64,000 nucleotides of DNA from a virus, in the IMG/VR virus record IMGVR_UViG_3300047094_002472; one strand, written 5' to 3'. The position numbers were made by a program, and so were the translations under genes. Positions 1 to 64,000 of the stretch are shown here, one piece after another (the first letter of the stretch is position 1; every line of letters begins with the position of its first letter). The notes under the pieces were generated by a model. That model did not search any database and was not told where the DNA came from. It worked only from the letters and a program-made list of their open reading frames with translations.

Positions 1-1
1 A

Positions 2-502
2 GATCTTTCTTTATCAATGAAGACACTACTAAATATTAATGCTGCCGAACTATTAATTTCTGGTAGCTGTATATCTTCTCCAAGAGCTTCTTCTTTTAGC
101 TCCACCCACGACTACACCACTGGAACCATATCATATTCTGCAGAATACAACTCAAGTAGAGCCTGCTTAAACAACTCATCGTATAGAAGCATAAGTATAT
201 CGGTTGAGGATAGCACTCCTATGGTTGCGGAATTCGTTATTCCGGGAAGACAAAACGGGCCAATTATTCAAAAACTTGGACCGTACACCCCCAAAAGGGT
301 TAATGTAAACATAGAGGGTTTTTCTGAGAGCCTTATATCGTGTTGTCCTAATGTTTCTAATGTATGCTCGGGATTGGGTCTACCAGCAGATATCCCCGAT
401 AAAGAAATAGGTGGCATGATTCTTGTGCAAAATCAAGAGACGATTAATAGTATAGATGGCTCATATAATATTAGTAGATCATATATTAAAAGAGATAATT
501 AA
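2..502 (+). CDS. Putative virion structural protein, 5'-truncated by the window edge; paralog of the next gene
   Basis: Frame is open from position 2. The C-terminus (HDYTTGTISYSAEY..SISISVEDSTPMVAEFVIPG..IDGSYNIS) matches the C-terminus of 515..2227 (HNYHEGTINYSVEY..SISIAVEDSSPVLAELPIPG..IDGSYSIS). Confidence 0.55.
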   Translation, partial: DLSLSMKTLLNINAAELLISGSCISSPRASSFSSTHDYTTGTISYSAEYNSSRACLNNSSYRSISISVEDSTPMVAEFVIPGRQNGPIIQKLGPYTPKRVNVNIEGFSESLISCCPNVSNVCSGLGLPADIPDKEIGGMILVQNQETINSIDGSYNISRSYIKRDN

Positions 503-514
503 AAGAGGATTATT

Positions 515-2227
515 ATGACTAAAACATATTATGGACCAGAGGACAGCCAATCTTCTGCATATAGGCTTTCACCAGCCCCACAAATTAGTATTAGTACAGA
601 ACCGTATTATAGTGGGGATATTATTATCGGATATACACACAACGTATCAATTAGGGGCTATGCAACAGCCTATAGACAAACAACAGAGACCAATACTTCC
701 AACTCTTCTATTAACAGCTTGGGTTTGGTAACAGACAATATAGCCATGGTGCAGAAAATTTTAAGTCGTAATGGTAGTACTTTATCTATCAGAGAAGACG
801 ATAATACGGAGACTATTAAATGTAGGGGTGGTACTCTTAGATCTTTATCTTTTAATGAATCTCCTAATAATTGGATGGGATATGCGGAATACTCAGCAAC
901 TATCGAATTTAATGAAGTAGAACTCATTAACGGCTCCTCTCTCCATTCCATAGCTTGCTCAGACTCATACCTAGACCCCTCAAGCAAGTCTGATGGTATA
1001 ATTGATATAGATAAATATAAGATAAAAGCTTTTACAGACAACTGGTCTATTGCAACAGACGATAATCTTTACAATAGAGTTATAAACACAAATTATGGAG
1101 TGATGGATACTGAAAATTCTAGCATGACCGTAACCTATACCATATCTGCAACAGGAAAAAACCACTACGTCGATGATCTGCTAATCCCCGCATGGGAACA
1201 GGCCAAGAACTTTGCACAAGACAGGCTATATCGTAAGGTTGTAGGTATGCTATCTTCCACATTGGGATTAACAGCAAATACAGCGTGCTCAGCATCGTCG
1301 TCTTTAAGTGCAATAGGCTCCGCAACATCTGGCTCTTTACAAAACCTGGGTTCTGCCTACGGCGTTTACAACGAGACATTATCATGTAACACTTCCGAAT
1401 CTGATGGTACTTTTTCTGTTACTTATAATGCTATAATTAAGAAAAATAATAATACAGACGTTAACCATCCAGCTAGTAAGCATACTTTTAATAGAGCTAC
1501 TAATGTTCAAAACGATACTAGAAAAATAACAACAATTAGCATACAAGGAACAATAGAAGGTCTTCTTGAAGGCGGTATCATTAGAAGTGCAGGAACAGGG
1601 TTTAGACTACCCCAAAATGGATCTATTTTAATTAGCTCATCTTCTTCCACAAAATACGCACAGGCTCTTACCGCACTGAACAAGATTATCTCCGGGGAAG
1701 ACCTAATAGAAAATGTTAAAACAAAACTAGGAATCACAGCCACCAACCTAGGAATTAGCGCTCAACAATTAGCTGGATGCGGTAGCGCTAGTTTAGAACC
1801 TTCTTCTTTTAGCTTGACACATAACTACCACGAAGGTACTATTAATTATAGTGTTGAATATTCTAGTAATATTATATGTGGACAATCTGGGTCAGCAGCA
1901 AGTATAAGCATTGCTGTCGAAGATTCTTCACCAGTATTAGCAGAACTACCTATTCCCGGAACGGGTGTATTAGTAATACAAGATATGAAAACAAAGACAG
2001 CCAAAAAGATCAATATTAGTATAGAAGGAAGACTAGGTGGTAGGAGTTGTTGTTTAACTGGCAATTCTATAACTGGACAAATAGCATCAGCTGGCTTTAG
2101 TATTCCTGCTGGGATAACATTACCAAATATGACCAACTATATAGTAACACAAAAACAAAGAACGGACAATCCCATTGATGGTTCTTATAGCATTAGCTTG
2201 GGATATATGTGTGCTTCAGGATGTTAG
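515..2227 (+). CDS. Putative virion structural (tail/baseplate-region) protein, 570 aa
   Basis: Long S/T/G/N-rich ORF with a beta-strand-like pattern, an AGAGGA RBS and no enzyme motifs; function inferred from composition and context. Confidence 0.55.
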   Translation: MTKTYYGPEDSQSSAYRLSPAPQISISTEPYYSGDIIIGYTHNVSIRGYATAYRQTTETNTSNSSINSLGLVTDNIAMVQKILSRNGSTLSIREDDNTETIKCRGGTLRSLSFNESPNNWMGYAEYSATIEFNEVELINGSSLHSIACSDSYLDPSSKSDGIIDIDKYKIKAFTDNWSIATDDNLYNRVINTNYGVMDTENSSMTVTYTISATGKNHYVDDLLIPAWEQAKNFAQDRLYRKVVGMLSSTLGLTANTACSASSSLSAIGSATSGSLQNLGSAYGVYNETLSCNTSESDGTFSVTYNAIIKKNNNTDVNHPASKHTFNRATNVQNDTRKITTISIQGTIEGLLEGGIIRSAGTGFRLPQNGSILISSSSSTKYAQALTALNKIISGEDLIENVKTKLGITATNLGISAQQLAGCGSASLEPSSFSLTHNYHEGTINYSVEYSSNIICGQSGSAASISIAVEDSSPVLAELPIPGTGVLVIQDMKTKTAKKINISIEGRLGGRSCCLTGNSITGQIASAGFSIPAGITLPNMTNYIVTQKQRTDNPIDGSYSISLGYMCASGC

Positions 2228-2241
2228 TTTAAGGACTTATT

Positions 2242-5200
2242 ATGACAACAGAATATCAGAATATAGGATTAACTAACCCAATCACATTTTTAGATGCTAC
2301 AGTAGTATCATTTAATGGTAATCTTGGCGTTGGAAGCCAAGAAAGTTCATTAACTGTAGAACTTGTTGAGGATTGTGATTCTGGTCAGACGTTTGCCGGA
2401 GGTTTTCCTGATAGTCTCATAGGATCACCAGTATGTTTTCCAGAAAATCCTGGAGGAATGAACTTTTCTTTTTGTGGAATCATAACAAACTGGACCAGAA
2501 ATATCGGCACGTCAGGAAATACTTATAGCGTAACATTAACAGACCCAAGAAGAATACTTGAGAACTGCACACTAATCATAGACACATATGCTGGTACAGC
2601 ACTTAATAACATACCCAATGTATTTAATGTTTATAATTTCTATGAATCCGAATCGGCTATTACTAGCGGACAATGTTCAACCTTCGGAACATCTGGGATA
2701 TCCGGAGATCGAGGCATATCATATCAGGCTATTATCAATGCTCTTCAACAATCTAATTTGACTATACGAACTCCAACGGGATCTCCTTTGAGTATAGACC
2801 TTAGCGATCTCCCGTCTGGCTTTCCTCCTTCCTATAGGGCCAATGGTCCGTCGATGACTCTTCTTCAATTGATTACCGATGTTTGTGACGCTACTGGCTA
2901 TGATTTTTATGTCTACTTAAACTCTAACAGCGTTATAAAAATTGGACTAGTAGATCTTAGACAAAACCCATCATCTTTCTCTTATATACAAGGTATATCT
3001 GGCTATATTACCGATAGGTCTTTTGGTCGAGAATTAAGAATTGAAAAACAAAATTCTATTATTTTTGGTGAAAAAAGACACTATATGGCCACAGCATCTA
3101 ATTTTCTTCCTTATTTTGGAGAAAATACTAGATGTGAGCCAGTAACAGCGGTCCCCGGAGGCGGATCATGTGGCTTTAATGTCTTGGTATATACAAAACC
3201 TCTCGCCGCATCCCTTAGAAACCCAGGAGTTTTTGCTGGCGGAGAAGATCTCTATATCAATGAGTTCGACTTGAGAGCAAACTATGAATTATGGGTAGAC
3301 GCTGTACTAGCGGGCAATGCTGATTTAAGTTCATATGCTTTGACAGCTAAAGCTTGGTTTGAAGATAACGGTATGACTGGTAATTTTGCAAATGCTTTTT
3401 TTGCAGCTGGAAATGGAATAAAAGCGAGTGCCAAAATAAGTTCTGTACAAGACGTAACAGCAGGAAACCCTTCGCAAAATACATCCAGAAAGACACAAGA
3501 ATATATTAATGAAGATGCTAAAAAAATACATGGTTATATAGAGTCTCTTAGGCAAACATATTACGGTAAGCAGTTTCTGTGTACATTAAGTGAAAATATT
3601 TGTGTTGGTAATACACAAGACATAATGACCTCCGGAAATTCTGCCTCATCAGTAACTTGTTTAAGCACAGAGAAATTTTACAGTGCGGAACCAACAAATG
3701 ATGGTGGTTGGGTGGAAACTGGTGGAACTGTTATGGGCGTATCCGATCCCTACCTCGGTTTTTTTAGACAAGATGACGGTCGAGTAGGAGCGTTTGCTAA
3801 ATTTACTACCGGTAATGTTGGCTCTGGCCGTAAATTAAATCTAGATAATATTTCTGCTGATGAGGTATTAGTAAATGATAATGGGTCAGAGGCATACGTT
3901 AAGGCAGAGGTTGGAGAAAAAATCTATAAGATTAATAATCAAACATACGTATTAATAAAGTTTAGTGACGCCTGTTTAACGACCCTTAATTCTCAAGAAG
4001 CACAGTTTCCAGCAGCATTTCTTGCCGCGGCATCCGCAATAGCAAAAAGCTCTGGTTTAACCAGTGGTGGCTCGGGAGTTACAAATCAGGCTATGTATAT
4101 ATGTGATAGCTTGAATATGTCTAGTATGAATGAGGCTGTATCTGGGTTAGATGTTTCTTCTACTAATAAATACCAGCTAACACCCGGAGCTGTTACGCCA
4201 ATCATTGCCGCAATTCCGATGAGAAGCAATATTAGCACATATGGTCCATACTCTAATCCGAATATTGGTCAAAACGCCGGCGGTTGTAGTGCGGAACAAA
4301 ATACAGACCTTGCCCCATGGGTTTTTGGTGGCTCTAATGCTATGAATACTGCTGGAAATTTATTAGCACGACTATCCCAGATGGGATTAAATCAGGCAGA
4401 GAGTGGCTCTGTCACCCTCGTTGGTTTGCCAGACCTACCATTTCTAGGGAATGATTATAATAGCAATCCTAATCTTAGTGGTATTAATGTTAATTTTGGA
4501 TCTTCTGGTATTACAACAACCTATACCTTTCAAACATTTACTCCAAAGTTTGGTGACTTAGCAAAATCTGCTGTGGAGCAAATGAAGAATGCCGCTAAAA
4601 ACAGACAAAAGCAGCTCCAGTTTTTAAGAAACCAAGCTATAATGTCTCATAACATTAATAGAAAACTAAAAACCGTGGGTGGAGGAACAAGGAAACCGGC
4701 AGATAAAAATGTGGCAGACGGACAAACCCTTCATAGATGCATGATTGCTGATATGAAGGATTGGTACGAACAGCCGTCGGGAGATAGTCAAAGAACTGTT
4801 GTAGGTATAGATACTCTGCCAAAATCAGTACTAGAATTAAGATTTAACTACGCCAAAAAAGCATTTATGAGTTTGGATGGTTTATTTGGACCAGTATGTA
4901 AAGCTGGGGATAATGGTTGTGGCCTACCTAGATATGCTAATTATCAAAATAATAATTTTGTACAAATTAATAAAACTAATAGTTCTCCATTATCACCACA
5001 ACCGCCTTTTGATAAAGAGGGAAATTGTAACGATCCAATAACTATGGATCAATATAATCTACGAATTAATCAAAAATATTTAGATCCTCTTACTAATAAG
5101 GTTTCAGGAAGTAATCATCATCACGATGGAGATGGCGCCGGTCACGCCATAGACCTTTTAGGTAGGGGTGATACTCCGCCGGATGAGACGATGTTAATGA

Positions 5201-7326
5201 ATGCTTTGGCTCAAAATGCTAATAATAGATATTCTGAGGACTATAGATTTTTAGGATTAAGAGGTCCGTTGGTACTACATGCTTGGGGGTATGATCTTGA
5301 TGGTAAGCCAGTACCCAACGAAGCGGACACTGACGCTGCTGCTGGCAATGGTACGTTTAAAGATACGGAACTCAAAGACAAGTTTTTAAAAGACTGGTTA
5401 AACAAACCCAAAACATGGCCAGTTGCTCCTGTTGACTTGCGTTTTGATCGAGAGCGCGGCATGTGGGTTAGTCCACAAGCATATAAAATTGTGGTGGCCA
5501 AAATTGTTAAAAAAGTATCAGCTTTTGGAGAGGGCAGAGCAATACTTATAAATGAGAAGGGTGGAAATAAATACTACAAGAATTTATATGATGAAAATGG
5601 AGAGTTAGTAGCAGCCGCCGATCAAGAGGGGAAGAGTTGCGAAAGTACAGGAGGAGAGAAAGAATATAAGTGGATTTTAGTTAATGCAGGACTATGCTCA
5701 AAGAAATATTATTGCTATACTATTGGCGGTCAAAGCAGCGAGTGTAAGCAGTCTAACTTACCCAATGGAGAATATCTAGACCCCATAAGAGGCCCAATAC
5801 CACCAGTTGGCGGTCCTTACGACTCCTGTGCCGGAAATCCGTGTAAACAGTTTGGGGCGTGTTGTTATTCGGATATATGCGAAGATGGAGTAGAAAAGCA
5901 AGACTGCGAAACATATTACGGTGGAACGTTTTATCTAGAAAAAACTTGCGATGATATAGACTCTATATGCAGAAAACCGGGAGCTTGTTGTTACTACAGT
6001 ACGGATAGAGATGATTATTATGGGTGTGACGAGAACATTCCAAAAAATACCTGCGAAAGTGAAGGAGGTGTTCACTATTTAGGTAAAACTTGCGACCAAG
6101 CAAATTGTGAACCTCCAACAACTACGCCAGCAGGAACTACGCCAGCGGGAACTACGCCAGCGGGAACTACGCCAGCGGGAACTACGCCAGCGGGAACTAC
6201 GCCAGCGGGAACTACGCCAGCGGGAACTACGCCAGGGGGAAGTACAACACCACCCCCATCATACTACTGCATTAACGACGGACAAGGCAATTGTTATTGC
6301 TCTCAAAACGGTAGTGGACAAGCCTATTCTGGATATGATGCTTGTTATCAAGCTTGTTGCGGTACCACCAGCCCACCCACAAGTCCACCCACAAGTCCAC
6401 CAGGATGTAATCTTAGCGACGAATGTATCGACCAGATTTTTGACAGAGTTTGGTCTAGGATTATGGAGAATACTACCTCTTGCGACAGCGGAGGTGGCAC
6501 TACCAGTGGTCCGGGCGAAGGCACTACCAGTGGTCCGGGCGAAGGCACTACTAGTGGTCCGGGCGAAGGCACTACTAGTGGTCCGGGCGAAGGCACTACC
6601 AGTGGTCCGGGCGAAGGTACAACCAGTGGTCCGGGCGAAGGTACAACCAGTGGTCCGGGCGAAGGTACAACCAGTGGTCCGGGTACCACACAGGCTCCTA
6701 TTCGATGGAGATGTGATCAAAATACTAATCAGTGCGTAGTAGATCCGAGCGGACCATATGAGAATGAATTTGGTTGCAACTATGACTGCTTATATGCTAC
6801 CACAACCACAGGCAACCCAACCACAACAACGACCACAACAACGACCACAACAACGACCACTACTACCACGAGAAGACCAACAACAACCACTAAGGCTCCT
6901 CCACCCACACAGCCTCCAGTACCAACATCTCCACCACAAACAACAGCGGCCCCACCAACCGCTCCACCGTCATCAACATCAGACCTTAGTGGCAGCACCC
7001 CTATGATCAAGGTCGTAGATAGAATCGGTAAAACACATGCTGCTGGAGATATGGTTTATGCTTATTATGATACTTATAAGAGTGAATATATAGTATTAGA
7101 TAAGTATGAAGAAGTGTCTACTCCAACAATATACGGTCAGTGGGATGGAACCACTATTAAAGTGGAGGGCTTATCTGGAATAACCACAGAGAACAACATT
7201 GATATAGGATCATCAATAACTGTAGAGAATACCTTAAATCTTACAACACCAGATGAAGACTGTACTGTTAGAGGAGTTGCTATAAAGTTCTTAACTAGCG
7301 ACAACCCATACAAAGAGAATAGTTAA
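2242..7326 (+). CDS. Large putative tail/baseplate protein, 1694 aa, with inserted Cys-rich (GACC) modules and mucin-like Thr/Pro repeats
   Basis: AAGGA RBS. The N-terminal ~1100 aa look structural. Residues ~1150-1590 hold GACC modules, TTPAG and GTTSGPGE repeats and a poly-Thr/Pro tract. Confidence 0.6.
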   Translation: MTTEYQNIGLTNPITFLDATVVSFNGNLGVGSQESSLTVELVEDCDSGQTFAGGFPDSLIGSPVCFPENPGGMNFSFCGIITNWTRNIGTSGNTYSVTLTDPRRILENCTLIIDTYAGTALNNIPNVFNVYNFYESESAITSGQCSTFGTSGISGDRGISYQAIINALQQSNLTIRTPTGSPLSIDLSDLPSGFPPSYRANGPSMTLLQLITDVCDATGYDFYVYLNSNSVIKIGLVDLRQNPSSFSYIQGISGYITDRSFGRELRIEKQNSIIFGEKRHYMATASNFLPYFGENTRCEPVTAVPGGGSCGFNVLVYTKPLAASLRNPGVFAGGEDLYINEFDLRANYELWVDAVLAGNADLSSYALTAKAWFEDNGMTGNFANAFFAAGNGIKASAKISSVQDVTAGNPSQNTSRKTQEYINEDAKKIHGYIESLRQTYYGKQFLCTLSENICVGNTQDIMTSGNSASSVTCLSTEKFYSAEPTNDGGWVETGGTVMGVSDPYLGFFRQDDGRVGAFAKFTTGNVGSGRKLNLDNISADEVLVNDNGSEAYVKAEVGEKIYKINNQTYVLIKFSDACLTTLNSQEAQFPAAFLAAASAIAKSSGLTSGGSGVTNQAMYICDSLNMSSMNEAVSGLDVSSTNKYQLTPGAVTPIIAAIPMRSNISTYGPYSNPNIGQNAGGCSAEQNTDLAPWVFGGSNAMNTAGNLLARLSQMGLNQAESGSVTLVGLPDLPFLGNDYNSNPNLSGINVNFGSSGITTTYTFQTFTPKFGDLAKSAVEQMKNAAKNRQKQLQFLRNQAIMSHNINRKLKTVGGGTRKPADKNVADGQTLHRCMIADMKDWYEQPSGDSQRTVVGIDTLPKSVLELRFNYAKKAFMSLDGLFGPVCKAGDNGCGLPRYANYQNNNFVQINKTNSSPLSPQPPFDKEGNCNDPITMDQYNLRINQKYLDPLTNKVSGSNHHHDGDGAGHAIDLLGRGDTPPDETMLMNALAQNANNRYSEDYRFLGLRGPLVLHAWGYDLDGKPVPNEADTDAAAGNGTFKDTELKDKFLKDWLNKPKTWPVAPVDLRFDRERGMWVSPQAYKIVVAKIVKKVSAFGEGRAILINEKGGNKYYKNLYDENGELVAAADQEGKSCESTGGEKEYKWILVNAGLCSKKYYCYTIGGQSSECKQSNLPNGEYLDPIRGPIPPVGGPYDSCAGNPCKQFGACCYSDICEDGVEKQDCETYYGGTFYLEKTCDDIDSICRKPGACCYYSTDRDDYYGCDENIPKNTCESEGGVHYLGKTCDQANCEPPTTTPAGTTPAGTTPAGTTPAGTTPAGTTPAGTTPAGTTPGGSTTPPPSYYCINDGQGNCYCSQNGSGQAYSGYDACYQACCGTTSPPTSPPTSPPGCNLSDECIDQIFDRVWSRIMENTTSCDSGGGTTSGPGEGTTSGPGEGTTSGPGEGTTSGPGEGTTSGPGEGTTSGPGEGTTSGPGEGTTSGPGTTQAPIRWRCDQNTNQCVVDPSGPYENEFGCNYDCLYATTTTGNPTTTTTTTTTTTTTTTTTRRPTTTTKAPPPTQPPVPTSPPQTTAAPPTAPPSSTSDLSGSTPMIKVVDRIGKTHAAGDMVYAYYDTYKSEYIVLDKYEEVSTPTIYGQWDGTTIKVEGLSGITTENNIDIGSSITVENTLNLTTPDEDCTVRGVAIKFLTSDNPYKENS
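6121..6240 (+). repeat. Coding tandem repeat, 8 x 15 bp (ACTACGCCAGCGGGA; TTPAG)
   Basis: Directly visible near-perfect repeat. Confidence 0.95.
6496..6684 (+). repeat. Coding tandem repeat, about 8 x 24 bp (GGCACTACCAGTGGTCCGGGCGAA; GTTSGPGE)
   Basis: Directly visible; units differ by synonymous changes. Confidence 0.95.
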
Positions 7327-7377
7327 TGGTAGCTAATAAATAATATATAAGTGAGCTTTTACTCTTACTTATTATTC

Positions 7378-7920
7378 TTAACCGGGGTGAGGTGTTGTTG
7401 TAGTCGTCGGGGTGGATTCGCAAATGGCGTTGTAATAAGAGTCTCGGAGGCTCCCGTAATAGGGTGAGGAGGAGTATTCAGCTTGAAGATCCTCTAAGGC
7501 AGCACAATCCCCGGGCAAACTGGTATCTGTGCGGTTTGGATCGCAACAAGTCGCCCAGTCCCCAGTTTTTTTGCCTTGAATATCAATCCATTTTAGCTGA
7601 TATGGAAGTTCGAATACTGGCAGATCCCCAATGGGACCAATAGGGAAGAACGCCTCGGTAACAGCCACAAATTCCCCCGTTTTTTCCCACCCAGATGGAA
7701 TCACACTTTCGCATGGAAGATCACCTGGAACATTGTACATCATCCAGGTATCGACTGTAACCCCACTCGAACCAAGATCTTTATAACTTTGAGGTATGTC
7801 TGACAAATATTTTATACAATCTCTGTATTGTCCACCCCCAATTGCCACGCACTGTGAACCGGGAGGGCATCCTGGCGCGAACCAGTTGGCCGCGATGCCG
7901 GCCCAGAGAAACCCGAGCAT
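7378..7920 (-). CDS. Cys-rich protein with a C-terminal Thr tract; possibly the 3' part of an interrupted gene starting at 8082
   Basis: GCPPGSQCVAI motif resembles GCPDGSRCVSI in the neighbouring gene. An upstream in-frame ATG at 8082 is separated from it by one TGA at 7942-7944. Confidence 0.5.
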   Translation of the reverse strand: MLGFLWAGIAANWFAPGCPPGSQCVAIGGGQYRDCIKYLSDIPQSYKDLGSSGVTVDTWMMYNVPGDLPCESVIPSGWEKTGEFVAVTEAFFPIGPIGDLPVFELPYQLKWIDIQGKKTGDWATCCDPNRTDTSLPGDCAALEDLQAEYSSSPYYGSLRDSYYNAICESTPTTTTTPHPG

Positions 7921-8085
7921 CGCCTCGGCCGAGTAGCGGCTTCACCACGCTCGCCCCCTGCACTTCGTGATCGTATTCGATGAAGCCAACCGAGCTGCCG
8001 AAGGTCTGGCGGGCGGGCCGCCACTGAAAGCCCGCGAAATCTCATTAAGGAGAGACTCAGGAAAAAAAAGTTTGCTACTCATAGG

Positions 8086-8835
8086 TCACGCTCCAGGACA
8101 GACGCGGATGGACACGCACCGCGAGCCATCTGGGCAGCCGCCATTGTCGCCGCACGGCGTGTCAATCCAAATGTCTGAACGCACACTGTCGGGGCAGTTG
8201 AACGCAAGATAGTCCTCTAGGCTGCATTCGTTCGCCAAGCAAAAGTAGGCTGTGTTGTAACCAGGGAAGCACTCTCCTTTTTGAAACTGTTCCTCAGGAG
8301 GCCAGGCAGGGTTGAAGTAAAACTTTCCACAGCAGAATACAGTCGCCTCATCTCCGCTAATTTCCGGAGGAGGGCAACCGTTGGTCGCGCAGTCGCCCGA
8401 CTCCGCCACGCACTGCCCATCCACGCACTCGCACCCTTCGGGGCACGGGTTCGACTGTTTCTCTGGCGGGCACTCAAGCCCGAGTTCTTGCGAAGTGAAA
8501 ACATACATACCGCAGCCAAACTGCCAAGAGGGATTGTCGGCGTTGAAGTTGTCGGCAAACTCCTGAGCTTCCGCACCTGTCGCGAAAAACGCAGGCGCGT
8601 TCCATCGTTCTTGGCAGCCAAGGAAATCGGCGCAACCGTCGCCATTGGGGCCGCACTGGCCGTCAGGCGAGCAGCAATAGGCGACATAGCAACTGGTGTC
8701 GCACGGGCCTTCACACGGTGGCGGTGTAGTGGTAGTGGTAGGACAGCAACAAGAAGGGGGTCCTTCCCCAGAATGCATAACCAATTTTCCATCTAATAAA
8801 TATAGTGTACCGTTCTCTGCTAAAAATAGAGACAT
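8086..8835 (-). CDS. Cys-rich putative virion accessory protein
   Basis: N-terminal LYLLDGKLV..SCCCPTTTTTPPPC followed by many Cys modules; the body is GC-rich. Confidence 0.6.
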   Translation of the reverse strand: MSLFLAENGTLYLLDGKLVMHSGEGPPSCCCPTTTTTPPPCEGPCDTSCYVAYCCSPDGQCGPNGDGCADFLGCQERWNAPAFFATGAEAQEFADNFNADNPSWQFGCGMYVFTSQELGLECPPEKQSNPCPEGCECVDGQCVAESGDCATNGCPPPEISGDEATVFCCGKFYFNPAWPPEEQFQKGECFPGYNTAYFCLANECSLEDYLAFNCPDSVRSDIWIDTPCGDNGGCPDGSRCVSIRVCPGA

Positions 8836-8841
8836 AATTTA

Positions 8842-9162
8842 TCACTTTTCTTTAGAATATTTGTGCCATCCCTTGTTGGGTAAGTATTCGCCGCTATCGT
8901 CCTTGCGCTTTGGAAATAAGGTTCCTCCCTTTTTATGTTGACCAAAAGAGAGAATCCCACCACAATCCATACACCTTAGTTCGTAAAAGTCGTTACCTTC
9001 TACGTTTCTAACAACGAACTTTATGTTGTTTTTAGAGCATAATCCACACTTATCTTCTCCGAATATCTCTTGCACAGAGGCTAGTTCCTTGAAGATCTCT
9101 TTTTGACCTTCGCCCTCTATGGTAAACTCTAATTTATCACTAATTTTATATTTGGCCAACAT
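8842..9162 (-). CDS. Small zinc-ribbon protein
   Basis: CGLC...CMDC pairs; start moved to the ATG at 9162, which follows an AAGGAG RBS. Confidence 0.6.
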   Translation of the reverse strand: MLAKYKISDKLEFTIEGEGQKEIFKELASVQEIFGEDKCGLCSKNNIKFVVRNVEGNDFYELRCMDCGGILSFGQHKKGGTLFPKRKDDSGEYLPNKGWHKYSKEK

Positions 9163-9173
9163 AACTTTTCTCC

Positions 9174-9893
9174 TTATTTCCAACCAGCGTCGTATCCTTT
9201 AATCTTTTCCGGAACAGAATCTAGGTTGGTTTGAAGTGTGGATAATTCTTTGATAGTTTTGACACCATCATCATGGGACATATCATATATACTAGTAACC
9301 TTAATATCTAAACTGTCTAGTAAATTTACCACATTAATATTTAATCTTTTAGCCAACACATCTATAAAATTAATTTGATTATTGCTAATTTTAGATACGG
9401 TATTAGCATCTGGATGATCCTCAATATCTTTTGCTAATTCTTCTGCTGCTACTACCTTACGCAGCTTAAGAGCTCGTCTTAATGCTCTTCCTTCTGCTCG
9501 TGTATCTGCAACAGCAACAGCGTGGTTTCGAAACACCTTGTCGCAGTTGCCCCAATAAACGTCAGCAGCGCCCGTAACAACCCTATGTTTAGATTCTACT
9601 GGCACAGACCCATCCTTTAAAAAATAAGATATGGTATGAACCACGGTGGCTCGTTTTTCATTGTCTGGACTAGGACTCTGAACCACATTACTCGATGATT
9701 CTACGATATCACAATTAAGAGCAATTTCGAAAATTCTTCTGAGTCCATCTGTGGTGGGATTACCACTTATTTTCTCATCATCTGACAGTAAACTTAGAAC
9801 ATGGTCGGTCCACTCGATATCATTAGGTGTGACAGTCTTGGTTGGGGTGTTTGTGGTTGTTGTCTCGACATCTTCCTTCTTGGCTTTTGCCAT
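9174..9893 (-). CDS. Putative single-strand annealing protein (Rad52/Sak/Erf-like)
   Basis: ATVVHTI..GAADV..AVADTRAEGRALRRAL resembles the A-x-T-R-A-x-x-R-A-L helix of phage SSAPs; lies in the replication module. Confidence 0.45.
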   Translation of the reverse strand: MAKAKKEDVETTTTNTPTKTVTPNDIEWTDHVLSLLSDDEKISGNPTTDGLRRIFEIALNCDIVESSSNVVQSPSPDNEKRATVVHTISYFLKDGSVPVESKHRVVTGAADVYWGNCDKVFRNHAVAVADTRAEGRALRRALKLRKVVAAEELAKDIEDHPDANTVSKISNNQINFIDVLAKRLNINVVNLLDSLDIKVTSIYDMSHDDGVKTIKELSTLQTNLDSVPEKIKGYDAGWK

Positions 9894-9894
9894 A

Positions 9895-10683
9895 TTATTC
9901 TCCTATTTCTATATTTCTGTTATCACTGTCTGGGTATTTATTCTTTATACTTTTTAGATGATCTATTAGTTGGTCATAAATGACTAAAGAACGAGCTTTT
10001 GAGAACTCTCGCGTTTGCTTTATTCTAATCAGAACCAGACCCTTGCCGAGTATCAAGCCGGTCTTCTTGTTATCGTATTTGATATTTTTATCTAGAACAT
10101 GGTCTCCCCACACTGGTAAAAAATGAGAAGGGCCATCCACCTCTATAGCCACGTTTAGTTGTGGTAGGAAAAGGTCTATTTGTAGTTTTGTGTTGCTTAA
10201 GCTTTGCTCTTTGTGAAAATCTACCCTATATCCATCGCCTAATAGTTTTTCCAATAAAAACTTCTCAAGCTTAGATCCCTCCTTACTGGAAGCTCTTACA
10301 GCAACATTCGCTTGTTGTCTAATATGTTCTCTCTGCTCCTCGGACATATTATTCCAATTGTCTTTAGCAATTTGCCTTCTTTGATCCAACTCACTTTCTG
10401 TTAAACTATCCCAAAATCCCATTACAGAAGCACCTATTTTATTTTTAGTAGCTTCATCTCTTTGGGTTCCTTTTGTGGGGTGTTTATGTTTTCCTGTCTT
10501 AAGGGCGTTTTTCTGTGCTTCGCTCTTATCTCTAATTGCTATATTAAATTTCTTAGCATCTCTCCTTACCTTATTAGCATATGTATCATACATAGCTGCT
10601 ATATCCTGGAAACTTTTATTTTGTTCTGTATATAGACTAGAAATCAACTTCTTTTTTTCTTCATCGTTAAGTTTAGAGTACAT
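9895..10683 (-). CDS. Vsr/DUF559-like endonuclease with a NUMOD-like DNA-binding N-terminus (probable homing endonuclease)
   Basis: IDLFLPQLNVAIEVDGPSHF..D..K..G..LIRI nuclease motif; KGTQRDEATKNKIG repeat-like segment. Confidence 0.65.
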   Translation of the reverse strand: MYSKLNDEEKKKLISSLYTEQNKSFQDIAAMYDTYANKVRRDAKKFNIAIRDKSEAQKNALKTGKHKHPTKGTQRDEATKNKIGASVMGFWDSLTESELDQRRQIAKDNWNNMSEEQREHIRQQANVAVRASSKEGSKLEKFLLEKLLGDGYRVDFHKEQSLSNTKLQIDLFLPQLNVAIEVDGPSHFLPVWGDHVLDKNIKYDNKKTGLILGKGLVLIRIKQTREFSKARSLVIYDQLIDHLKSIKNKYPDSDNRNIEIGE

Positions 10684-10685
10684 AA

Positions 10686-11312
10686 TTACTTTGCTGTTTG
10701 AAGAGCCTCCAGTTTTCCTTTACGGGCAATAATATTATTCATAATTTCAAACAAAAACATATTATGAATTTTCTCATGTTCTAGACATTCTATTAAGATG
10801 TTTATTTCGGGTTTTTTGAGCAGGTATATATCTGATATATGATTGTCTAAATCAAAAAAGATATGACTAATCATTTTAGTATTATTATCTAGCACACAAC
10901 CAAGCTTTGATTGGTTTTTTGTATCTAGTAACACCGAAGACTTTTTTGTTTTCTTGGCAGCCTTTATTATTTTGGTAGATATCGGTTCATATCCTAATAA
11001 TATTAAACATTCGTCTGATTGTGCGATTCTGTCTTTAGCCAAATATAAACTATGACCATGGTTATACTCAGAGTATTCACTATTCAGAATATATTGTGTA
11101 CTACTTGTTTCGCCAGTGTCTTCTATAAATCCGCTAAATCTTTTTGCATCAAACCCATAAATATAAACTATATCGGACCTGGGAAACACACCACGAATAG
11201 AGTCTCTTTGCTGCTCAAATAGATTGTTCTTCTTATTATACGGCAATAATCCAACACAACCACGAGACTTCATACCTTTTTTAAAGCCATCAGCTATGAT
11301 AATAGTAATCAT
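10686..11312 (-). CDS. Nucleotidyltransferase-fold (LicC/MobA-like) protein with a degenerate active site
   Basis: IIIADGFKKGMK..GLL resembles ILAAGxGxRM..PK.LL; YNHGHSL and LILLGY correspond to NN..SL and LxxxGD. Confidence 0.5.
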   Translation of the reverse strand: MITIIIADGFKKGMKSRGCVGLLPYNKKNNLFEQQRDSIRGVFPRSDIVYIYGFDAKRFSGFIEDTGETSSTQYILNSEYSEYNHGHSLYLAKDRIAQSDECLILLGYEPISTKIIKAAKKTKKSSVLLDTKNQSKLGCVLDNNTKMISHIFFDLDNHISDIYLLKKPEINILIECLEHEKIHNMFLFEIMNNIIARKGKLEALQTAK

Positions 11313-12076
11313 ACTATTTTAAAACCACCCGTGTCTGCAAGGATATCCTTACCATGTTCAGCCAAAGAGAACCTATATACTCCGGAACCAAATAACACAC
11401 AAGAGTTGTCCGGATCTGTTAATACTATAAACTTATTGAGTTGGCTATAAACTATATCATTAGCAGCTTCCACTACGTTGTTTAGATTATTACAACTCGA
11501 CTTTTTCATATGGCAAACAAATCTATAAGACTTATTCTCAGTTATTACTCCATGAAGGATATTCTCATTAGAGATAGAATCATCCACCATTGTTTGAATA
11601 CGCCATTTGCAGTCTATTTTTGAGTCTGCCATTAGTTTTTGTATAGAGGCATATATGGTTGTTTTTGACCCTTCCGGACCTCTAACAAATACTATTTTAG
11701 CTGGATGTATACCTAGAGAAGAGAAAGCCCTCTTGATATTTGCGATATCTTGATCGGAGTCGCCAATTTCTATAAAATTAACAACTAGTACATAATCTAT
11801 ATGATTAGATTCCCTGAACTTCTTCTCTTTTTCTTCTAGGCTTGCGTTCTCTAGTCCATATTGTGCGAACCATTGATTTTCTCTATACCCTACGCATTTC
11901 TTACCATTAATGATATAGAATTCTTTATTATCATCATATGCTTCTAGTATCTGTTCGCCATTTTCTTTATATTTTTCGATATAGTTTAGGCGACAACCCG
12001 TTTGAGTATTTTCATCGTATTCAGCGAATACGCAGCTTTTACATGGTGTGTGTACGATGCTTAGTTGGTGTTCCAT
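11309..12076 (-). CDS. Hypothetical protein with an N-terminal Cys cluster (CKSC..C..C)
   Basis: 255-aa ORF overlapping the next gene by ATGA. Confidence 0.6.
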   Translation of the reverse strand: MEHQLSIVHTPCKSCVFAEYDENTQTGCRLNYIEKYKENGEQILEAYDDNKEFYIINGKKCVGYRENQWFAQYGLENASLEEKEKKFRESNHIDYVLVVNFIEIGDSDQDIANIKRAFSSLGIHPAKIVFVRGPEGSKTTIYASIQKLMADSKIDCKWRIQTMVDDSISNENILHGVITENKSYRFVCHMKKSSCNNLNNVVEAANDIVYSQLNKFIVLTDPDNSCVLFGSGVYRFSLAEHGKDILADTGGFKIV

Positions 12077-12099
12077 AGTTTATCCCTAATGATAGAATT

Positions 12100-12129
12100 A
12101 CGCCTAGGGCGATTTCTCACCCTAGACGT
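12100..12129 (-). terminator. Stem-loop with a GAAA tetraloop downstream of ssb (terminator or mRNA-stabilising hairpin)
   Basis: - strand ACGTCTAGGGTGA-GAAA-TCGCCCTAGGCGT; the mismatches form G-U pairs only on the - strand; no clear U tract. Confidence 0.6.
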
Positions 12130-12151
12130 ATCCCATTGTATAGATATATAA

Positions 12152-12529
12152 TTAAAACGCGACCGTCTCTGATTCTTGATCCGATGTCTGGTCGTTCTTC
12201 TTAGTCTTAAAGATCTTACTGAAGTTATTCACTCGGATCTTAAGAGTGCTATGCTTAACGCCATCCTTCTCCCAGCTATCGTTCCTGAGAGATCCTTCGA
12301 TCATAACAAGATCGCCCTTCTTAAATGTAGACGCAATAGCCTCCGCACCGCTATCCCATGCTTCGCACGGAATAAAAGAAGTAATCTTGTCCTGTGATCC
12401 ATTAGCCTTAGTAAACTCACGAGAAACAGCAACCGTGAAGTTGACCACAGAAGTCTGTCTATCGCCAGAGCCTACCACGCGTAGCTCAGGATCTCTTGCC
12501 AAATTACCCTTTAGAATCGTAATATTCAT
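12152..12529 (-). CDS. ssb: Single-stranded DNA-binding protein
   Basis: GNLARDPELR..VVNFTVAV..FIPCEAW..KKGDLVMIEGSL..W..DG OB-fold motifs; acidic tail ending in F. Confidence 0.95.
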   Translation of the reverse strand: MNITILKGNLARDPELRVVGSGDRQTSVVNFTVAVSREFTKANGSQDKITSFIPCEAWDSGAEAIASTFKKGDLVMIEGSLRNDSWEKDGVKHSTLKIRVNNFSKIFKTKKNDQTSDQESETVAF

Positions 12530-12573
12530 TCAAAGTCTCCTAAAAAATGATTAAAAACCAATACCAACACCAT

Positions 12574-12601
12574 ATAGTAGTTGTGGCCCGTACTTGGTCA
12601 A
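12574..12601 (-). promoter_or_regulatory. Sigma70-like promoter upstream of ssb (TTGACC-16-TACTAT)
   Basis: Consensus-like hexamers about 45 bp upstream of the ssb start. Confidence 0.5.
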
Positions 12602-14217
12602 GACCTGGGAATATAACACTTTTCTACCACAAAGGCATCTCCCGACCTCGACCTAGACCCCTTGACTATTACTACATTTCCCTGAAATAATACATTTCTG
12701 TATTCTCTGTATTGATCAGGAAAGAATACTACAGAATCCATAGATCCAGTACTGTCAACCAGCGTTACAAACGCCATCTCTAATCCTGGGGTTTTCCCTG
12801 TTTTTGTTTTTGTAACGTTTATATAGTCTATTTCACCACCAACAATAATATTTTCTCTAACTATACCATTCTTAAAGTCTTTACATGTAGCATTAGTCAT
12901 ACTAATATCATACATATCAACCTTGGAACAAGTTATAGAGCATCCAAGGGCCGCATATTCCGCATCAGATAGCCATTCGGGACTATCTACTAGGGATCTT
13001 GGTGGGTTCATAGCGGTAGATAATACCGTAGAGATTATGGCTTTACGGTTCTTATTAGCCTTACCAAAAGCTACGAGATCCTTTAAAGCCTGCTCAATAC
13101 AAGAATACTTATCTATACCACCTTTGATAAACTCTATTTCTTTCTTAGTTAGTTCTGATAGTAGCTCATATTCAAACAGCATACTATTTCTGGTCTTTTT
13201 CACATAGGACAAAGCGCCACTTTGTATTAATGCTTTGGCTGCTGTTGAATTAATATTCATAAGCACATTAATAGCTATGTACAACCAGCTTGTGCTGTTT
13301 AGATCAAGATTCTTTTCTTTAAGCTCCAAGAGCTTATTAAAAACAGACTGGCCTACCCCCTTTATGTCTGTTAGTCCAAAAAAGATCTTATTATCATTAA
13401 GAATAAAATATTGGTTTAGATTTCTGAAGTCTGGAACAGATACCGTAATATCCATTTCATTAGCATTCTGTGTTAATTCTTTGATCTCTGCTTGTGGGTC
13501 TATTTTATCTTTAGCAAAACGTAGGTATGAAGCAAAGAATATTTTGGGGAAATGCGCCTTGGCATACGCTGATAAGTATGCGTTGATAGCATAACTTACA
13601 GAATGAGACTTATTAAATGAATATCTTTGACTCTTTTCAATCCATCCGAATATCTGCTCTGCTTCGTCCACATTAACTATCCCGAGACCCTTACTGCCCG
13701 TTAAAAACTTTTCTTTAACCTTTGCCATTTCTTCTGGCTTTTTCTTACCAATAGCCTTTCTTAACATATCCGCTTCTTGGAGATTGAATCCAGCAATAAC
13801 CTTGGCAATTTCCATAGCCTGTTCTTGATAAATCATCTCTCCATAAGTGGTTTTAAGAATTGGCTCAAGAGCGGGATGAAAATAGTCTACAGACTCTTGC
13901 CCATTTTTTTTATCAATATAATGATTACTCACACTTTTGCCGTCTCTCATAGCCTCCAAGCAACCGGGTCTGAGAATCGCAATCAAAGCGGAAAGCTGCT
14001 CTATATTGGTGGGTTTTAGCTTTTTAGCCATAGACCTACCAAGTCTAGACTCTAACTGAAAGCAACCCTTTGTATTCCCATCAGAAATCAGATCCCATGT
14101 TCTCTGACAATCTAGATCTATATTTTCTATAGTTGGATCAAAATCAATATGTCTTATATTGCCGTCTTCTGTGGTGGGGAAAGAACAGCCACAAGGATAC
14201 TGAAAGGTCTTAGGCAT
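12598..14217 (-). CDS. dnaE: DNA polymerase III alpha subunit, C-terminal half (fingers, HhH, OB) of a split dnaE
   Basis: GCFQLES, ALIAILRPG, TYGEMIYQEQAM, ADMLRKAIGKKK, YSFNKSHSVSYA, FGLTDIKGVG and MAFVTLVDSTG motifs; likely start ATG at 14217. Confidence 0.93.
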   Translation of the reverse strand: MPKTFQYPCGCSFPTTEDGNIRHIDFDPTIENIDLDCQRTWDLISDGNTKGCFQLESRLGRSMAKKLKPTNIEQLSALIAILRPGCLEAMRDGKSVSNHYIDKKNGQESVDYFHPALEPILKTTYGEMIYQEQAMEIAKVIAGFNLQEADMLRKAIGKKKPEEMAKVKEKFLTGSKGLGIVNVDEAEQIFGWIEKSQRYSFNKSHSVSYAINAYLSAYAKAHFPKIFFASYLRFAKDKIDPQAEIKELTQNANEMDITVSVPDFRNLNQYFILNDNKIFFGLTDIKGVGQSVFNKLLELKEKNLDLNSTSWLYIAINVLMNINSTAAKALIQSGALSYVKKTRNSMLFEYELLSELTKKEIEFIKGGIDKYSCIEQALKDLVAFGKANKNRKAIISTVLSTAMNPPRSLVDSPEWLSDAEYAALGCSITCSKVDMYDISMTNATCKDFKNGIVRENIIVGGEIDYINVTKTKTGKTPGLEMAFVTLVDSTGSMDSVVFFPDQYREYRNVLFQGNVVIVKGSRSRSGDAFVVEKCYIPRS

Positions 14218-14902
14218 TTGTGAACGCACCCTGGAATTTGATTTTCTTGCTTAAGTTTCTATGAAGTCGCAAAAACCTAATCAGTATATCGGCACTATCC
14301 TTTACGTCCTTAAGTGCGTCGTGAGCACCCTCTTTAGATATTCCAAAATAATCTCTTAGCGCGTCTAAGGTATAGTTTTTTAGATCATTACTGTTCTCAA
14401 ACCAGTAAAAAATCATGTTCATAATATCTACTACGTCTCTAGGATAAAAAATATCGGTACGTCCTTCTTTATTAACATTACCGAACTTCTCGCTCAGTCT
14501 ACCGATAATAGGAAGATCAAATCTATTTATATTATACCCAGCGGCTATCGGAGCTGAAAACTGACTCTTCTTGGAACTTCTTGTGTGATACTGTTCTAGA
14601 TAACTGGTAAACATCTTCCAAGAGTGCTCCTGCTTAGGATATGTTTGCCATTCGGCATATACCTTTTCCTTAGAAGACCCCTTGACCCTAGCGTGAAAAT
14701 CTAGAATATCTGTAGTATACTCATACTTATCGTCTTTCTCCATAACCTCTGGTTTGATGTTTATATTAAACTCAGAGTCCTTGATAAGCTCCAGCTTAAT
14801 AGGATCAATCATAACAGCGGCTATCTGAACAGGGCTACAAATCCTAGGATCCGATCCGTCTGTTTCTAAATCAAATACGCAAATTTTATTATAGTTGATC
14901 AT
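14210..14902 (-). CDS. dnaQ: DEDDh 3'-5' exonuclease (DNA pol III epsilon-like)
   Basis: VFDLETDG (ExoI), GYNINRFD (ExoII), AHDALKD (ExoIII). Confidence 0.9.
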   Translation of the reverse strand: MINYNKICVFDLETDGSDPRICSPVQIAAVMIDPIKLELIKDSEFNINIKPEVMEKDDKYEYTTDILDFHARVKGSSKEKVYAEWQTYPKQEHSWKMFTSYLEQYHTRSSKKSQFSAPIAAGYNINRFDLPIIGRLSEKFGNVNKEGRTDIFYPRDVVDIMNMIFYWFENSNDLKNYTLDALRDYFGISKEGAHDALKDVKDSADILIRFLRLHRNLSKKIKFQGAFTNA

Positions 14903-15077
14903 TTACCTGTACTTCCGATAGTGGCTGAATAAATGTTTTTGTCTTTGTTTCATCGGTTAACGCAGCGTTGTTACTTCTGCAACAACTAATTTTTTCATCA
15001 GCGATCCTAACATATTCTACATTATTGAAGATAAAAGTATCGCCAACGCCTAGGTCTTTAAATTGCTTTGTAATCAT
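14889..15077 (-). CDS. Small hypothetical protein, 62 aa
   Basis: Overlap-coupled to dnaE-N and dnaQ; FKDLGVGDTF pattern typical of small phage beta proteins. Confidence 0.6.
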   Translation of the reverse strand: MITKQFKDLGVGDTFIFNNVEYVRIADEKISCCRSNNAALTDETKTKTFIQPLSEVQVNDQL

Positions 15078-16954
15078 ACTGTAACTCCTGATTTGAGAAG
15101 ATCTGTTATAGTCATCACCTTATCCAACATTGCCACACCCAAAATATCAAACTTGATAATTCCAATAGATTCTAGATCTTGCATTTCCATACCAGCTATT
15201 AGCTGATCGTTTTTGCTGTCATAAACCATTGGACAAGATTCTTTTAGTGGGTGAGAACTGATAGCGATACCAGCGGCATGTTTAGACTGATTGGACTTTG
15301 TGCCCTCTAATCTTATAGCTTGTTCGAACCTTTTAGCAAGAGGTCCTTGTAGTTCGTTTTTCTCATCTATGAAACACCATTCTCTGAGCTTATCTGGGTT
15401 GTTTTCCAGAGCCCATCTAATAATGGAAGACTCTCCGGTCTCTTCTTTCATCTCTTGTAGTTCGTCAGCAATCTTTGCTTCGTCTGGTATGTTCTTAGTA
15501 ATCTTATTCATTTCTTCGAAAGAGATATTTCCGTAAACTCTCAATACGTCTTTTAACGCCCCTCTACCCTTAATAGTATTGAAGGTAATCATTTGAGATA
15601 CCTTGTCTTGACCATACTGGTTTTTAATATACTCAATAATATCTTCTCTCTTATTGATAGGTACGTCCACATCGATATCTGGCATTGAAATATGATCCTT
15701 AGAATTTCTACCAGCATTATAAAATCGATCAAACATTAGGTTATATTTTATGGGGTCTATACTGGTAATGCCCACAAGGTATGAAACCAAACACCCAGCA
15801 GCAGAACCTCGTCCGGGACCGGGAAGCCAGCCATTTTGACGAACATAATTCACGATATCTTGCACAATTAAGAAGTAACTGGAAAGCCCAGCCCCCTGTA
15901 ATACCTCAAGTTCGTATTTGATTCTATCAACATACTCAGGCTGACTATCTTCTGATATCTTATTGGCTATCTTACCTTTCCATCCACCACGACAAAGATG
16001 TCTTAAGTATTCATCTGGGTTTAGTCCGTTAGGACAAGGGAATGGTGGCAGCAAAGGATTATTAAGAATACTATATTCCTCGCACATATCCGCTACTAAA
16101 TTAGTGTTCTCTATTTCTTCTTCAGTATGAAGCTCTGCTATTTCTTCTTGAGATAAAATATGAAAATTATCGGAGGTAAAGAAGCATGACATTGGTACTT
16201 CTTCATTATTACTAACCTTACGACTAATATCTGGTAGAGTTGTTTTTAGATTATTACAAAGCAAGATTCTTTGATCAACAGCATCAGATTTTTCACAATA
16301 ATGAGCGTCGGGTGTGCAGACTACTTTTGTGTTAGTCTTTTTTCCAAGTTCACGAATCATATCCGACAGATCTTTTTGAATTGGAGTATTATGCACATCC
16401 ATTAGTTGGGATTCTAGAAACAGGTTTTCTTGACCAAAAATACCCTTTAATTTGCCAATAGTTTCCGTACCCACCGATAGCCAATCCTTAGACGGTTTAT
16501 TCTCTGGTAAGATTTTATCGGCTAATAGAGATCCTAGGTGACCACACATACCAATCAGATTACCGTCACAAAAGGCTCCCAAAGCCTCCAGATTGAGCCG
16601 TGGCTTGTGATAATAAAAGTCGGGTCTGTTGGATTCAGATACCAAACGTATTAAATTTTTCCACCCCTTGAGGTTTTTGGCCAACAACAAGAAATGGGTC
16701 AAGTTTCTATTAGAAGGATCTTGAATGGAGGGATCCTTATCGCATAGATAGATCTCGCAACCCAACAAGGGCTTTATACCATTCTGCTTCATCTCTGTAT
16801 AAAACTTAACAGCTCCGGCTATATTGCCATGGTCTGTTAATGCACAAGACGTAGCACCAATATCTATACATCTTTTAGCTATATTTTTAGGCTTACTCAA
16901 GCCATCCAATAGTGAATACATTGAATGGCAATGGAGAGGAACATATTTTTTCAT
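15074..16954 (-). CDS. dnaE: DNA polymerase III alpha subunit, N-terminal half (PHP and catalytic palm) of a split dnaE
   Basis: HCHSMYSLLDG, TDHGN and TPDAHY (PHP); GPGRGSAAGCLV, MPDIDVD and KFDILG (catalytic Asp residues). Confidence 0.95.
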   Translation of the reverse strand: MKKYVPLHCHSMYSLLDGLSKPKNIAKRCIDIGATSCALTDHGNIAGAVKFYTEMKQNGIKPLLGCEIYLCDKDPSIQDPSNRNLTHFLLLAKNLKGWKNLIRLVSESNRPDFYYHKPRLNLEALGAFCDGNLIGMCGHLGSLLADKILPENKPSKDWLSVGTETIGKLKGIFGQENLFLESQLMDVHNTPIQKDLSDMIRELGKKTNTKVVCTPDAHYCEKSDAVDQRILLCNNLKTTLPDISRKVSNNEEVPMSCFFTSDNFHILSQEEIAELHTEEEIENTNLVADMCEEYSILNNPLLPPFPCPNGLNPDEYLRHLCRGGWKGKIANKISEDSQPEYVDRIKYELEVLQGAGLSSYFLIVQDIVNYVRQNGWLPGPGRGSAAGCLVSYLVGITSIDPIKYNLMFDRFYNAGRNSKDHISMPDIDVDVPINKREDIIEYIKNQYGQDKVSQMITFNTIKGRGALKDVLRVYGNISFEEMNKITKNIPDEAKIADELQEMKEETGESSIIRWALENNPDKLREWCFIDEKNELQGPLAKRFEQAIRLEGTKSNQSKHAAGIAISSHPLKESCPMVYDSKNDQLIAGMEMQDLESIGIIKFDILGVAMLDKVMTITDLLKSGVTV

Positions 16955-17994
16955 TCTGCACTTCCAGGCGCCTTGTATTTTCCAACAGTATACCCAGGGA
17001 CAGTGTATTCGTCAACAACGTTCTTCATGCCCTTGAGTTCGATATCGTGTTTAACCTGTTCACACTTGGTCATTGTTTTATCTTTACCACAAACCTGCCC
17101 GTCTCTATATTCGAGAATAGGCAGTATATTAGAGTTCTCAAATGTGTTTTTGCCAAAATGACATAGCTTATTGCATTTCCATGTTTTATTTAGTTTTGGT
17201 CTTTGACTATTCTTTATAACTTCGAACTTTTGCCTTAGCATATTTTCGGTTTGGGCAAGGTCTGACTTATCGAAACACACAGAAAAGGCGCCGCCGTCAT
17301 TTACGAAATATATAGACACCATACAATGATCCATCTTTGGATATAAATGACTAATGGCATAGTGGTATATTCTTAACTGTGGATCGTTTTGTAGTTTTTC
17401 CAGAGTCTTCTCCTGCCCAGTCGCCCAGTCTAGTCTACGACCAGTTTTATAGTCCACAATTTCTATAGTGTTATCGTTCACCTTGGTAATTAAGTCTATA
17501 GTACCCTTGATAGCAAGGTGTCCTTCTAGCACACCTTCTGGAGTATCAAACTTATATTTTGACCAAGGCTTGATTATCTCAATATCAAAATGTTGCTCTG
17601 GTTGTAGAATATCACTGTTTCTTGGATCAAACATGCCCTCGTTGTATGCTAGAGCCTTGTGAACCCATGCGTGGCAGTCTTTGTAGTCTTTGATATCCCA
17701 TTCGTGATGAGTAAATCGACTAGTATAATAATTATAAACCTTTTCTATAAGAGTATTAAGATTATATTTATCTACTTTAACCTCTCCCACAATGTCATCC
17801 ACAAATGACTTCTCATTGTTTTGCTGAGTAAGCTTAATATAGGCCAAGATTTCCATCACCTTGTGGAAAATTGTGCCCTTATCAGCCTTTTTATTGGATG
17901 GAGATCTATATCCCAGTACATATTCAAGAAAATACTGGTGCTCACACATAGAATGAGTACCATAACTAGAAGACCTTAGATACGTTATAATCAT
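16951..17994 (-). CDS. PD-(D/E)XK Cas4/AddB-like exonuclease
   Basis: N-terminal Cys, GTIDL, IVDYKTG, QLRIY and a C-terminal Cys cluster (CNKLC). Confidence 0.85.
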   Translation of the reverse strand: MIITYLRSSSYGTHSMCEHQYFLEYVLGYRSPSNKKADKGTIFHKVMEILAYIKLTQQNNEKSFVDDIVGEVKVDKYNLNTLIEKVYNYYTSRFTHHEWDIKDYKDCHAWVHKALAYNEGMFDPRNSDILQPEQHFDIEIIKPWSKYKFDTPEGVLEGHLAIKGTIDLITKVNDNTIEIVDYKTGRRLDWATGQEKTLEKLQNDPQLRIYHYAISHLYPKMDHCMVSIYFVNDGGAFSVCFDKSDLAQTENMLRQKFEVIKNSQRPKLNKTWKCNKLCHFGKNTFENSNILPILEYRDGQVCGKDKTMTKCEQVKHDIELKGMKNVVDEYTVPGYTVGKYKAPGSAE

Positions 17995-18578
17995 AGGAGA
18001 TTCTTTGCCCTTATAAACTTTAAAATCTCGTGGTTTTTACCTTCGGCAGTCATGGCGCTATTGTTTATAACGCAACTGAATCTATTCCAGTCATAGTATT
18101 CTGGATCTAATGCTTTTTCACTATCCGAATCCGAATGAAAAGGGTCTAGGTCTAATCTAATCACATGTCCCTTAATATCTAGTATAGCGTCAACCTCATT
18201 AGGAAACCTACAGTCAACAATAATGGCTAAGTCCAGATTCTCCCTTAGAATTTTATTGATAGTGGCCTCAACCCAAACCTGTCTCTTTATCTGCCTAAAT
18301 ATATTTGTGCCAATAACCTCCATAGCCCTTCTGGCGGTTAGCTTCTCCCCGTTCCATTCCAAGTCTGTCATGGTATTCTTATCGTCATCTGAACCATAGC
18401 ATTGAGAGTGGCTCATACCCAAAATATTCATACAAATATCTTGCTTAAGAGGGTCAGCAAAGCTATAGATTTTATGGGATGTCTCAATACCGCTGGCTTG
18501 AATAAAAGAGCTAATAAATTCGCCAGCGGTACTCTTACCAGATTGTTTTCTACCAGAAAACGCTATAATCTTAGTCAT
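17991..18578 (-). CDS. Deoxynucleoside monophosphate kinase
   Basis: GRKQSGKST P-loop, SFADPLK, R..M..IGT..FR, DCRFPNE; T4 gp1-like. Confidence 0.85.
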   Translation of the reverse strand: MTKIIAFSGRKQSGKSTAGEFISSFIQASGIETSHKIYSFADPLKQDICMNILGMSHSQCYGSDDDKNTMTDLEWNGEKLTARRAMEVIGTNIFRQIKRQVWVEATINKILRENLDLAIIVDCRFPNEVDAILDIKGHVIRLDLDPFHSDSDSEKALDPEYYDWNRFSCVINNSAMTAEGKNHEILKFIRAKNLL

Positions 18579-19728
18579 ATAGTCCTTTGAGTATGGGTTT
18601 AATTTCTGTTTCTATTTCTTCTTTGGTCATTTCCCCAACATCGGGCTTGCTAATGGTGGGTATATAAATCCTATAGGCTTGTTGACATTTTTGTTTAATT
18701 TTTTCTGCTGCTAATCTACCGGCCTCGTCATTATCTGTTAGAATAACTAAATTCATGGCTCCGGAAGAATCAAGATAAAACTTTTGTCTGTCGCTCATTG
18801 AAGACCCGAAAATGGCCACACTATTATGTATGCCGTTTTCTTCTAGTCTCCATACATTCCCTGGACTTTCCACAACAATGGCTGTGCCTGTCTTTAGAAT
18901 ATAGTCTTTCGCAAACCATAGGTTGTACAGGTGGTTTTGACTCTTAAAGTCAACATTGTGCTTCCATTTTGGATATTTCCAAACGCTTTCCTCGTTAGGA
19001 CAACCAGCGTCAGAACTATGAAAACCTTTGCAGTTATAGCATTTTTCAAAGATGCTTCTTCCTGTGCAGCCAATCATATGGGTGTGATCATTATTGTATA
19101 TGGGCACCACAACCCTATTATACATTTCTTTATTGGGATTGGAGCATAGGCCAACATCATACTTATCAAGTATTTCTTTGCTGTATCCTCTATCAATATA
19201 GTATTGTGCGGGAACGGATAGAGATTTTCTAACCGTTTCTCTTAAAATACCGCTTTGTGTGTTTTTTTCGATTGATGGATTTATGTAGTGTACAACACTA
19301 GAAAAGTTCTTTTTTTCTGTATCTGCTCTGGATATCTTGATATTCTTAAGGTCTTGTTTCGTAAAAGACAATGCAAAATCAATCGCTTCTTGAAAAGAGC
19401 ATGTATCGTCTCCGTTTTTAGTCCACCCGTGTTGCTGGTGAGATAAAACTCCTCGTATAAATCCTATTATAGAACCCCTGAATACCTTTTCGCATCCGTG
19501 GGTTCTACAAGTCCAGTTGCCCCTATATCGTTCGCCGTCTGGATATATGTTAACGGCAGATATGTTATCTCCACCATGTATTGGGCATGCCATGGAGATC
19601 ATCTTAGGATTTGTTTTGTATTCGATATTGAAAAGCTCTAATAGACTTTCAATATTATCACAAACAGAATCTCCAACAACTTTGAGCTTAGCCTGATCAT
19701 TCGAATGGGATCGATTCATCGTTTTCAT
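18571..19728 (-). CDS. dnaG: DNA primase (CHC2-type zinc finger plus TOPRIM)
   Basis: CPIHGGDN..C..HGC zinc finger; NRVVVPI..GCTGR; VVES; LTDNDEAG. Confidence 0.88.
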   Translation of the reverse strand: MKTMNRSHSNDQAKLKVVGDSVCDNIESLLELFNIEYKTNPKMISMACPIHGGDNISAVNIYPDGERYRGNWTCRTHGCEKVFRGSIIGFIRGVLSHQQHGWTKNGDDTCSFQEAIDFALSFTKQDLKNIKISRADTEKKNFSSVVHYINPSIEKNTQSGILRETVRKSLSVPAQYYIDRGYSKEILDKYDVGLCSNPNKEMYNRVVVPIYNNDHTHMIGCTGRSIFEKCYNCKGFHSSDAGCPNEESVWKYPKWKHNVDFKSQNHLYNLWFAKDYILKTGTAIVVESPGNVWRLEENGIHNSVAIFGSSMSDRQKFYLDSSGAMNLVILTDNDEAGRLAAEKIKQKCQQAYRIYIPTISKPDVGEMTKEEIETEIKPILKGLYD

Positions 19729-21154
19729 TATCTACTATAAATCCGTCTTTAGGTTTGTTAACATTATTCAATATTTCGAGTCTTGTGCGTCCTTCCGAAA
19801 TTTTTGCACACCACCCCTTCATATGACAATTAATATAGTCGTTATCATCCAATCCTCCGCCATGACGACTAATTAAAGGCACCAATTTACGATTACCACT
19901 ATCCGGACCATCCTCAGCAATTTCTTCATCAGACTTGCGCTTGAAAATACTAAAATTACTGCACAGCCAAATAATTCTATCTGAACCAGAGGCAGTATCC
20001 GTACTTTCTTTGGTTATGCCGTCTCTATTAAGCTGGATAAATGCAACAATTGGAACCTTGTACCTGACTGCAAAGTTATGCAGGCTGGTCATCATAAAGC
20101 CTAATACCTGATACTCTTTCATATCTTGAGAGATACCGGTACTATCCATAAGCTTTAGATAGTCATAAAATATAACGCAGTCTTTTGCGGTTCCATCATC
20201 ATTTAGGCCAACGTCCTTCATAATCCATCTACGCATGATAGCCAATTGTTCTTCAAATGGTTTTCCGGCAATGGATTTGTGATAGAGCTTTATGGACTTT
20301 AGTTGTTCCACAGCGTCCATGATTTTATTTCTGGCCGCTGGCGTTTGGCTAAACTTGCCGGTTTCAATAGAGTTTATCTCCGTTTCAGTCATCATAGCAA
20401 GAACTCTATTAATATGGTCTTGCTTTGTCATTTCTGTATCCATGTTTAATACAGGAATATTTAACTTAGCAACATTATAGCCCATATTATCAGATAATAG
20501 TGTTTTACCAGTTTTCGGTCTTGCTGCAATTACATTAACAGTACCCTTTCTTAGACCACCACCAATAGCTTGATCATAAACAGGAAACCCTGTAGAAATA
20601 CCAACCTGATCAACCTTGTTTTCCTCCAGATATTTGATGTACTCGTCCAACCCCTGCCCCATTGTTTCTGGATTATTATCGTTTCCATCATTAAGCAGAG
20701 ACGAGAAGTTGAAAATAGCATCTTCTGCTATGGCTAGTATAGAGGTTATGGGTTCTGATCCGTTAACCTCTAGGATCTTATCTTTTGCCCCTTCTAGCTG
20801 AGTTCTTAGTAGTCTAGCTATTTCAAGTTTCCTGATTTTAGCAGCAAACTTTCTGACATTTTCCAGACTAACAGGAAAATCCATGATAGCCTTTAGGTGC
20901 TGGGCCTCTTCTTTTTTGGATAGAATATTAGAGACACCAATTTCCTGAGCTATAGAATATATTGAGGCTATATCAATAGTAGGCTTATGTTCTTTTTCAC
21001 AGATAGTCTTGATACACTTAAATATAATACCATTACTATCTATAGTAAAAGATGTTGGCTGTAGTATATCGGCAACATCTAAGTAAGCATCTTCTCCGTA
21101 TTTGCAGATACCGGCCAAGACGGCCCTCTCTGCTGCTGGATCACACAAAATCAT
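19697..21154 (-). CDS. dnaB: Replicative DNA helicase
   Basis: AERAVLAG, GISTGF, AARPKTGKT (Walker A), EM, FYDYLKL, QLNR. Confidence 0.93.
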   Translation of the reverse strand: MILCDPAAERAVLAGICKYGEDAYLDVADILQPTSFTIDSNGIIFKCIKTICEKEHKPTIDIASIYSIAQEIGVSNILSKKEEAQHLKAIMDFPVSLENVRKFAAKIRKLEIARLLRTQLEGAKDKILEVNGSEPITSILAIAEDAIFNFSSLLNDGNDNNPETMGQGLDEYIKYLEENKVDQVGISTGFPVYDQAIGGGLRKGTVNVIAARPKTGKTLLSDNMGYNVAKLNIPVLNMDTEMTKQDHINRVLAMMTETEINSIETGKFSQTPAARNKIMDAVEQLKSIKLYHKSIAGKPFEEQLAIMRRWIMKDVGLNDDGTAKDCVIFYDYLKLMDSTGISQDMKEYQVLGFMMTSLHNFAVRYKVPIVAFIQLNRDGITKESTDTASGSDRIIWLCSNFSIFKRKSDEEIAEDGPDSGNRKLVPLISRHGGGLDDNDYINCHMKGWCAKISEGRTRLEILNNVNKPKDGFIVDNENDESIPFE

Positions 21155-21166
21155 ATTTATCCTCTA

Positions 21167-21538
21167 TTACCCTGCTGATATGGCGCATTTGTTGCATTTG
21201 TATCTGTCTGCGGACTCTATGATAGATGGATCGACCGCCTCTGTCTTGCCGCAAACTCTACAAGCGAGTTTCAAAGGCTTGAACTCATCTCTTCTAGGTG
21301 TTGGGGGAGATTTATTTAGTTTTTTGTCTATGGCTACGTCTTCTTTGTGCATTCTGCTTTCTGCCATTTGATCAAACATATTAACTCTAGTCGGCTTCTT
21401 TGGTGTGGTATCGGCCGACTTTTTTCTGCTTTTGGTCTTTTTTGGGGTTGTTGTCTCAACAGGATCTGCCTCGTCCTGAGTCAACCCTCTTTGCAATATG
21501 GCTATTAGTTGTTTAATGTCGTCGTTATTAAGACCCAT
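21167..21538 (-). CDS. Hypothetical protein with a C-terminal zinc ribbon
   Basis: CRVC..CNKC. Confidence 0.6.
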   Translation of the reverse strand: MGLNNDDIKQLIAILQRGLTQDEADPVETTTPKKTKSRKKSADTTPKKPTRVNMFDQMAESRMHKEDVAIDKKLNKSPPTPRRDEFKPLKLACRVCGKTEAVDPSIIESADRYKCNKCAISAG

Positions 21539-22010
21539 GTTTCACCTTTGTTTTTTGAATAGATAACATAATATCAGATAGATGCTTCACACTATTTGCT
21601 AAATACTGAAGCCTATCACTTCTTTGTTTCGCATATTTCTTTATCTTATTTAATGATAGGGCTTTGTCATTATGCTTTATAGCTTGTAAAGACTTCTCAA
21701 TATAACCATATCCCTTATAATTATTTATCTCATCGGCTATAATCTCTTTTATCGTCTCATCTGCCCAATTCAATCTTGATATTTCTCTATTAATACTACG
21801 CTGAATATGGAACGCAAACTGACCCAGCCTATATGCTATCTCACCACAAACTTCTGGTGTGGTTTTTTCCAATTCGTCTCGACTCATCTGAAAATAGCCA
21901 TTAAGTTCTTCCTCTGAGAAAGAGTCTGGTTTATAAGACCCCATGCCGATGCTTTTTTCATACTCATCAAGCACCCGATCCCATTCGTTAACTTGTTCTT
22001 TAGTGTTCAT
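21528..22010 (-). CDS. Helical hypothetical protein; possible UvsY-like recombination mediator
   Basis: Coiled-coil character and position between recA and dnaB; function speculative. Confidence 0.45.
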   Translation of the reverse strand: MNTKEQVNEWDRVLDEYEKSIGMGSYKPDSFSEEELNGYFQMSRDELEKTTPEVCGEIAYRLGQFAFHIQRSINREISRLNWADETIKEIIADEINNYKGYGYIEKSLQAIKHNDKALSLNKIKKYAKQRSDRLQYLANSVKHLSDIMLSIQKTKVKHGS

Positions 22011-22407
22011 TTTTTATCCTTGATATCCATTGGTTTGTTTCGTCAAAGGGAAGCTCTATGTATTCTATGCCATTTAATTCACACCAATCTTTTTTTTCTT
22101 GGTCTCTTTTTTTGTGTCTAATAAATCCAAGAGGGGTATTGTGAAAAAACCGACTAAATTTATAATGTTGTTCCCCATGAACTTCTATGCATTTTTTTAT
22201 AAGTGGTAAGTAAAAGTCTAAATAAAGAGTTTCCGAACGCCTAGGATTAATTGGAACTTCTTCTAGTATCTGTAGGGTTGGAAAACACTCGCGTATTAAG
22301 TCCCTAGCCTGCAAATGCAAACTAGACTTATTCTGTATAGATCCATGTGCTATATTACCTATTAATTGCCAATTATGGGTATTGCCATCTAAATCTTTTA
22401 CTTGCAT
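22000..22407 (-). CDS. Vsr/DUF559-like PD-(D/E)XK endonuclease
   Basis: YLDFYLP..CIEVHGEQHY..RD..K..WC..NGI motif. Confidence 0.7.
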   Translation of the reverse strand: MQVKDLDGNTHNWQLIGNIAHGSIQNKSSLHLQARDLIRECFPTLQILEEVPINPRRSETLYLDFYLPLIKKCIEVHGEQHYKFSRFFHNTPLGFIRHKKRDQEKKDWCELNGIEYIELPFDETNQWISRIKNEH

Positions 22408-23420
22408 TGTATTCCCATGGTCTCCTTAACCTTTGTCCATAAATCATTATAGACTTCAGGATGGTCTAATAGATACTGTCTTGTTTTCTCAAGACCCTGA
22501 AACTTTGGCTTTTCTTCCACCGAAGAAATAGTATACCACGCACCACCCTTAGATATTAACCCAAGGTCTACAGCGAGCGTGAGCAGTTCCATTTGTTTAT
22601 CTATACCCTGCCCGTACCTTAAATAACTAGTAATCTTTCCACCCGGCGCTCCTAGAGCAGAACAGACAACTTGCCAGTGAACCTCTTGCCCAATTTGTGG
22701 ACTATCTGTGGTAAGGTTCCATGGACTAAAGTAGTTGGCCTTGATCTTAATATCTGTTTGATATGCGATAGCCTGACCGCTCTTTTCTTTCCATTCACTA
22801 TGACCCATACCTGGATTACCCATTTGATGAGTAATACCAATCACTATATTCCTATTTACAGGAATCACATTAGCGACTTTTCTACAAAACTTAGCGAGTA
22901 ACTTTGCACCATCCGCTCTTTGCATCTTATTCATATCGCTTGTAATTTCTGTCTCGGTACATAGAGCAGAATATGAGTCTATGATAACAACAGATCCCGG
23001 CACTTCATTAATAATTCTTTCGGCTATTTGTAGGTATTCCTCTGCATGTAAGATTTTACCTTCTTGGGATCCTATGATATTAAATTTTTCTAGATTAAGT
23101 CCGGGTATACCTTCTAGATCTCGCTTTTTCAATCTACCTTCTATGTTCAGGTAGTACACTTCTCTCCCATCCTTAAATGACCCGTGAGCATATTCCTTTT
23201 TCTGTGCGGTTGCGCAAAAGTCTAGTGATGTTGTGGTTTTACCACACTTGGGTTGACCGGTAAAAATAACGAAAGAACCTTCTGGTATTCCGCCGTTCAA
23301 AACTACATCTAGTGCTGGACTTACCGGTATCGTTACTAGAGTTTTATCAATAACAGCATTGGCTGTTAACATTACATTATCACCAAAATTCTTCTTTACA
23401 TCTTCTTTAAGACTCATCAT
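22398..23420 (-). CDS. recA: RecA/UvsX-like recombinase
   Basis: LDVVLNGGIP, GQPKCGKTT (Walker A), VVIIDS (Walker B), GID..LAVDLGLISKGGAWY. Confidence 0.92.
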   Translation of the reverse strand: MMSLKEDVKKNFGDNVMLTANAVIDKTLVTIPVSPALDVVLNGGIPEGSFVIFTGQPKCGKTTTSLDFCATAQKKEYAHGSFKDGREVYYLNIEGRLKKRDLEGIPGLNLEKFNIIGSQEGKILHAEEYLQIAERIINEVPGSVVIIDSYSALCTETEITSDMNKMQRADGAKLLAKFCRKVANVIPVNRNIVIGITHQMGNPGMGHSEWKEKSGQAIAYQTDIKIKANYFSPWNLTTDSPQIGQEVHWQVVCSALGAPGGKITSYLRYGQGIDKQMELLTLAVDLGLISKGGAWYTISSVEEKPKFQGLEKTRQYLLDHPEVYNDLWTKVKETMGIQCK

Positions 23421-23832
23421 CTAGCCCCTTTAGTTTCGATATGATATTATTAGTAGTTCTTTCTTTTCTAAATACAGTTTTTTCTGTTCTGTCTAGTTCC
23501 AAAGAAAGTTCCTGGTTCCTTTGTGCTAACGCATTTTCTTCTTGTTCTATGATAGGTATAAGATGAGGCGCTCGCAGAGAGTAAATTTTTTCTGCCTTCT
23601 TGCTATTCAAGGCTTTTACTATTGAAGTATCAGAATAGGTTTTTAATAACTTATGTGCTGAAGCTATTTGATTACGGTAATAAGCCGCCCATGTTTTTGT
23701 TACCCAAAATCTATAGTGAAGATCCTGCTTATTTATTTTAGCTTTTCTTTCACATATTATCTCGGTAATATACTGAGCAGCCGATACAGTCTTCCCATTG
23801 GAATACTTGGACGGATATTTATTAGCAGACAT
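23407..23832 (-). CDS. Hypothetical protein
   Basis: 141-aa ORF within the operon, overlapping recA. Confidence 0.6.
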   Translation of the reverse strand: MSANKYPSKYSNGKTVSAAQYITEIICERKAKINKQDLHYRFWVTKTWAAYYRNQIASAHKLLKTYSDTSIVKALNSKKAEKIYSLRAPHLIPIIEQEENALAQRNQELSLELDRTEKTVFRKERTTNNIISKLKGLDDES

Positions 23833-23838
23833 TTTGTC

Positions 23839-24174
23839 TTAGTTCTTGGGTCGAAATATAGCGTTTCTGGCTGTTCTAGAAATAATAGGTTCTGCTGATT
23901 TATTAACTTCTTCTGCCTTGGTAGATGCCGCAGCTGTCATAATACTAACTCCACCCCTATTGCCCTGAGTTTTAGTTATCATAAGCTCAGGATCCCTATT
24001 ATCAGTGCTGGATGTGGTTGTGGGAATGTTTGCCTTCTTAGTATTGATATTAAGTATTTTTTCGACCTGCTTTTGGGTCAGCCCTATCTCCTTTGCTATA
24101 TTCTTTATGTCCATTTGAATAGTAACATGAAGATATCTAGCAGCATACTCGTGTGTTTTCGTAACAGCTCCCAT
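23839..24174 (-). CDS. Hypothetical protein with a possible HTH
   Basis: IKNIAKEIGLTQKQVEKIL helix-turn-helix-like segment. Confidence 0.5.
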   Translation of the reverse strand: MGAVTKTHEYAARYLHVTIQMDIKNIAKEIGLTQKQVEKILNINTKKANIPTTTSSTDNRDPELMITKTQGNRGGVSIMTAAASTKAEEVNKSAEPIISRTARNAIFRPKN

Positions 24175-24567
24175 TTAGATCAGCTCCCTTTCCGCATTGT
24201 TAAGCCATGCTATGTTTTTTGTTCTTAAAAAGTTAACGTACTGGTCAAAGATACCCTTATTAACCTCTGTAAAATTCCACTCATTCTTTCCTATTTTTGC
24301 TAAAAACTTTCCAGACGTACCTTCCGTATACATACCAATAGGGTTGTATATTCTGCCGTGGGTTCCGGTTTTAATAAAATACCTACTCGAAGCCGCTGTG
24401 CTCACGCTCTTTGCTAATACCTTTGAGCTATCTTTCAAAACCCTGGGATTATTGTTTTCGTCTAGAAATTCATGTTCTCCCAAAAAGCAATACAGTGTCT
24501 CTTTTCTTTCTGTATTGTAGGACTTATTAGCGTTAGGTGTGAAAATAAAGTCTTTTTCATTTTTCAT
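24175..24567 (-). CDS. Hypothetical protein
   Basis: 130-aa ORF within the operon. Confidence 0.6.
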   Translation of the reverse strand: MKNEKDFIFTPNANKSYNTERKETLYCFLGEHEFLDENNNPRVLKDSSKVLAKSVSTAASSRYFIKTGTHGRIYNPIGMYTEGTSGKFLAKIGKNEWNFTEVNKGIFDQYVNFLRTKNIAWLNNAERELI

Positions 24568-24570
24568 AGT

Positions 24571-24921
24571 TTATACCCACTTTGTTTTTGTTTTTTGCCT
24601 AGTCATTCTAGACATACCCTTTGGAAGAGGTGCATCCGGCTTATTCTCTTTGTATTCGTTGTGTTTTGTCTTAAGATACTGCTTTTCGTCATTGCTCATT
24701 CTGTCGGTGTTTCTTTTAGCTAAATCACCAACGGTCTTTAATTCAGAGTCGGATTTTTTAACGGAAGAACTAAGAGTAGCAGCATCCTCTGTATACATTC
24801 TATGAACAGAAACATTAGATTCACAAAATTCACAAGGAAGCTTGTCGTGATAATCTTTAATCGAACAAACTACTTCGTACTTCTTATTACAGGCTTCGCA
24901 AAAAAATGTATATGCAGGCAT
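24571..24921 (-). CDS. FmdB-family zinc-ribbon protein
   Basis: MPAYTFFCEAC..YE..CEFC..R; start at 24921 through a TAATG overlap. Confidence 0.75.
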   Translation of the reverse strand: MPAYTFFCEACNKKYEVVCSIKDYHDKLPCEFCESNVSVHRMYTEDAATLSSSVKKSDSELKTVGDLAKRNTDRMSNDEKQYLKTKHNEYKENKPDAPLPKGMSRMTRQKTKTKWV

Positions 24922-25502
24922 TATAAGTATGATTCCGGTAGATAGGCAGACCACTCTTCTGGCAATTCTTTCCTTATCTTAAACAGGAAGTGTGTGATAG
25001 GCAAGTATTTGGAACTCTTCTTTGGTGCTATTGGGAGATTATGTAGTGGCATATTAGCTTGTTTTGGCGTTCTATTTCCCTTTTTCCTATTGCACTCAAC
25101 ACACGCGGTTACTATGTTGGTCCAATTAGTCGGAGACCCCGACCTATCTTTCCATGAGGATTTGGGTATAACATGATCATAGGTTAGCTTATTAAGCTCT
25201 TGTCTAATCCCACAATATTGACAGCTATAATTATCTCGTATAAATAAATTCTTACGAGAAAAATTAACCCTTTGATCATGAATCCTAAAATATTTAGAAG
25301 TTTTTACAACCGCTGGGATAGGGTATTTTTTATTATTAACACCCTGAATAAAATCATTTTTATAGAAATCTATAATCTCCACCCTCGGCTTTTCATCCGC
25401 TTCGTTTTGCATCGACCATATTAAAGCTTTTTTCCACCCAATAATACCCAAAGCCGAATAATCTGCATTAAGAATTAAACATTTACTGTTTTCTATTTTC
25501 AT
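24921..25502 (-). CDS. HNH endonuclease (McrA-like)
   Basis: RDNYSCQYCG..LTYDHVIPKS..WTNIVTACVECNRKKG. Confidence 0.9.
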   Translation of the reverse strand: MKIENSKCLILNADYSALGIIGWKKALIWSMQNEADEKPRVEIIDFYKNDFIQGVNNKKYPIPAVVKTSKYFRIHDQRVNFSRKNLFIRDNYSCQYCGIRQELNKLTYDHVIPKSSWKDRSGSPTNWTNIVTACVECNRKKGNRTPKQANMPLHNLPIAPKKSSKYLPITHFLFKIRKELPEEWSAYLPESYL

Positions 25503-26211
25503 AAGATTCTAAGCGTCCCAAAATCTTTGCTATAATTGGGTTTCTCACGATATCACTGGCTTCCAGTTGAGAAACGCCGATTCCTTCTAAACCATCAAGA
25601 GTTCTAATCAGATCAATAAACCCACCTTGAAGATGTCTGCTTAAATCTGATTGTCCAACGTCGCCAGTCAATACCATTTTACTCTCTTGTCCGGTTCTAG
25701 TCAAGAGCATTTTCAGTTGATCGTATGATGCGTTCTGACACTCATCCGCTACGATAAAAGAGTTATGGAAGTTACGTCCTCTCATAAGACCAAGAGGCAC
25801 CACCTCTATCTTATTATTAAGTCTTAGTGAAGCATATTGTGCAGATGATATGAAGTGGTTTATCTCGTCTATAATGGGTAATAGATAGGGGTGCAGTTTT
25901 TCTTCTGCTGTTCCGGGAAGATATCCAATCTTTTCTCCTGCTTCTATTACTGGTCTGGTAATAATAATCTTTTTGACTTTTTCATCTAATAGGTACTCTA
26001 TAGCCATACCTATAGCGATATGTGTTTTACCAGAACCAGCAAGGCCCTGACAAAAGGTTATGGTATTTTCCGCTATGTTCCTAATGTAGTCTCTTTGATT
26101 TTCTGTTCTTGGTTTCAGTCTGTTTCTATAAGCATATCCATTACTGTTTATTTCATTTGTTAAGTCTATGACCTTAGACTTCTTCTTGGACCCTTTATTG
26201 TTTTTTCTCAA
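25483..26211 (-). CDS. phoH: PhoH-family ATPase
   Basis: GLAGSGKT, IIITRPVIEAGEKIGYLPG, MRGRNF, DECQN, LTRTG, GDVGQSD, DIVRNP. Confidence 0.95.
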   Translation of the reverse strand: MRKNNKGSKKKSKVIDLTNEINSNGYAYRNRLKPRTENQRDYIRNIAENTITFCQGLAGSGKTHIAIGMAIEYLLDEKVKKIIITRPVIEAGEKIGYLPGTAEEKLHPYLLPIIDEINHFISSAQYASLRLNNKIEVVPLGLMRGRNFHNSFIVADECQNASYDQLKMLLTRTGQESKMVLTGDVGQSDLSRHLQGGFIDLIRTLDGLEGIGVSQLEASDIVRNPIIAKILGRLESYENRKQ

Positions 26212-26261
26212 GGTGTGTCCTTTATTATGAGATATGATATATTAAAAATACGCTATACTTA

Positions 26262-26267
26262 TACACC
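26262..26267 (-). promoter_or_regulatory. GGTGTA motif upstream of phoH (candidate phage promoter)
   Basis: - strand AAGGGTGTATAAGTATAG, about 50 bp before the start. Confidence 0.55.
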
Positions 26268-26293
26268 CTTTAATCATTTATATATGGATATAT

Positions 26294-28486
26294 TTATAGT
26301 AAACATGCCCCTCCAGCGCAGCTAACCTCTTCTATTCCGGCCGTATTATCTTCTGTTTCAGAAAGCTGCGTATAATCAACCTTCTTAAAACTATCAAATA
26401 AATCACAATATATTTTCCAATTATAAACGTCCTTCATGCAATAGGTTAGTCTCTTAAGGTCGTCCTCAAAGTACTTACTTGCGAACCTTCTCATCTTGGT
26501 TAAGAATAATAACTTATTTTCTTCGTCATCAATCTTGTTCTGAGACATAATAATATAGTCACAAGCGGCCCAAAGGTTATTGTTAAAAGCATTTAGTCCT
26601 AACTCTATTAGACCAGAACACCACAGAGCCGCATCACCATATTCTTTTACAATTTCTCTACTAGTATAAACGGTAGTGAATGGGGCTTGTGGATAATCCT
26701 TATCACCGCTTTGTGGAATAAGCGATATGCCAGCAAAATACTTTCTATTATCATAGATGTATCTTGTTACATCGTCCCACTCATCCGGTTTAACCGTAAC
26801 AGTATTGCTAACATTATGACTCAAATACTCTTGAGTACACAGTGCTCTATTTTTACCAGAATTAACCCAATTTTTTTGTGTTTCCTTTACCACCTGTAGC
26901 ATCTCTACTGCTGGTAATTGATTCTTTAATTTTGCCCCGTCCGGAACCTCAATAGGAAACTTGATTACTTCGTCTGTATTATTGGCCGACCACGAGGATT
27001 TTTCGCAGGCTTGCGGGTTTAGTTTCTTGAAGTGTTGGTATGGTGCTTCTAAAACGTTCGCCTGTACGTGCCTGATATAGCGTTTAGCGTGGTGTGGGTG
27101 GATACCCGAGCTTGTACCCAACATACTACTACTAGTACCCTCTGGCTTTAAACAGGTCACTCTAGCGGCTTGATTAATACTAATCTTTTTGGATATTTGC
27201 TTATTGGTGTCTACGGCAATTTTTGCACCCTTGGTTAATACGTTTTCGGATAATACCAAATCGTGCTTTTCCATAGTGCCGGTTAGCGAAACACCAAGCA
27301 GTGCTTCTCTATTAAAAATATTTTCACTAATCTTGCCAAGATAGTCTAGCTTAGTAAAACCAGCTTGTAAAGTGCCGATAATGGCTGCTGCCTTGCATCT
27401 CTCATAAAAGTCTTCTTCGTCAACAACGCTAGAGCAATTAATAGTCGATAGGTTACAGCCCTGCCAACCACTTTTTCCGGTTTGTTCATCAATTGGCCAC
27501 ATGCCTATTTCTACGCATGGATTAAAAATCATTTCTGTTGATTCGCTCCAAATAAATCCTGGCTCGCCAAACTCTTTCACAGATTGCATGAGAGTATTAA
27601 ATTCTTCGAACGTAGTCTCATTCTTAAGAAGTAGGGCCGAGTTGTTACTTCTTGCCCTTTGCGGATTTTCTACATACCAGTTTCCGGTCTTGGCCTTGGC
27701 CATTTCTTCATCATCAGGACTAAAGAGAGCCAAGGATGCGCTTCTGCGTACACCGCCAGATAGAACAGCATCGCTACTATGCATTACGATATCATATGCA
27801 TCAATTGGTCGAAGTCTTTTTTGACCATTGGCCACGCATCTGTCTAATAAGGCTCGAATTTTTTCTAGACCCTTTTGCAGCGGTTCAAAGCCTGGGGCTT
27901 TACCAACGCCAGAACTTAACGAAGACCCCTTAGTTCTAATATTTGAGTAATCAAAAACAATGTGGCAATTTTTGTATTCTTTAAACTCGTCTACTGGCTT
28001 ACTAAAGTAAGAACTTAGCAGAACTCCCAAAGCGTCCGCCCAGCCTTCTATACTATCTTCTATAACGTATTTTGTACCGATATCCTGCTCTACTTCATGT
28101 TCTAGTGTTGGCAGCTTGGCGACATGGTGTTTTTGTACGCTAAAGCCCGTCCCGCTCCCGCAGAGCAGTAGCCAAAAACATTCCTGAAAAAACCTCAACC
28201 TGTCACAGTATGAACTTGTGCAATTATAGATCTTGGCGTGTCTCTTTAGAATGGGATCTCCGCCAAACTGTAGCGCTCTTTGACTACCTAGAACCTTCTT
28301 CTTATACATCATATCGTATGCCCAGTTGATTTCTTCCGAAATCCCGTAGGAATCATACTTAGAATGCATCATGTTTTTGACGCGCTCAACCGCTTCTTTC
28401 CATGTCTCTCTACGATTCTTGTCTTCGATCCATCTGGCATATTTACTAACAAATGTATAATTCTGTAGTTCTTGTAGAGCAGACAT
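26294..28486 (-). CDS. nrdJ: Class II (adenosylcobalamin-dependent) ribonucleotide reductase, monomeric RTPR-type
   Basis: NCTS, GSGTGFS, VLSGGVRRSA, NPCVEI, GCNL, KPEGTSS and C-terminal CAGGAC; no nrdB in the window. Confidence 0.88.
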   Translation of the reverse strand: MSALQELQNYTFVSKYARWIEDKNRRETWKEAVERVKNMMHSKYDSYGISEEINWAYDMMYKKKVLGSQRALQFGGDPILKRHAKIYNCTSSYCDRLRFFQECFWLLLCGSGTGFSVQKHHVAKLPTLEHEVEQDIGTKYVIEDSIEGWADALGVLLSSYFSKPVDEFKEYKNCHIVFDYSNIRTKGSSLSSGVGKAPGFEPLQKGLEKIRALLDRCVANGQKRLRPIDAYDIVMHSSDAVLSGGVRRSASLALFSPDDEEMAKAKTGNWYVENPQRARSNNSALLLKNETTFEEFNTLMQSVKEFGEPGFIWSESTEMIFNPCVEIGMWPIDEQTGKSGWQGCNLSTINCSSVVDEEDFYERCKAAAIIGTLQAGFTKLDYLGKISENIFNREALLGVSLTGTMEKHDLVLSENVLTKGAKIAVDTNKQISKKISINQAARVTCLKPEGTSSSMLGTSSGIHPHHAKRYIRHVQANVLEAPYQHFKKLNPQACEKSSWSANNTDEVIKFPIEVPDGAKLKNQLPAVEMLQVVKETQKNWVNSGKNRALCTQEYLSHNVSNTVTVKPDEWDDVTRYIYDNRKYFAGISLIPQSGDKDYPQAPFTTVYTSREIVKEYGDAALWCSGLIELGLNAFNNNLWAACDYIIMSQNKIDDEENKLLFLTKMRRFASKYFEDDLKRLTYCMKDVYNWKIYCDLFDSFKKVDYTQLSETEDNTAGIEEVSCAGGACLL

Positions 28487-28487
28487 C

Positions 28488-28622
28488 TCATCTCCTGTTT
28501 AAAATTATTGAAAGTAAACCTAGCACTATTATCGCACGAAAACTATTTTCTTGCATTGTGCGATCATTATAAATAAGCGCATATACATATAAACCAATAG
28601 ATATATAAAAACATATTGTCAT
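28488..28622 (-). CDS. Small membrane protein, 44 aa (not in the ORF track)
   Basis: MTICFYISIGLYVYALIYNDRTMQENSFRAIIVLGLLSIILNRR; ATGA overlap with the dCMP deaminase stop; fills the gap exactly. Confidence 0.55.
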   Translation of the reverse strand: MTICFYISIGLYVYALIYNDRTMQENSFRAIIVLGLLSIILNRR

Positions 28623-29095
28623 ATTACACCAGACAAATCTTTCAACCACGAAAGATCCGGATTGACTTTGAATATTTTTATACCACTCATGGTAACAAAA
28701 GTATCAAATCTTTGCTGTGCATCAGAATCAAATAAGTGAGTTCCATGATCATCTATCATATAAACAGTACCCACGCCCTCTTGCCAAAGAGCCATAATGC
28801 AATCATTACAGCATTGACCGGTTACATAAGCAATTCCATTATCCGGCCTAACTACGCAATTAGATAATGCGTTTCTTTCAGAGTGTACCATCCATGGATA
28901 TTTTTCTGGCCTAGATGTTGGTAATTTTTCATCGTCCAATCCTCTTGGAAATCCATTGTATCCCACACCAAGAATTCTATGATTCTGGTCAGTAATTACG
29001 CAGCCGTGTTTTGTGTGTATATCGTGGCTACGTTGAGATACAACCTTGGCCAATCCCAAGAAATAGTCAGTCCATTGTGGTCGTTGGTGCTTCAT
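28619..29095 (-). CDS. dCMP deaminase
   Basis: W..YF..LA..VS.RS, GYNGFPRG, HSERNA and CCNDC zinc motifs. Confidence 0.92.
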   Translation of the reverse strand: MKHQRPQWTDYFLGLAKVVSQRSHDIHTKHGCVITDQNHRILGVGYNGFPRGLDDEKLPTSRPEKYPWMVHSERNALSNCVVRPDNGIAYVTGQCCNDCIMALWQEGVGTVYMIDDHGTHLFDSDAQQRFDTFVTMSGIKIFKVNPDLSWLKDLSGVI

Positions 29096-29103
29096 GATCC
29101 CTT

Positions 29104-29131
29104 ATTGTATCAAGGATCAGTTCGTAGTCAA
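29104..29131 (-). promoter_or_regulatory. Sigma70-like promoter (TTGACT-16-TACAAT, extended -10 TGn)
   Basis: Immediately upstream of the dCMP deaminase/nrdJ genes. Confidence 0.6.
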
Positions 29132-29140
29132 GCGTGTATT

Positions 29141-29395
29141 TTACTTGGAGACAAGTTTATTATATAGGAGCAAACTTAATACGCCGCCAGCAACTCCCAT
29201 AAAAATACCAGCTGGACTAAGACTTTGGTATGTTCCTAATAGATATAAAACAGCGCCGCCCATATATGAGCCAGCAACCCCTAGGGCAATTGTTTTGGTC
29301 ATATTGAAATTCTCATCGCCCGGCACCAAGCTTTTGGCTATGGAACCAACAAATAAACCATAAACACACCATACTAAAATATTAAACATTTGCAT
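29141..29395 (-). CDS. GlsB/YeaQ/YmgE (transglycosylase-associated) family membrane protein
   Basis: W..GL.VG.IAK.LVPG..TIALGVAGS..GG..G..GV.G..L pattern; three hydrophobic segments. Confidence 0.8.
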   Translation of the reverse strand: MQMFNILVWCVYGLFVGSIAKSLVPGDENFNMTKTIALGVAGSYMGGAVLYLLGTYQSLSPAGIFMGVAGGVLSLLLYNKLVSK

Positions 29396-29789
29396 TCTCC
29401 ACTAAGGTTTTAATTTCATCGTCCGTGAGGGTTTCTCCTATACTTAATATTGATTCTATAAGCTTAAATCCGTATTGTTCGTACTCTTCTTTGGTCATTT
29501 CTCTCTTTAGTACTCTTTTTATTCTTAGGCGAGTGAACCAGCCTCTTTTATTGCTAAATTCTTTTATCTCTTCTCCGTATGCTGCACATTTTTCGTCATG
29601 TGTCATATACTGAGTTCTATTTTTATTGCATTCCTGTAATATACGAATAGAGGTCAAAATAACACTAATAATCATTAGTATAGCTATTACACTACCAAAT
29701 TTTTCATCACCAGCCAAACCCGCGTCTACCAGAACCTTTTTAGCTATCGCCTCTAGTTTCTCAGAGTCTTGTTTATTTGGCTTATGCAT
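29382..29789 (-). CDS. Single-TM membrane protein
   Basis: FGSVIAILMIISVILTSI hydrophobic segment followed by a basic region. Confidence 0.6.
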   Translation of the reverse strand: MHKPNKQDSEKLEAIAKKVLVDAGLAGDEKFGSVIAILMIISVILTSIRILQECNKNRTQYMTHDEKCAAYGEEIKEFSNKRGWFTRLRIKRVLKREMTKEEYEQYGFKLIESILSIGETLTDDEIKTLVENANV

Positions 29790-29791
29790 AA

Positions 29792-30081
29792 TTATTTTTT
29801 ACTCACCTTGGTTTTGCACTGACCATCTTCGCACTCCGACTGACTCGCACCTTCTTCTGGTTCGCAATATCCGCAGTCAACTTTTTTAATGTTGTCTCCG
29901 CTCATATACCAACCTTTGCCTTTGCAAACTGGGCAGTCTTTTCTTTTGTATTTTTTTGTATTCTCAATGCTTTTTGCTTTGATTATGGCGCCAGATAAAG
30001 TTACTACTGCTGTTGTTGATCCATAATAAGATGAACCAAATAACATAGTATAAATTACCAAACCAGAAATTAATTTATTCA
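29792..30081 (-). CDS. Secreted or membrane-anchored protein with a CxxCxGxG zinc finger
   Basis: Hydrophobic N-terminus; CPVCKGKG..CGYC..C.DGQC; start 30081 through a TAATG overlap. Confidence 0.6.
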
Positions 30082-30258
30082 TTATTTTCTCCAAGGGAGT
30101 GGAACAATATCTATTAATCTCTTAAGAGGTTTTGGTCTAACGGGTTTAGAGGGATTGTTTACGGGTGATTTATCCGCAAAAATTTTAGCTAAACGAATTA
30201 CAAGATCGGCTATAATAGAAATTAGCCTATTTAAAGCGATTTTATCAATAAGTCTCAT
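30082..30258 (-). CDS. Small amphipathic basic protein, 58 aa (not in the ORF track)
   Basis: MRLIDKIALNRLISIIADLVIRLAKIFADKSPVNNPSKPVRPKPLKRLIDIVPLPWRK; its stop overlaps the next ATG. Confidence 0.6.
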   Translation of the reverse strand: MRLIDKIALNRLISIIADLVIRLAKIFADKSPVNNPSKPVRPKPLKRLIDIVPLPWRK

Positions 30259-30300
30259 CGGTCAACCCTTTTAAAAAGGACTTCTCTAATAATATTTAGA

Positions 30301-30306
30301 TACACC
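30301..30306 (-). promoter_or_regulatory. GGTGTA motif (candidate phage promoter)
   Basis: - strand ATCGGTGTATCTAAATATT, about 43 bp before the ATG at 30258. Confidence 0.55.
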
Positions 30307-30310
30307 GATT

Positions 30311-31237
30311 TTATAGATAGCTATCAAAACCGTAGTCTGGTAGTTTTTGCAGAGGAAAGCCGTTGAAACTAGAGAATGAGTATGACCCGTTTTGTTTCAA
30401 CATGCCTTCGGCCACATCAGAATGGATTAGGAAAGAGCCGTCTGGTATTGGACCCCACTCTGGATGTCCACCATCATTCCATTTACCCCAGCTATTTTGT
30501 ACTAAAAAGCTTGTATCACCTTTGGTGTCGTCACAAGCAATAAAAGCCATACAATGAGCCCAACTTCCGCTAGTTCTAGAGTAGCCCTTGCTATCTCTCT
30601 TATTACTAAAGCCATAATTAGAACAAACAGCTATTCCATATCCATTAGCTAGGGCGTCGCGAGCTTCTTCTACTGTTCTTACCAACGAAGCTGTTTTAAT
30701 TTGGTGGTCATTAGCCAGATCTATTACCGCATCTGGAACGCCTCGACCGCCCCAACCAGCTCCCAGCATACCATTATATTTAGTTAGATCCACAACGCCC
30801 TTATAATTTTGTCTAACAAGAATACCGCCAATTTTACTAACAAACTCAGCAGCCTTACTGCCGGTCATGCCTTCGCCACTCCATCCTCTACTACCATAGA
30901 TTGCTTCAGTAGCACCTCTCGCTATCCATGCTTCTCTTTCTCCCCCAACATGTATTTCTACAGCTCTGCTAATGTCGCAGGCGTTTCTCGTTCCATGGCT
31001 TACGCAATCCCCAGTAACTTGTCTTTCTTCGTATGGTTTTTTATCAAACTGATATACAGATTTGTATGGTAGGCTTAATTTGTTTTTTCCAGTATTAGTA
31101 ATTCTTTTACTAGCATCACCAAACAATGGATACTTTAAAGTTTCCATCAAGTGGTCAAACTCTTTTTGATTCCACAATGCGCCTTCGTATCCCTGTCTAT
31201 ATTTATTATACCATTCTTGGGGTGTTAGTCTTGGCAT
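30311..31237 (-). CDS. Papain-like (C1) cysteine peptidase
   Basis: Q-VTGDCVSHG (oxyanion Gln and catalytic Cys), WAHCM (His), VQNSWG (Asn). Confidence 0.85.
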   Translation of the reverse strand: MPRLTPQEWYNKYRQGYEGALWNQKEFDHLMETLKYPLFGDASKRITNTGKNKLSLPYKSVYQFDKKPYEERQVTGDCVSHGTRNACDISRAVEIHVGGEREAWIARGATEAIYGSRGWSGEGMTGSKAAEFVSKIGGILVRQNYKGVVDLTKYNGMLGAGWGGRGVPDAVIDLANDHQIKTASLVRTVEEARDALANGYGIAVCSNYGFSNKRDSKGYSRTSGSWAHCMAFIACDDTKGDTSFLVQNSWGKWNDGGHPEWGPIPDGSFLIHSDVAEGMLKQNGSYSFSSFNGFPLQKLPDYGFDSYL

Positions 31238-31740
31238 TATTTACTAGCCTCATTATATGCCCACGCAAGAGCATTAAAACCTTCTACAGCTTTTACTCTT
31301 AATTCTGGTGATAGATTAATATTATCATCACCAACAGCAGCCACAACCACCTCTTTGGACTCTTTAGCCAAGTCGGGATATTTACCCTTAATATCTAAAC
31401 GCAACATAACCCCCGACAAACTATTAGCCTGACGAATTTCTTCGGTATTTTTAATAACAGTATCCTCACCATCCAACTCCACTAGTCTGCCCAAATCCAA
31501 CATTAGATCTCTCAATCTCTTGAGGTCTGACTTAGCAGCACTATAAGACTTTAATAGAGATACTACTTCTTCTGCCTCTTTTTTAAGATTGGCTTCTGTT
31601 GGGGCTGGTAGCTCTAGAACATCTATTGCTACGGGTCTGTTGGGCAGAACTAATAGGTTTGAGAGGTCTGGTTTAATTAGACCAATAATTATTAGTATCG
31701 CACCAACGACCAATACTAAATTTTTTGTATTCAAAGTCAT
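31237..31740 (-). CDS. N-terminally membrane-anchored protein
   Basis: LVLVVGAILIIIGLI TM, Pro-rich linker, helical domain; start 31740 through an ATGA overlap. Confidence 0.65.
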   Translation of the reverse strand: MTLNTKNLVLVVGAILIIIGLIKPDLSNLLVLPNRPVAIDVLELPAPTEANLKKEAEEVVSLLKSYSAAKSDLKRLRDLMLDLGRLVELDGEDTVIKNTEEIRQANSLSGVMLRLDIKGKYPDLAKESKEVVVAAVGDDNINLSPELRVKAVEGFNALAWAYNEASK

Positions 31741-32120
31741 GATAAGGTATCCTGCTTTTTTGCGCACACATTTGGGGATAAAAAGGGAAACATTTGATCG
31801 GCCACCTTTACCGCCTCAACACAACCACTTTGTACGGCCAAATCTCTAGTTTGTTTCCAGCTAACAATTAACTTAAAGAAAACATCTTCATTGTTCTTAG
31901 TCTCAACACTCACCACTGGCTTGGCTACTACTGGTAGTACCGGTGCGCCGGGATTTAAAACCCCTTTGACCTTTTCTGTTAAATTTAGAACTAATTTTTG
32001 CACGGGGCTTAACTTATCCTTAAATAAAACCCATAAAACCAAACCCACGCCAGCATAAAGAGCCAAATCCATTGTGGATAGTTTGCTAGCAAATTGATCA
32101 AAACTCTCTGTAAAATTCAT
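31737..32120 (-). CDS. Single-TM membrane protein
   Basis: LALYAGVGLVLWVLF TM; GAGG RBS. Confidence 0.65.
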   Translation of the reverse strand: MNFTESFDQFASKLSTMDLALYAGVGLVLWVLFKDKLSPVQKLVLNLTEKVKGVLNPGAPVLPVVAKPVVSVETKNNEDVFFKLIVSWKQTRDLAVQSGCVEAVKVADQMFPFLSPNVCAKKQDTLS

Positions 32121-32131
32121 GGCGTTTCCTC

Positions 32132-32554
32132 TTATTTGTCTGAGACCTCTGGTACACTATTTGGATCTGTAAAAATTCCGCTCTTTCTAAAAATTTCAAC
32201 CATAGAGTCTATAGCTGAACTCACGAGCAACATCAAAAGAGCTTTTGTATATTTACTTATAATAGGCTGTAGTACAACTGGAACATAGGGGACGGTTACA
32301 ACTAAAAATACCTTATCATAAAACATACTAAGCATGGCTAATGCTATAGTCTTTTTATTAGACCCCTTTAATGACGGGTTTGATGTCTCTATGATCTTTA
32401 TTGTTTCTGCTATAGCGATCTGTAATATTCCCCAAGCCTGAGACATAGCCACAGACTTTGAGCCAGATAGAGACTTTTTAACTTTATCAATTAGTGCTTC
32501 TAACGAAGAAGAGAGTTCTATACTAAGTATCTGATTTTGAATAGATGTGGTCAT
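32132..32554 (-). CDS. Hypothetical helical, hydrophobic protein
   Basis: Start moved to the ATG at 32554, which follows an AGGAG RBS. Confidence 0.6.
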   Translation of the reverse strand: MTTSIQNQILSIELSSSLEALIDKVKKSLSGSKSVAMSQAWGILQIAIAETIKIIETSNPSLKGSNKKTIALAMLSMFYDKVFLVVTVPYVPVVLQPIISKYTKALLMLLVSSAIDSMVEIFRKSGIFTDPNSVPEVSDK

Positions 32555-32579
32555 ACATAGTGCTCCTATATCGAGTATA

Positions 32580-32585
32580 TACACC
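32580..32585 (-). promoter_or_regulatory. GGTGTA motif (candidate phage promoter)
   Basis: - strand GCGGTGTATATACTC, about 26 bp before the ATG at 32554. Confidence 0.55.
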
Positions 32586-32599
32586 GCACAGGAAAATGA

Positions 32600-32911
32600 T
32601 TAAACGCTTTTGGTTTTGCTGCGAGGCTTTCTTTTTTTACGAGCATTTGCCTTATTGGCTTCTTTTCTTTCTTGCTCTGTGGCAGTACTCCACCAAGTTT
32701 GCTTTAGATTAGTTCGTCCATTAATATACTTAAATAAGACTGTTAATTGTCCTATTATTAGTATAGTAGCTTCTAATCCCTTGCTAGTTTCTTGAATCAA
32801 ATCTTCTTTTTGCTGATTATCTTCAAGTAAACCACATAAGTATAGACCGCTAAACAAAAAACTAACCAGAGTGAACCAGAATTCACTGGTTCTATATCCA
32901 GGCTTAATCAT
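32600..32911 (-). CDS. Holin-like small membrane protein
   Basis: KPGYRTSEFW followed by two hydrophobic segments and a very basic C-terminus. Confidence 0.55.
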   Translation of the reverse strand: MIKPGYRTSEFWFTLVSFLFSGLYLCGLLEDNQQKEDLIQETSKGLEATILIIGQLTVLFKYINGRTNLKQTWWSTATEQERKEANKANARKKRKPRSKTKSV

Positions 32912-32932
32912 AGATTAGTCCCGCTATTAGTG

Positions 32933-33145
32933 TTATGGTGCAACTATAGAGCCGCCATCAACTAGAGTAACCAATATGCCATTAGTAAATCTATTGCTAT
33001 ATTTTGTTTCAATAGAAGGCATATCTGGTGTGTTTTTCACATAGGTGTTTAATAGTGAACTATTACCTGTGGCAGTAGTTGAAACAACAGATGTTCCGTT
33101 TTTAATTTGGTTGGCAGAAACAGCCTTTTGAATATTATTGGCCAT
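32933..33145 (-). CDS. Small hypothetical protein, 70 aa
   Basis: AAGGT RBS; preceded by a GGTGTA motif. Confidence 0.55.
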   Translation of the reverse strand: MANNIQKAVSANQIKNGTSVVSTTATGNSSLLNTYVKNTPDMPSIETKYSNRFTNGILVTLVDGGSIVAP

Positions 33146-33192
33146 AATTTATACCTTTTGGTTAAGCTTTTAATTTTAAGGTTAATTTGATA

Positions 33193-33198
33193 TACACC
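33193..33198 (-). promoter_or_regulatory. GGTGTA motif (candidate phage promoter)
   Basis: - strand CCGGTGTATATCAAATT, about 48 bp before the start at 33145. Confidence 0.55.
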
Positions 33199-33200
33199 GG

Positions 33201-35105
33201 TTAGCTACTAAAATTAGAGAATTCGTATTTGTTTTGAACCGCTTGTAAATCTATTGGTGTTAAGCTATAGTTCTCGCCGGGGCTTAAGCTTTGTATAATA
33301 CTATTAACTATAGAGTATCTATTAGTGATAAATGGTCCGCCGGTAGGTGTCCACCAAGTTGTTAAAACAACCAGCTCGTTATCTATAATTAAAAATACTG
33401 GATTTCCACTGTCGCCTACTATTATGTCTTCGGTCCATGAAGCGAATTGATTCGGAGATGGTACTATTGGAGTACTATATGAAGCGTTGGGGTTTATATT
33501 ACTGACACTGGCCATTTGGTAGTACTCGATGTTTGGCGAGGTTCCAATTCCGAACAAATTGGCTCCAGACCAAAGTTTTAATATGGCTTTTTCTTCTTGA
33601 TCTAGGGCTACAGCATAAAGCCAAGGATTCATACTAAAAGAGCTAATCTGCAATCCAAGACTATCATATACTGAGGCCAAAATACTACTACTAAGATAAT
33701 CCATAAAATTAGTTGGTAATACTTTTGCTATTTTTATATTACTAGGCACTTCGCTATCTAAAAGAGCTACTGCAATATCGGTACTCTCATCACCATACTG
33801 TATAATATTTCTACGAATAGCATTATTATTCTCATCAACAAATATTATTGGCGTCCCACCATTTGGCAATATGCTGGTAACAAAGTGTTTAGCGAATAAA
33901 ACGTGTTTTCTGGTTATGAGAGTACCACCGCGAGTATTCCACGCCGCACCGCTACGCTGTGCTGGACTAAAGCAGCTAATATTACTTACTCCATTTATCC
34001 AGCAGCTGGGGTTTCGGACCCATATTCCAGCATCACCAACGCCACCGTATGGATTCTGAGAAGAATAGACTAGGCAATCAGTAGCTGGATTTTTACCAAC
34101 CAGCCTACTTGCTGTACCAGAGTTAATGTGTTGTGGTATAATGTTTTTACTAGTGCTTTGTTTACGTATGCATCTAAATGATCTAGGATAATATTTATCA
34201 TAGACTGCTTGTAGGTCTATTGGGGTTAAAGAATATCCTTGTCCGGGACTTAATTCTTCTATTATAGCATTAACTTGATCATATCTCTTGGTAATAAAAG
34301 GACCATTAGTAGGAGTCCACCAAGTGGTTAAAACTACCAATTCGTTATCTATGATATAAAAAACTGGGTTTCCACTGTCTCCAACAACAATATCTTCTGT
34401 CCACTGTGGATATGGATTAATGCTACCTTGGGGACCGGAAAAATTATCAAAAGCAATTATATGATATAGACTATTATAGTCTACAGTTGTAGATGTTTTT
34501 ACATGAGCTTTTTCTTCTTGATCTAAGCCAACACCCAAGATGCCTAATAATCCATAGTCCAAATCGCCACCGGTCGGCCACCCTAAAACCATATAGTCTT
34601 GATAGTTTTTAGGTAAAACTTTGGCTATCTTTATATTAGATGGAACTTCACTATCTAATAGAGCTATTGTTATATCAGAAATATCGTCGCCATATTGTAT
34701 TATGTTTCGCCTTATGGCGTTATTATTTTCATCAACAAAGATTAACGGGGTTCCACCGTTAGGAAGAATGCTGGTTTTATAGTGTTTGGCAAATAGAACG
34801 TGTTTGCGAGTTATGAGTGTGCCACCTCTGGTATTCCAAGATGCTCCGCTTCTTTGCGCTGGGCTAAAGCAACTAATATTGCTTACTCCATTTATCCAAC
34901 AGTTGGAATTGCGAACCCAAATTCCCGCATCGCCCACGCCGCCATAAGGATTTTGTGATGAGTATACAAAACGGTCGGTAGAGGGATTTTTACCAGATAA
35001 TCTAGAAGCTGTTGAGGAGTTTATATGATTTGCTATTATAGTCTTATCTATAAGACTAGGCATATTACTTGTTAATAATTTATTGTCTTTAAGGTAGATT
35101 GGCAT
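33201..35105 (-). CDS. Protein with two tandem trypsin-like (PA clan) serine protease domains
   Basis: Each half has TLITRKHVLFAKH (His), DI(T/A)(I/V)ALL (Asp) and VGDSGNP (Ser). Confidence 0.75.
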   Translation of the reverse strand: MPIYLKDNKLLTSNMPSLIDKTIIANHINSSTASRLSGKNPSTDRFVYSSQNPYGGVGDAGIWVRNSNCWINGVSNISCFSPAQRSGASWNTRGGTLITRKHVLFAKHYKTSILPNGGTPLIFVDENNNAIRRNIIQYGDDISDITIALLDSEVPSNIKIAKVLPKNYQDYMVLGWPTGGDLDYGLLGILGVGLDQEEKAHVKTSTTVDYNSLYHIIAFDNFSGPQGSINPYPQWTEDIVVGDSGNPVFYIIDNELVVLTTWWTPTNGPFITKRYDQVNAIIEELSPGQGYSLTPIDLQAVYDKYYPRSFRCIRKQSTSKNIIPQHINSGTASRLVGKNPATDCLVYSSQNPYGGVGDAGIWVRNPSCWINGVSNISCFSPAQRSGAAWNTRGGTLITRKHVLFAKHFVTSILPNGGTPIIFVDENNNAIRRNIIQYGDESTDIAVALLDSEVPSNIKIAKVLPTNFMDYLSSSILASVYDSLGLQISSFSMNPWLYAVALDQEEKAILKLWSGANLFGIGTSPNIEYYQMASVSNINPNASYSTPIVPSPNQFASWTEDIIVGDSGNPVFLIIDNELVVLTTWWTPTGGPFITNRYSIVNSIIQSLSPGENYSLTPIDLQAVQNKYEFSNFSS

Positions 35106-35109
35106 AGCA

Positions 35110-36147
35110 TTATACTATTCCAAGGATAGAGGAACCGTTGATGCCTTTGTCGTAGGCGATAATCACATTGCCGATGATCCCGCGTCGGTTGTAAGACGCG
35201 CCGCGAAACGTCGCATCGCCATCGACTGTGCCGCCGTCGTTGACGTACGAACTGTCGTTGAATGTCGCATTGCCATGAACGCGACCGTAGAAAGTGTATC
35301 CCGGCCCAAAGGCGCCGTTGTACGCAGAATCATTAAACGTCGCATCGCCGTAGACATCGCTGCCGTTGAGCGAACTGTCGTTGAATGTCGCATCGCCGCT
35401 GACGGTGCCGTAGTTGGTCGAACTGTCGTTAAACGTCGCGTCTCCGGTGACGGTGCCGGTGCCTGCGTTGAACGAACTGACATTAAACGTCGCGTCTCCG
35501 GTGACGGTGCCGTAGTTGCGCGAACTGTAGTTGAACGTCGCGTTGCCGTTGATGGTGCAGCCATCGTTGTTGACCGAATAATCGTTGAACGTCGCGTTGC
35601 CGGTGACGGTGCCGCTGTTGATCGAACTGTCATTAAACGTCGGGTCTCCGGTTACGGTGCCGTAGTTTTGCGTGCTGTTGTTGAACGTCGCGTCTCCGGT
35701 GACGGTGCCGATGTTGTACGTGCCGTCGTTAAACGTCGCGTCTCCGGTGACGGTGCCGTAGTTTTGCGTGCCGTCGTTAAACGTCGCGTTGCCGTTGACG
35801 GTGCCGATGTTGAGCGCGCCGTCGTTAAACGTCGCGTTGCCGTTGATGGTGCCGGTACTGCCGTTTTGCGTACCCATATTGATCGCCGCTTGGCCGGTGA
35901 CGGTGATTGCGACCAAGAGAGACACAGACACATCGCCGGGCCGGACGAGCGTCAGGTTCACCACAGTTGGCGCACTGCCGCTGTTGATCGCCACGCTGGC
36001 ACTCAAAACGACACTATCGCTGCTGGTGGGCAGGGCAGACGCGGCAACGGTGTGGGCAGAGTCCGTCCACCAGTTGCCGAGAGTCTGCCAGTCGCCAGGC
36101 AGTTCAGCCGCGACGTCTGCCGCACCGTTGAAGTAAAATGTTGCCAT
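35110..36147 (-). CDS. Beta-helix-type repeat protein (putative tail spike or adhesin), GC-rich
   Basis: About 15 copies of a ~16-aa G(D/N)ATFNDxxxNxGTVT repeat; AGGAG RBS. Confidence 0.7.
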   Translation of the reverse strand: MATFYFNGAADVAAELPGDWQTLGNWWTDSAHTVAASALPTSSDSVVLSASVAINSGSAPTVVNLTLVRPGDVSVSLLVAITVTGQAAINMGTQNGSTGTINGNATFNDGALNIGTVNGNATFNDGTQNYGTVTGDATFNDGTYNIGTVTGDATFNNSTQNYGTVTGDPTFNDSSINSGTVTGNATFNDYSVNNDGCTINGNATFNYSSRNYGTVTGDATFNVSSFNAGTGTVTGDATFNDSSTNYGTVSGDATFNDSSLNGSDVYGDATFNDSAYNGAFGPGYTFYGRVHGNATFNDSSYVNDGGTVDGDATFRGASYNRRGIIGNVIIAYDKGINGSSILGIV

Positions 36148-36164
36148 TTATTTTCTCCTAATAA

Positions 36165-36479
36165 TTACTTTTTAACCGGAGGAACTGGTGGTAAAAATAA
36201 GCCTTCAAGACTAGTTTTAACATCAGAGCCAAGCAACTCAAGAACTCTTGCTTCAACTTGGACCTGAGTATAATCGCCAGCGGCCGCATAAGCATCACCT
36301 TCCCAAAGAACTAGTGGTCTTGGGCATGGACGAATTTGAGCCACAACACTCTTTCTAGTAGCATTATCAATAATAGTAACATCTAATGATGAGAGAGTAA
36401 TGGGCTTTTGAACTCTTACTTCACCATTAGCTCTGGTAATAGTAGGTGGTTGAATAGTAACGGGATTGGGTAAATTCAT
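36165..36479 (-). CDS. Hypothetical protein (tail-fibre-associated region)
   Basis: Start MNLPNP at 36479, after an AAGGAG RBS. Confidence 0.6.
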   Translation of the reverse strand: MNLPNPVTIQPPTITRANGEVRVQKPITLSSLDVTIIDNATRKSVVAQIRPCPRPLVLWEGDAYAAAGDYTQVQVEARVLELLGSDVKTSLEGLFLPPVPPVKK

Positions 36480-36510
36480 AATTTTCTCCTTTTTAAAATT
36501 GATCGTAATG

Positions 36511-37755
36511 TTAGTAGCCGGGAACAAAAGCAATTACATCCCATTTGTCTCTTCCAGCATGATATGTGGCAGCTAAAATGTCCATCTTATTCGCTGCTGT
36601 ACTCCAAGGTAGTGGTGAGGTGGCGCTGCTAGGAATGTTAAATTTGTTGCCCAGAGTGATGGTTCTGCCGCCAGTAGAGTCTTGGGAGATTCTCCAGCGG
36701 AGTGTTTTACCGTTAACGGGATTGGTTGGGTTGGCTAGTGTGGTGTTGCCTGTAAGGGTTATATCGAATATGTCACCAGTAGCGGCGTCGGTGTTTATTG
36801 TTGAAGAGTATGATGAACTAATAACGGTTGTTGAACCGCCCAATACGGATGTTCCGTTACTGTCTAGGATGTCACCGTCTATTGGTAGTGTTAACCTACC
36901 ATCTGTACCAAAAGTCCAGTGATTATTATTATTGTCTGTACCAACAATAACATCTCCACCATTTTTTTCAATCTTAACATATTGATCATCATCTCCTAAA
37001 TAAATATCAACCGTTGAAGGATCTCCTGAGATAAGATGAACATGACTATGTTCTGAACTAGATATCCCATTATTAGTTACAGTAACAAATTGACCAGTTG
37101 GCATACCATTAGATTCTTCAAAATTATAATATAGTGTTGGATCATTTTGTGTCTGATAATTGGTTGATCTTGTTCCATCCACACTTGTTAATGTTAGAGT
37201 AAATTCAGAGATATTGCTATTAGCTGGTATAGTCCAAGTAATACTTTCTGCGTCTGGACCGGTTGTACTTACGAAAGTTAGTTTACCAGTTAGTGCTCGA
37301 CCCAATGATTGTGGGGTAACTCCAGGACCAGAGATTGTATAGTTTACTGTTCCAAAATAAGCCCAGTTTTGTAAAGTAACTACAATTGTGATGGGATTAC
37401 CATATTCAATATAATTACTAGAACTGATTGCCCAAATAGCTGCGGTTGGACGAATTACTAAGCTTTGTCCAGCGACTGCTGTGGGTGGTGATAGTGCAAC
37501 AGCATTATTTGTTTCACTTAGTATACTACCGTTGGGTAATGTTAAAGAACCGTTGCTACCAAGAACAGCATAATTTGATAATATTGAGTTTATCTCGGCT
37601 TCAGTATAATATCTATTATCATGATTATGAGGCAAATTAACTATGTCTGTTAGTTTTATTTTGTTTGTTTGAGTACCAGCAGCATTTGTGGCCGGAACAA
37701 CAGCGTCATTTTCTGCAACACCAACTGGTAATTGTGAAATTTTAATTTGGGTCAT
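36511..37755 (-). CDS. Putative tail-fibre-related structural protein
   Basis: N-terminal IKISQLP; HNHDNRYYTE; WTFGTDG.LTLP; C-terminal TLANPTN..QDSTGGRT..D.L domain. Confidence 0.65.
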   Translation of the reverse strand: MTQIKISQLPVGVAENDAVVPATNAAGTQTNKIKLTDIVNLPHNHDNRYYTEAEINSILSNYAVLGSNGSLTLPNGSILSETNNAVALSPPTAVAGQSLVIRPTAAIWAISSSNYIEYGNPITIVVTLQNWAYFGTVNYTISGPGVTPQSLGRALTGKLTFVSTTGPDAESITWTIPANSNISEFTLTLTSVDGTRSTNYQTQNDPTLYYNFEESNGMPTGQFVTVTNNGISSSEHSHVHLISGDPSTVDIYLGDDDQYVKIEKNGGDVIVGTDNNNNHWTFGTDGRLTLPIDGDILDSNGTSVLGGSTTVISSSYSSTINTDAATGDIFDITLTGNTTLANPTNPVNGKTLRWRISQDSTGGRTITLGNKFNIPSSATSPLPWSTAANKMDILAATYHAGRDKWDVIAFVPGY

Positions 37756-37792
37756 AGTATTATCCTATAGGTAAAAATTATCTAACAATATT

Positions 37793-37798
37793 TACACC
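37793..37798 (-). promoter_or_regulatory. GGTGTA motif (candidate phage promoter)
   Basis: - strand TTGGTGTAAATATTG, about 38 bp before the start at 37755. Confidence 0.55.
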
Positions 37799-37805
37799 AA
37801 AACTT

Positions 37806-40409
37806 TTAATAAAATAACAGAGCTCTAAAACACTCTGCACCTAGCTGTCTATTTATCCACAAATACTTTAAGTGGTCGGGTGTTTCGAATATTTCCATTC
37901 TATTACTAATGCCAAGACCTGTATTTGTAGTAGCTTGAGTATAAGGAAAGAGTCCAGCGCCATGCATCGTATAAGTATCCAAGTCCAGATAATAACATCT
38001 TTGTGTTAAATCTTTACTAAAATAAATACGGTCATTGCCATCATAAGCATACTGTGAACTACTGCCGAGAGTTTCCGTTTGTGGCGTGGTTGAAACCAAA
38101 TCCCAAGAGTCAGTATTAATATTATATCTTTCAAAACCAAGAGAGCCACCACCCCTAGATATAATTAGATGATTTCCTCTCTTGTTAGCGTCTGAGACAC
38201 CAAAGTTCCATGTGAAATTAAGACCCGCACCTTTGGCAACAGGTGCTAGAATTGAATAGGTTGTACTATTGCTTGTTGCTGCTGTGGTTACAGCGGCTGA
38301 AAAAGTTAATGTGTTGCTAGTATTAGATGATACAGTAGCCTCTTGCGAAACACCCGCACCACCAGTAAACTTTACCCTGCGACCGGCCCAAATATTTGTA
38401 ACCCAGTTTTTGGATGTGTCCTGAAGTGTTGTTGTGGAATGTGTGCCGGTTGCGATGCCATTGTCTAATGCTCCAAAAGCATTTGGTTTTGAAATAACAT
38501 ACTTCGTTGTGGCGTTAACTGGCGTAGTTACAGACGTAGTAAAGGTTAATGAGTTAGCAGTATTAGATGCTATTCTAAAAGATTGTCCTGTGGCTGATGC
38601 GCTTAATGATGTTGTCATATAGCAAACATAACCAGCCCACTGATTAGTGGTCCAATTCTTTGTAGAGTCAACCAATACTGTGGCACTATGAGCAGTAAAT
38701 GTGGCATTGGCCGAAGGAGTTCCGCTAATAGTATAGGTATAAGTTGTAGCGCCAGTAACAGTAATTGTTGCTGTTATATTATACAAAGAGGCATCAGCCC
38801 CTGTTGCACCAGAATGAGTGACAGAGTATCCTGTTTTAAAGTTGTGACTCTGTACCGTTGTTACAGTAGCTGTTGTTCCAGACCTTGTTGTTGAGGATAT
38901 TGCTATGGGCTTATGCGACCCATATGCTGCCGCGCCGCTTCTTGCAACACCGCCGTCTATTTTTTTATTACCAACAATCATATCTTCTTCTACGCAATAA
39001 GTATAGATACTAGAGTGTGCGCCAAGAGCCAGATATAAAAGATCAGTATCTCCTTGGATTTTAAAGGTTGATGTATTATCTGGAGTGACATCAAAAGGTG
39101 TCGCAACAGTTATGCTAGTAGAGGTATTACTTAATACTATTCTTTGTTGACCCGCGCCGGTGCCACCAGTAATAAGCACTACATAATTAGCCCACCTGTT
39201 GGTTGACCAACTTTTTGACGAGTCGGTGATGGATGTGCTTGTTCCAGAGGATGCTGTACCAGCATCAAAACCTTCTATCATATATTGTGATGTTGAATTT
39301 GGTGCAGTACCGGCGTTGCTCCATGTTAATGTATTACTAGTATTAGAAACTATTTGTCTAAGTTGTCCAACACCAGTTCCGCTAAAAATACGAACCCAGT
39401 AACCAGCATACTGATTAGGCGTCCAGCTTTTCGACGTATCAACCAAGGAGGTTGTTGTTCCAGAAGTTGCTGTACCCTTTGACCATATAGATGAATTTTC
39501 TGTTGTTCTTTCTACGGTTCCATCTGTTATGGTGATATTACTAAGAACACTACCCTGTGCTGTTCGATAATACCAAATATCAGCAGCAATGTCATAATAT
39601 GTTAAGTTTGGTGATGCATTTGTATATAGGTATATACCACCAGACTGAATAACAAATCTTGAGGTTTCATCCGGCTGAGTGGTCCAGTTGGAGTCTACTG
39701 TAAGAGTACCAGACTCTATGGTATATATTGATTGAGAGCCTGCTGTGACAGAAATAGCTGTGGCCATCGGCGCCATCGCATCAACGTTTTGTGCTAACTG
39801 ATTAATATCTGCCAGGGTTATAGTTGTGGCATCATTATATAAAACTTTTCTAATTTGAGAGATACCAGAACCAAATAAAATTCTTACTTGGTATCCTACC
39901 CACTGGTTGATGGTCCAGTTTTTAGTAGTGTCGGTGATTCTAACTAACGATGTGCTACTTGTTACAGCGGTTGATACGCCGGTGTCAGCAACAACAACAT
40001 CTGAAACATTTATTATGGTTCTTTGTTGACCAGCACCAGTGCCGCCCACTATCTTAATATCAAATCCCTTTAAAATTTTATCATATATAGTATCTGTGGT
40101 AATAGTGTTAGCAGTAGCACTAATGACCCTACCATTATGGCCAGCAGCACCAGCAAATTTCATGCTGCTAAATGTTGTTGGGGTCACAACCGGACTCGCA
40201 AGTTGTAAATATGTATCGGTGTATGTGTCATATCTCCAAAAACTAGCATTAGCAATTAAATAATAAATATATCTTCCGTGATTAACGTGGTATAAACTAT
40301 TGTCCGCAGAGCAGGCTGAACTCACAGCAGAGGATACTGCGGGAGCAAATCTTAGCCACTCCCATACCGGAAGGTCTACTTGGGTTCTTAGGGTATTAGT
40401 TAAAGCCAT
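37806..40409 (-). CDS. Putative virion fibre or receptor-binding protein with internal ~65-70 aa repeats
   Basis: Repeated D(T/S)(S/T)K(N/S)W(T)xNQW.G..V....GTG.GQ.R.I.SNT..TLT units, plus beta-propeller-like YD motifs at both ends. Confidence 0.65.
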   Translation of the reverse strand: MALTNTLRTQVDLPVWEWLRFAPAVSSAVSSACSADNSLYHVNHGRYIYYLIANASFWRYDTYTDTYLQLASPVVTPTTFSSMKFAGAAGHNGRVISATANTITTDTIYDKILKGFDIKIVGGTGAGQQRTIINVSDVVVADTGVSTAVTSSTSLVRITDTTKNWTINQWVGYQVRILFGSGISQIRKVLYNDATTITLADINQLAQNVDAMAPMATAISVTAGSQSIYTIESGTLTVDSNWTTQPDETSRFVIQSGGIYLYTNASPNLTYYDIAADIWYYRTAQGSVLSNITITDGTVERTTENSSIWSKGTATSGTTTSLVDTSKSWTPNQYAGYWVRIFSGTGVGQLRQIVSNTSNTLTWSNAGTAPNSTSQYMIEGFDAGTASSGTSTSITDSSKSWSTNRWANYVVLITGGTGAGQQRIVLSNTSTSITVATPFDVTPDNTSTFKIQGDTDLLYLALGAHSSIYTYCVEEDMIVGNKKIDGGVARSGAAAYGSHKPIAISSTTRSGTTATVTTVQSHNFKTGYSVTHSGATGADASLYNITATITVTGATTYTYTISGTPSANATFTAHSATVLVDSTKNWTTNQWAGYVCYMTTSLSASATGQSFRIASNTANSLTFTTSVTTPVNATTKYVISKPNAFGALDNGIATGTHSTTTLQDTSKNWVTNIWAGRRVKFTGGAGVSQEATVSSNTSNTLTFSAAVTTAATSNSTTYSILAPVAKGAGLNFTWNFGVSDANKRGNHLIISRGGGSLGFERYNINTDSWDLVSTTPQTETLGSSSQYAYDGNDRIYFSKDLTQRCYYLDLDTYTMHGAGLFPYTQATTNTGLGISNRMEIFETPDHLKYLWINRQLGAECFRALLFY

Positions 40410-40429
40410 AATTTATTTGTCCTATTGTA

Positions 40430-40759
40430 TTAAGAAAAATTAAGTTTGCTGCGAATACAGTTTGCATATGTGTTGCGAGAAATATCTATAAATTGTCTAT
40501 GATCCATATTAGAAATAGTAGTGACGTTGCTTAAGTTGCCAAGATTTGCAGTACCAGATATACCTTCTATCGTAACTCTTTGTCTATTTGCACTGTCAAC
40601 TACCGCATTACTTTCTAATAGTTTAACTATTCGTCTCAAAAGAATATTTGCTTCTTCCGAGGCTAATTGATTAGCGCCAATTTGATCACTACTAATAGTT
40701 ACGGGAGAACTATTGCTATTGTTAGCTTGGCCGTTTTGATTTTGTGGAAAATAGGTCAT
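40430..40759 (-). CDS. Small structural-region protein
   Basis: GAGG RBS; directly upstream of the fibre gene. Confidence 0.6.
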   Translation of the reverse strand: MTYFPQNQNGQANNSNSSPVTISSDQIGANQLASEEANILLRRIVKLLESNAVVDSANRQRVTIEGISGTANLGNLSNVTTISNMDHRQFIDISRNTYANCIRSKLNFS

Positions 40760-40792
40760 TGTAGCCTCTGTTTTTGATTATTCTATATAATA

Positions 40793-40798
40793 TACACC
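40793..40798 (-). promoter_or_regulatory. GGTGTA motif (candidate phage promoter)
   Basis: - strand TGGGTGTATATTATATAG, about 34 bp before the start at 40759. Confidence 0.55.
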
Positions 40799-40800
40799 CA

Positions 40801-43404
40801 TTACACCATAATCCAGTTCGACCCATCGCTAATCACAGATATAGACATATCCATTCTGTTAAGACCTATAGAATCATAACCGTCTATCGTTTGAGATGAA
40901 TGTGGATATAAATATATGGTATCTGATGTCTTATTTTTAAGAGTATATTGAGCTTTGTTATTAATCGCAGTTGGTAATATTAGTTTGTATCCCACAGCAC
41001 TATCTTTAAAAATATATACGTATTCTTTTGTGATGCTACTAAAATCACCAGTAATATCGATGGGATCATCATGAACCAACACGGACGTTGCCAAATACTC
41101 AAGTGGTACTCCTGTTGCAACAATAGAAACCACCCTATTTTCAAAATCGCTAATATCTGTACTAATATGCTGATGGCCAACTAAAGAGTAGTCACCAGAT
41201 GCTTGTTTATTATTTATCTGTGTTTGTAGGTTGCTAATATCGGTATTAGTTGCATAGTCGCCAGTGGCTTGTTTATTGTCTAGAGCAGTTTGTAGTCCAG
41301 TAATATTATCAATAATGTGGGTATGTGTGGCATTGGCATAATTTCCGGCTGGCTGCAAACCAGAAGTTGATATACTTAGGGTGTCTGCTGATGTATTATA
41401 AGTTAAAACTATATTACTACCAGCTATTAATGATGTGCTAACAATTGACTCTACGCCAGTATTGAAGTTAGAAATGTCAGAATATGTATGATTATGCCCA
41501 ACTGAAGACTTAAGGTCTAATGCTGTTTGGGTCGCACTACTGATTGGTTTATTAGCATCGCTAGTGTTATCGACACTACCTAGACCAACCATGCTTTTGG
41601 TAATGCCAGCCACAGTTCCCGTAAAGGTCGGGTTAGCAAGAGGAGCTTTAAGGTCTAAAGCACTTTGCTGTGCTGTGCTAACTGGCTTGTTAGCGTCACT
41701 GGTGTTGTCAACGTTGCCTAATCCAACATCATTTTTGACTAGACTAATATTACCGATTTTACCAGCCACGCTTTGTACGGGAGCAGCAGCACTAGCTCTG
41801 GCGTCGGTATAGTATTTATTGACACCGCCTTCTGCTATGCTATCCGTACTACCTGGGGAAGCAGTAATCTCTATGTACGAGCTTCCACCCCAACGGTATG
41901 TTTTATTGTTATCCAAGGATATATAAATTTTTCCAGTTTCGCCAACGACAGGAAATGTGGAGAGGTTTAAGTACTCTAAAACATCATCTATATAGCTTGG
42001 TAATTGAACCGCTGGTACAAGCCCATTAATCAATGTAGCATAATTACCAACAGGTTGTTTATTGTCTAGTGTATTCTGCAGATTACTTATATCTGATATG
42101 TTGTGGCCATGAGCCAGAGCAGCTTTATTATCTAGTGCTGTTTGTAAGCCATTAATTGTGGCAATATCTTGGGTACCAGTATGATTGGCTCTTTGTATAG
42201 AATGTGCTTGAGCAGAGTTTGCTTTTGTTGAGGCGTCTATGGCGGCGTTTGCTTGTACAGCCGCATCTGCTGAAGCCTGTGGAACACTAACTGGTTTATT
42301 TATATCGCTGATGTTATCAACATTGCCTAAACCGACCATGCTTTTAGTTATACCGTTAACAGTGCCAGTAAAAGTTGGGCTAGCAAGTGGAGCCTTAAGA
42401 TCTAAAGCACTTTGCTGTGATGTGCTAACCGGCTTATTGGTATCGCTAGTGTTATCAACATTGCCTAGGCCAACCATGCTTTTGGTTATGCCATTCACAG
42501 TACCGGTAAACGTGGGATTAGCAAGAGGAGCTTTGCTGTCTAGACCGGTCTGCAATCCACTTACTTCGCTGATAGCGTGGTTATGGGTAGCAGCAGCATA
42601 ATTCCCAGCGGGCTGTTTGCTGTCTAGTGCAGTTTGAACCGCTGTGCTAATGGGCTTGTTAGCATCGCTAGTGTTGTCAACATTACCTAGATTAACGTCG
42701 TTTTTATTGAGTGTGACCGCACCAGTCTTGCCGGATACGCTTTGTACTGGTGCTGCTGCGCTTGCCCTAGCATCTGTATAATACTTATTAGTATTGCCTT
42801 CTGGTACAGAGTCTGATGATCCTGGTGAAGCACTAATCTCTATGTATCCTGTACCACCCCAACGATAGACTTTACTATTATCTAAAGATACATAAATTTT
42901 ACCACTCTCACCGCTTATAGGAAAAGATGATAAATTATTATATTCTAGGATATCGTCAACATAACTTGGTAGTTGAGACGGAGGTATCAATCCATTAATT
43001 AAAGTGGCATAGTTACCTACCGGCTGTTTATTATCAATTTGACTTTGTAGACCACTTATTGTAGATGATATATTATTATTTATAAATGTAGATAAATTGT
43101 TTATATCTTCTGGATTATGGCTATGAGTTTTATTAGCATAGTCTCCGGTAGAGGATATTGTTATTGATGGCTGATTAATATCATATTCTATATCTATTCC
43201 GGATCCAGCATTAATAACAGAGAATAGTCTAGAGTCTATATTAGAATTAAAATCTGATGGTAGTAAAGCAACACTATTGGTTATCTCTAAATTAACAGCT
43301 GAAGAAGTTATAATATCTATATTAGATGGATTTTGTCCCACCGTCGTTTCTATTTCAACGCTGGTAACCTGGGATGGAGAAATTTCAACAGTAAATATAC
43401 TCAT
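40801..43404 (-). CDS. Tail fibre protein with phage tail repeats
   Basis: Repeated VGLGNVDNTSDANKP(V/I)S, H.H.I..I.GLQTALD.K and KAPLANPTFTG; duplicated QLPSY.DD.LEY..GKIY..YRWGG..YIEI block; C-terminal SDGSNW. Confidence 0.8.
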   Translation of the reverse strand: MSIFTVEISPSQVTSVEIETTVGQNPSNIDIITSSAVNLEITNSVALLPSDFNSNIDSRLFSVINAGSGIDIEYDINQPSITISSTGDYANKTHSHNPEDINNLSTFINNNISSTISGLQSQIDNKQPVGNYATLINGLIPPSQLPSYVDDILEYNNLSSFPISGESGKIYVSLDNSKVYRWGGTGYIEISASPGSSDSVPEGNTNKYYTDARASAAAPVQSVSGKTGAVTLNKNDVNLGNVDNTSDANKPISTAVQTALDSKQPAGNYAAATHNHAISEVSGLQTGLDSKAPLANPTFTGTVNGITKSMVGLGNVDNTSDTNKPVSTSQQSALDLKAPLASPTFTGTVNGITKSMVGLGNVDNISDINKPVSVPQASADAAVQANAAIDASTKANSAQAHSIQRANHTGTQDIATINGLQTALDNKAALAHGHNISDISNLQNTLDNKQPVGNYATLINGLVPAVQLPSYIDDVLEYLNLSTFPVVGETGKIYISLDNNKTYRWGGSSYIEITASPGSTDSIAEGGVNKYYTDARASAAAPVQSVAGKIGNISLVKNDVGLGNVDNTSDANKPVSTAQQSALDLKAPLANPTFTGTVAGITKSMVGLGSVDNTSDANKPISSATQTALDLKSSVGHNHTYSDISNFNTGVESIVSTSLIAGSNIVLTYNTSADTLSISTSGLQPAGNYANATHTHIIDNITGLQTALDNKQATGDYATNTDISNLQTQINNKQASGDYSLVGHQHISTDISDFENRVVSIVATGVPLEYLATSVLVHDDPIDITGDFSSITKEYVYIFKDSAVGYKLILPTAINNKAQYTLKNKTSDTIYLYPHSSQTIDGYDSIGLNRMDMSISVISDGSNWIMV

Positions 43405-43805
43405 GTTGAGCAGCTCAGTTGTTCTGTTGATTGGCTAAATCGTTTTAGTATTGTAACTGTGCCATAAAGAACTCTTTCAACATTTTTTCCACCCCCAAGA
43501 TAAAGGTCTTGCGGTGTTTGTATTTCTAGATCATATTTAGCATTGCTAAAAGCATAATTATTTGTGACACCAGCGGGGATAAGTAGTGTTATTTTCCCGT
43601 TTAGAGGATCAATAGTAAACTTATATTGTGAATAATTTGTATTTTCCGAGCTAAATATCATACTTTCACCGCTGCTGGTTTTCCATATTACCCTAGCACA
43701 ATATCCTGTCATATTTATAGGATTACCAGAATCGTTACGATGGACTATGGATAGTCTAAAAGAGGAACCCTGTTCTATAGAGAAGTCGTATTTGCTAGCT
43801 GCCAT
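43401..43805 (-). CDS. Putative baseplate or fibre-attachment (BppU-like) small structural protein
   Basis: YDFSIEQGSSF..P.N.TGY.AR..GKITL..KYDLEI..R.LYG.VTI pattern. Confidence 0.6.
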   Translation of the reverse strand: MAASKYDFSIEQGSSFRLSIVHRNDSGNPINMTGYCARVIWKTSSGESMIFSSENTNYSQYKFTIDPLNGKITLLIPAGVTNNYAFSNAKYDLEIQTPQDLYLGGGKNVERVLYGTVTILKRFSQSTEQLSCST

Positions 43806-43808
43806 ATT

Positions 43809-44129
43809 TTAGCTTCTTTCTATTCTTTCTTCTAGGGCTTCCAGAGTTTTTCCCAACATAACTATTTGAACCTTAAGTTCATTCATGACTTCGGTATTTC
43901 TTTGCAAGGCTGCTGCAAAAGCAGCTTGTGTTTCCTTGTTAGTATTTAATCTCTCTAGAATAAACTGTCTGTCATGAACATATGGGGATTGGGTTTCTAT
44001 CATAACTAACACCTCTGCCTTAGTGGCCATGTTTCGACCTATAGCCACCCAAAACCCCACCATTGTCACTATAATACCAATACTCGTTGTGGCAATATTT
44101 TCCCAAAAATGTATTATGGTATCACTCAT
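43809..44129 (-). CDS. Single-TM coiled-coil protein
   Basis: IGIIVTMVGFWVAI TM plus heptad-like C-terminus. Confidence 0.6.
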   Translation of the reverse strand: MSDTIIHFWENIATTSIGIIVTMVGFWVAIGRNMATKAEVLVMIETQSPYVHDRQFILERLNTNKETQAAFAAALQRNTEVMNELKVQIVMLGKTLEALEERIERS

Positions 44130-44151
44130 AGCTTAGGTCTTTCTATATTAA

Positions 44152-44193
44152 AACTATAAGCCAACGATACACGAGGCATCATTGGCTTTAGTT
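44152..44193 (-). terminator. Probable intrinsic terminator after 44221..45045
   Basis: - strand AAGCCAATGATGC-CTCGT-GTATCGTTGGCTT followed by ATAGTTTT; G-U pairs favour the - strand. Confidence 0.55.
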
Positions 44194-44220
44194 GTATCGT
44201 TAATTATTACGTTATATTAA

Positions 44221-45045
44221 TTAGTTGGTCTTTGCCTTATAATCTGATGTTACAGGAACATTTGCTCCGATCTTGTAAACTAGTTGACCGGGGAGTGTTC
44301 TTGTTGGATTAGCAGCATTATCTGTTGCAAGAGTATCGACTGCTACAACAGGATATCCAGCCTCGAAACGACCAGTATATTTGTTGTATTTGTTCTCTCT
44401 TATGGCTGTGGTGAAGCGTCTTGTTCTTAGAACATTAAGCTTGTTAATGCTTTGAACAAGTTGTGGCTGAGCAGCGCCGCTTCTTAGTACGGTGTTGCTA
44501 ACGCCGCCAAGAGTTACGGTGACCTTCTTACCAACTGGTGACTGGTTGTTATATGCAAAAACACCAGAGCTTACGCCCTTGTCTGTGTTAACTCCATCAA
44601 CAACGACCGAGCCAACAACTTGTCTTTCGCCACCATAGACTTTGTCAGCGGATTCTACTCGTGCATCAGCAATGTTGCCGCCAGCTTTGATTGTGCCACC
44701 ATCATTTGTTGCTTTATTACCACTGATATAATAAACACTGCCCGCTGTTGTTGCTGGGGCGGCTGTTGTTGGAGTGGTTGTTGTGCCTGATGATACTAAG
44801 TTTACAACGCCGGAAGCGAAAACACCAGAAAGGGGTGATCCGCCAACTTTAGTAAAGGTAAAGGATTGACCGATATATTTTGCTGGTAGTGTGACTCCAG
44901 CTGCTTCTACTCCATCAACAAATAGCTGCATGGTTTCCGGAAGCATTGATCCAGAAGCAACTGTTGTATATGTTAGTGTGTCGGCCCCAGCAGAGGCCAT
45001 TGTGATATCTTGTGATGTGCTTGATGGGCCAGTAAGAGTTGGCAT
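44221..45045 (-). CDS. Putative abundant structural or decoration protein with a Thr-rich linker
   Basis: G/S/T/V-rich two-domain ORF with a TTTTPTTAAPATT linker; has its own GGTGTA motif upstream and a hairpin downstream. Confidence 0.55.
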   Translation of the reverse strand: MPTLTGPSSTSQDITMASAGADTLTYTTVASGSMLPETMQLFVDGVEAAGVTLPAKYIGQSFTFTKVGGSPLSGVFASGVVNLVSSGTTTTPTTAAPATTAGSVYYISGNKATNDGGTIKAGGNIADARVESADKVYGGERQVVGSVVVDGVNTDKGVSSGVFAYNNQSPVGKKVTVTLGGVSNTVLRSGAAQPQLVQSINKLNVLRTRRFTTAIRENKYNKYTGRFEAGYPVVAVDTLATDNAANPTRTLPGQLVYKIGANVPVTSDYKAKTN

Positions 45046-45092
45046 AGTTTAAACCCTCTATATATTAGTTTGGTTAAATAGTCAATATTTGA

Positions 45093-45098
45093 TACACC
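45093..45098 (-). promoter_or_regulatory. GGTGTA motif (candidate phage promoter)
   Basis: - strand GTGGTGTATCAAATATT, about 48 bp before the start at 45045. Confidence 0.55.
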
Positions 45099-45099
45099 A

Positions 45100-45780
45100 C
45101 TATTGTGTATTCTTTTGTTTTTCTAGTAAAATTTTTATAAGGCTCTGTAAAGCAGGACGAGAGAATACTCTGACCCCATATAGGCCAGTTTTTTCTATAA
45201 TATTGAAGTGATTTTCTGTCCAACTGTTGCCGGTACAATACACATTAATGTCTTTAGAGTTTTCGTGTAAAAACACAGAGGCTATAAGATTATCAGCCAA
45301 ATTATCTAAAAAATACCCAGTAGAAGGAAAAACTTCTCTAATATTAAAGCTATCTAGTATTTCACAAAGCTTTTTCAGGCATTGATGATCGAATACCCTA
45401 TACTCTAAGATATATCTAGTTTTTAGACCATGCTCATTACAATATTCTGATATTGTTCTAATATCTTCTCTGATCTTGTCATATTTTCTATTAGAAACAA
45501 GATTTTGCGGCATTACAATATCTATAGAGGTAGCGCCCGCCTTAAAGGCTTGCTCTATGGCCGTTTTTCTGCTCAATAGATCAGATGTGCCACAAGGAAA
45601 ATCCACAAGACAAGAAAGAGATGTTGCGGATTTATCGACCAGAGACTTGATTATTCTTAGATAATAATGTGAGCAAGTTATAGAGTTTATTTTTATTGGC
45701 TCTGAAATAATGCCATTGACCAAATCTTTTACTTCTGCTTCATTTTTGTCTGTGTCTATTATGGCAAAATCTATGTGCAT
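45100..45780 (-). CDS. DeoC (deoxyribose-phosphate aldolase)-like protein, probably catalytically inactive
   Basis: VDFPCG, GATSIDIV, YILE and STGY align to DeoC, but the Schiff-base KTSTG reads FPSTG. Confidence 0.7.
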   Translation of the reverse strand: MHIDFAIIDTDKNEAEVKDLVNGIISEPIKINSITCSHYYLRIIKSLVDKSATSLSCLVDFPCGTSDLLSRKTAIEQAFKAGATSIDIVMPQNLVSNRKYDKIREDIRTISEYCNEHGLKTRYILEYRVFDHQCLKKLCEILDSFNIREVFPSTGYFLDNLADNLIASVFLHENSKDINVYCTGNSWTENHFNIIEKTGLYGVRVFSRPALQSLIKILLEKQKNTQ

Positions 45781-46448
45781 TATTTTTGTTTTTTCGTATA
45801 GTTTTTTATATAGTCAATATTTGGATATTTCTTGCTACCAAGAATACCGTCAGCGAAACCATAATTAACCGCTTCTTCAGCTGTTAATATCCAATCGCAT
45901 TTATTGGCTAATTGCGACACAATATGTTTTTTTGCCATCATTCTTTTCCAATTTTTTTCTTTCGCCATACTACTCTGCATACACCTATCTGTGAATATGT
46001 CCACCATTTTATCGCATTCTTGTTCGTTCCATTTAATAGAACTCGCTGCTGCTTTTGAGTGTTCGCCATCTAAGCTAAATGACCCATAATGAATCAGAAC
46101 ATTAGTATTAGGCATTAATATCCTGAGATCAGCAGACTGTAATAAGACGCTGCTAGAGGACTCGGCTCTTGCATATGCTAAAATTATAGTTTTTGCTTTG
46201 GATGCCTTGATGGCGTCATACATCCCTAAGCAGTCTTGCCATTCTCCTCCTGGCAAATGCATATGTATAAAAATAGGGTCTAAAGATATAAGATTCAGAT
46301 ATCTTAGATTTTTTTCAAAAATTACAGCAGACCTATAATCTAGATTGCTTTCTTCGATATTATCCAAAGGAGCATGGAGGTATATCTCTCTATTTTCTAT
46401 GTCGATATTATTAGTGTGTATATCATTGATAGTGTTATGGGTATTCAT
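45780..46448 (-). CDS. clpP: ClpP-family protease
   Basis: PGG..GMYDAI, AES (Ser), LIH (His), DWILTAEEAVNYGFAD (Asp). Confidence 0.85.
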   Translation of the reverse strand: MNTHNTINDIHTNNIDIENREIYLHAPLDNIEESNLDYRSAVIFEKNLRYLNLISLDPIFIHMHLPGGEWQDCLGMYDAIKASKAKTIILAYARAESSSSVLLQSADLRILMPNTNVLIHYGSFSLDGEHSKAAASSIKWNEQECDKMVDIFTDRCMQSSMAKEKNWKRMMAKKHIVSQLANKCDWILTAEEAVNYGFADGILGSKKYPNIDYIKNYTKKQK

Positions 46449-46884
46449 ATTTATTATCTAAGAATTTATATACGGTCTTATTTATAGCATTCATAACCAA
46501 TGCGTCATCGAAGCATTTGCCTGTGGCGATTCTAAATCTATATCTAGTAAATACATCTAAGGTTTCAACACCATCAACGCTCTCTAATATATCTATGATT
46601 TCTTTGGTAATATCAAAGTTGGTGTGGCCTGTCCAGAAATTAAAGATCTTTCCAGAAGCGGTGTGTTCATTATATGGAATAATACCCATAGGAGAAGCTA
46701 TAACTTTAATACTTTCCCCAGCCTGCTTTGGTATTGGTTGATCTTCGGTATCGGAGTCTTGATTTCTATACAAGTCTATATCGAGACTCTCGTTATCGTA
46801 GTCTGTCCATCGGCTTTGATCGGTATCCTTGCCAAAAGGATCAATCCATTTTTGCCAAACTATTAGTGGTTTTTTTGATGTCAT
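46435..46884 (-). CDS. Hypothetical phage protein
   Basis: FNFWTGHTNFDIT..GVETLDVFTRYRFRIA.GK.F; 149-aa ORF overlapping clpP. Confidence 0.6.
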   Translation of the reverse strand: MTSKKPLIVWQKWIDPFGKDTDQSRWTDYDNESLDIDLYRNQDSDTEDQPIPKQAGESIKVIASPMGIIPYNEHTASGKIFNFWTGHTNFDITKEIIDILESVDGVETLDVFTRYRFRIATGKCFDDALVMNAINKTVYKFLDNKYEYP

Positions 46885-46958
46885 ATAGTTTCTTAAGAAG
46901 AATACACGAGAATTACTACTATCAATATACCCCGCAAGGCTATTGTTATAGTAGGAGT

Positions 46959-47366
46959 CTATTTATCCGTACCAAGAAAAACATTTCTTGGGCGTATAAA
47001 AGGCCTATTCTCAGTATTTTTAGCCACTTTATGCTCGTCATTAATTGGTCCTGTGGCCAACATCATGCCCCAAGAGATAAGAATAGTTTCTAGTGTTGGT
47101 GCCATTAATGGTTTCTGCTTTGACAAACTAACTATCAAATCGAGGGTAGCTTGTTCATAATTACTATTATTGATATCAAATAGCATCTTAGCAAAATCCT
47201 CACAGGACTTTGTATCCTTATTATTTAGTTCCAAAGCAACCCATGACCTACCAAAACCATCAATAGAAAAAGTTATACTGTTTTTGTCTGACTGCTTTGT
47301 TGTTTGTGGTTCGGCAGTAGAACTTTTATTGATAAATAAGTTTTTAAGAGATGAGAATATATTCAT
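46959..47366 (-). CDS. Hypothetical protein
   Basis: 135-aa ORF with an ATGA overlap. Confidence 0.55.
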   Translation of the reverse strand: MNIFSSLKNLFINKSSTAEPQTTKQSDKNSITFSIDGFGRSWVALELNNKDTKSCEDFAKMLFDINNSNYEQATLDLIVSLSKQKPLMAPTLETILISWGMMLATGPINDEHKVAKNTENRPFIRPRNVFLGTDK

Positions 47367-47752
47367 TTTAGCTTTTGTATAACCTCAAAAATTAAGCCAG
47401 CATACTCTGTTGAAGGATTCTGGAAATTAAAACTGATCCAGTGCGAATCAAAATTCTTAACGTTTTCTTTTATTAGGAAAGAATAAACTAAATTAATTGT
47501 ATTCTTTTTTCTTGGTTTAATTATTGTTGAGTTAGCAGAGACTATTTGAGGACTTAACTCAAACTGACTGGTCATTAAAAACTTTCGCATGTGGTCTATC
47601 AGGCTATTATCTATAGAGTTAGCATTCTTAGTATCAATTTCTAGCACTGGAAACTCTATTGAGTTTTCTGTTGTAGAGAGAATATACGTCTTATTTTCTT
47701 CTAAGTTTGTTGTGATAGCCACACAGTAGGCATCTATATTAAATTTGCTCAA
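47363..47752 (-). CDS. Hypothetical protein (possible degenerate Nudix fold)
   Basis: 129-aa ORF; no intact Nudix box. Confidence 0.45.
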   Translation of the reverse strand: MSKFNIDAYCVAITTNLEENKTYILSTTENSIEFPVLEIDTKNANSIDNSLIDHMRKFLMTSQFELSPQIVSANSTIIKPRKKNTINLVYSFLIKENVKNFDSHWISFNFQNPSTEYAGLIFEVIQKLK

Positions 47753-48396
47753 GTTAGAACTCCTCTGATTGTGTCGAGGGCTTTATTTAGGCCTTGTCTG
47801 ACAGCCTCTCTAGTGACCCCGTACTTGCTTCCAATTTGTTCGAATGTATAAGATTCAAAGTAATATAATTTGATATAGTCTTTTTGTTTATCTGTCAAAC
47901 TATTTAGTGAAAGAAGCTGTTCTATAAGAGATGATAAATTTTCTGATTCTTCATTTTTCATAGCTATATCATCGGGTTGCTCACATCTAGCATCGGCAGA
48001 CAGTGAATGATAGCCGCTATCATTTTCATCTGTTACATAATCTAGAGAATAAGCCTTTGTTCTCTTGGTGTGCTTATGTTCCTTTGAAACATATGTTTTT
48101 ATGGCCCACAAAGCACACTGATTTCTGTAAGAGTACTTGGTTTTCTTTGCTCCATTTAGTCCAAGCCTATTATCATCCCATCTCCAATCCGCCATCATGA
48201 TAGCATTAGCTATTGAGGATACCGCGTCCTCGTCCTTAAGCATTTTTGCTGATAGTCCACTATAAAATTTTGGACCAAACTTAGATATGGCCTTTTTTGC
48301 TAGTAGTATATAAGTTTTTAGATCGTCAAACTTTATGGTGTTGTGGTCTTTGTATTCGATTTTTTGATCGCCGATTCCATTAATCTGTAATAGCAT
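47749..48396 (-). CDS. Phage RNA polymerase sigma70-family factor
   Basis: Region-2-like A..RWD..KYSY..W.I; region-4 HTH LTDKQKDYIKLYY..YTFEQIG..YGVTREAVRQ. Confidence 0.8.
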   Translation of the reverse strand: MLLQINGIGDQKIEYKDHNTIKFDDLKTYILLAKKAISKFGPKFYSGLSAKMLKDEDAVSSIANAIMMADWRWDDNRLGLNGAKKTKYSYRNQCALWAIKTYVSKEHKHTKRTKAYSLDYVTDENDSGYHSLSADARCEQPDDIAMKNEESENLSSLIEQLLSLNSLTDKQKDYIKLYYFESYTFEQIGSKYGVTREAVRQGLNKALDTIRGVLT

Positions 48397-48495
48397 TGGT
48401 TTCCTTTGTGTAATCCTTGGGGTTTGTGTCCTTATGTCTTGAATCGACCGTGGGCGACTCAGACTTTAGTGAGAATACCTGATGTATTCCAAAAG

Positions 48496-48963
48496 TCAAC
48501 TAGTCTTCTTTGTCAACTTGTTCCACTGGTCTGGGTCGGGCCTATCCTTATCTCCTCGTTTAGCTGGCTTATATTTCTTTCCTTCTCTTTGCTTCTTTTT
48601 ACGAATATTCTCCCATAATCCCGGAAGATCTTTCTTTGCTACATTGTGTTGAGCTTCAGAAACATACATAATAAAATCATGTATAGTTCTCATATAGTCT
48701 TCTGTTATGGCTATTTTCCCTTGTAGCCAGCTTTCTGTTAGGTTGTCTCGCACCGTTGGGTTTTCTAAAGAATCGAGAATAGATTTGCTATGATTCATAA
48801 TCGCCCTGATCGACCCAACACTCATTTCATAGAAGTCTTTCTTATATTCCATCATTTCTTGTTCTGTTGTTTCTATTTCTTCCATAGACATAAAGTCTTC
48901 AGATTCTTCAGCAGAAGAAAAGTATTGCTTGATATTGTTCAGTATTTCATTAAATCGTGACAT
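48496..48963 (-). CDS. Hypothetical phage protein
   Basis: ESWLQGKIAITEDY and GLWENIRKKK..KPAK.GDKDRP segments resemble modules I associate with large-phage proteins. Confidence 0.6.
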   Translation of the reverse strand: MSRFNEILNNIKQYFSSAEESEDFMSMEEIETTEQEMMEYKKDFYEMSVGSIRAIMNHSKSILDSLENPTVRDNLTESWLQGKIAITEDYMRTIHDFIMYVSEAQHNVAKKDLPGLWENIRKKKQREGKKYKPAKRGDKDRPDPDQWNKLTKKTS

Positions 48964-49009
48964 GTTTGATCCTTTTTATTGGTTCAGTTCAGAAATTATT
49001 TTATGGTTG

Positions 49010-49750
49010 TTAACTATTGTTTTCTTTTTGAATGGTTTTAAGTAGTCTATAGTACACTGCTTTAGCTTTACTATGATCATATCCACTTATTTTAGCATAG
49101 TCTTCTATGATTCTTTTAGGAGTTTTATTTTTGTCGTAGACCCGATTAAAAATTTCTAATTGTTTTTGTTTTGTTAATCCAATATATTCTGGTTTATATA
49201 GTCTCAACCAATCTTTAAATTTTGACCTGTTAATACTATGTCTTGTTGCAAAATCCTGTTGTGTTTCTAGGGGGTTGGTTGCCCAATCTTCTATTAATTC
49301 TATAACTCTATTATATGGAATCGTTAAGTTTCTATCTCTATTGGCAATAATTTTATTTTTATCTTTGTTTATTCTCTTAAGGGCTTTTGATATTTTATTT
49401 CTAGTAGATTTTGTTCTTTTTTTATGTATATAAGAATAGTCAGTTGAGCTAGATAAAATATTGGTTAAGAATCCGGTTTTATTGACTTTTCTTCCAAACC
49501 ATCTTATTAAGAATTCTTCTCTACTCTCTGCCTCCTCTTTAGTCTTGATTTGCCAAAGAACTTTAACAAAAAAATCATACTTTGCAATTGTATTCAGCTT
49601 ATAGGGGTTGCTCTTTTCTTTTTGATGATTCTGCATTCTAAAATAGAAATTTTTATCTGAAGAAGAAATTCCTATATAAAATAAATTTTCTTCCAAAAAA
49701 CCAGTTTTATACTTTGTGTTTTTCTTGTATAGTGCGTATACGTAGTACAT
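49010..49750 (-). CDS. Free-standing GIY-YIG endonuclease (homing-type)
   Basis: YYVYAL..FYIG..R..H..EEFLI..G..LTN; basic NUMOD-like linker; very AT-rich. Confidence 0.75.
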   Translation of the reverse strand: MYYVYALYKKNTKYKTGFLEENLFYIGISSSDKNFYFRMQNHQKEKSNPYKLNTIAKYDFFVKVLWQIKTKEEAESREEFLIRWFGRKVNKTGFLTNILSSSTDYSYIHKKRTKSTRNKISKALKRINKDKNKIIANRDRNLTIPYNRVIELIEDWATNPLETQQDFATRHSINRSKFKDWLRLYKPEYIGLTKQKQLEIFNRVYDKNKTPKRIIEDYAKISGYDHSKAKAVYYRLLKTIQKENNS

Positions 49751-49774
49751 AATGGTGATGCTCCATAAGAGAAA

Positions 49775-49780
49775 TACACC
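49775..49780 (-). promoter_or_regulatory. GGTGTA motif upstream of the GIY-YIG gene
   Basis: - strand ATGGTGTATTTC, about 25 bp before the start. Confidence 0.5.
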
Positions 49781-49807
49781 ATAAAAATAGGATCTCCAAA
49801 ATTATAT

Positions 49808-50458
49808 TTAGGTTAAATCGGATACTTTTTTATTTGACCAAAATTTGCAGGACCAATATTTGGCCTTATATCTTGGACCAGGATTATCACATCCGTGTCT
49901 GGCTCGAAAATTTTTACGACGTTCAGGACTATCTCTTTTTATAGATCGCTCTGGATCACCAAAATTTACCTTTACAACATTCCCCTTATCGTTCTTTACA
50001 TAAACGCTGAATTTTTTAGGACCGTCAGGGGTTCTAAAGGGTTTATTGAGTTGAACCTTTCTGCCTTGATATTCTGATCCTTGAGACATAAAAACTAGAA
50101 CTCTGCCGTCTTTTTTCTTTATTCCAGGGTTTTGAAAATAATAAAGTTCTTGCGTTAAAGGATCCATATAAATATATCTAGCTATTATTGGTAATATATA
50201 TTCTTCAGAAGCTTCTCCAACATCCATATATTCATTATCGGCTGGAAAATAAGCATTACTCTCCGTTAATAGCTCAACATCAGGATCGTGTTCTAGTATT
50301 TCGCATACCTGTTCTACAAGAGAGGCTTTGGTTTGACCTAGACAAACAGCTACTCTTTGTTTAGAGTCATCATAGTCCTTTTTCATAGCTTCATCACTCA
50401 TGCAACGAGAAAGAAATTTCTGTTCGTCTTCGTTGTTCTCTGGTTTTGGAATAGGCAT
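49808..50458 (-). CDS. Phage protein with a C-terminal DUF6321-like domain
   Basis: MPIPKP..FLSRCM..QR.AVC N-module; EYQGRKV.LNKPFRTP.GPKKF.VYVK..FGDP..RR..FRARH.C..YWSC C-module; start 50458 after AGGAG. Confidence 0.6.
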   Translation of the reverse strand: MPIPKPENNEDEQKFLSRCMSDEAMKKDYDDSKQRVAVCLGQTKASLVEQVCEILEHDPDVELLTESNAYFPADNEYMDVGEASEEYILPIIARYIYMDPLTQELYYFQNPGIKKKDGRVLVFMSQGSEYQGRKVQLNKPFRTPDGPKKFSVYVKNDKGNVVKVNFGDPERSIKRDSPERRKNFRARHGCDNPGPRYKAKYWSCKFWSNKKVSDLT

Positions 50459-50481
50459 GTAGTATCTCCTTAGTGTAATTA

Positions 50482-50487
50482 TACACC
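50482..50487 (-). promoter_or_regulatory. GGTGTA motif (here GGTGTATAAT)
   Basis: About 24 bp before the ATG at 50458. Confidence 0.55.
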
Positions 50488-50498
50488 GCAATTTGATC

Positions 50499-51617
50499 TT
50501 ATTTTTTATTTTTATGGGTTATCCGTAGAATATCTAAACAGGTATTATGCCACGTTCTATTGGTCATTTTTTCTACTCCGGATGGATTAGACCTAATTTC
50601 ATTTTTATAAACGTGTCTCATATAATCAATAGTTTCGTCTAGCACCGACTGGTCCAGCTTTGCCCAATTACTCTCCCCATATAGTATTCTGTTATCGTAT
50701 GCTTTTTCTTGAGATCTTATATTGGCCCTATAAAGGTGTTCACTTTCAGGATACTCAGCAACAACCCCGCACTGTGTAGCTATTACAGGCTTGTTCATAA
50801 CCATAGCCTCAGATATGCTTGTGCCGGTAGAGCATACTCTTTGTGGGGATAACAAACAATCTGCTGATAGGATGAAATCAGCCATATCGTATTGGGTTTG
50901 TAATCTATTGTATAAAAATATTTTTTCCTTATGTGGTATATTATCTACCAAAGACAACCACTTATTTGTTTCTTCTTCTGTTAAAAAATCATTAGTTGGT
51001 AATAATCTAAGTTCGACATTATCTGTCTTTTTGAAAGCAAGACTAAATGCCTTAATCAAGAAATCATGACCATTACTCAGAGACCACTTACCAGTAGAGT
51101 AGAATATATAGTTATTATTAGATCTATCAGCTACTTGTTCTGGAACAGTGAAAATAGATCTATCAACTCCTAGAGATATCTTGTGTATTGGAACTTTTAT
51201 CTGATTCTTAATCAGTATATCTTTTGCCCAATCAGAGCTGACAAAAATTCCGTCTGTGTAGTTTAGGTGATGCACTTCTGAGGCCGTTAGATAGTCTGTG
51301 TCCGGTATCACTAAAGAGTAATACTTACCTTTTCCTGGTCTAGTAGCCAGATCATGGGGATGCCATATCTTAAGTGCTGGTGCTCTATAATTAAATTGTC
51401 TACTATATTTTATAGCCCCAGAGCAAATATCTGCTTCTTCTGTGCTATTAAATAACAACTTGCCGTCTATAAGAATAGGAAATAAAGAGGTGTCTATATC
51501 TATGCCCCTAAAGCCCTTTAAGATGCTCATAGAAATAGAACCTAAATTATCCCCGCCTATAGGACACATTAGGTTTAGTTGTTGTTTTTTAGTGGTTTTT
51601 ATTTTAGTTTTACTCAT
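50499..51617 (-). CDS. GT-B (GT4-like) glycosyltransferase with a divergent active site
   Basis: FVSSDW..LGVDRSIF..GKW..GHDFLIKAF..ADC..P..EAM..KPVIAT; the first Glu of the EX7E motif is absent. Confidence 0.75.
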   Translation of the reverse strand: MSKTKIKTTKKQQLNLMCPIGGDNLGSISMSILKGFRGIDIDTSLFPILIDGKLLFNSTEEADICSGAIKYSRQFNYRAPALKIWHPHDLATRPGKGKYYSLVIPDTDYLTASEVHHLNYTDGIFVSSDWAKDILIKNQIKVPIHKISLGVDRSIFTVPEQVADRSNNNYIFYSTGKWSLSNGHDFLIKAFSLAFKKTDNVELRLLPTNDFLTEEETNKWLSLVDNIPHKEKIFLYNRLQTQYDMADFILSADCLLSPQRVCSTGTSISEAMVMNKPVIATQCGVVAEYPESEHLYRANIRSQEKAYDNRILYGESNWAKLDQSVLDETIDYMRHVYKNEIRSNPSGVEKMTNRTWHNTCLDILRITHKNKK

Positions 51618-52746
51618 GGATTTTATTATGTGTGTTATTTACCTGTATGAATGTAGTTTTTTTGCCAAAATCTTTTATTTTGGACGCACCGATATATGTA
51701 CATGCACTTCTCAGTCCACCAAAAATATCTAATAAAATTTCTTGTACTGGTCCCTTGTATGGTATGGTAACGCACCGTCCTTCGCTGGTTCTATAATTAG
51801 CCACCCCGTTGTGGTGTTTTTCCATAGCTTCTTTTGAACTCATACCATAAAACCTAAGATTCTTTTTACGTTTTTCTGTTTTATATCCTGGGTTATGCGA
51901 TTGCCACCACTCACTGTGTACGGATTTATCATTATTAATAATAGAGCATCTATACTCATGAGACCACTCACCTTCACACTCTTCGCAGCCTGCAAAAAAA
52001 TTGCCACACATTACAAAGTCTGCGTTAGTACCAAAAACCTTACAAATATCTCCTACGTATCTACAGCCTCCATCCCCGCAGATATGTCCTCCAAGACCAT
52101 GAGCCGCATCGGAACACTCTAAACAAGCAGAGATTTGACCATATCCGACACCTGTTTTTAGTCTTGTTGTGCAGACAGATCCTGGGCCTATACCTATCTT
52201 GATAATATCTACTTTTCCATGTAGTAATAATTCCTCTACCATTTCCGGTGTTACTACATTACCCGCCATTATAACTATGTCTTCGTATAACCGACGAATG
52301 TGGGCTACTGTTTTTACAAATTTTTCACTATAACCATTTGCTACATCAACGCACAAATTAGGTAGAGGACAACCTCTATCTCTTAGACTATTAAAAACAA
52401 ATGTTAGTTTTTCTATATCACTTGCGGATGTGCCGGTGGAATAGAAGGTTAGTTCTTTATGGTCATTTTTACTATTACAATAGTAATCTATTAAGGTTTC
52501 TGGTTTATAATGTTTATGTAGTGCTACCATGGCTTGATTATGACATACCACATCGGCCATAGCAAATGTGCCAGTTGTATCCATATTTGCCACAATAACC
52601 GGTATAGCAGAAAATCTTCTTGGTGAGTGCAAAAACTTGAAGTCTCTTACTAAGCAAACCTCGGATCTGCTAGATAGTGTGGATCTTTTTGGTCTAATTA
52701 GAACATCATCAAAATCAAGCTTTAGTTCATTAATAATTTTTTGCAT
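51610..52746 (-). CDS. guaC: GMP reductase
   Basis: LDFDDVLIRPKRSTL.SRSEV, ANMDTTGTF, DVANGYSE, KIGIGPGSVCTTR, FYGMSS, YRTSEG, GGLRSACTY. Confidence 0.93.
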   Translation of the reverse strand: MQKIINELKLDFDDVLIRPKRSTLSSRSEVCLVRDFKFLHSPRRFSAIPVIVANMDTTGTFAMADVVCHNQAMVALHKHYKPETLIDYYCNSKNDHKELTFYSTGTSASDIEKLTFVFNSLRDRGCPLPNLCVDVANGYSEKFVKTVAHIRRLYEDIVIMAGNVVTPEMVEELLLHGKVDIIKIGIGPGSVCTTRLKTGVGYGQISACLECSDAAHGLGGHICGDGGCRYVGDICKVFGTNADFVMCGNFFAGCEECEGEWSHEYRCSIINNDKSVHSEWWQSHNPGYKTEKRKKNLRFYGMSSKEAMEKHHNGVANYRTSEGRCVTIPYKGPVQEILLDIFGGLRSACTYIGASKIKDFGKKTTFIQVNNTHNKIHE

Positions 52747-52747
52747 A

Positions 52748-52954
52748 TTACTGAGTTCTTTTCATAAAGTTATCTGTGTCGTAACATTTCCATGTTTTGT
52801 GGTCATCAAAACCTTGTTCACTAACGCATATTTTGGGTCCGGTCATAATACCCCTGCCCTTATAGTGTTTCAATGCCGCTAGTATAGCTGACTCATGATC
52901 TGGAGAATCTATAATGTATTTGATTTGTCCAGACTTAACATAATATTTTGGCAT
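52748..52954 (-). CDS. Small hypothetical protein
   Basis: 68-aa ORF packed between its neighbours. Confidence 0.55.
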   Translation of the reverse strand: MPKYYVKSGQIKYIIDSPDHESAILAALKHYKGRGIMTGPKICVSEQGFDDHKTWKCYDTDNFMKRTQ

Positions 52955-52955
52955 A

Positions 52956-53486
52956 TTAAACCGAAAAAAAATACCATCTTTTATAGGTATCTATGTTTTC
53001 TGCAGAGTTGATGTGGGATAGATACTCTTTTATGTCGTTCCATGAAGAGAATATCGTTTGGTGAGGAATTGTGCCAAAGAGCCAGTCGGGAGCATTAATC
53101 TTGCCTTGTTCCATATGAACAATAATGGGTTTCTTCTGACGATTGGCCCAAAAAATTTCTTCATATGTTCCGCATGGGTGAATATCTAGATTTAAATTAA
53201 CCACTAAAAAATCGCTTATGTCAACCAATCTAAGATCAACTCTACGAATCACCTTCATCATTTCGGCTAGTTCGTCATATCTTTCTTTTTGCTTTAGTTT
53301 GGTTTTAATAATATGAGAATCGTGGTCTTCCATTCCGGTTGTGGTAGGCTTTGTAATGGGATTAAAAACAACCACACCCATATCTTCCAAGAATGGAGTT
53401 ATATTATCCCTCCATGTGGTTCCTCTATCCGGCACCCTATCCATCGCACCGGCCAAATAAACTCTTTGATTTTTAAGTCTATTCAT
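52956..53486 (-). CDS. Nucleoside 2-deoxyribosyltransferase / nucleotide N-hydrolase-like protein
   Basis: VYLAGAM..WR..FNP..D...V..SD.LVV..CGT.EE..A..KPII. Confidence 0.8.
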   Translation of the reverse strand: MNRLKNQRVYLAGAMDRVPDRGTTWRDNITPFLEDMGVVVFNPITKPTTTGMEDHDSHIIKTKLKQKERYDELAEMMKVIRRVDLRLVDISDFLVVNLNLDIHPCGTYEEIFWANRQKKPIIVHMEQGKINAPDWLFGTIPHQTIFSSWNDIKEYLSHINSAENIDTYKRWYFFSV

Positions 53487-53629
53487 TGTGTCCTTTTATC
53501 TAGAAAAAGAAATCCCGCTAAGTTTGAAGATGGTTCTGTTCCTGAGATCAACCCATTATGGGTTCTAGATAACATGGTTCCACCCTCATACCAGCCAACT
53601 ATCATAGCAATCAATAGTATATAAAACAT
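53483..53629 (-). CDS. Small protein with a hydrophobic N-terminus, 48 aa (not in the ORF track)
   Basis: MFYILLIAMIVGWYEGGTMLSRTHNG...; ATGA overlap with the next gene. Confidence 0.45.
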   Translation of the reverse strand: MFYILLIAMIVGWYEGGTMLSRTHNGLISGTEPSSNLAGFLFLDKRTQ

Positions 53630-53632
53630 TCT

Positions 53633-53866
53633 TCACTCTTCTGGAGATAGTAGTCCGGACGAAAGAACAATTTCTTCTGTTTGTGGGTTCTTAACTACTG
53701 TTTGTTCTACTCCAGCTGTTGATTCTATAATTGAAACAATCTCTCTTGGATTGGTCAGATTTTGTAGGCTACCTAGTAGTTGGTTAACACTCTCCGCAGA
53801 AGATTCTGATACTGTGGTTACTGATACTGTGTAGTTGTTTAGTAGAAGGTTTAGGGTAGTTGACAT
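53633..53866 (-). CDS. Hypothetical protein
   Basis: 77 aa; AAGGAG RBS. Confidence 0.55.
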   Translation of the reverse strand: MSTTLNLLLNNYTVSVTTVSESSAESVNQLLGSLQNLTNPREIVSIIESTAGVEQTVVKNPQTEEIVLSSGLLSPEE

Positions 53867-53881
53867 TCATGCTCCTTTGCT

Positions 53882-54175
53882 TTATTGTTGTTGGTTTATG
53901 GTATCTATAATAATGGACGAAACTAAAGAATAAATTTCTTTCTTTTCATGATTTGTGTAGCCTAATGAGAGGTCTTCGGTCTTTTCAAAAGAAAATCCTG
54001 GATAATATTTATTACAAAGACCATTAATAAAATTAACACTAATTCGTTCATCAATAATTTTTTTGTGTGATATTAGGTGATTAATTTTTTCTAGAACTTC
54101 GGGGGTTTCACCATACTTGCGTTCTAGCCTATTAATTAGCCATACCAAAAATTCTTTGCATTGTTGATTGTTCAT
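53882..54175 (-). CDS. Hypothetical protein
   Basis: FL.WL..RL..KYGE motif; follows a sigma70-like promoter. Confidence 0.55.
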   Translation of the reverse strand: MNNQQCKEFLVWLINRLERKYGETPEVLEKINHLISHKKIIDERISVNFINGLCNKYYPGFSFEKTEDLSLGYTNHEKKEIYSLVSSIIIDTINQQQ

Positions 54176-54199
54176 CTCTTGCTCCAAAAGTCTTGCATT

Positions 54200-54228
54200 A
54201 GTGTAGCGTATGGATCTTTTGGTGTCAA
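54200..54228 (-). promoter_or_regulatory. Sigma70-like promoter TTGACA-17-TACACT
   Basis: Near-consensus, upstream of the gene run that includes the deoxyribosyltransferase and guaC. Confidence 0.65.
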
Positions 54229-54779
54229 GTCTTTTTGTTTATGTCGTAGATGAATACTTGGAAATCACTCCAGATATCATCTATTAGATCGCTAATAAAA
54301 CCCCAGTTACCACCAGCAAGACCGCTACCAAACTTTGGAGCATGTATTTGTACTGACTGATCGGTATTTATTTTTTCTTTAATATATTTGGATACTGATA
54401 GCATGGATCTGCATAAGGCCAAATAGTTTAACGGCCTTTTATTTCTTGGAGATATTGTTCCATTTTGAGATATCATATTGGCAAAAATAATTTGATTATT
54501 ATTCTTTTTATGTTCTCTTGCAAGTATAAACTGTGAGTATCCGAGGTTTTTCTTTAAAAAGGATGGTCCTAGCATATGATAGTTATCTCTAACGATGGGA
54601 TAATGCTGTACTATTCCTGCTGTAAAACCACCACCAAAAACATCAACATTATTGCATACGTGTGGAACAATAATAGTAGTGCTGTGAGAGCTAGATAATA
54701 TTAAACGGTCTAACGATAAAAAAATATCATCTTTTATAGTTGAAAATGTGTGCTGTGGTATAGAGGCCGTTTTTTTCAT
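54225..54779 (-). CDS. Macro domain protein (DarG/Poa1p-like ADP-ribose glycohydrolase)
   Basis: HVCNN...FGGGF..I...YP, NMISQ, LNY.AL, IHAPKFGSGLAGGNW..I. Confidence 0.85.
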   Translation of the reverse strand: MKKTASIPQHTFSTIKDDIFLSLDRLILSSSHSTTIIVPHVCNNVDVFGGGFTAGIVQHYPIVRDNYHMLGPSFLKKNLGYSQFILAREHKKNNNQIIFANMISQNGTISPRNKRPLNYLALCRSMLSVSKYIKEKINTDQSVQIHAPKFGSGLAGGNWGFISDLIDDIWSDFQVFIYDINKKT

Positions 54780-54800
54780 AAGTCTCTCCGTTTTCAAAAT

Positions 54801-54829
54801 ATAATAGGAGAGGCCAGCAGCTTAGTCAA
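54801..54829 (-). promoter_or_regulatory. Sigma70-like promoter TTGACT-17-TATTAT
   Basis: Near-consensus, about 22 bp upstream of the macro-domain ATG (GGAG RBS). Confidence 0.65.
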
Positions 54830-54912
54830 GATCTACGACTTATGGGTAAGGGTGTTAGAACTATAGCTAAAACACTATTTTACGATTATAATAATATGTA
54901 TCTATTTTCTTT

Positions 54913-56253
54913 TTAAGAGCATGCTGGCTCTTCTGCATCGATAGAAACATATTCATCTCTAGTTGATACCACCACGAAGTTTATGTACGAACATCGTTGT
55001 TCGACAAAAAATTCTGCTTCTGAGCAACACTCCCCTTGATTTGAGGGTCTGAAACCAGCAATAATTTCTGGTATGTTGCTAAAAGAGTTTGGTATATGTG
55101 TTATTAAACTAATTGTGTATCTGATTTGCTGCTGAGATTCTATATATTCTGCCCCACTGTATATGTCTAGCGTGGGAGCAACCTGATAGGTGGATGATTG
55201 AATAGACACTTGTTCCGGTGAGCCTATACTTTGGGGGTTAACAATATCACATACTTTGGAGGGGCAATCAACTAAGCATATGCCTCTGTCGTCGTTTTCG
55301 TATGGTTCACAGCATTCTTTATTGTTCGGGCAGTCAGAGTCTGTGTTGCAGCACGGCTTTTCATTAATGCCTGCGGTTGCGTGTGGTCCACAGCAGCATT
55401 TCCAGCCGCCGTACCCGGCTATGGTACCGTCTCCGTTATAGTTTGTGACTCTAACTACGGCTCCTCTACAATCCGAGCATAACAAACCCCTCTTGCAAGC
55501 ATTATAGGCTCCAGGCCAGATACGACCATCGACTGCGAAGGCTTCCCAGGGATATTGTGTGCCTGGACCTATAGCAACACCAGCTAGTTTGCAATCTTTA
55601 GTCCATGAGTCTCCGGGTGGTGGGGGTGGAGGTATCTGTGGTTTGGGTAGTGGTACGCCGCCGCCGCCACCAATTCCGCCTCCACCACCGCCTGGGCCTC
55701 CGCCACCATCGCCATCTCCGGGTGGGTCTTCATAGCCAGGTGGTGTTATTTCGCCTCCCCAACCAGCGCCCGGCCACGGGTCCTCTTCTTCTGGAGGAAA
55801 GCCGCTTCCAGAGCCGCTTCCTGAGCCAGATGAGCTTTTACTGGGGCCACTACCCGATCCAGAACTGCTTCCGCTTCCGGACTTACCTTCGCCGTCCCCG
55901 GATTTGCCAATACTTCCTGATCCAGATCCGCTATTTGACGAGCTGCTAGAACCACTTCCAGATGAGCTAGAACAACCACAGTCTCTACAACAATCATCAT
56001 AGTTTTCATATGTACCATCATCGGCCAGAATACATCTTGTTTCTCCAAAAAAATCAGTGTCACACTTCCATGCAATATTAAATGGTGTGGTGGTTGGGCC
56101 AAAAGTGGTGGTTGGGCCAAAAGTTGTTGTTGTTGTTGTTGTTGTTGTAACTCCTATACATTCTTCTTGAGTTAAATATGGTCCACCAATAATATCATAT
56201 ATTGATTGATCTATAGAAGAAACAGATGAATATATACAGTTTTGGCAACTCAT
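54913..56253 (-). CDS. Cys-rich low-complexity protein (poly-T, S/G, G and P tracts), putative virion surface protein
   Basis: Cys modules separated by TTTT, SGSG, GGGG and PPPP tracts; ATGA-coupled to 56250..60743. Confidence 0.65.
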   Translation of the reverse strand: MSCQNCIYSSVSSIDQSIYDIIGGPYLTQEECIGVTTTTTTTTTFGPTTTFGPTTTPFNIAWKCDTDFFGETRCILADDGTYENYDDCCRDCGCSSSSGSGSSSSSNSGSGSGSIGKSGDGEGKSGSGSSSGSGSGPSKSSSGSGSGSGSGFPPEEEDPWPGAGWGGEITPPGYEDPPGDGDGGGGPGGGGGGIGGGGGVPLPKPQIPPPPPPGDSWTKDCKLAGVAIGPGTQYPWEAFAVDGRIWPGAYNACKRGLLCSDCRGAVVRVTNYNGDGTIAGYGGWKCCCGPHATAGINEKPCCNTDSDCPNNKECCEPYENDDRGICLVDCPSKVCDIVNPQSIGSPEQVSIQSSTYQVAPTLDIYSGAEYIESQQQIRYTISLITHIPNSFSNIPEIIAGFRPSNQGECCSEAEFFVEQRCSYINFVVVSTRDEYVSIDAEEPACS

Positions 56254-59200
56254 GATTCTGGTCCTAATGTAATTATTTTTGTAGGCCTGTGGTTTGGTCT
56301 AGAGCAATTAAGTTTTATTTTTGATGAGTCTTCTATATTGGATACAGAAAACTGTGCTCCTCTAGCAAAGGTTGGACAACCCTCGCCTTCTGGGTTTATA
56401 GCTTCATACCCCATATCTACTAAATTCTGAATTGTTATTGATGATATTATATAATTTATTGCGGTGTCAAAATAACCAACCATAATATCGTTAGATAATC
56501 CTGGATAAGAATCGCGGTCTCCAAATGGTGCTGTTGAGGCTGGCCTAAATAGGTCTTCCCAGTGTCCTGATGGGGTTCCAGCTCCTCCTGTATTTTCTAA
56601 AGGTATTTTTGTTCTTGGCCAAGGCTCCATGTTTAGATTAACGTTGGGAAATGCACATTGACAATATTTTCTGACTGCTTTTTCATAGAGATTGTATGTG
56701 TTTGGCTGGGTTTCTCTAAGTAAGAATTGATTATCTATTAACCCATTTTCACTAACCTCTATATTTGTCCATAATGTACCTATGCCTATGGCATGTCCTA
56801 GTTCATGAACAAGAATTACTATTTTTTGAGCATTATTATAATTATTCCAGAATGCCGTATTTATCCATATATCAAACTCCACAGAGGTTCTTTTTATTGG
56901 ATTATTTCCGATAGGACCTGTTTCGCTAACAACAGCACAAGAAGCTATCCAGTTGTCTGTGGGATTATTGACCGCTTGAAAGTCTACTAATTCTATACCA
57001 TTCCAGTCTGGTCTAAAATTTCTAATATAGTTTGTATTTGCACCAGAAACACGCAAGTTCTGCATCCATCTGTTTGCGGCTTGAGTTAGTTGGTTTCTGA
57101 TAGTTGTATTAGCAATGAGACTAAAAGAGCCGGTATTGAATGCCGGGGCAGGTGGGGGTGCGGGGGTTGTTGTTGTTGGACGGGATAAGAATAGTTGTCC
57201 AGGCATTGCTACCGCTGAATATGGGCTATATCCATTTCCGATGCGGTTAACGCTGATTCTAAAACTGAAACTACCAAATCCTATATATTCTGTTAGTCCT
57301 ACTAAAAAGATGGTTCCTTGAGATCCTGGAGTGACACAAAGAGTGTACCCGCCAGAACAATTCGATGTTGTACTGAAATCAGTCTCTCTATAAAGGATAA
57401 TTCCACCTAAATTATTCAGGCTTGTCCATGCAAGAGCAACAGCTCCGGGTTTTGGTTGTTCTCCGACAGCTGGAGTATAGTAGTATTGTATGTCAACGTC
57501 TGGAGGTCCGCTGTACGCATATGACTGATTTACAGGATAATTAAATGTCAATTTGGCTTGTGTTGGATAGGCTGCTCCGCTGGGGATAAGATTTGATGTT
57601 GACCAAACTAGATTTTGAGGAGTGGGACTTGGGGTGGTTGTTGGGGGAATTGTAGTTGGTGCTATCGTTGTTGTAGTTGTTGGACGAACAGTGGTGGTCG
57701 GGGCTACTGTGGTTGTTGGCGTTGCTGTGGTTGTGGTTGTTGGCGTTGCTGTGGTTGTGGTTGTTGGCGTTGCTGTGGTTGCTGGGCCACTAGTTGTGGT
57801 TGGACTGCTTGTGGGCTGGCTTGTTGGTCCGCTTGTGGGCTGGCTTGTTGGTCCGCTTGTGGGCTGGCTTGTTGGTCCGCTTGTGGGCTGGCTTGTTGGT
57901 CCGCTTGTGGGCTGGCTTGTTGTTTCTATTAATTTAACGCAGTACCAAGCTGGTGGATCTATAGTTGTGGTTGGGCCAACCGTGGTGGTAGCTTGGCTGC
58001 AATTAGACTGTGAACAAGAAACACCTCTAATGTAATTGGTTTCTATGGTATCTGGGAACGGAGAATAGCACTGCTGCTCTGTTATATTGTTTATGCAGTC
58101 GATAAATGTTCTTTGTCCTGTACCTAGATTAACGCTGAAATAACAACAGGCGCTTCTCGGGTCTAGTGTTGTGGTGGGACCACCCGTAGTGGTTGGACCG
58201 CTTGTGGTTGGAACGCCCGTTGTGGTTGGACCGCTGGTGGTAGTTGGACCGCTGGTGGTAGTTGGACCGCTTGTGGTTGGAACGCCCGTTGTGGTTGGTC
58301 CGCTGGTGGTAGTTGGACCGCTTGTGGTTGGAACGCCCGTTGTGGTTGGACCGCTGGTGGTAGTTGGACCGCTGGTGGTAGTTGGACCGCTTGTGGTTGG
58401 AACGCCCGTTGTGGTTGGACCGCTGGTGGTAGTTGGACCGCTTGTGGTTGGTCCGCTGGTGGTAGTTGGACCGCTTGTGGTTGGAACGCCCGTTGTGGTT
58501 GGTCCGCTGGTGGTAGTTGGACCGCTTGTGGTTGGAACGCCCGTTGTGGTTGGACCGCTGGTGGTAGTTGGACCGCTTGTAGTTGGTACGCACCAATTAA
58601 TATCTGAGCAAGACTGCTGGGCGTAGAAGGTTTTTCCGTTCTGTGGTCTACATCTAGGAGCGGTCTCATTATTTGTGCAATTATTTTCTCCTTCACAACA
58701 CGCTCCGAAACATGCGCTTGTTGGTAATGCGGACTCGCATTCGGCCTGAGAAACATATTCTCCATTGCTGTTTACATAACTTGGCAGCTCGTAGCAGTGT
58801 GGTAATACCTCTATTGCATCTCCACAGGTTATTGACCATCTTTTTGGTATACTTGTGGTGGTCGGGCCGCCCGTGGTAGTTGGACCAGTCGTTGTGGTTG
58901 GACAATCTGCGCATTCTAGTTTAAAACAACCATTAATACTTACTAAATTATATCCGCAATTATTAATGCATGGTGGAACACTAATTGGCGGACAGGGGGT
59001 ACTTGTGGTAGTTGGGCCACTGGTAGTTGGAACGCTCGTGGTGGTTGGACCGCCAGTTGTGGTTGGGCCACTGGTAGTTGGAACGCTCGTGGTGGTTGGA
59101 CCGCCAGTTGTGGTCGGGCCACTGGTAGTTGGAACGCTCGTGGTGGTTGGACCGCTGGTTGTGGTTGGGCCACTGGTAGTTGGAACGCTCGTGGTGGTTG

Positions 59201-60743
59201 GACCGCCAGTTGTGGTTGGGCCACTGGTAGTTGGAACGCTCGTGGTGGTTGGACCGCCAGTTGTGGTCGGGCCACTGGTAGTTGGAACGCTCGTGGTGGT
59301 TGGACCGCTGGTTGTGGTCGGGCCACTGGTAGTTGGAACGCTCGTGGTGGTTGGACCGCCAGTTGTGGTTGGGCCACTGGTAGTTGGAACGCTCGTGGTG
59401 GTTGGACCGCCAGTTGTGGTTGGGCCACTGGTAGTTGGAACGCTCGTGGTGGTTGGACCGCCAGTTGTGGTTGGGCCACTGGTAGTTGGAACGCCCGTTG
59501 TGGTTGGTCCGCTGGTTGTAGTAGGACCGCCAGTTGTTGTGGGACATTCACAAATTTCATGTTGAGTTGGATCAAAATCGCAAAGACTAATTGCTAGACA
59601 GGCTGATTCAGAACTAAGAGTGTTAACAGATTCTGAAACTATAGATAAGTTATTCTCTGTTAAGATAGAAATTATGTCTCTAACACAAACTATTTGTCCT
59701 TCGCATGGAGAAGGAGTCGTGGTCAGACTTACACAGCCTACTTGTTCACAGGTCTCGCCTGGAGTGAATTGTGTAATTATTGAGGATGGTCTTGGAACCA
59801 ACATGCAGTTTTCGTATGTGGTTATGTTGCATCCTAAAAATGTTCCGTCTGATAGGCGGAAACAACAAGCTCCGGTTTGCGGTTGTTGTGTAGTAGTGGC
59901 ACTACCACACGGAGAGCCGTCTAGATTTAAACATACTAATTCTGGACAACCACTTTCCCCTATAGTTGTTGTACGATAACATGGAGCTTCGCAATCGCCT
60001 GTTATAAACAGGTCTGCGCATTTTGGAATAATTAAAACAGTACCACTAGTTGTAATAGAGTCGTTTGTTGTAATAGTAAAAGTAGAAGAATTTGATATTG
60101 TCGATACATTATAGGTTCCAGATATTGATAATCCAGTAATAGTCTCGAACTGTACTATAGACCCGGCAGAAAGTCCGTGATTTGGGAGAGTGACCTCTAT
60201 CGTATTTCCTTGCTGACTATACATTGCTTCGTTTGCGTTGTATGGTTTATACAAAACGTATGGAAGCTCTTCTGTTTTACTTAAAATAATATAGGAGGTA
60301 TTATCTGTAAAACTAGATAATGAATTAAAAATATTGGAAGGAGAATAGGAGAGATAGCCTGTGCCGTTGGCATTTGTTGTATATGCTGTTATTAGCTTAT
60401 CTTTAAATGCAGACTGAGATAGATTTACTGAATCTCCAAAATATTTTACGGTCCTTAGTGGCTCTCTGACTATATAAAAAATAGGAGCATCATAGTCTGG
60501 AGGGGTAGAAGGTATGTTCAGACTATATGGTAGTTGATTTGAATTACTTTCTATGAGATAAACACGATCTCTACTAAGAAAAGAGAGAGAATTGAAGTTA
60601 CTACTAGAAGAATAGGATACGTAGCCAGACCCCACACTATTAGTGGAATAGATATTCTTGATTCCCTGGCCTTGTAGATCGAAGATATTTGTTTGATCTC
60701 TTAACCACTGTAGAAATATAAGGGGTTTATTTACTAACATCAT
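56250..60743 (-). CDS. Mucin-like Cys/Thr-repeat protein with a C-terminal leishmanolysin-like (M8/metzincin) metalloprotease, 1497 aa
   Basis: Three PTT(T)-repeat blocks and GACC modules; HELGHAIG..IPLENTGG.GT.SGHWE..DIMVG..SSITI..L.DMGY. Confidence 0.75.
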   Translation of the reverse strand: MMLVNKPLIFLQWLRDQTNIFDLQGQGIKNIYSTNSVGSGYVSYSSSSNFNSLSFLSRDRVYLIESNSNQLPYSLNIPSTPPDYDAPIFYIVREPLRTVKYFGDSVNLSQSAFKDKLITAYTTNANGTGYLSYSPSNIFNSLSSFTDNTSYIILSKTEELPYVLYKPYNANEAMYSQQGNTIEVTLPNHGLSAGSIVQFETITGLSISGTYNVSTISNSSTFTITTNDSITTSGTVLIIPKCADLFITGDCEAPCYRTTTIGESGCPELVCLNLDGSPCGSATTTQQPQTGACCFRLSDGTFLGCNITTYENCMLVPRPSSIITQFTPGETCEQVGCVSLTTTPSPCEGQIVCVRDIISILTENNLSIVSESVNTLSSESACLAISLCDFDPTQHEICECPTTTGGPTTTSGPTTTGVPTTSGPTTTGGPTTTSVPTTSGPTTTGGPTTTSVPTTSGPTTTGGPTTTSVPTTSGPTTTSGPTTTSVPTTSGPTTTGGPTTTSVPTTSGPTTTGGPTTTSVPTTSGPTTTSGPTTTSVPTTSGPTTTGGPTTTSVPTTSGPTTTGGPTTTSVPTTSGPTTTSTPCPPISVPPCINNCGYNLVSINGCFKLECADCPTTTTGPTTTGGPTTTSIPKRWSITCGDAIEVLPHCYELPSYVNSNGEYVSQAECESALPTSACFGACCEGENNCTNNETAPRCRPQNGKTFYAQQSCSDINWCVPTTSGPTTTSGPTTTGVPTTSGPTTTSGPTTTGVPTTSGPTTTSGPTTSGPTTTSGPTTTGVPTTSGPTTTSGPTTTSGPTTTGVPTTSGPTTTSGPTTTGVPTTSGPTTTSGPTTTSGPTTTGVPTTSGPTTTGGPTTTLDPRSACCYFSVNLGTGQRTFIDCINNITEQQCYSPFPDTIETNYIRGVSCSQSNCSQATTTVGPTTTIDPPAWYCVKLIETTSQPTSGPTSQPTSGPTSQPTSGPTSQPTSGPTSQPTSSPTTTSGPATTATPTTTTTATPTTTTTATPTTTVAPTTTVRPTTTTTIAPTTIPPTTTPSPTPQNLVWSTSNLIPSGAAYPTQAKLTFNYPVNQSYAYSGPPDVDIQYYYTPAVGEQPKPGAVALAWTSLNNLGGIILYRETDFSTTSNCSGGYTLCVTPGSQGTIFLVGLTEYIGFGSFSFRISVNRIGNGYSPYSAVAMPGQLFLSRPTTTTPAPPPAPAFNTGSFSLIANTTIRNQLTQAANRWMQNLRVSGANTNYIRNFRPDWNGIELVDFQAVNNPTDNWIASCAVVSETGPIGNNPIKRTSVEFDIWINTAFWNNYNNAQKIVILVHELGHAIGIGTLWTNIEVSENGLIDNQFLLRETQPNTYNLYEKAVRKYCQCAFPNVNLNMEPWPRTKIPLENTGGAGTPSGHWEDLFRPASTAPFGDRDSYPGLSNDIMVGYFDTAINYIISSITIQNLVDMGYEAINPEGEGCPTFARGAQFSVSNIEDSSKIKLNCSRPNHRPTKIITLGPES
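57700..57920 (-). repeat. Coding repeats: PTSQPTSG (24 bp, about 5 copies) and TATPTTT
   Basis: Directly visible. Confidence 0.9.
58170..58587 (-). repeat. Coding repeat block of PTTTSG/PTTTGV/PTTSG units
   Basis: Directly visible 15-18 bp subunits in varying order. Confidence 0.92.
59002..59543 (-). repeat. Coding tandem repeat, about 10 x 51 bp (PTTTGGPTTTSVPTTSG)
   Basis: Directly visible. Confidence 0.92.
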
Positions 60744-60781
60744 ATCCTTGTTTTTTTTAGGAATGCTCTATAAGCTTTACT

Positions 60782-60787
60782 TACACC
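60782..60787 (-). promoter_or_regulatory. GGTGTA motif upstream of the mucin-like protease gene
   Basis: - strand GGGGGTGTAAGTAAAG, about 39 bp before the start at 60743. Confidence 0.5.
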
Positions 60788-60812
60788 CCCAACTTGAGTA
60801 ATGCTGTTTTTT

Positions 60813-61049
60813 TTACCATTTACCAACTGGGCATTTCTGATCGCCCCAAGCCAGTTTGTTCAGAAACACCTTTTTATTATTCACATTACAGCCACATTGT
60901 AAACATTGGCTATTTTTTCTATCAAAAAACTCACACGAAGAACATATTGTAAATCTGCGACCTATTTCGCCTTGAGAGCTTTTTGGCGAGCCAGAGTAGA
61001 TATGCCAAAATAAAGATTTAAGAAATGTGGCTATTCTGAGAAAGGTCAT
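60813..61049 (-). CDS. Small Cys-rich protein (DUF6171-like)
   Basis: RR..IC..C..C..CGC..K..CP.GKW. Confidence 0.65.
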   Translation of the reverse strand: MTFLRIATFLKSLFWHIYSGSPKSSQGEIGRRFTICSSCEFFDRKNSQCLQCGCNVNNKKVFLNKLAWGDQKCPVGKW

Positions 61050-61278
61050 TTTTAGGAAAATCCTTTAGTGGTAAAATATTCCCATCTATATCTCTATAAT
61101 ATAGATCAAGATACTCCACTATAGTATTCCCATCAAACCACTGCACAAATCCATTAGATATATTAACACACATCTTTTGAACATTCTTATTCTTATGTCT
61201 AAAATCTGCACTTAATGCAAACTTATTATCATTAAGGGCAAAGATATCCCCGTTATTTAACTCCTCTAAATATTTCAT
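61018..61278 (-). CDS. Small hypothetical protein
   Basis: 86-aa ORF with an ATGA overlap. Confidence 0.55.
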   Translation of the reverse strand: MKYLEELNNGDIFALNDNKFALSADFRHKNKNVQKMCVNISNGFVQWFDGNTIVEYLDLYYRDIDGNILPLKDFPKNDLSQNSHIS

Positions 61279-61457
61279 TCTTCATCTGTCTCCCAATCTT
61301 CCCACGCTTCGTCTGCTCTTGTATCTTCCATTTTCTTTTTAAGCTGTTTCTTAGATTTGTTGAGAAACCTTTGTTCTTCGGAAACTTCTTGCTTGGAACG
61401 AAAATTACTTTGTAGATTTTTTCTACGACTATCTTTTCTGTTTTCTGGATCTTTCAT
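61275..61457 (-). CDS. Small charged hypothetical protein
   Basis: Basic N-terminus and acidic WEDWETDEE tail; first gene after a promoter. Confidence 0.55.
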   Translation of the reverse strand: MKDPENRKDSRRKNLQSNFRSKQEVSEEQRFLNKSKKQLKKKMEDTRADEAWEDWETDEE

Positions 61458-61496
61458 TTTTTTTATAGGTGAGAGTGCGAAGCTATTGTGTATCTT

Positions 61497-61575
61497 ATAC
61501 TATGGCCGGTTTTGTTTTTGTCAAGGCTAAAATAAAAATTTCTTCGCTTGACTAATCGAATACCGGGGATAATAT
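61497..61575. promoter_or_regulatory. Back-to-back divergent sigma70-like promoters
   Basis: - strand TTGACA(61524-61519)-16-TAGTAT; + strand TTGACT(61548-61553)-16-TAATAT; located at the strand switch. Confidence 0.55.
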
Positions 61576-61632
61576 TGTGCAGGTCCGGGGTTATTCTACT
61601 ACTCTCTAGACAATATCCATTAGGAAATATCA

Positions 61633-63189
61633 ATGATCCACCCCAAAGTATCGTGTCTTTGCCCAACAAGAGGTAGATTTGACACCTTAAGGGAATCTTT
61701 GGCGTTTTTTCTTTTACAGGACTATTCCAATAAGGAAATGATTGTATTTAATAATCATCCAGAGCCAATGGCAATTCATCCAAAGCTAATAAAGCATAAT
61801 ATTAAAGTTATTAATGCTGGGGACTATAGTGGAAAGTCTATGCAGAAAATATATAGCGACGCTCTACAGTATGTTTCTCATGACTCAGAATACATTGCGA
61901 TATGGGACGATGACGATATGTATTTCCCATGGCATTTATCTGACAACATGAATAAATTAATATCCTCTAAAGAAAAATTAGCTATAAGACCTGCTGCTGG
62001 ATATTGGCAAGACATAAATAATGCTACGGGAATAGAGTATAGCTTCATGCAAAACAATCTTGAAGCTGGAATGATAGCCAGAAAAGACATTGTCTTTTTT
62101 AACTCCGGGATCAATGACACCAAATCAGAGCACTACACGCACCCGCATCTGCTATGGACAGGTACAGCCAACTCAAATAATCATTTTATACTAAACGACA
62201 AAATAACCGCCGTGTATAGATGGGGATATGGAAAATCCTATGCTCACCTACAGTCTGCTGGCCCGCATAGGAATAATTCTGATACAGGTATTAATAAAGC
62301 TTTAACGCCAAAGGGCGTAAGTTCTCTTTTTTTTGATTTTTTACATAAGTGTAGCTATGATTTTTCATCTAATAAAGTGTTAAACTTTGATAGTGACAGA
62401 AAAGCCGAGTTTCTGCTAAAACTATTATCTAATAATATTTATATGTATGATCATGTCGATAAATACAAAGCTTGGCTATATTGGGATAGTAAAAATATCC
62501 CACAGTTTATAAAAGAATGTAACAGAAGCATACAAGAAAACACATTTGCCAAAGTAGAAATTACAGATGATGATTATATCAATAATGTTTTAAAAATTAA
62601 AATACCCGATAAGATCCTATCTTGTGGACCACAGCAAAAGGCCGACTATATCAGAATATACTTATTAAATTATTTTGGTGGCTGGTGGTTTGATGCTGAC
62701 ACATATGTTGTTGGAGACTTAGACAAATATTATTTTAACTTTTTGACACATAATGAGACTGTTTTTCCTTGGGAATATAATATTGTTGGTAATATCACGA
62801 CCCCTATTTTAAGTTCTAAACCCCACGGCTTAATAATTAGGGAAGCATATAATAATATACATGAATTTTTAAAAACAGACCAACAAATAGGGTGGTCTGG
62901 ACTAGGAATCAATGGCATCATAAAGTCTGCCCAAAAATGGAAAGACAGAATAGGATGGAATTTATTTGGTCTAAAAGATATAGCAACCTATGGATATAAT
63001 AATAACTTAATAGACAAATGGGATTTTTCTAATATGGAAGCGTCAAAACTACAAATGATAATATTTCACTGGAGTCAAATAGGTGCCGAACTGAATGGAA
63101 AAATAAAAGAAAATCCCACAACAAAAGATATCATTGACACCTATCCTAATTTAGAAAAATTATTTAATCTGTCAAAACAAAGGTACTAA
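61633..63189 (+). CDS. Bifunctional glycosyltransferase: GT2-like N-terminal domain plus GT32/capsular-synthesis DXD domain
   Basis: VSCLCPT.GR..L..QDY..E..WDDDD; KADYIRIYLL..FGG.WFDAD. Confidence 0.82.
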   Translation: MIHPKVSCLCPTRGRFDTLRESLAFFLLQDYSNKEMIVFNNHPEPMAIHPKLIKHNIKVINAGDYSGKSMQKIYSDALQYVSHDSEYIAIWDDDDMYFPWHLSDNMNKLISSKEKLAIRPAAGYWQDINNATGIEYSFMQNNLEAGMIARKDIVFFNSGINDTKSEHYTHPHLLWTGTANSNNHFILNDKITAVYRWGYGKSYAHLQSAGPHRNNSDTGINKALTPKGVSSLFFDFLHKCSYDFSSNKVLNFDSDRKAEFLLKLLSNNIYMYDHVDKYKAWLYWDSKNIPQFIKECNRSIQENTFAKVEITDDDYINNVLKIKIPDKILSCGPQQKADYIRIYLLNYFGGWWFDADTYVVGDLDKYYFNFLTHNETVFPWEYNIVGNITTPILSSKPHGLIIREAYNNIHEFLKTDQQIGWSGLGINGIIKSAQKWKDRIGWNLFGLKDIATYGYNNNLIDKWDFSNMEASKLQMIIFHWSQIGAELNGKIKENPTTKDIIDTYPNLEKLFNLSKQRY

Positions 63190-63196
63190 AGACATA

Positions 63197-63694
63197 ATGC
63201 CTGGATCATATAGTGATTTCAAAGAAGAGATCAAGAGACATCTCTGTTCAACTCTCGACCCAGATTCAAATATCTTAGATGTTGGCGCCGGACTAGGAAC
63301 GTATGGTCTTCTACTAAGAGACTATTTTAATAAAATAGACGCTATTGAAATTTTTGAACCATATATAAACCACTATAACTTAAAAAATATCTATTCTAAT
63401 GTTTTTTTAGCCGATATAAAAATATTTAATATTTATAAACATGATTATATAATTATGGGTGATGTATTTGAACATCTTTCTCAATATGATTCTATAAAAA
63501 TTCTTGACAAAATTAATGGCTTAAATAAAAAATGTCTTATAGCTGTTCCATATATGTATCCTCAAGGAGAGTGTTATGGCAATATCCACGAAACACACCT
63601 ACAGCCCGATCTGACAGAAGATAAAATGATTAAATTTTATAGCTTAAATAAATTATTTGGAAATAATAGATACGGTTATTTTATTAATTATTAA
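63197..63694 (+). CDS. Class I SAM-dependent methyltransferase
   Basis: ILDVGAGLG, AIEIF, ADI, DYIIMGDVFEHL. Confidence 0.88.
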   Translation: MPGSYSDFKEEIKRHLCSTLDPDSNILDVGAGLGTYGLLLRDYFNKIDAIEIFEPYINHYNLKNIYSNVFLADIKIFNIYKHDYIIMGDVFEHLSQYDSIKILDKINGLNKKCLIAVPYMYPQGECYGNIHETHLQPDLTEDKMIKFYSLNKLFGNNRYGYFINY

Positions 63695-63698
63695 TTTT

Positions 63699-63998
63699 TT
63701 ATAGTACAGGATATAATATTCCATAGCCCTCATATTCTTTTTTACCAGAATACTTTGGATTGTCTAAAGACCTAGACTTTTTCTTAAATACATTTATATA
63801 GTCATCTGCTGTTTTTAGCATCCCGTCCATAGCAGAGTACTTTATTTTGCGACTATATGAAAGCAGCAGACTAGCACATCCCACAGCAAATGGATTACTC
63901 ATGCTTGTGCCACTCATCATAGCATATTTATTACCCGGAACAGAGCTAACTATCTCATGTCCAGGAGCTAAAAAGTCTAGCTCTTCTCCGCTACATGT
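63699..63998 (-). CDS. Subtilisin-like (S8) serine protease, 5'-truncated by the window edge
   Basis: Frame is open to the edge: LDFLAPGHEIVSSVPGNKYAMMSGTSMSNP..GYG. Confidence 0.88.
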   Translation of the reverse strand, partial: TCSGEELDFLAPGHEIVSSVPGNKYAMMSGTSMSNPFAVGCASLLLSYSRKIKYSAMDGMLKTADDYINVFKKKSRSLDNPKYSGKKEYEGYGILYPVL

Positions 63999-64000
63999 AA

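Follow-up and report, generated by a model that had tools for sequence, protein, structure and literature searches.

A block of nine contiguous genes (g1–g9) on the minus strand of a large uncultured freshwater phage, at 29141–32911 of the window (the whole 64,000-nucleotide stretch of DNA analysed), raises the question of whether a papain-like protease can take the place of the endolysin in a phage lysis module, as the original prediction held. All nine open reading frames are present at these coordinates, together with the GGTGTA motifs reported at 30301, 32580 and 33193 (TACACC on the plus strand, GGTGTA in the sense direction), and the locus is arranged as follows.

33193..33198, minus strand: GGTGTA promoter-like element preceding g0 and g1, found before g0 in 16 of 48 relatives
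32933-33145: g0, 70 aa, upstream neighbour of g1, behind a GGTGTA element
32600..32911, minus strand: g1, 103 aa, holin-like in architecture alone
32580..32585, minus strand: GGTGTA element preceding g2, kept in 24 of 79 relatives
32132..32554, minus strand: g2, 140 aa, hydrophobic C-terminal half with two to three possible transmembrane (TM) segments
31737..32120, minus strand: g3, 127 aa, single N-terminal TM segment (residues 14–32), C-terminal domain with two Cys
31237..31740, minus strand: g4, 167 aa, signal-anchor-like N-terminal TM segment and helical-bundle domain
30311..31237, minus strand: g5, 308 aa, cysteine peptidase of papain (C1-like) fold, no signal peptide
30301..30306, minus strand: GGTGTA element preceding g6, kept in 47 of 75 relatives
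30082..30258, minus strand: g6, 58 aa, amphipathic and cationic (net charge +9), Pro-rich basic tail ending PLPWRK
29792..30094, minus strand: g7, 100 aa, N-terminal signal-like segment, short hydrophobic strand, Cys-rich CxxCxGxG...CxxC domain
29382..29789, minus strand: g8, 135 aa, single TM segment (residues 33–51), highly charged C-terminal domain
29141..29395, minus strand: g9, 84 aa, GlsB/YeaQ/YmgE-family membrane protein with three TM segments

Synteny across related phages shows a conserved cassette, collinear in approximately 75 of 82 loci, with adjoining tail fibres that are unrelated between the loci that keep g1–g9; some relatives carry an extra gene between g7 and g8 or large tail-fibre-like genes inserted within the block, and g8 and g9 form a sub-block. 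The GGTGTA hexamer recurs before g1 (43 of 76 relatives), g2 and g6, the background frequency being 0.034 per 112 nt, with 427 sense to 66 antisense occurrences across 1.42 Mb of related loci. Collinearity and recurrence of the motif exceed chance expectation, and the three sites appear to be members of a conserved promoter-like element that heads the sub-units g1, g2–g5 and g6–g9. The element is common to the cassette and the tail-fibre genes, and their putative membership of one GGTGTA regulon is supported. No published description of the g1–g9 module was found in the literature.

The C1 peptidase with an intact triad ascribed to g5 is borne out by profile and fold. No Pfam (including PF00112), PHROG or NCBIfam model matches the protein, whereas a profile of 73 homologues searched against the PDB retrieves papain-family chains only (caricain, 1.4e-4; xylellain, 3.4e-4), and the AF2 model (pLDDT 94.5) finds xylellain as its best Foldseek match (6e-9), with a VIA comparison giving Z 21.0 and an rmsd of 2.9 Å over 230 residues. 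The catalytic residues Gln73, Cys78, His228 and Asn248-Ser249-Trp250 are invariant in a 10-sequence alignment, Cys78 and His228 also across all 73 homologue sequences, and residues 5–47 superpose on the C-terminal portion of papain-family propeptides, indicating that g5 is, on sequence and modelled structure, a real but very distant enzyme of the papain (C1) fold. Homologues number 1987, in 1490 clusters at 50% identity, and approximately 32 of the 150 best representatives bear inteins, the insertion points being D77|C78, H228|C229 and sites next to Asn248 (following QN or NSWG); these positions mark the catalytic residues as an active site that is conserved, and the gene as one not readily lost by the phages. 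We know of no report of an intein in an endolysin, nor, to our knowledge, are C1-family enzymes peptidoglycan hydrolases. Among the structural neighbours of g5 in BFVD are phage C1-like-fold proteins that carry the UniProt names ‘Peptidoglycan binding-like’ and ‘N acetylmuramidase’, and no wall-binding domain is fused to the g5-family members examined.

Two TM-anchored proteins had been placed beside the protease, and g3 and g4 do each carry a single N-terminal TM segment. Of 64 distinct g3 homologues, 48 have theirs at residue 14, and median identity for g3 across loci is 65%. The start of g4 is most likely the ATG at 31740, a corrected length that fits its homologues (163 aa in L001), and its stop codon overlaps the g5 start (TAATG), by which the two genes are predicted to be translationally coupled. 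The AF2 model of g4 (pLDDT 83.5) returned no match in a fold search (best Z 7.1); TM–g4–C1 fusion proteins, however, have an N-terminal domain that is its homologue (blastp, 4e-9; hhalign, probability 99%, E 2.3e-18, 152 columns), and g4 is proposed as a putative docking partner of the g5 protease. The signal-bearing CxxCxGxG protein, g7, has the signal-like N-terminus and motif ascribed to it and six Cys, the median among 63 homologues, and would be the counterpart of a Cys-rich domain fused to, or encoded beside, the protease in other lineages. In rare relatives a single polypeptide combines a TM anchor, a g4-like domain, the C1 domain and a g7-like Cys-rich domain, some fused proteases also ending in a thioredoxin-like CxxC tail, while in distant phage loci the gene directly 3' of the protease specifies a protein that opens with a signal peptide or lipobox, followed by a Cys-rich domain and then by a WCGPC-bearing thioredoxin (matches to Pfam Thioredoxin at 1e-8 and 2e-9). 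Since this distant-locus partner bears a signal peptide or lipobox, the partner domains are probably exported, and a fused protease with a single N-terminal anchor would therefore lie on the same side; a site of action outside the cytoplasm is thus supported for the module by the fusions and exported partners.

The remaining members are largely small membrane proteins. The holin-like character claimed for g1 holds in its architecture, with a strong TM segment (residues 11–29), an acidic loop, a weaker hydrophobic segment (48–63) and a variable, strongly basic tail (18 K+R in total), and does not extend to any known holin family, no Pfam, PHROG or NCBIfam assignment being obtained. The N-terminal KPGY(R/K)TSEFW motif is invariant, among 23 invariant columns in the alignment, and none of 1610 homologues is named. 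In two relatives (L086 and L064) the basic tail is replaced by HHH_3, a ComEA-type DNA-binding domain, which would be odd for a holin; T4 RI offers a precedent for the involvement of DNA sensing in controlling lysis (PMC8385771). The hydrophobic protein of the prediction is g2, whose C-terminal half has this character; given that the GGTGTA site overlaps the GTG at 32584, translation most likely begins at the ATG at 32554, and the corrected length fits its homologues (141 aa in L001). The most variable member of the cassette (median identity 48%), g2 has no named relatives in an atlas search and a weak match to the holin family phrog_6918 (E 0.0037), and is a candidate second holin or antiholin.

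The amphipathic 58-residue peptide g6 was likewise recovered, with 61 distinct homologues of 51–68 aa, net charges of +5 to +11 and a hydrophobic moment of approximately 0.6, and is alike in size, charge and amphipathicity to the phiKT disruptin (bioRxiv 10.1101/515445). Downstream, g8 is the expected TM protein, and the assignment of g9 to GlsB/YeaQ is upheld by a full-length match to the E. coli YeaQ model PRK10457 (E 5e-8, residues 5–82) and by Transgly_assoc (PF04226; E 4.9e-5), where its 23.9 bits fall just below the Pfam cut-off of 25.3 and the three-TM layout is the same; median identity is 74%. This family is classed as TCDB 1.E.43, putative transglycosylase-associated holin (PMC6281302).

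Canonical endolysins were sought in the complete genomes of close relatives, and no canonical family was detected. No match at E <= 0.01 to 17 endolysin-linked Pfam families was obtained in five relatives rated 100% by CheckV (one of which has terminal repeats), where dCMP deaminase, serving as positive control, turned up in all five; Phage_lysozyme and Amidase_2 were also not found in 20 further records, of which 14 have a completeness of 90% or more, and CHAP and NlpC/P60 had no match in the relatives' genomes. These absences refer to relatives' genomes searched in six frames with Pfam models, an approach that would miss a muralytic fold that is divergent or novel, and the negatives for GH19, GH108 and Muramidase carry little weight because the control genomes were silent for these three. 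As far as is testable, neither a canonical lysis locus elsewhere beside an unconserved cassette nor a virion maturation role for the C1 enzyme was found.

The planctomycete host with a protein-rich envelope that had been suggested is not supported for this clade: GC content is approximately 38%, the closest binned contigs are Flavobacteriales, Alphaproteobacteria and unclassified MAGs, and Planctomycetota holds only more distant homologues (40–47% identity). Cellular homologues of g5 (37–47% identity) occur in Mucilaginibacter, Novosphingobium and Balneolaceae, and because these are signal-less and in ordinary chromosomal contexts, the fold family is not envelope-specific in itself. What stands of the original proposal is the fold, the conservation, the regulon, the undetected endolysins and the extracytoplasmic site; the planctomycete host does not.

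Judged from sequence, the block is most likely a late-expressed envelope-attacking module with g5 as its putative degradative enzyme. A protease-based lysis module, in which the signal-less enzyme would be freed by a holin-like protein to reach exported partners, is the explanation we favour, with a confidence slightly better than even. In the scheme proposed, for which we infer topology, order of events, holin function, redox role, substrate and lysis itself, g5 would build up in the cytoplasm, having no export signal and an N-terminal segment placed like papain propeptides, until a membrane protein of the block (g1 and/or g2, also g9 from its putative-holin family) opens the inner membrane late in infection. 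The enzyme would then meet the already exported, membrane-anchored docking domain g4 and the Cys-rich g7, joined in other lineages by an exported thioredoxin that could maintain or adjust the catalytic cysteine's redox state, and would cut peptide bonds of the wall or of envelope tethers, after which g6 may finish the outer membrane in the manner of a disruptin. If true, this protease-centred cassette would represent a route to host lysis not yet described for phages.

Features that count against lysis include, besides the g1 family and DNA-binding variant and the cellular homologues described above, the conservation of g5, near that of dCMP deaminase (median identity across loci 76% versus 79%), combined with its inteins, and the tail-fibre-like insertions within the block in some relatives. 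An unlikely alternative is a membrane-tethered periplasmic protease complex that remodels the envelope in late infection by, for example, degrading receptors or surface proteins and thereby sparing progeny from loss to debris, excluding superinfection or processing exported phage proteins: the partners are exported, some relatives have membrane-anchored fusions, the block adjoins and interleaves with tail-fibre/receptor-binding genes, the DNA-binding g1 variant would fit a role in detecting or stopping incoming DNA, and such conservation is unlike typical endolysins. However, lacking an export signal in this clade, g5 would need membrane permeabilisation to reach these partners, which is lethal; exclusion genes are usually early or lysogenic whereas the block shares a late promoter-like element, and the phage would be left without any detectable lysis enzyme. 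Less likely still is a cytoplasmic processing protease, serving virion or scaffold maturation or cleaving host or phage proteins at the inner membrane face, with the neighbouring membrane proteins as unrelated small late genes. The missing signal peptide, the apparently cytoplasmic, housekeeping setting of cellular homologues, the core replication- or morphogenesis-like conservation and inteins, and the lack of any hit in a search for an HK97-type S78 prohead protease are consistent with such a role, yet each of the five complete relatives encodes one ClpP-family protease in its late region as an alternative maturation protease, g4 and g5 appear coupled through TAATG, and g4–g5–g7 fusions with a membrane anchor and elsewhere-exported domains are hard to square with capsid maturation.

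A sub-case of the lysis explanation rather than an alternative to it, in which only the enzyme family would be new, takes g5 as a conventional peptidoglycan endopeptidase of unusual fold within ordinary lysis (holin, peptidase-type endolysin, outer-membrane disruptor), and is possible, if somewhat doubtful. Its closest comparisons are CHAP, NlpC/P60 and the C71 endoisopeptidases PeiW/PeiP, established phage wall peptidases of the papain superfamily (PMC10318531), and the ‘Peptidoglycan binding-like’ BFVD neighbours point the same way; against it, family members examined lack a fused wall-binding domain, and the elaborate set of docking, Cys-rich and thioredoxin domains has no counterpart among CHAP or NlpC/P60 endolysins.

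Compared with known proteases, g5 has the two-lobed fold of xylellain (3OIS) and MEROPS C1 (papain and cathepsins at Z 17–19), the shared Gln/Cys/His/Asn-Ser-Trp catalytic set and an N-terminal segment overlaying the propeptide part that precedes the mature enzyme, but differs in its 10–18% identity, its score below the PF00112 cut-off, and its absence of conserved disulfides and secretion signal; g5-type genes are moreover phage-encoded, coupled to a membrane-anchored partner and intein-invaded. CHAP, NlpC/P60 and PeiW/PeiP are viral lytic Cys–His enzymes of the same superfamily (PMC10318531) and of different families, which carry wall-binding modules and have no g4, g7 or thioredoxin partners. 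Cassettes of the lambda S-R-Rz/Rz1 type are likewise late-controlled clusters in which small membrane proteins accompany a single hydrolase lacking a signal, and the phiKT gp28 disruptin has its counterpart in g6. Anchored and signal-less g5-type enzymes, which belong to different lineages, parallel the two forms of endolysin, SAR (such as P1 Lyz) and soluble, and thiol chemistry beside a membrane-tethered g5-type enzyme recalls disulfide-caged SAR endolysins. Holin–endolysin–spanin cassettes comprise three or four genes with a muramidase, amidase or known wall endopeptidase, whereas here nine genes surround a papain-fold protease, the lipoprotein o-spanin is absent from this window, the g1 holin candidate lies outside known families, and a putative dedicated docking subunit and Cys-rich partner are present, accompanied in other lineages by thioredoxin.

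All nine contiguous genes of the predicted cassette (g1–g9) are open frames at their predicted coordinates and the features described for them hold, with the starts of g2 and g4 better placed at internal ATG codons (32554 and 31740, respectively) and the g4 stop and g5 start overlapping in the sequence TAATG. The cassette encodes a holin-like protein (g1), a hydrophobic protein (g2), two transmembrane (TM)-anchored proteins (g3 and g4), a C1-like protease of 308 aa (g5), a cationic peptide (g6), a Cys-rich CxxCxGxG protein (g7), a TM protein (g8) and a GlsB/YeaQ-like protein (g9), and is best described as a conserved, late-expressed, envelope-acting module with a new lineage of papain-fold peptidase at its core. 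It is flanked as follows:

29141–32911, minus strand: the g1–g9 cassette
33201–43404: collagen-like tail-fibre genes, on one flank of the cassette
Other flank of 29141–32911: a nucleotide-metabolism and replication module

Synteny across related phages, a check originally proposed, is retained, with g1–g9 collinear in about 75 of 82 related loci. Median identity to the window across these loci is highest for g5 (76%), g9 (74%) and g1 (72%), followed by g3 (65%), g7 (59%), g8 (54%), g4 (53%), g2 (48%) and g6 (44%); in most comparisons among these 82 loci the adjacent tail fibre can no longer be recognised. Extra genes within the cassette occur at only two boundaries, g5/g6 (L047, L054, L055, L064, L065 and L082) and g7/g8 (L006, L022, L038, L039 and L045); the inserted genes encode tail-fibre-like proteins of 243–951 aa, one with FGE-sulfatase-like motifs.

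A promoter-like element, GGTGTA(T/A) followed by AT-rich sequence, is located 25–50 nt 5′ of the start codon of g1 in 43 of 76 loci, of g2 in 24 of 79 and of g6 in 47 of 75, against a background of 0.034 GGTGTA per 112 nt, with 427 copies in sense and 66 in antisense orientation. With the g2 start moved to 32554, the window's GGTGTA at 32580 lies upstream of g2 and not within the gene. The motif is absent before g3, g4 and g9 in the related loci, is found once each before g5 and g7, and precedes g8 in six relatives, mostly where an insertion precedes that gene. This placement points to three units, g1, g2–g5 and g6–g9, in a regulon whose element also heads tail-fibre genes; in at least one relative (L004) the downstream dCMP deaminase gene has a sigma-70-like promoter instead of GGTGTA.

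From 7.4 to 60.7 kb, almost every gene of the window, which has a GC content of ~38% and no tRNA genes, is encoded on the minus strand, and IMG/VR relatives of the phage rated complete by CheckV are 150–230 kb in length. The replication-side module includes dCMP deaminase, PhoH, a UvsX-like recombinase, DnaB, primase and a DnaE-type polymerase in two ORFs, together with a ribonucleotide reductase called from sequence motifs. The polymerase shares at best 33% identity with that of any cultured phage, a tblastn search of 50,697 GenBank phage records with g5 returned no match, and no cultured phage is close to the window phage. The two DnaE-type (Pol III alpha-like) ORFs on the minus strand, 15074–16954 and 12598–14229, correspond to PHROG 405 positions 41–615 and 622–1069, with a 230-aa ORF (14210–14902) between them, possibly indicating a split gene or the insertion of a mobile element. 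In the late region, ~1.7 kb past the last tail-fibre gene, a minus-strand ORF (45100–45780) matches the DeoC (deoxyribose-phosphate aldolase) model TIGR00126 (E 2.4e-17) and adjoins an ORF (region 45100–46448) that is probably the counterpart of the relatives' ClpP-family protease.

A planctomycete-type host, as suggested by the original prediction, is not borne out for this clade. A search of the genome collection with a 10-sequence profile gave 22 protease matches, seven of them in Planctomycetota, some with phage-like neighbours; the matches nearest this clade (55–79% identity) fall in metagenome-assembled genome (MAG) bins that are unclassified or assigned to Alphaproteobacteria or Flavobacteriales, and these bins, with the ~38% GC, leave a planctomycete host unsupported. 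Neighbourhoods of other homologues are varied: in two Mucilaginibacter species (L100:7848-8810 and L101:7950-8876) the protease gene is part of a glycan-synthesis cluster, where it comes after genes for GT87, GT2 and polysaccharide deacetylase; in Novosphingobium (L103:7893-8879) its neighbours are a pseudouridine synthase and a sigma factor; and on a Balneolaceae chromosome (L098:7914-8849) they are an SDR and an agmatine-deiminase-type gene.

The assignment of g5 as a C1 peptidase with an intact Cys/His/Asn triad is upheld by fold and conserved residues alike. Standard libraries (Pfam, PHROGs and NCBIfam) contain no match to g5, PF00112 returns nothing at E ≤ 0.1, the relatives P0122 and P0213 score 17.0 and 15.5 bits, under the PF00112 gathering threshold of 20.7 bits, and a single-sequence PDB search yields noise only. 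A profile of 73 diverse members, drawn from a family with 1987 homologues in the 90% database (1490 clusters at 50% identity), matches solely papain-family chains in the PDB, and HMMER aligns the g5 His228/Asn248-Ser-Trp stretch to His159-Asn175-Ser-Trp of caricain. The AF2 model of g5 (pLDDT 94.5, pTM 0.93) matches xylellain in Foldseek (6e-9), as well as cathepsins and papains; VIA superposes it on xylellain with Z 21.0 and an rmsd of 2.9 Å over 230 residues, with the papain fold present over both lobes, and returns 330 chains with Z ≥ 8, all of the best 50 entries listed being papain-family enzymes. Cys78, which starts the central helix (78–96) of the model, and His228 are invariant in the 73 sequences, Ser249 and Trp250 are nearly so, and Gln73, at the upstream oxyanion-hole position, is conserved in at least 90%; in a closer alignment of 10 sequences (A2), all five of these residues and Asn248 are invariant. 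Within the papain fold family g5 is a distant lineage, below the Pfam PF00112 threshold, with peptidase activity predicted from fold and triad. Mature papains align to approximately residues 48–292 of the model and proenzymes from residue 5, so that the N-terminal 45 residues of g5 occupy the position of the last part of the propeptide, a position that hints at, and proves nothing of, self-inhibition. Placing the family outside Pfam, PHROGs and NCBIfam means that thousands of metagenomic phage genes are now unannotated.

Inteins in relatives of g5 mark the same residues. Approximately 32 of the 150 best representatives are 420–1200 aa long owing to inteins with LAGLIDADG endonuclease domains (carriers lie within P0121–P0264, for example P0122, P0127, P0150 and P0164, and include L108:7992-10733), two of them in some proteases; the window's own g5 has none. 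Three insertion sites are used: ...TGD|C...HN|CVSH, with the catalytic Cys78 as +1 nucleophile; ...WxH|C...HN|CM, directly after His228; and a position beside Asn248, after QN or after NSWG. Conserved active sites, in genes that the host cannot lose, are the homing targets of inteins; the sites found here support the triad assignment as well as the importance of the protease gene, providing at or beside all three catalytic residues a rare, clean natural marker of an active site.

The partners of the protease are most apparent in a minority of relatives where they form a single polypeptide of four or five parts, in this sequence: a hydrophobic anchor at the N-terminus, flanked by basic residues on its N side and by acidic or Gly/Pro-rich sequence on its C side; a g4 homologue (blastp 4e-9; hhalign probability 99%, E 2.3e-18 over 152 columns); the C1 domain; a short Ala/Val-rich strand with a g7-type Cys-rich CxxCxGxG...GDGH...CPxC domain; and, in several of these proteins, a CPPC or CSSC stretch at the C-terminus, thioredoxin-like by motif, with no Pfam thioredoxin match in the four tested (P0193, P0213, P0228 and P0171). 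A search for further fused forms yielded only 11, and no named lysis genes surround the fused forms in the neighbourhoods L109 and L110. In distant unfused phage loci, the gene directly 3′ of the protease encodes a signal peptide or lipobox, the strand and Cys-rich domain, and a WCGPC thioredoxin (Pfam Thioredoxin 1e-8 and 2e-9 for L107 and L088, respectively); in L089 and L091 the downstream gene combines a TM anchor, a g4-like domain and the Cys-rich domain. A further variant is L097:4121-5101, the second gene on the downstream side of the protease on a Planctomycetaceae MAG contig; its product combines a signal peptide and a trypsin-like serine protease domain (Trypsin_2, E 1.2e-17) with a thioredoxin-like CPAC stretch at the C-terminus. 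The folded domain of g4 is modelled by AF2 as a helical bundle; Foldseek gives no match to it at E ≤ 0.001, and its best VIA match, at Z 7.1, is another helical bundle and not meaningful.

The compartment of these domains can be approached from the strand preceding the Cys-rich domain, which is too short for a TM segment and directly follows signal-peptide cleavage sites; the fused proteins would thus have one anchor and all domains on one side of the membrane, and the export signals of the unfused partners indicate that this side is probably extracytoplasmic. The g5 protein itself lacks a hydrophobic N-terminus, in contrast to the single N-terminal anchor of its fused relatives. Thioredoxin-like proteins are encoded in four of the five complete relatives, three with a signal peptide and one with an N-terminal anchor, by genes far from the cassette (L112–L115; motifs WCGYC, WCQYC, WCRYC and WCPYC); that of G001, the complete relative carrying a 98%-identical g5, lies at L114:1462-1860, ~37 kb from the cassette and ~4 kb beyond the window's end. 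These proteins are possible redox partners of the protease module.

Several of the remaining genes are candidates for lysis-type membrane proteins. The predicted holin-like character of g1 holds for its architecture (103 aa, TM segment 11–29, hydrophobic segment 48–63, basic tail; three genes upstream of g5) and not for membership of a known holin family, there being no Pfam, PHROG or NCBIfam match, no named protein among 1610 profile matches, no named relative above 0.9 in atlas searches with g1 and g2, and a nearest named atlas cluster, Phage_holin_1, at only 0.81 for g1. An HHH_3 (ComEA-type) domain replaces the basic tail in two relatives (L086:950-1399, E 1.6e-18; L064:8183-8665, E 9.8e-16), which suggests that the g1 tail probably binds DNA. 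The T4 antiholin RI is believed to sense periplasmic DNA (PMC8385771), a precedent that makes such a tail compatible with a role in lysis timing; g1 is kept as a candidate holin, with the assignment held open by the putative DNA-binding tail. Two further holin candidates are g2, one half of which is hydrophobic and which has a weak PHROG holin match (phrog_6918, E 0.0037), and g9, which scores 23.9 bits against PF04226 (curated cut-off 25.3) and matches PRK10457 over its full length (E 5e-8) at a score far under the equivalog cut-off; the YeaQ family is listed by TCDB as a putative holin (PMC6281302). Apart from g9, the nine proteins gave nothing usable in Pfam, PHROGs or NCBIfam. The 58-aa g6 peptide (net charge +9; +5 to +11 and a moment of ~0.6 in 61 homologues) resembles the phiKT gp28 disruptin, a cationic amphipathic peptide of about 56 aa encoded with lysis genes (bioRxiv 10.1101/515445), in length, charge and amphipathicity, a likeness of properties for which no homology is claimed. 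The topology of g4 is i-spanin-like, but no cassette gene of the window encodes the lipobox cysteine of a two-component spanin, and the only partners with a lipobox come from distant lineages (L088, L083 and L108).

The search for canonical endolysins, also advised originally, was made by six-frame Pfam searches of the five complete close relatives from IMG/VR, and none of 17 muralytic or wall-binding families was found (Phage_lysozyme, Amidase_2, SLT, Peptidase_M23, M15_4, GH25, GH19, CHAP, NlpC/P60, Amidase_3, GH108, PG_binding_1, M15_3, VanY, Glucosaminidase, Lysozyme_like and Muramidase), a negative that describes detectable families in relatives and is not proof for the window's genome. 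The positive control, dCMP deaminase, was found in all five; for GH19, GH108 and Muramidase the control genomes were silent, making these three negatives weak. A further 20 records likewise gave no Phage_lysozyme or Amidase_2 match.

Of the proposal that a cysteine protease takes the endolysin slot of a lysis module, the observation stands and the interpretation is retained in part: lysis is, on balance, the most likely role of the cassette. The localisation predicted for g5 and its relatives is that of endolysins, with either no signal (canonical) or an N-terminal signal anchor (SAR), the anchored, fused forms paralleling signal-anchored endolysins, and the family itself is C1-like rather than one known to cleave peptidoglycan. 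Endolysin logic is the simplest account of a signal-less g5 with exported obligatory partners, in which the protease would wait in the cytoplasm until a holin opens the membrane and would then meet those partners. Weakening a lytic role are the unusually high conservation of g5, the presence in relatives of inteins, which to our knowledge are not known from endolysins, and signal-less cellular homologues (37–42% identity) in ordinary non-phage chromosomal contexts. A virion-maturation role for g5 could be entertained where no S78-family prohead protease is found, as in the relatives, but each of the five complete genomes encodes one ClpP-family protease in its late region, and a capsid protease is unlikely to be membrane-anchored and to carry a Cys-rich domain of the exported type; the prohead-protease idea was rejected.

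A more specific proposal, tentative and on present evidence doubtful, is that in a widespread clade of uncultured phages a papain-fold protease machine, compartment-gated and thiol-gated, has taken the place of the muralytic endolysin and cuts envelope links. The protease would gain access to an exported docking subunit, a Cys-rich domain and a thioredoxin, or be tethered next to them, its targets would be peptide or protein links of the envelope, and the repeated invasion of its active site by inteins would mark it as a core phage gene. Full-text literature searches returned no paper describing a C1/papain-type endolysin, a thioredoxin-linked lysis module or this set of partners. If true, the clade would represent a large, environmentally abundant exception to the rule that tailed phages burst walled hosts by a muralytic endolysin, and genomes without a detectable endolysin could be re-read; a protease with built-in docking and redox control would be a new lytic-protein type for biotechnology, and the module a natural case of compartment- and thiol-gated activation. 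Beside the glycosidases, amidases and known wall endopeptidases, such an enzyme would constitute a fourth kind of lysis effector.
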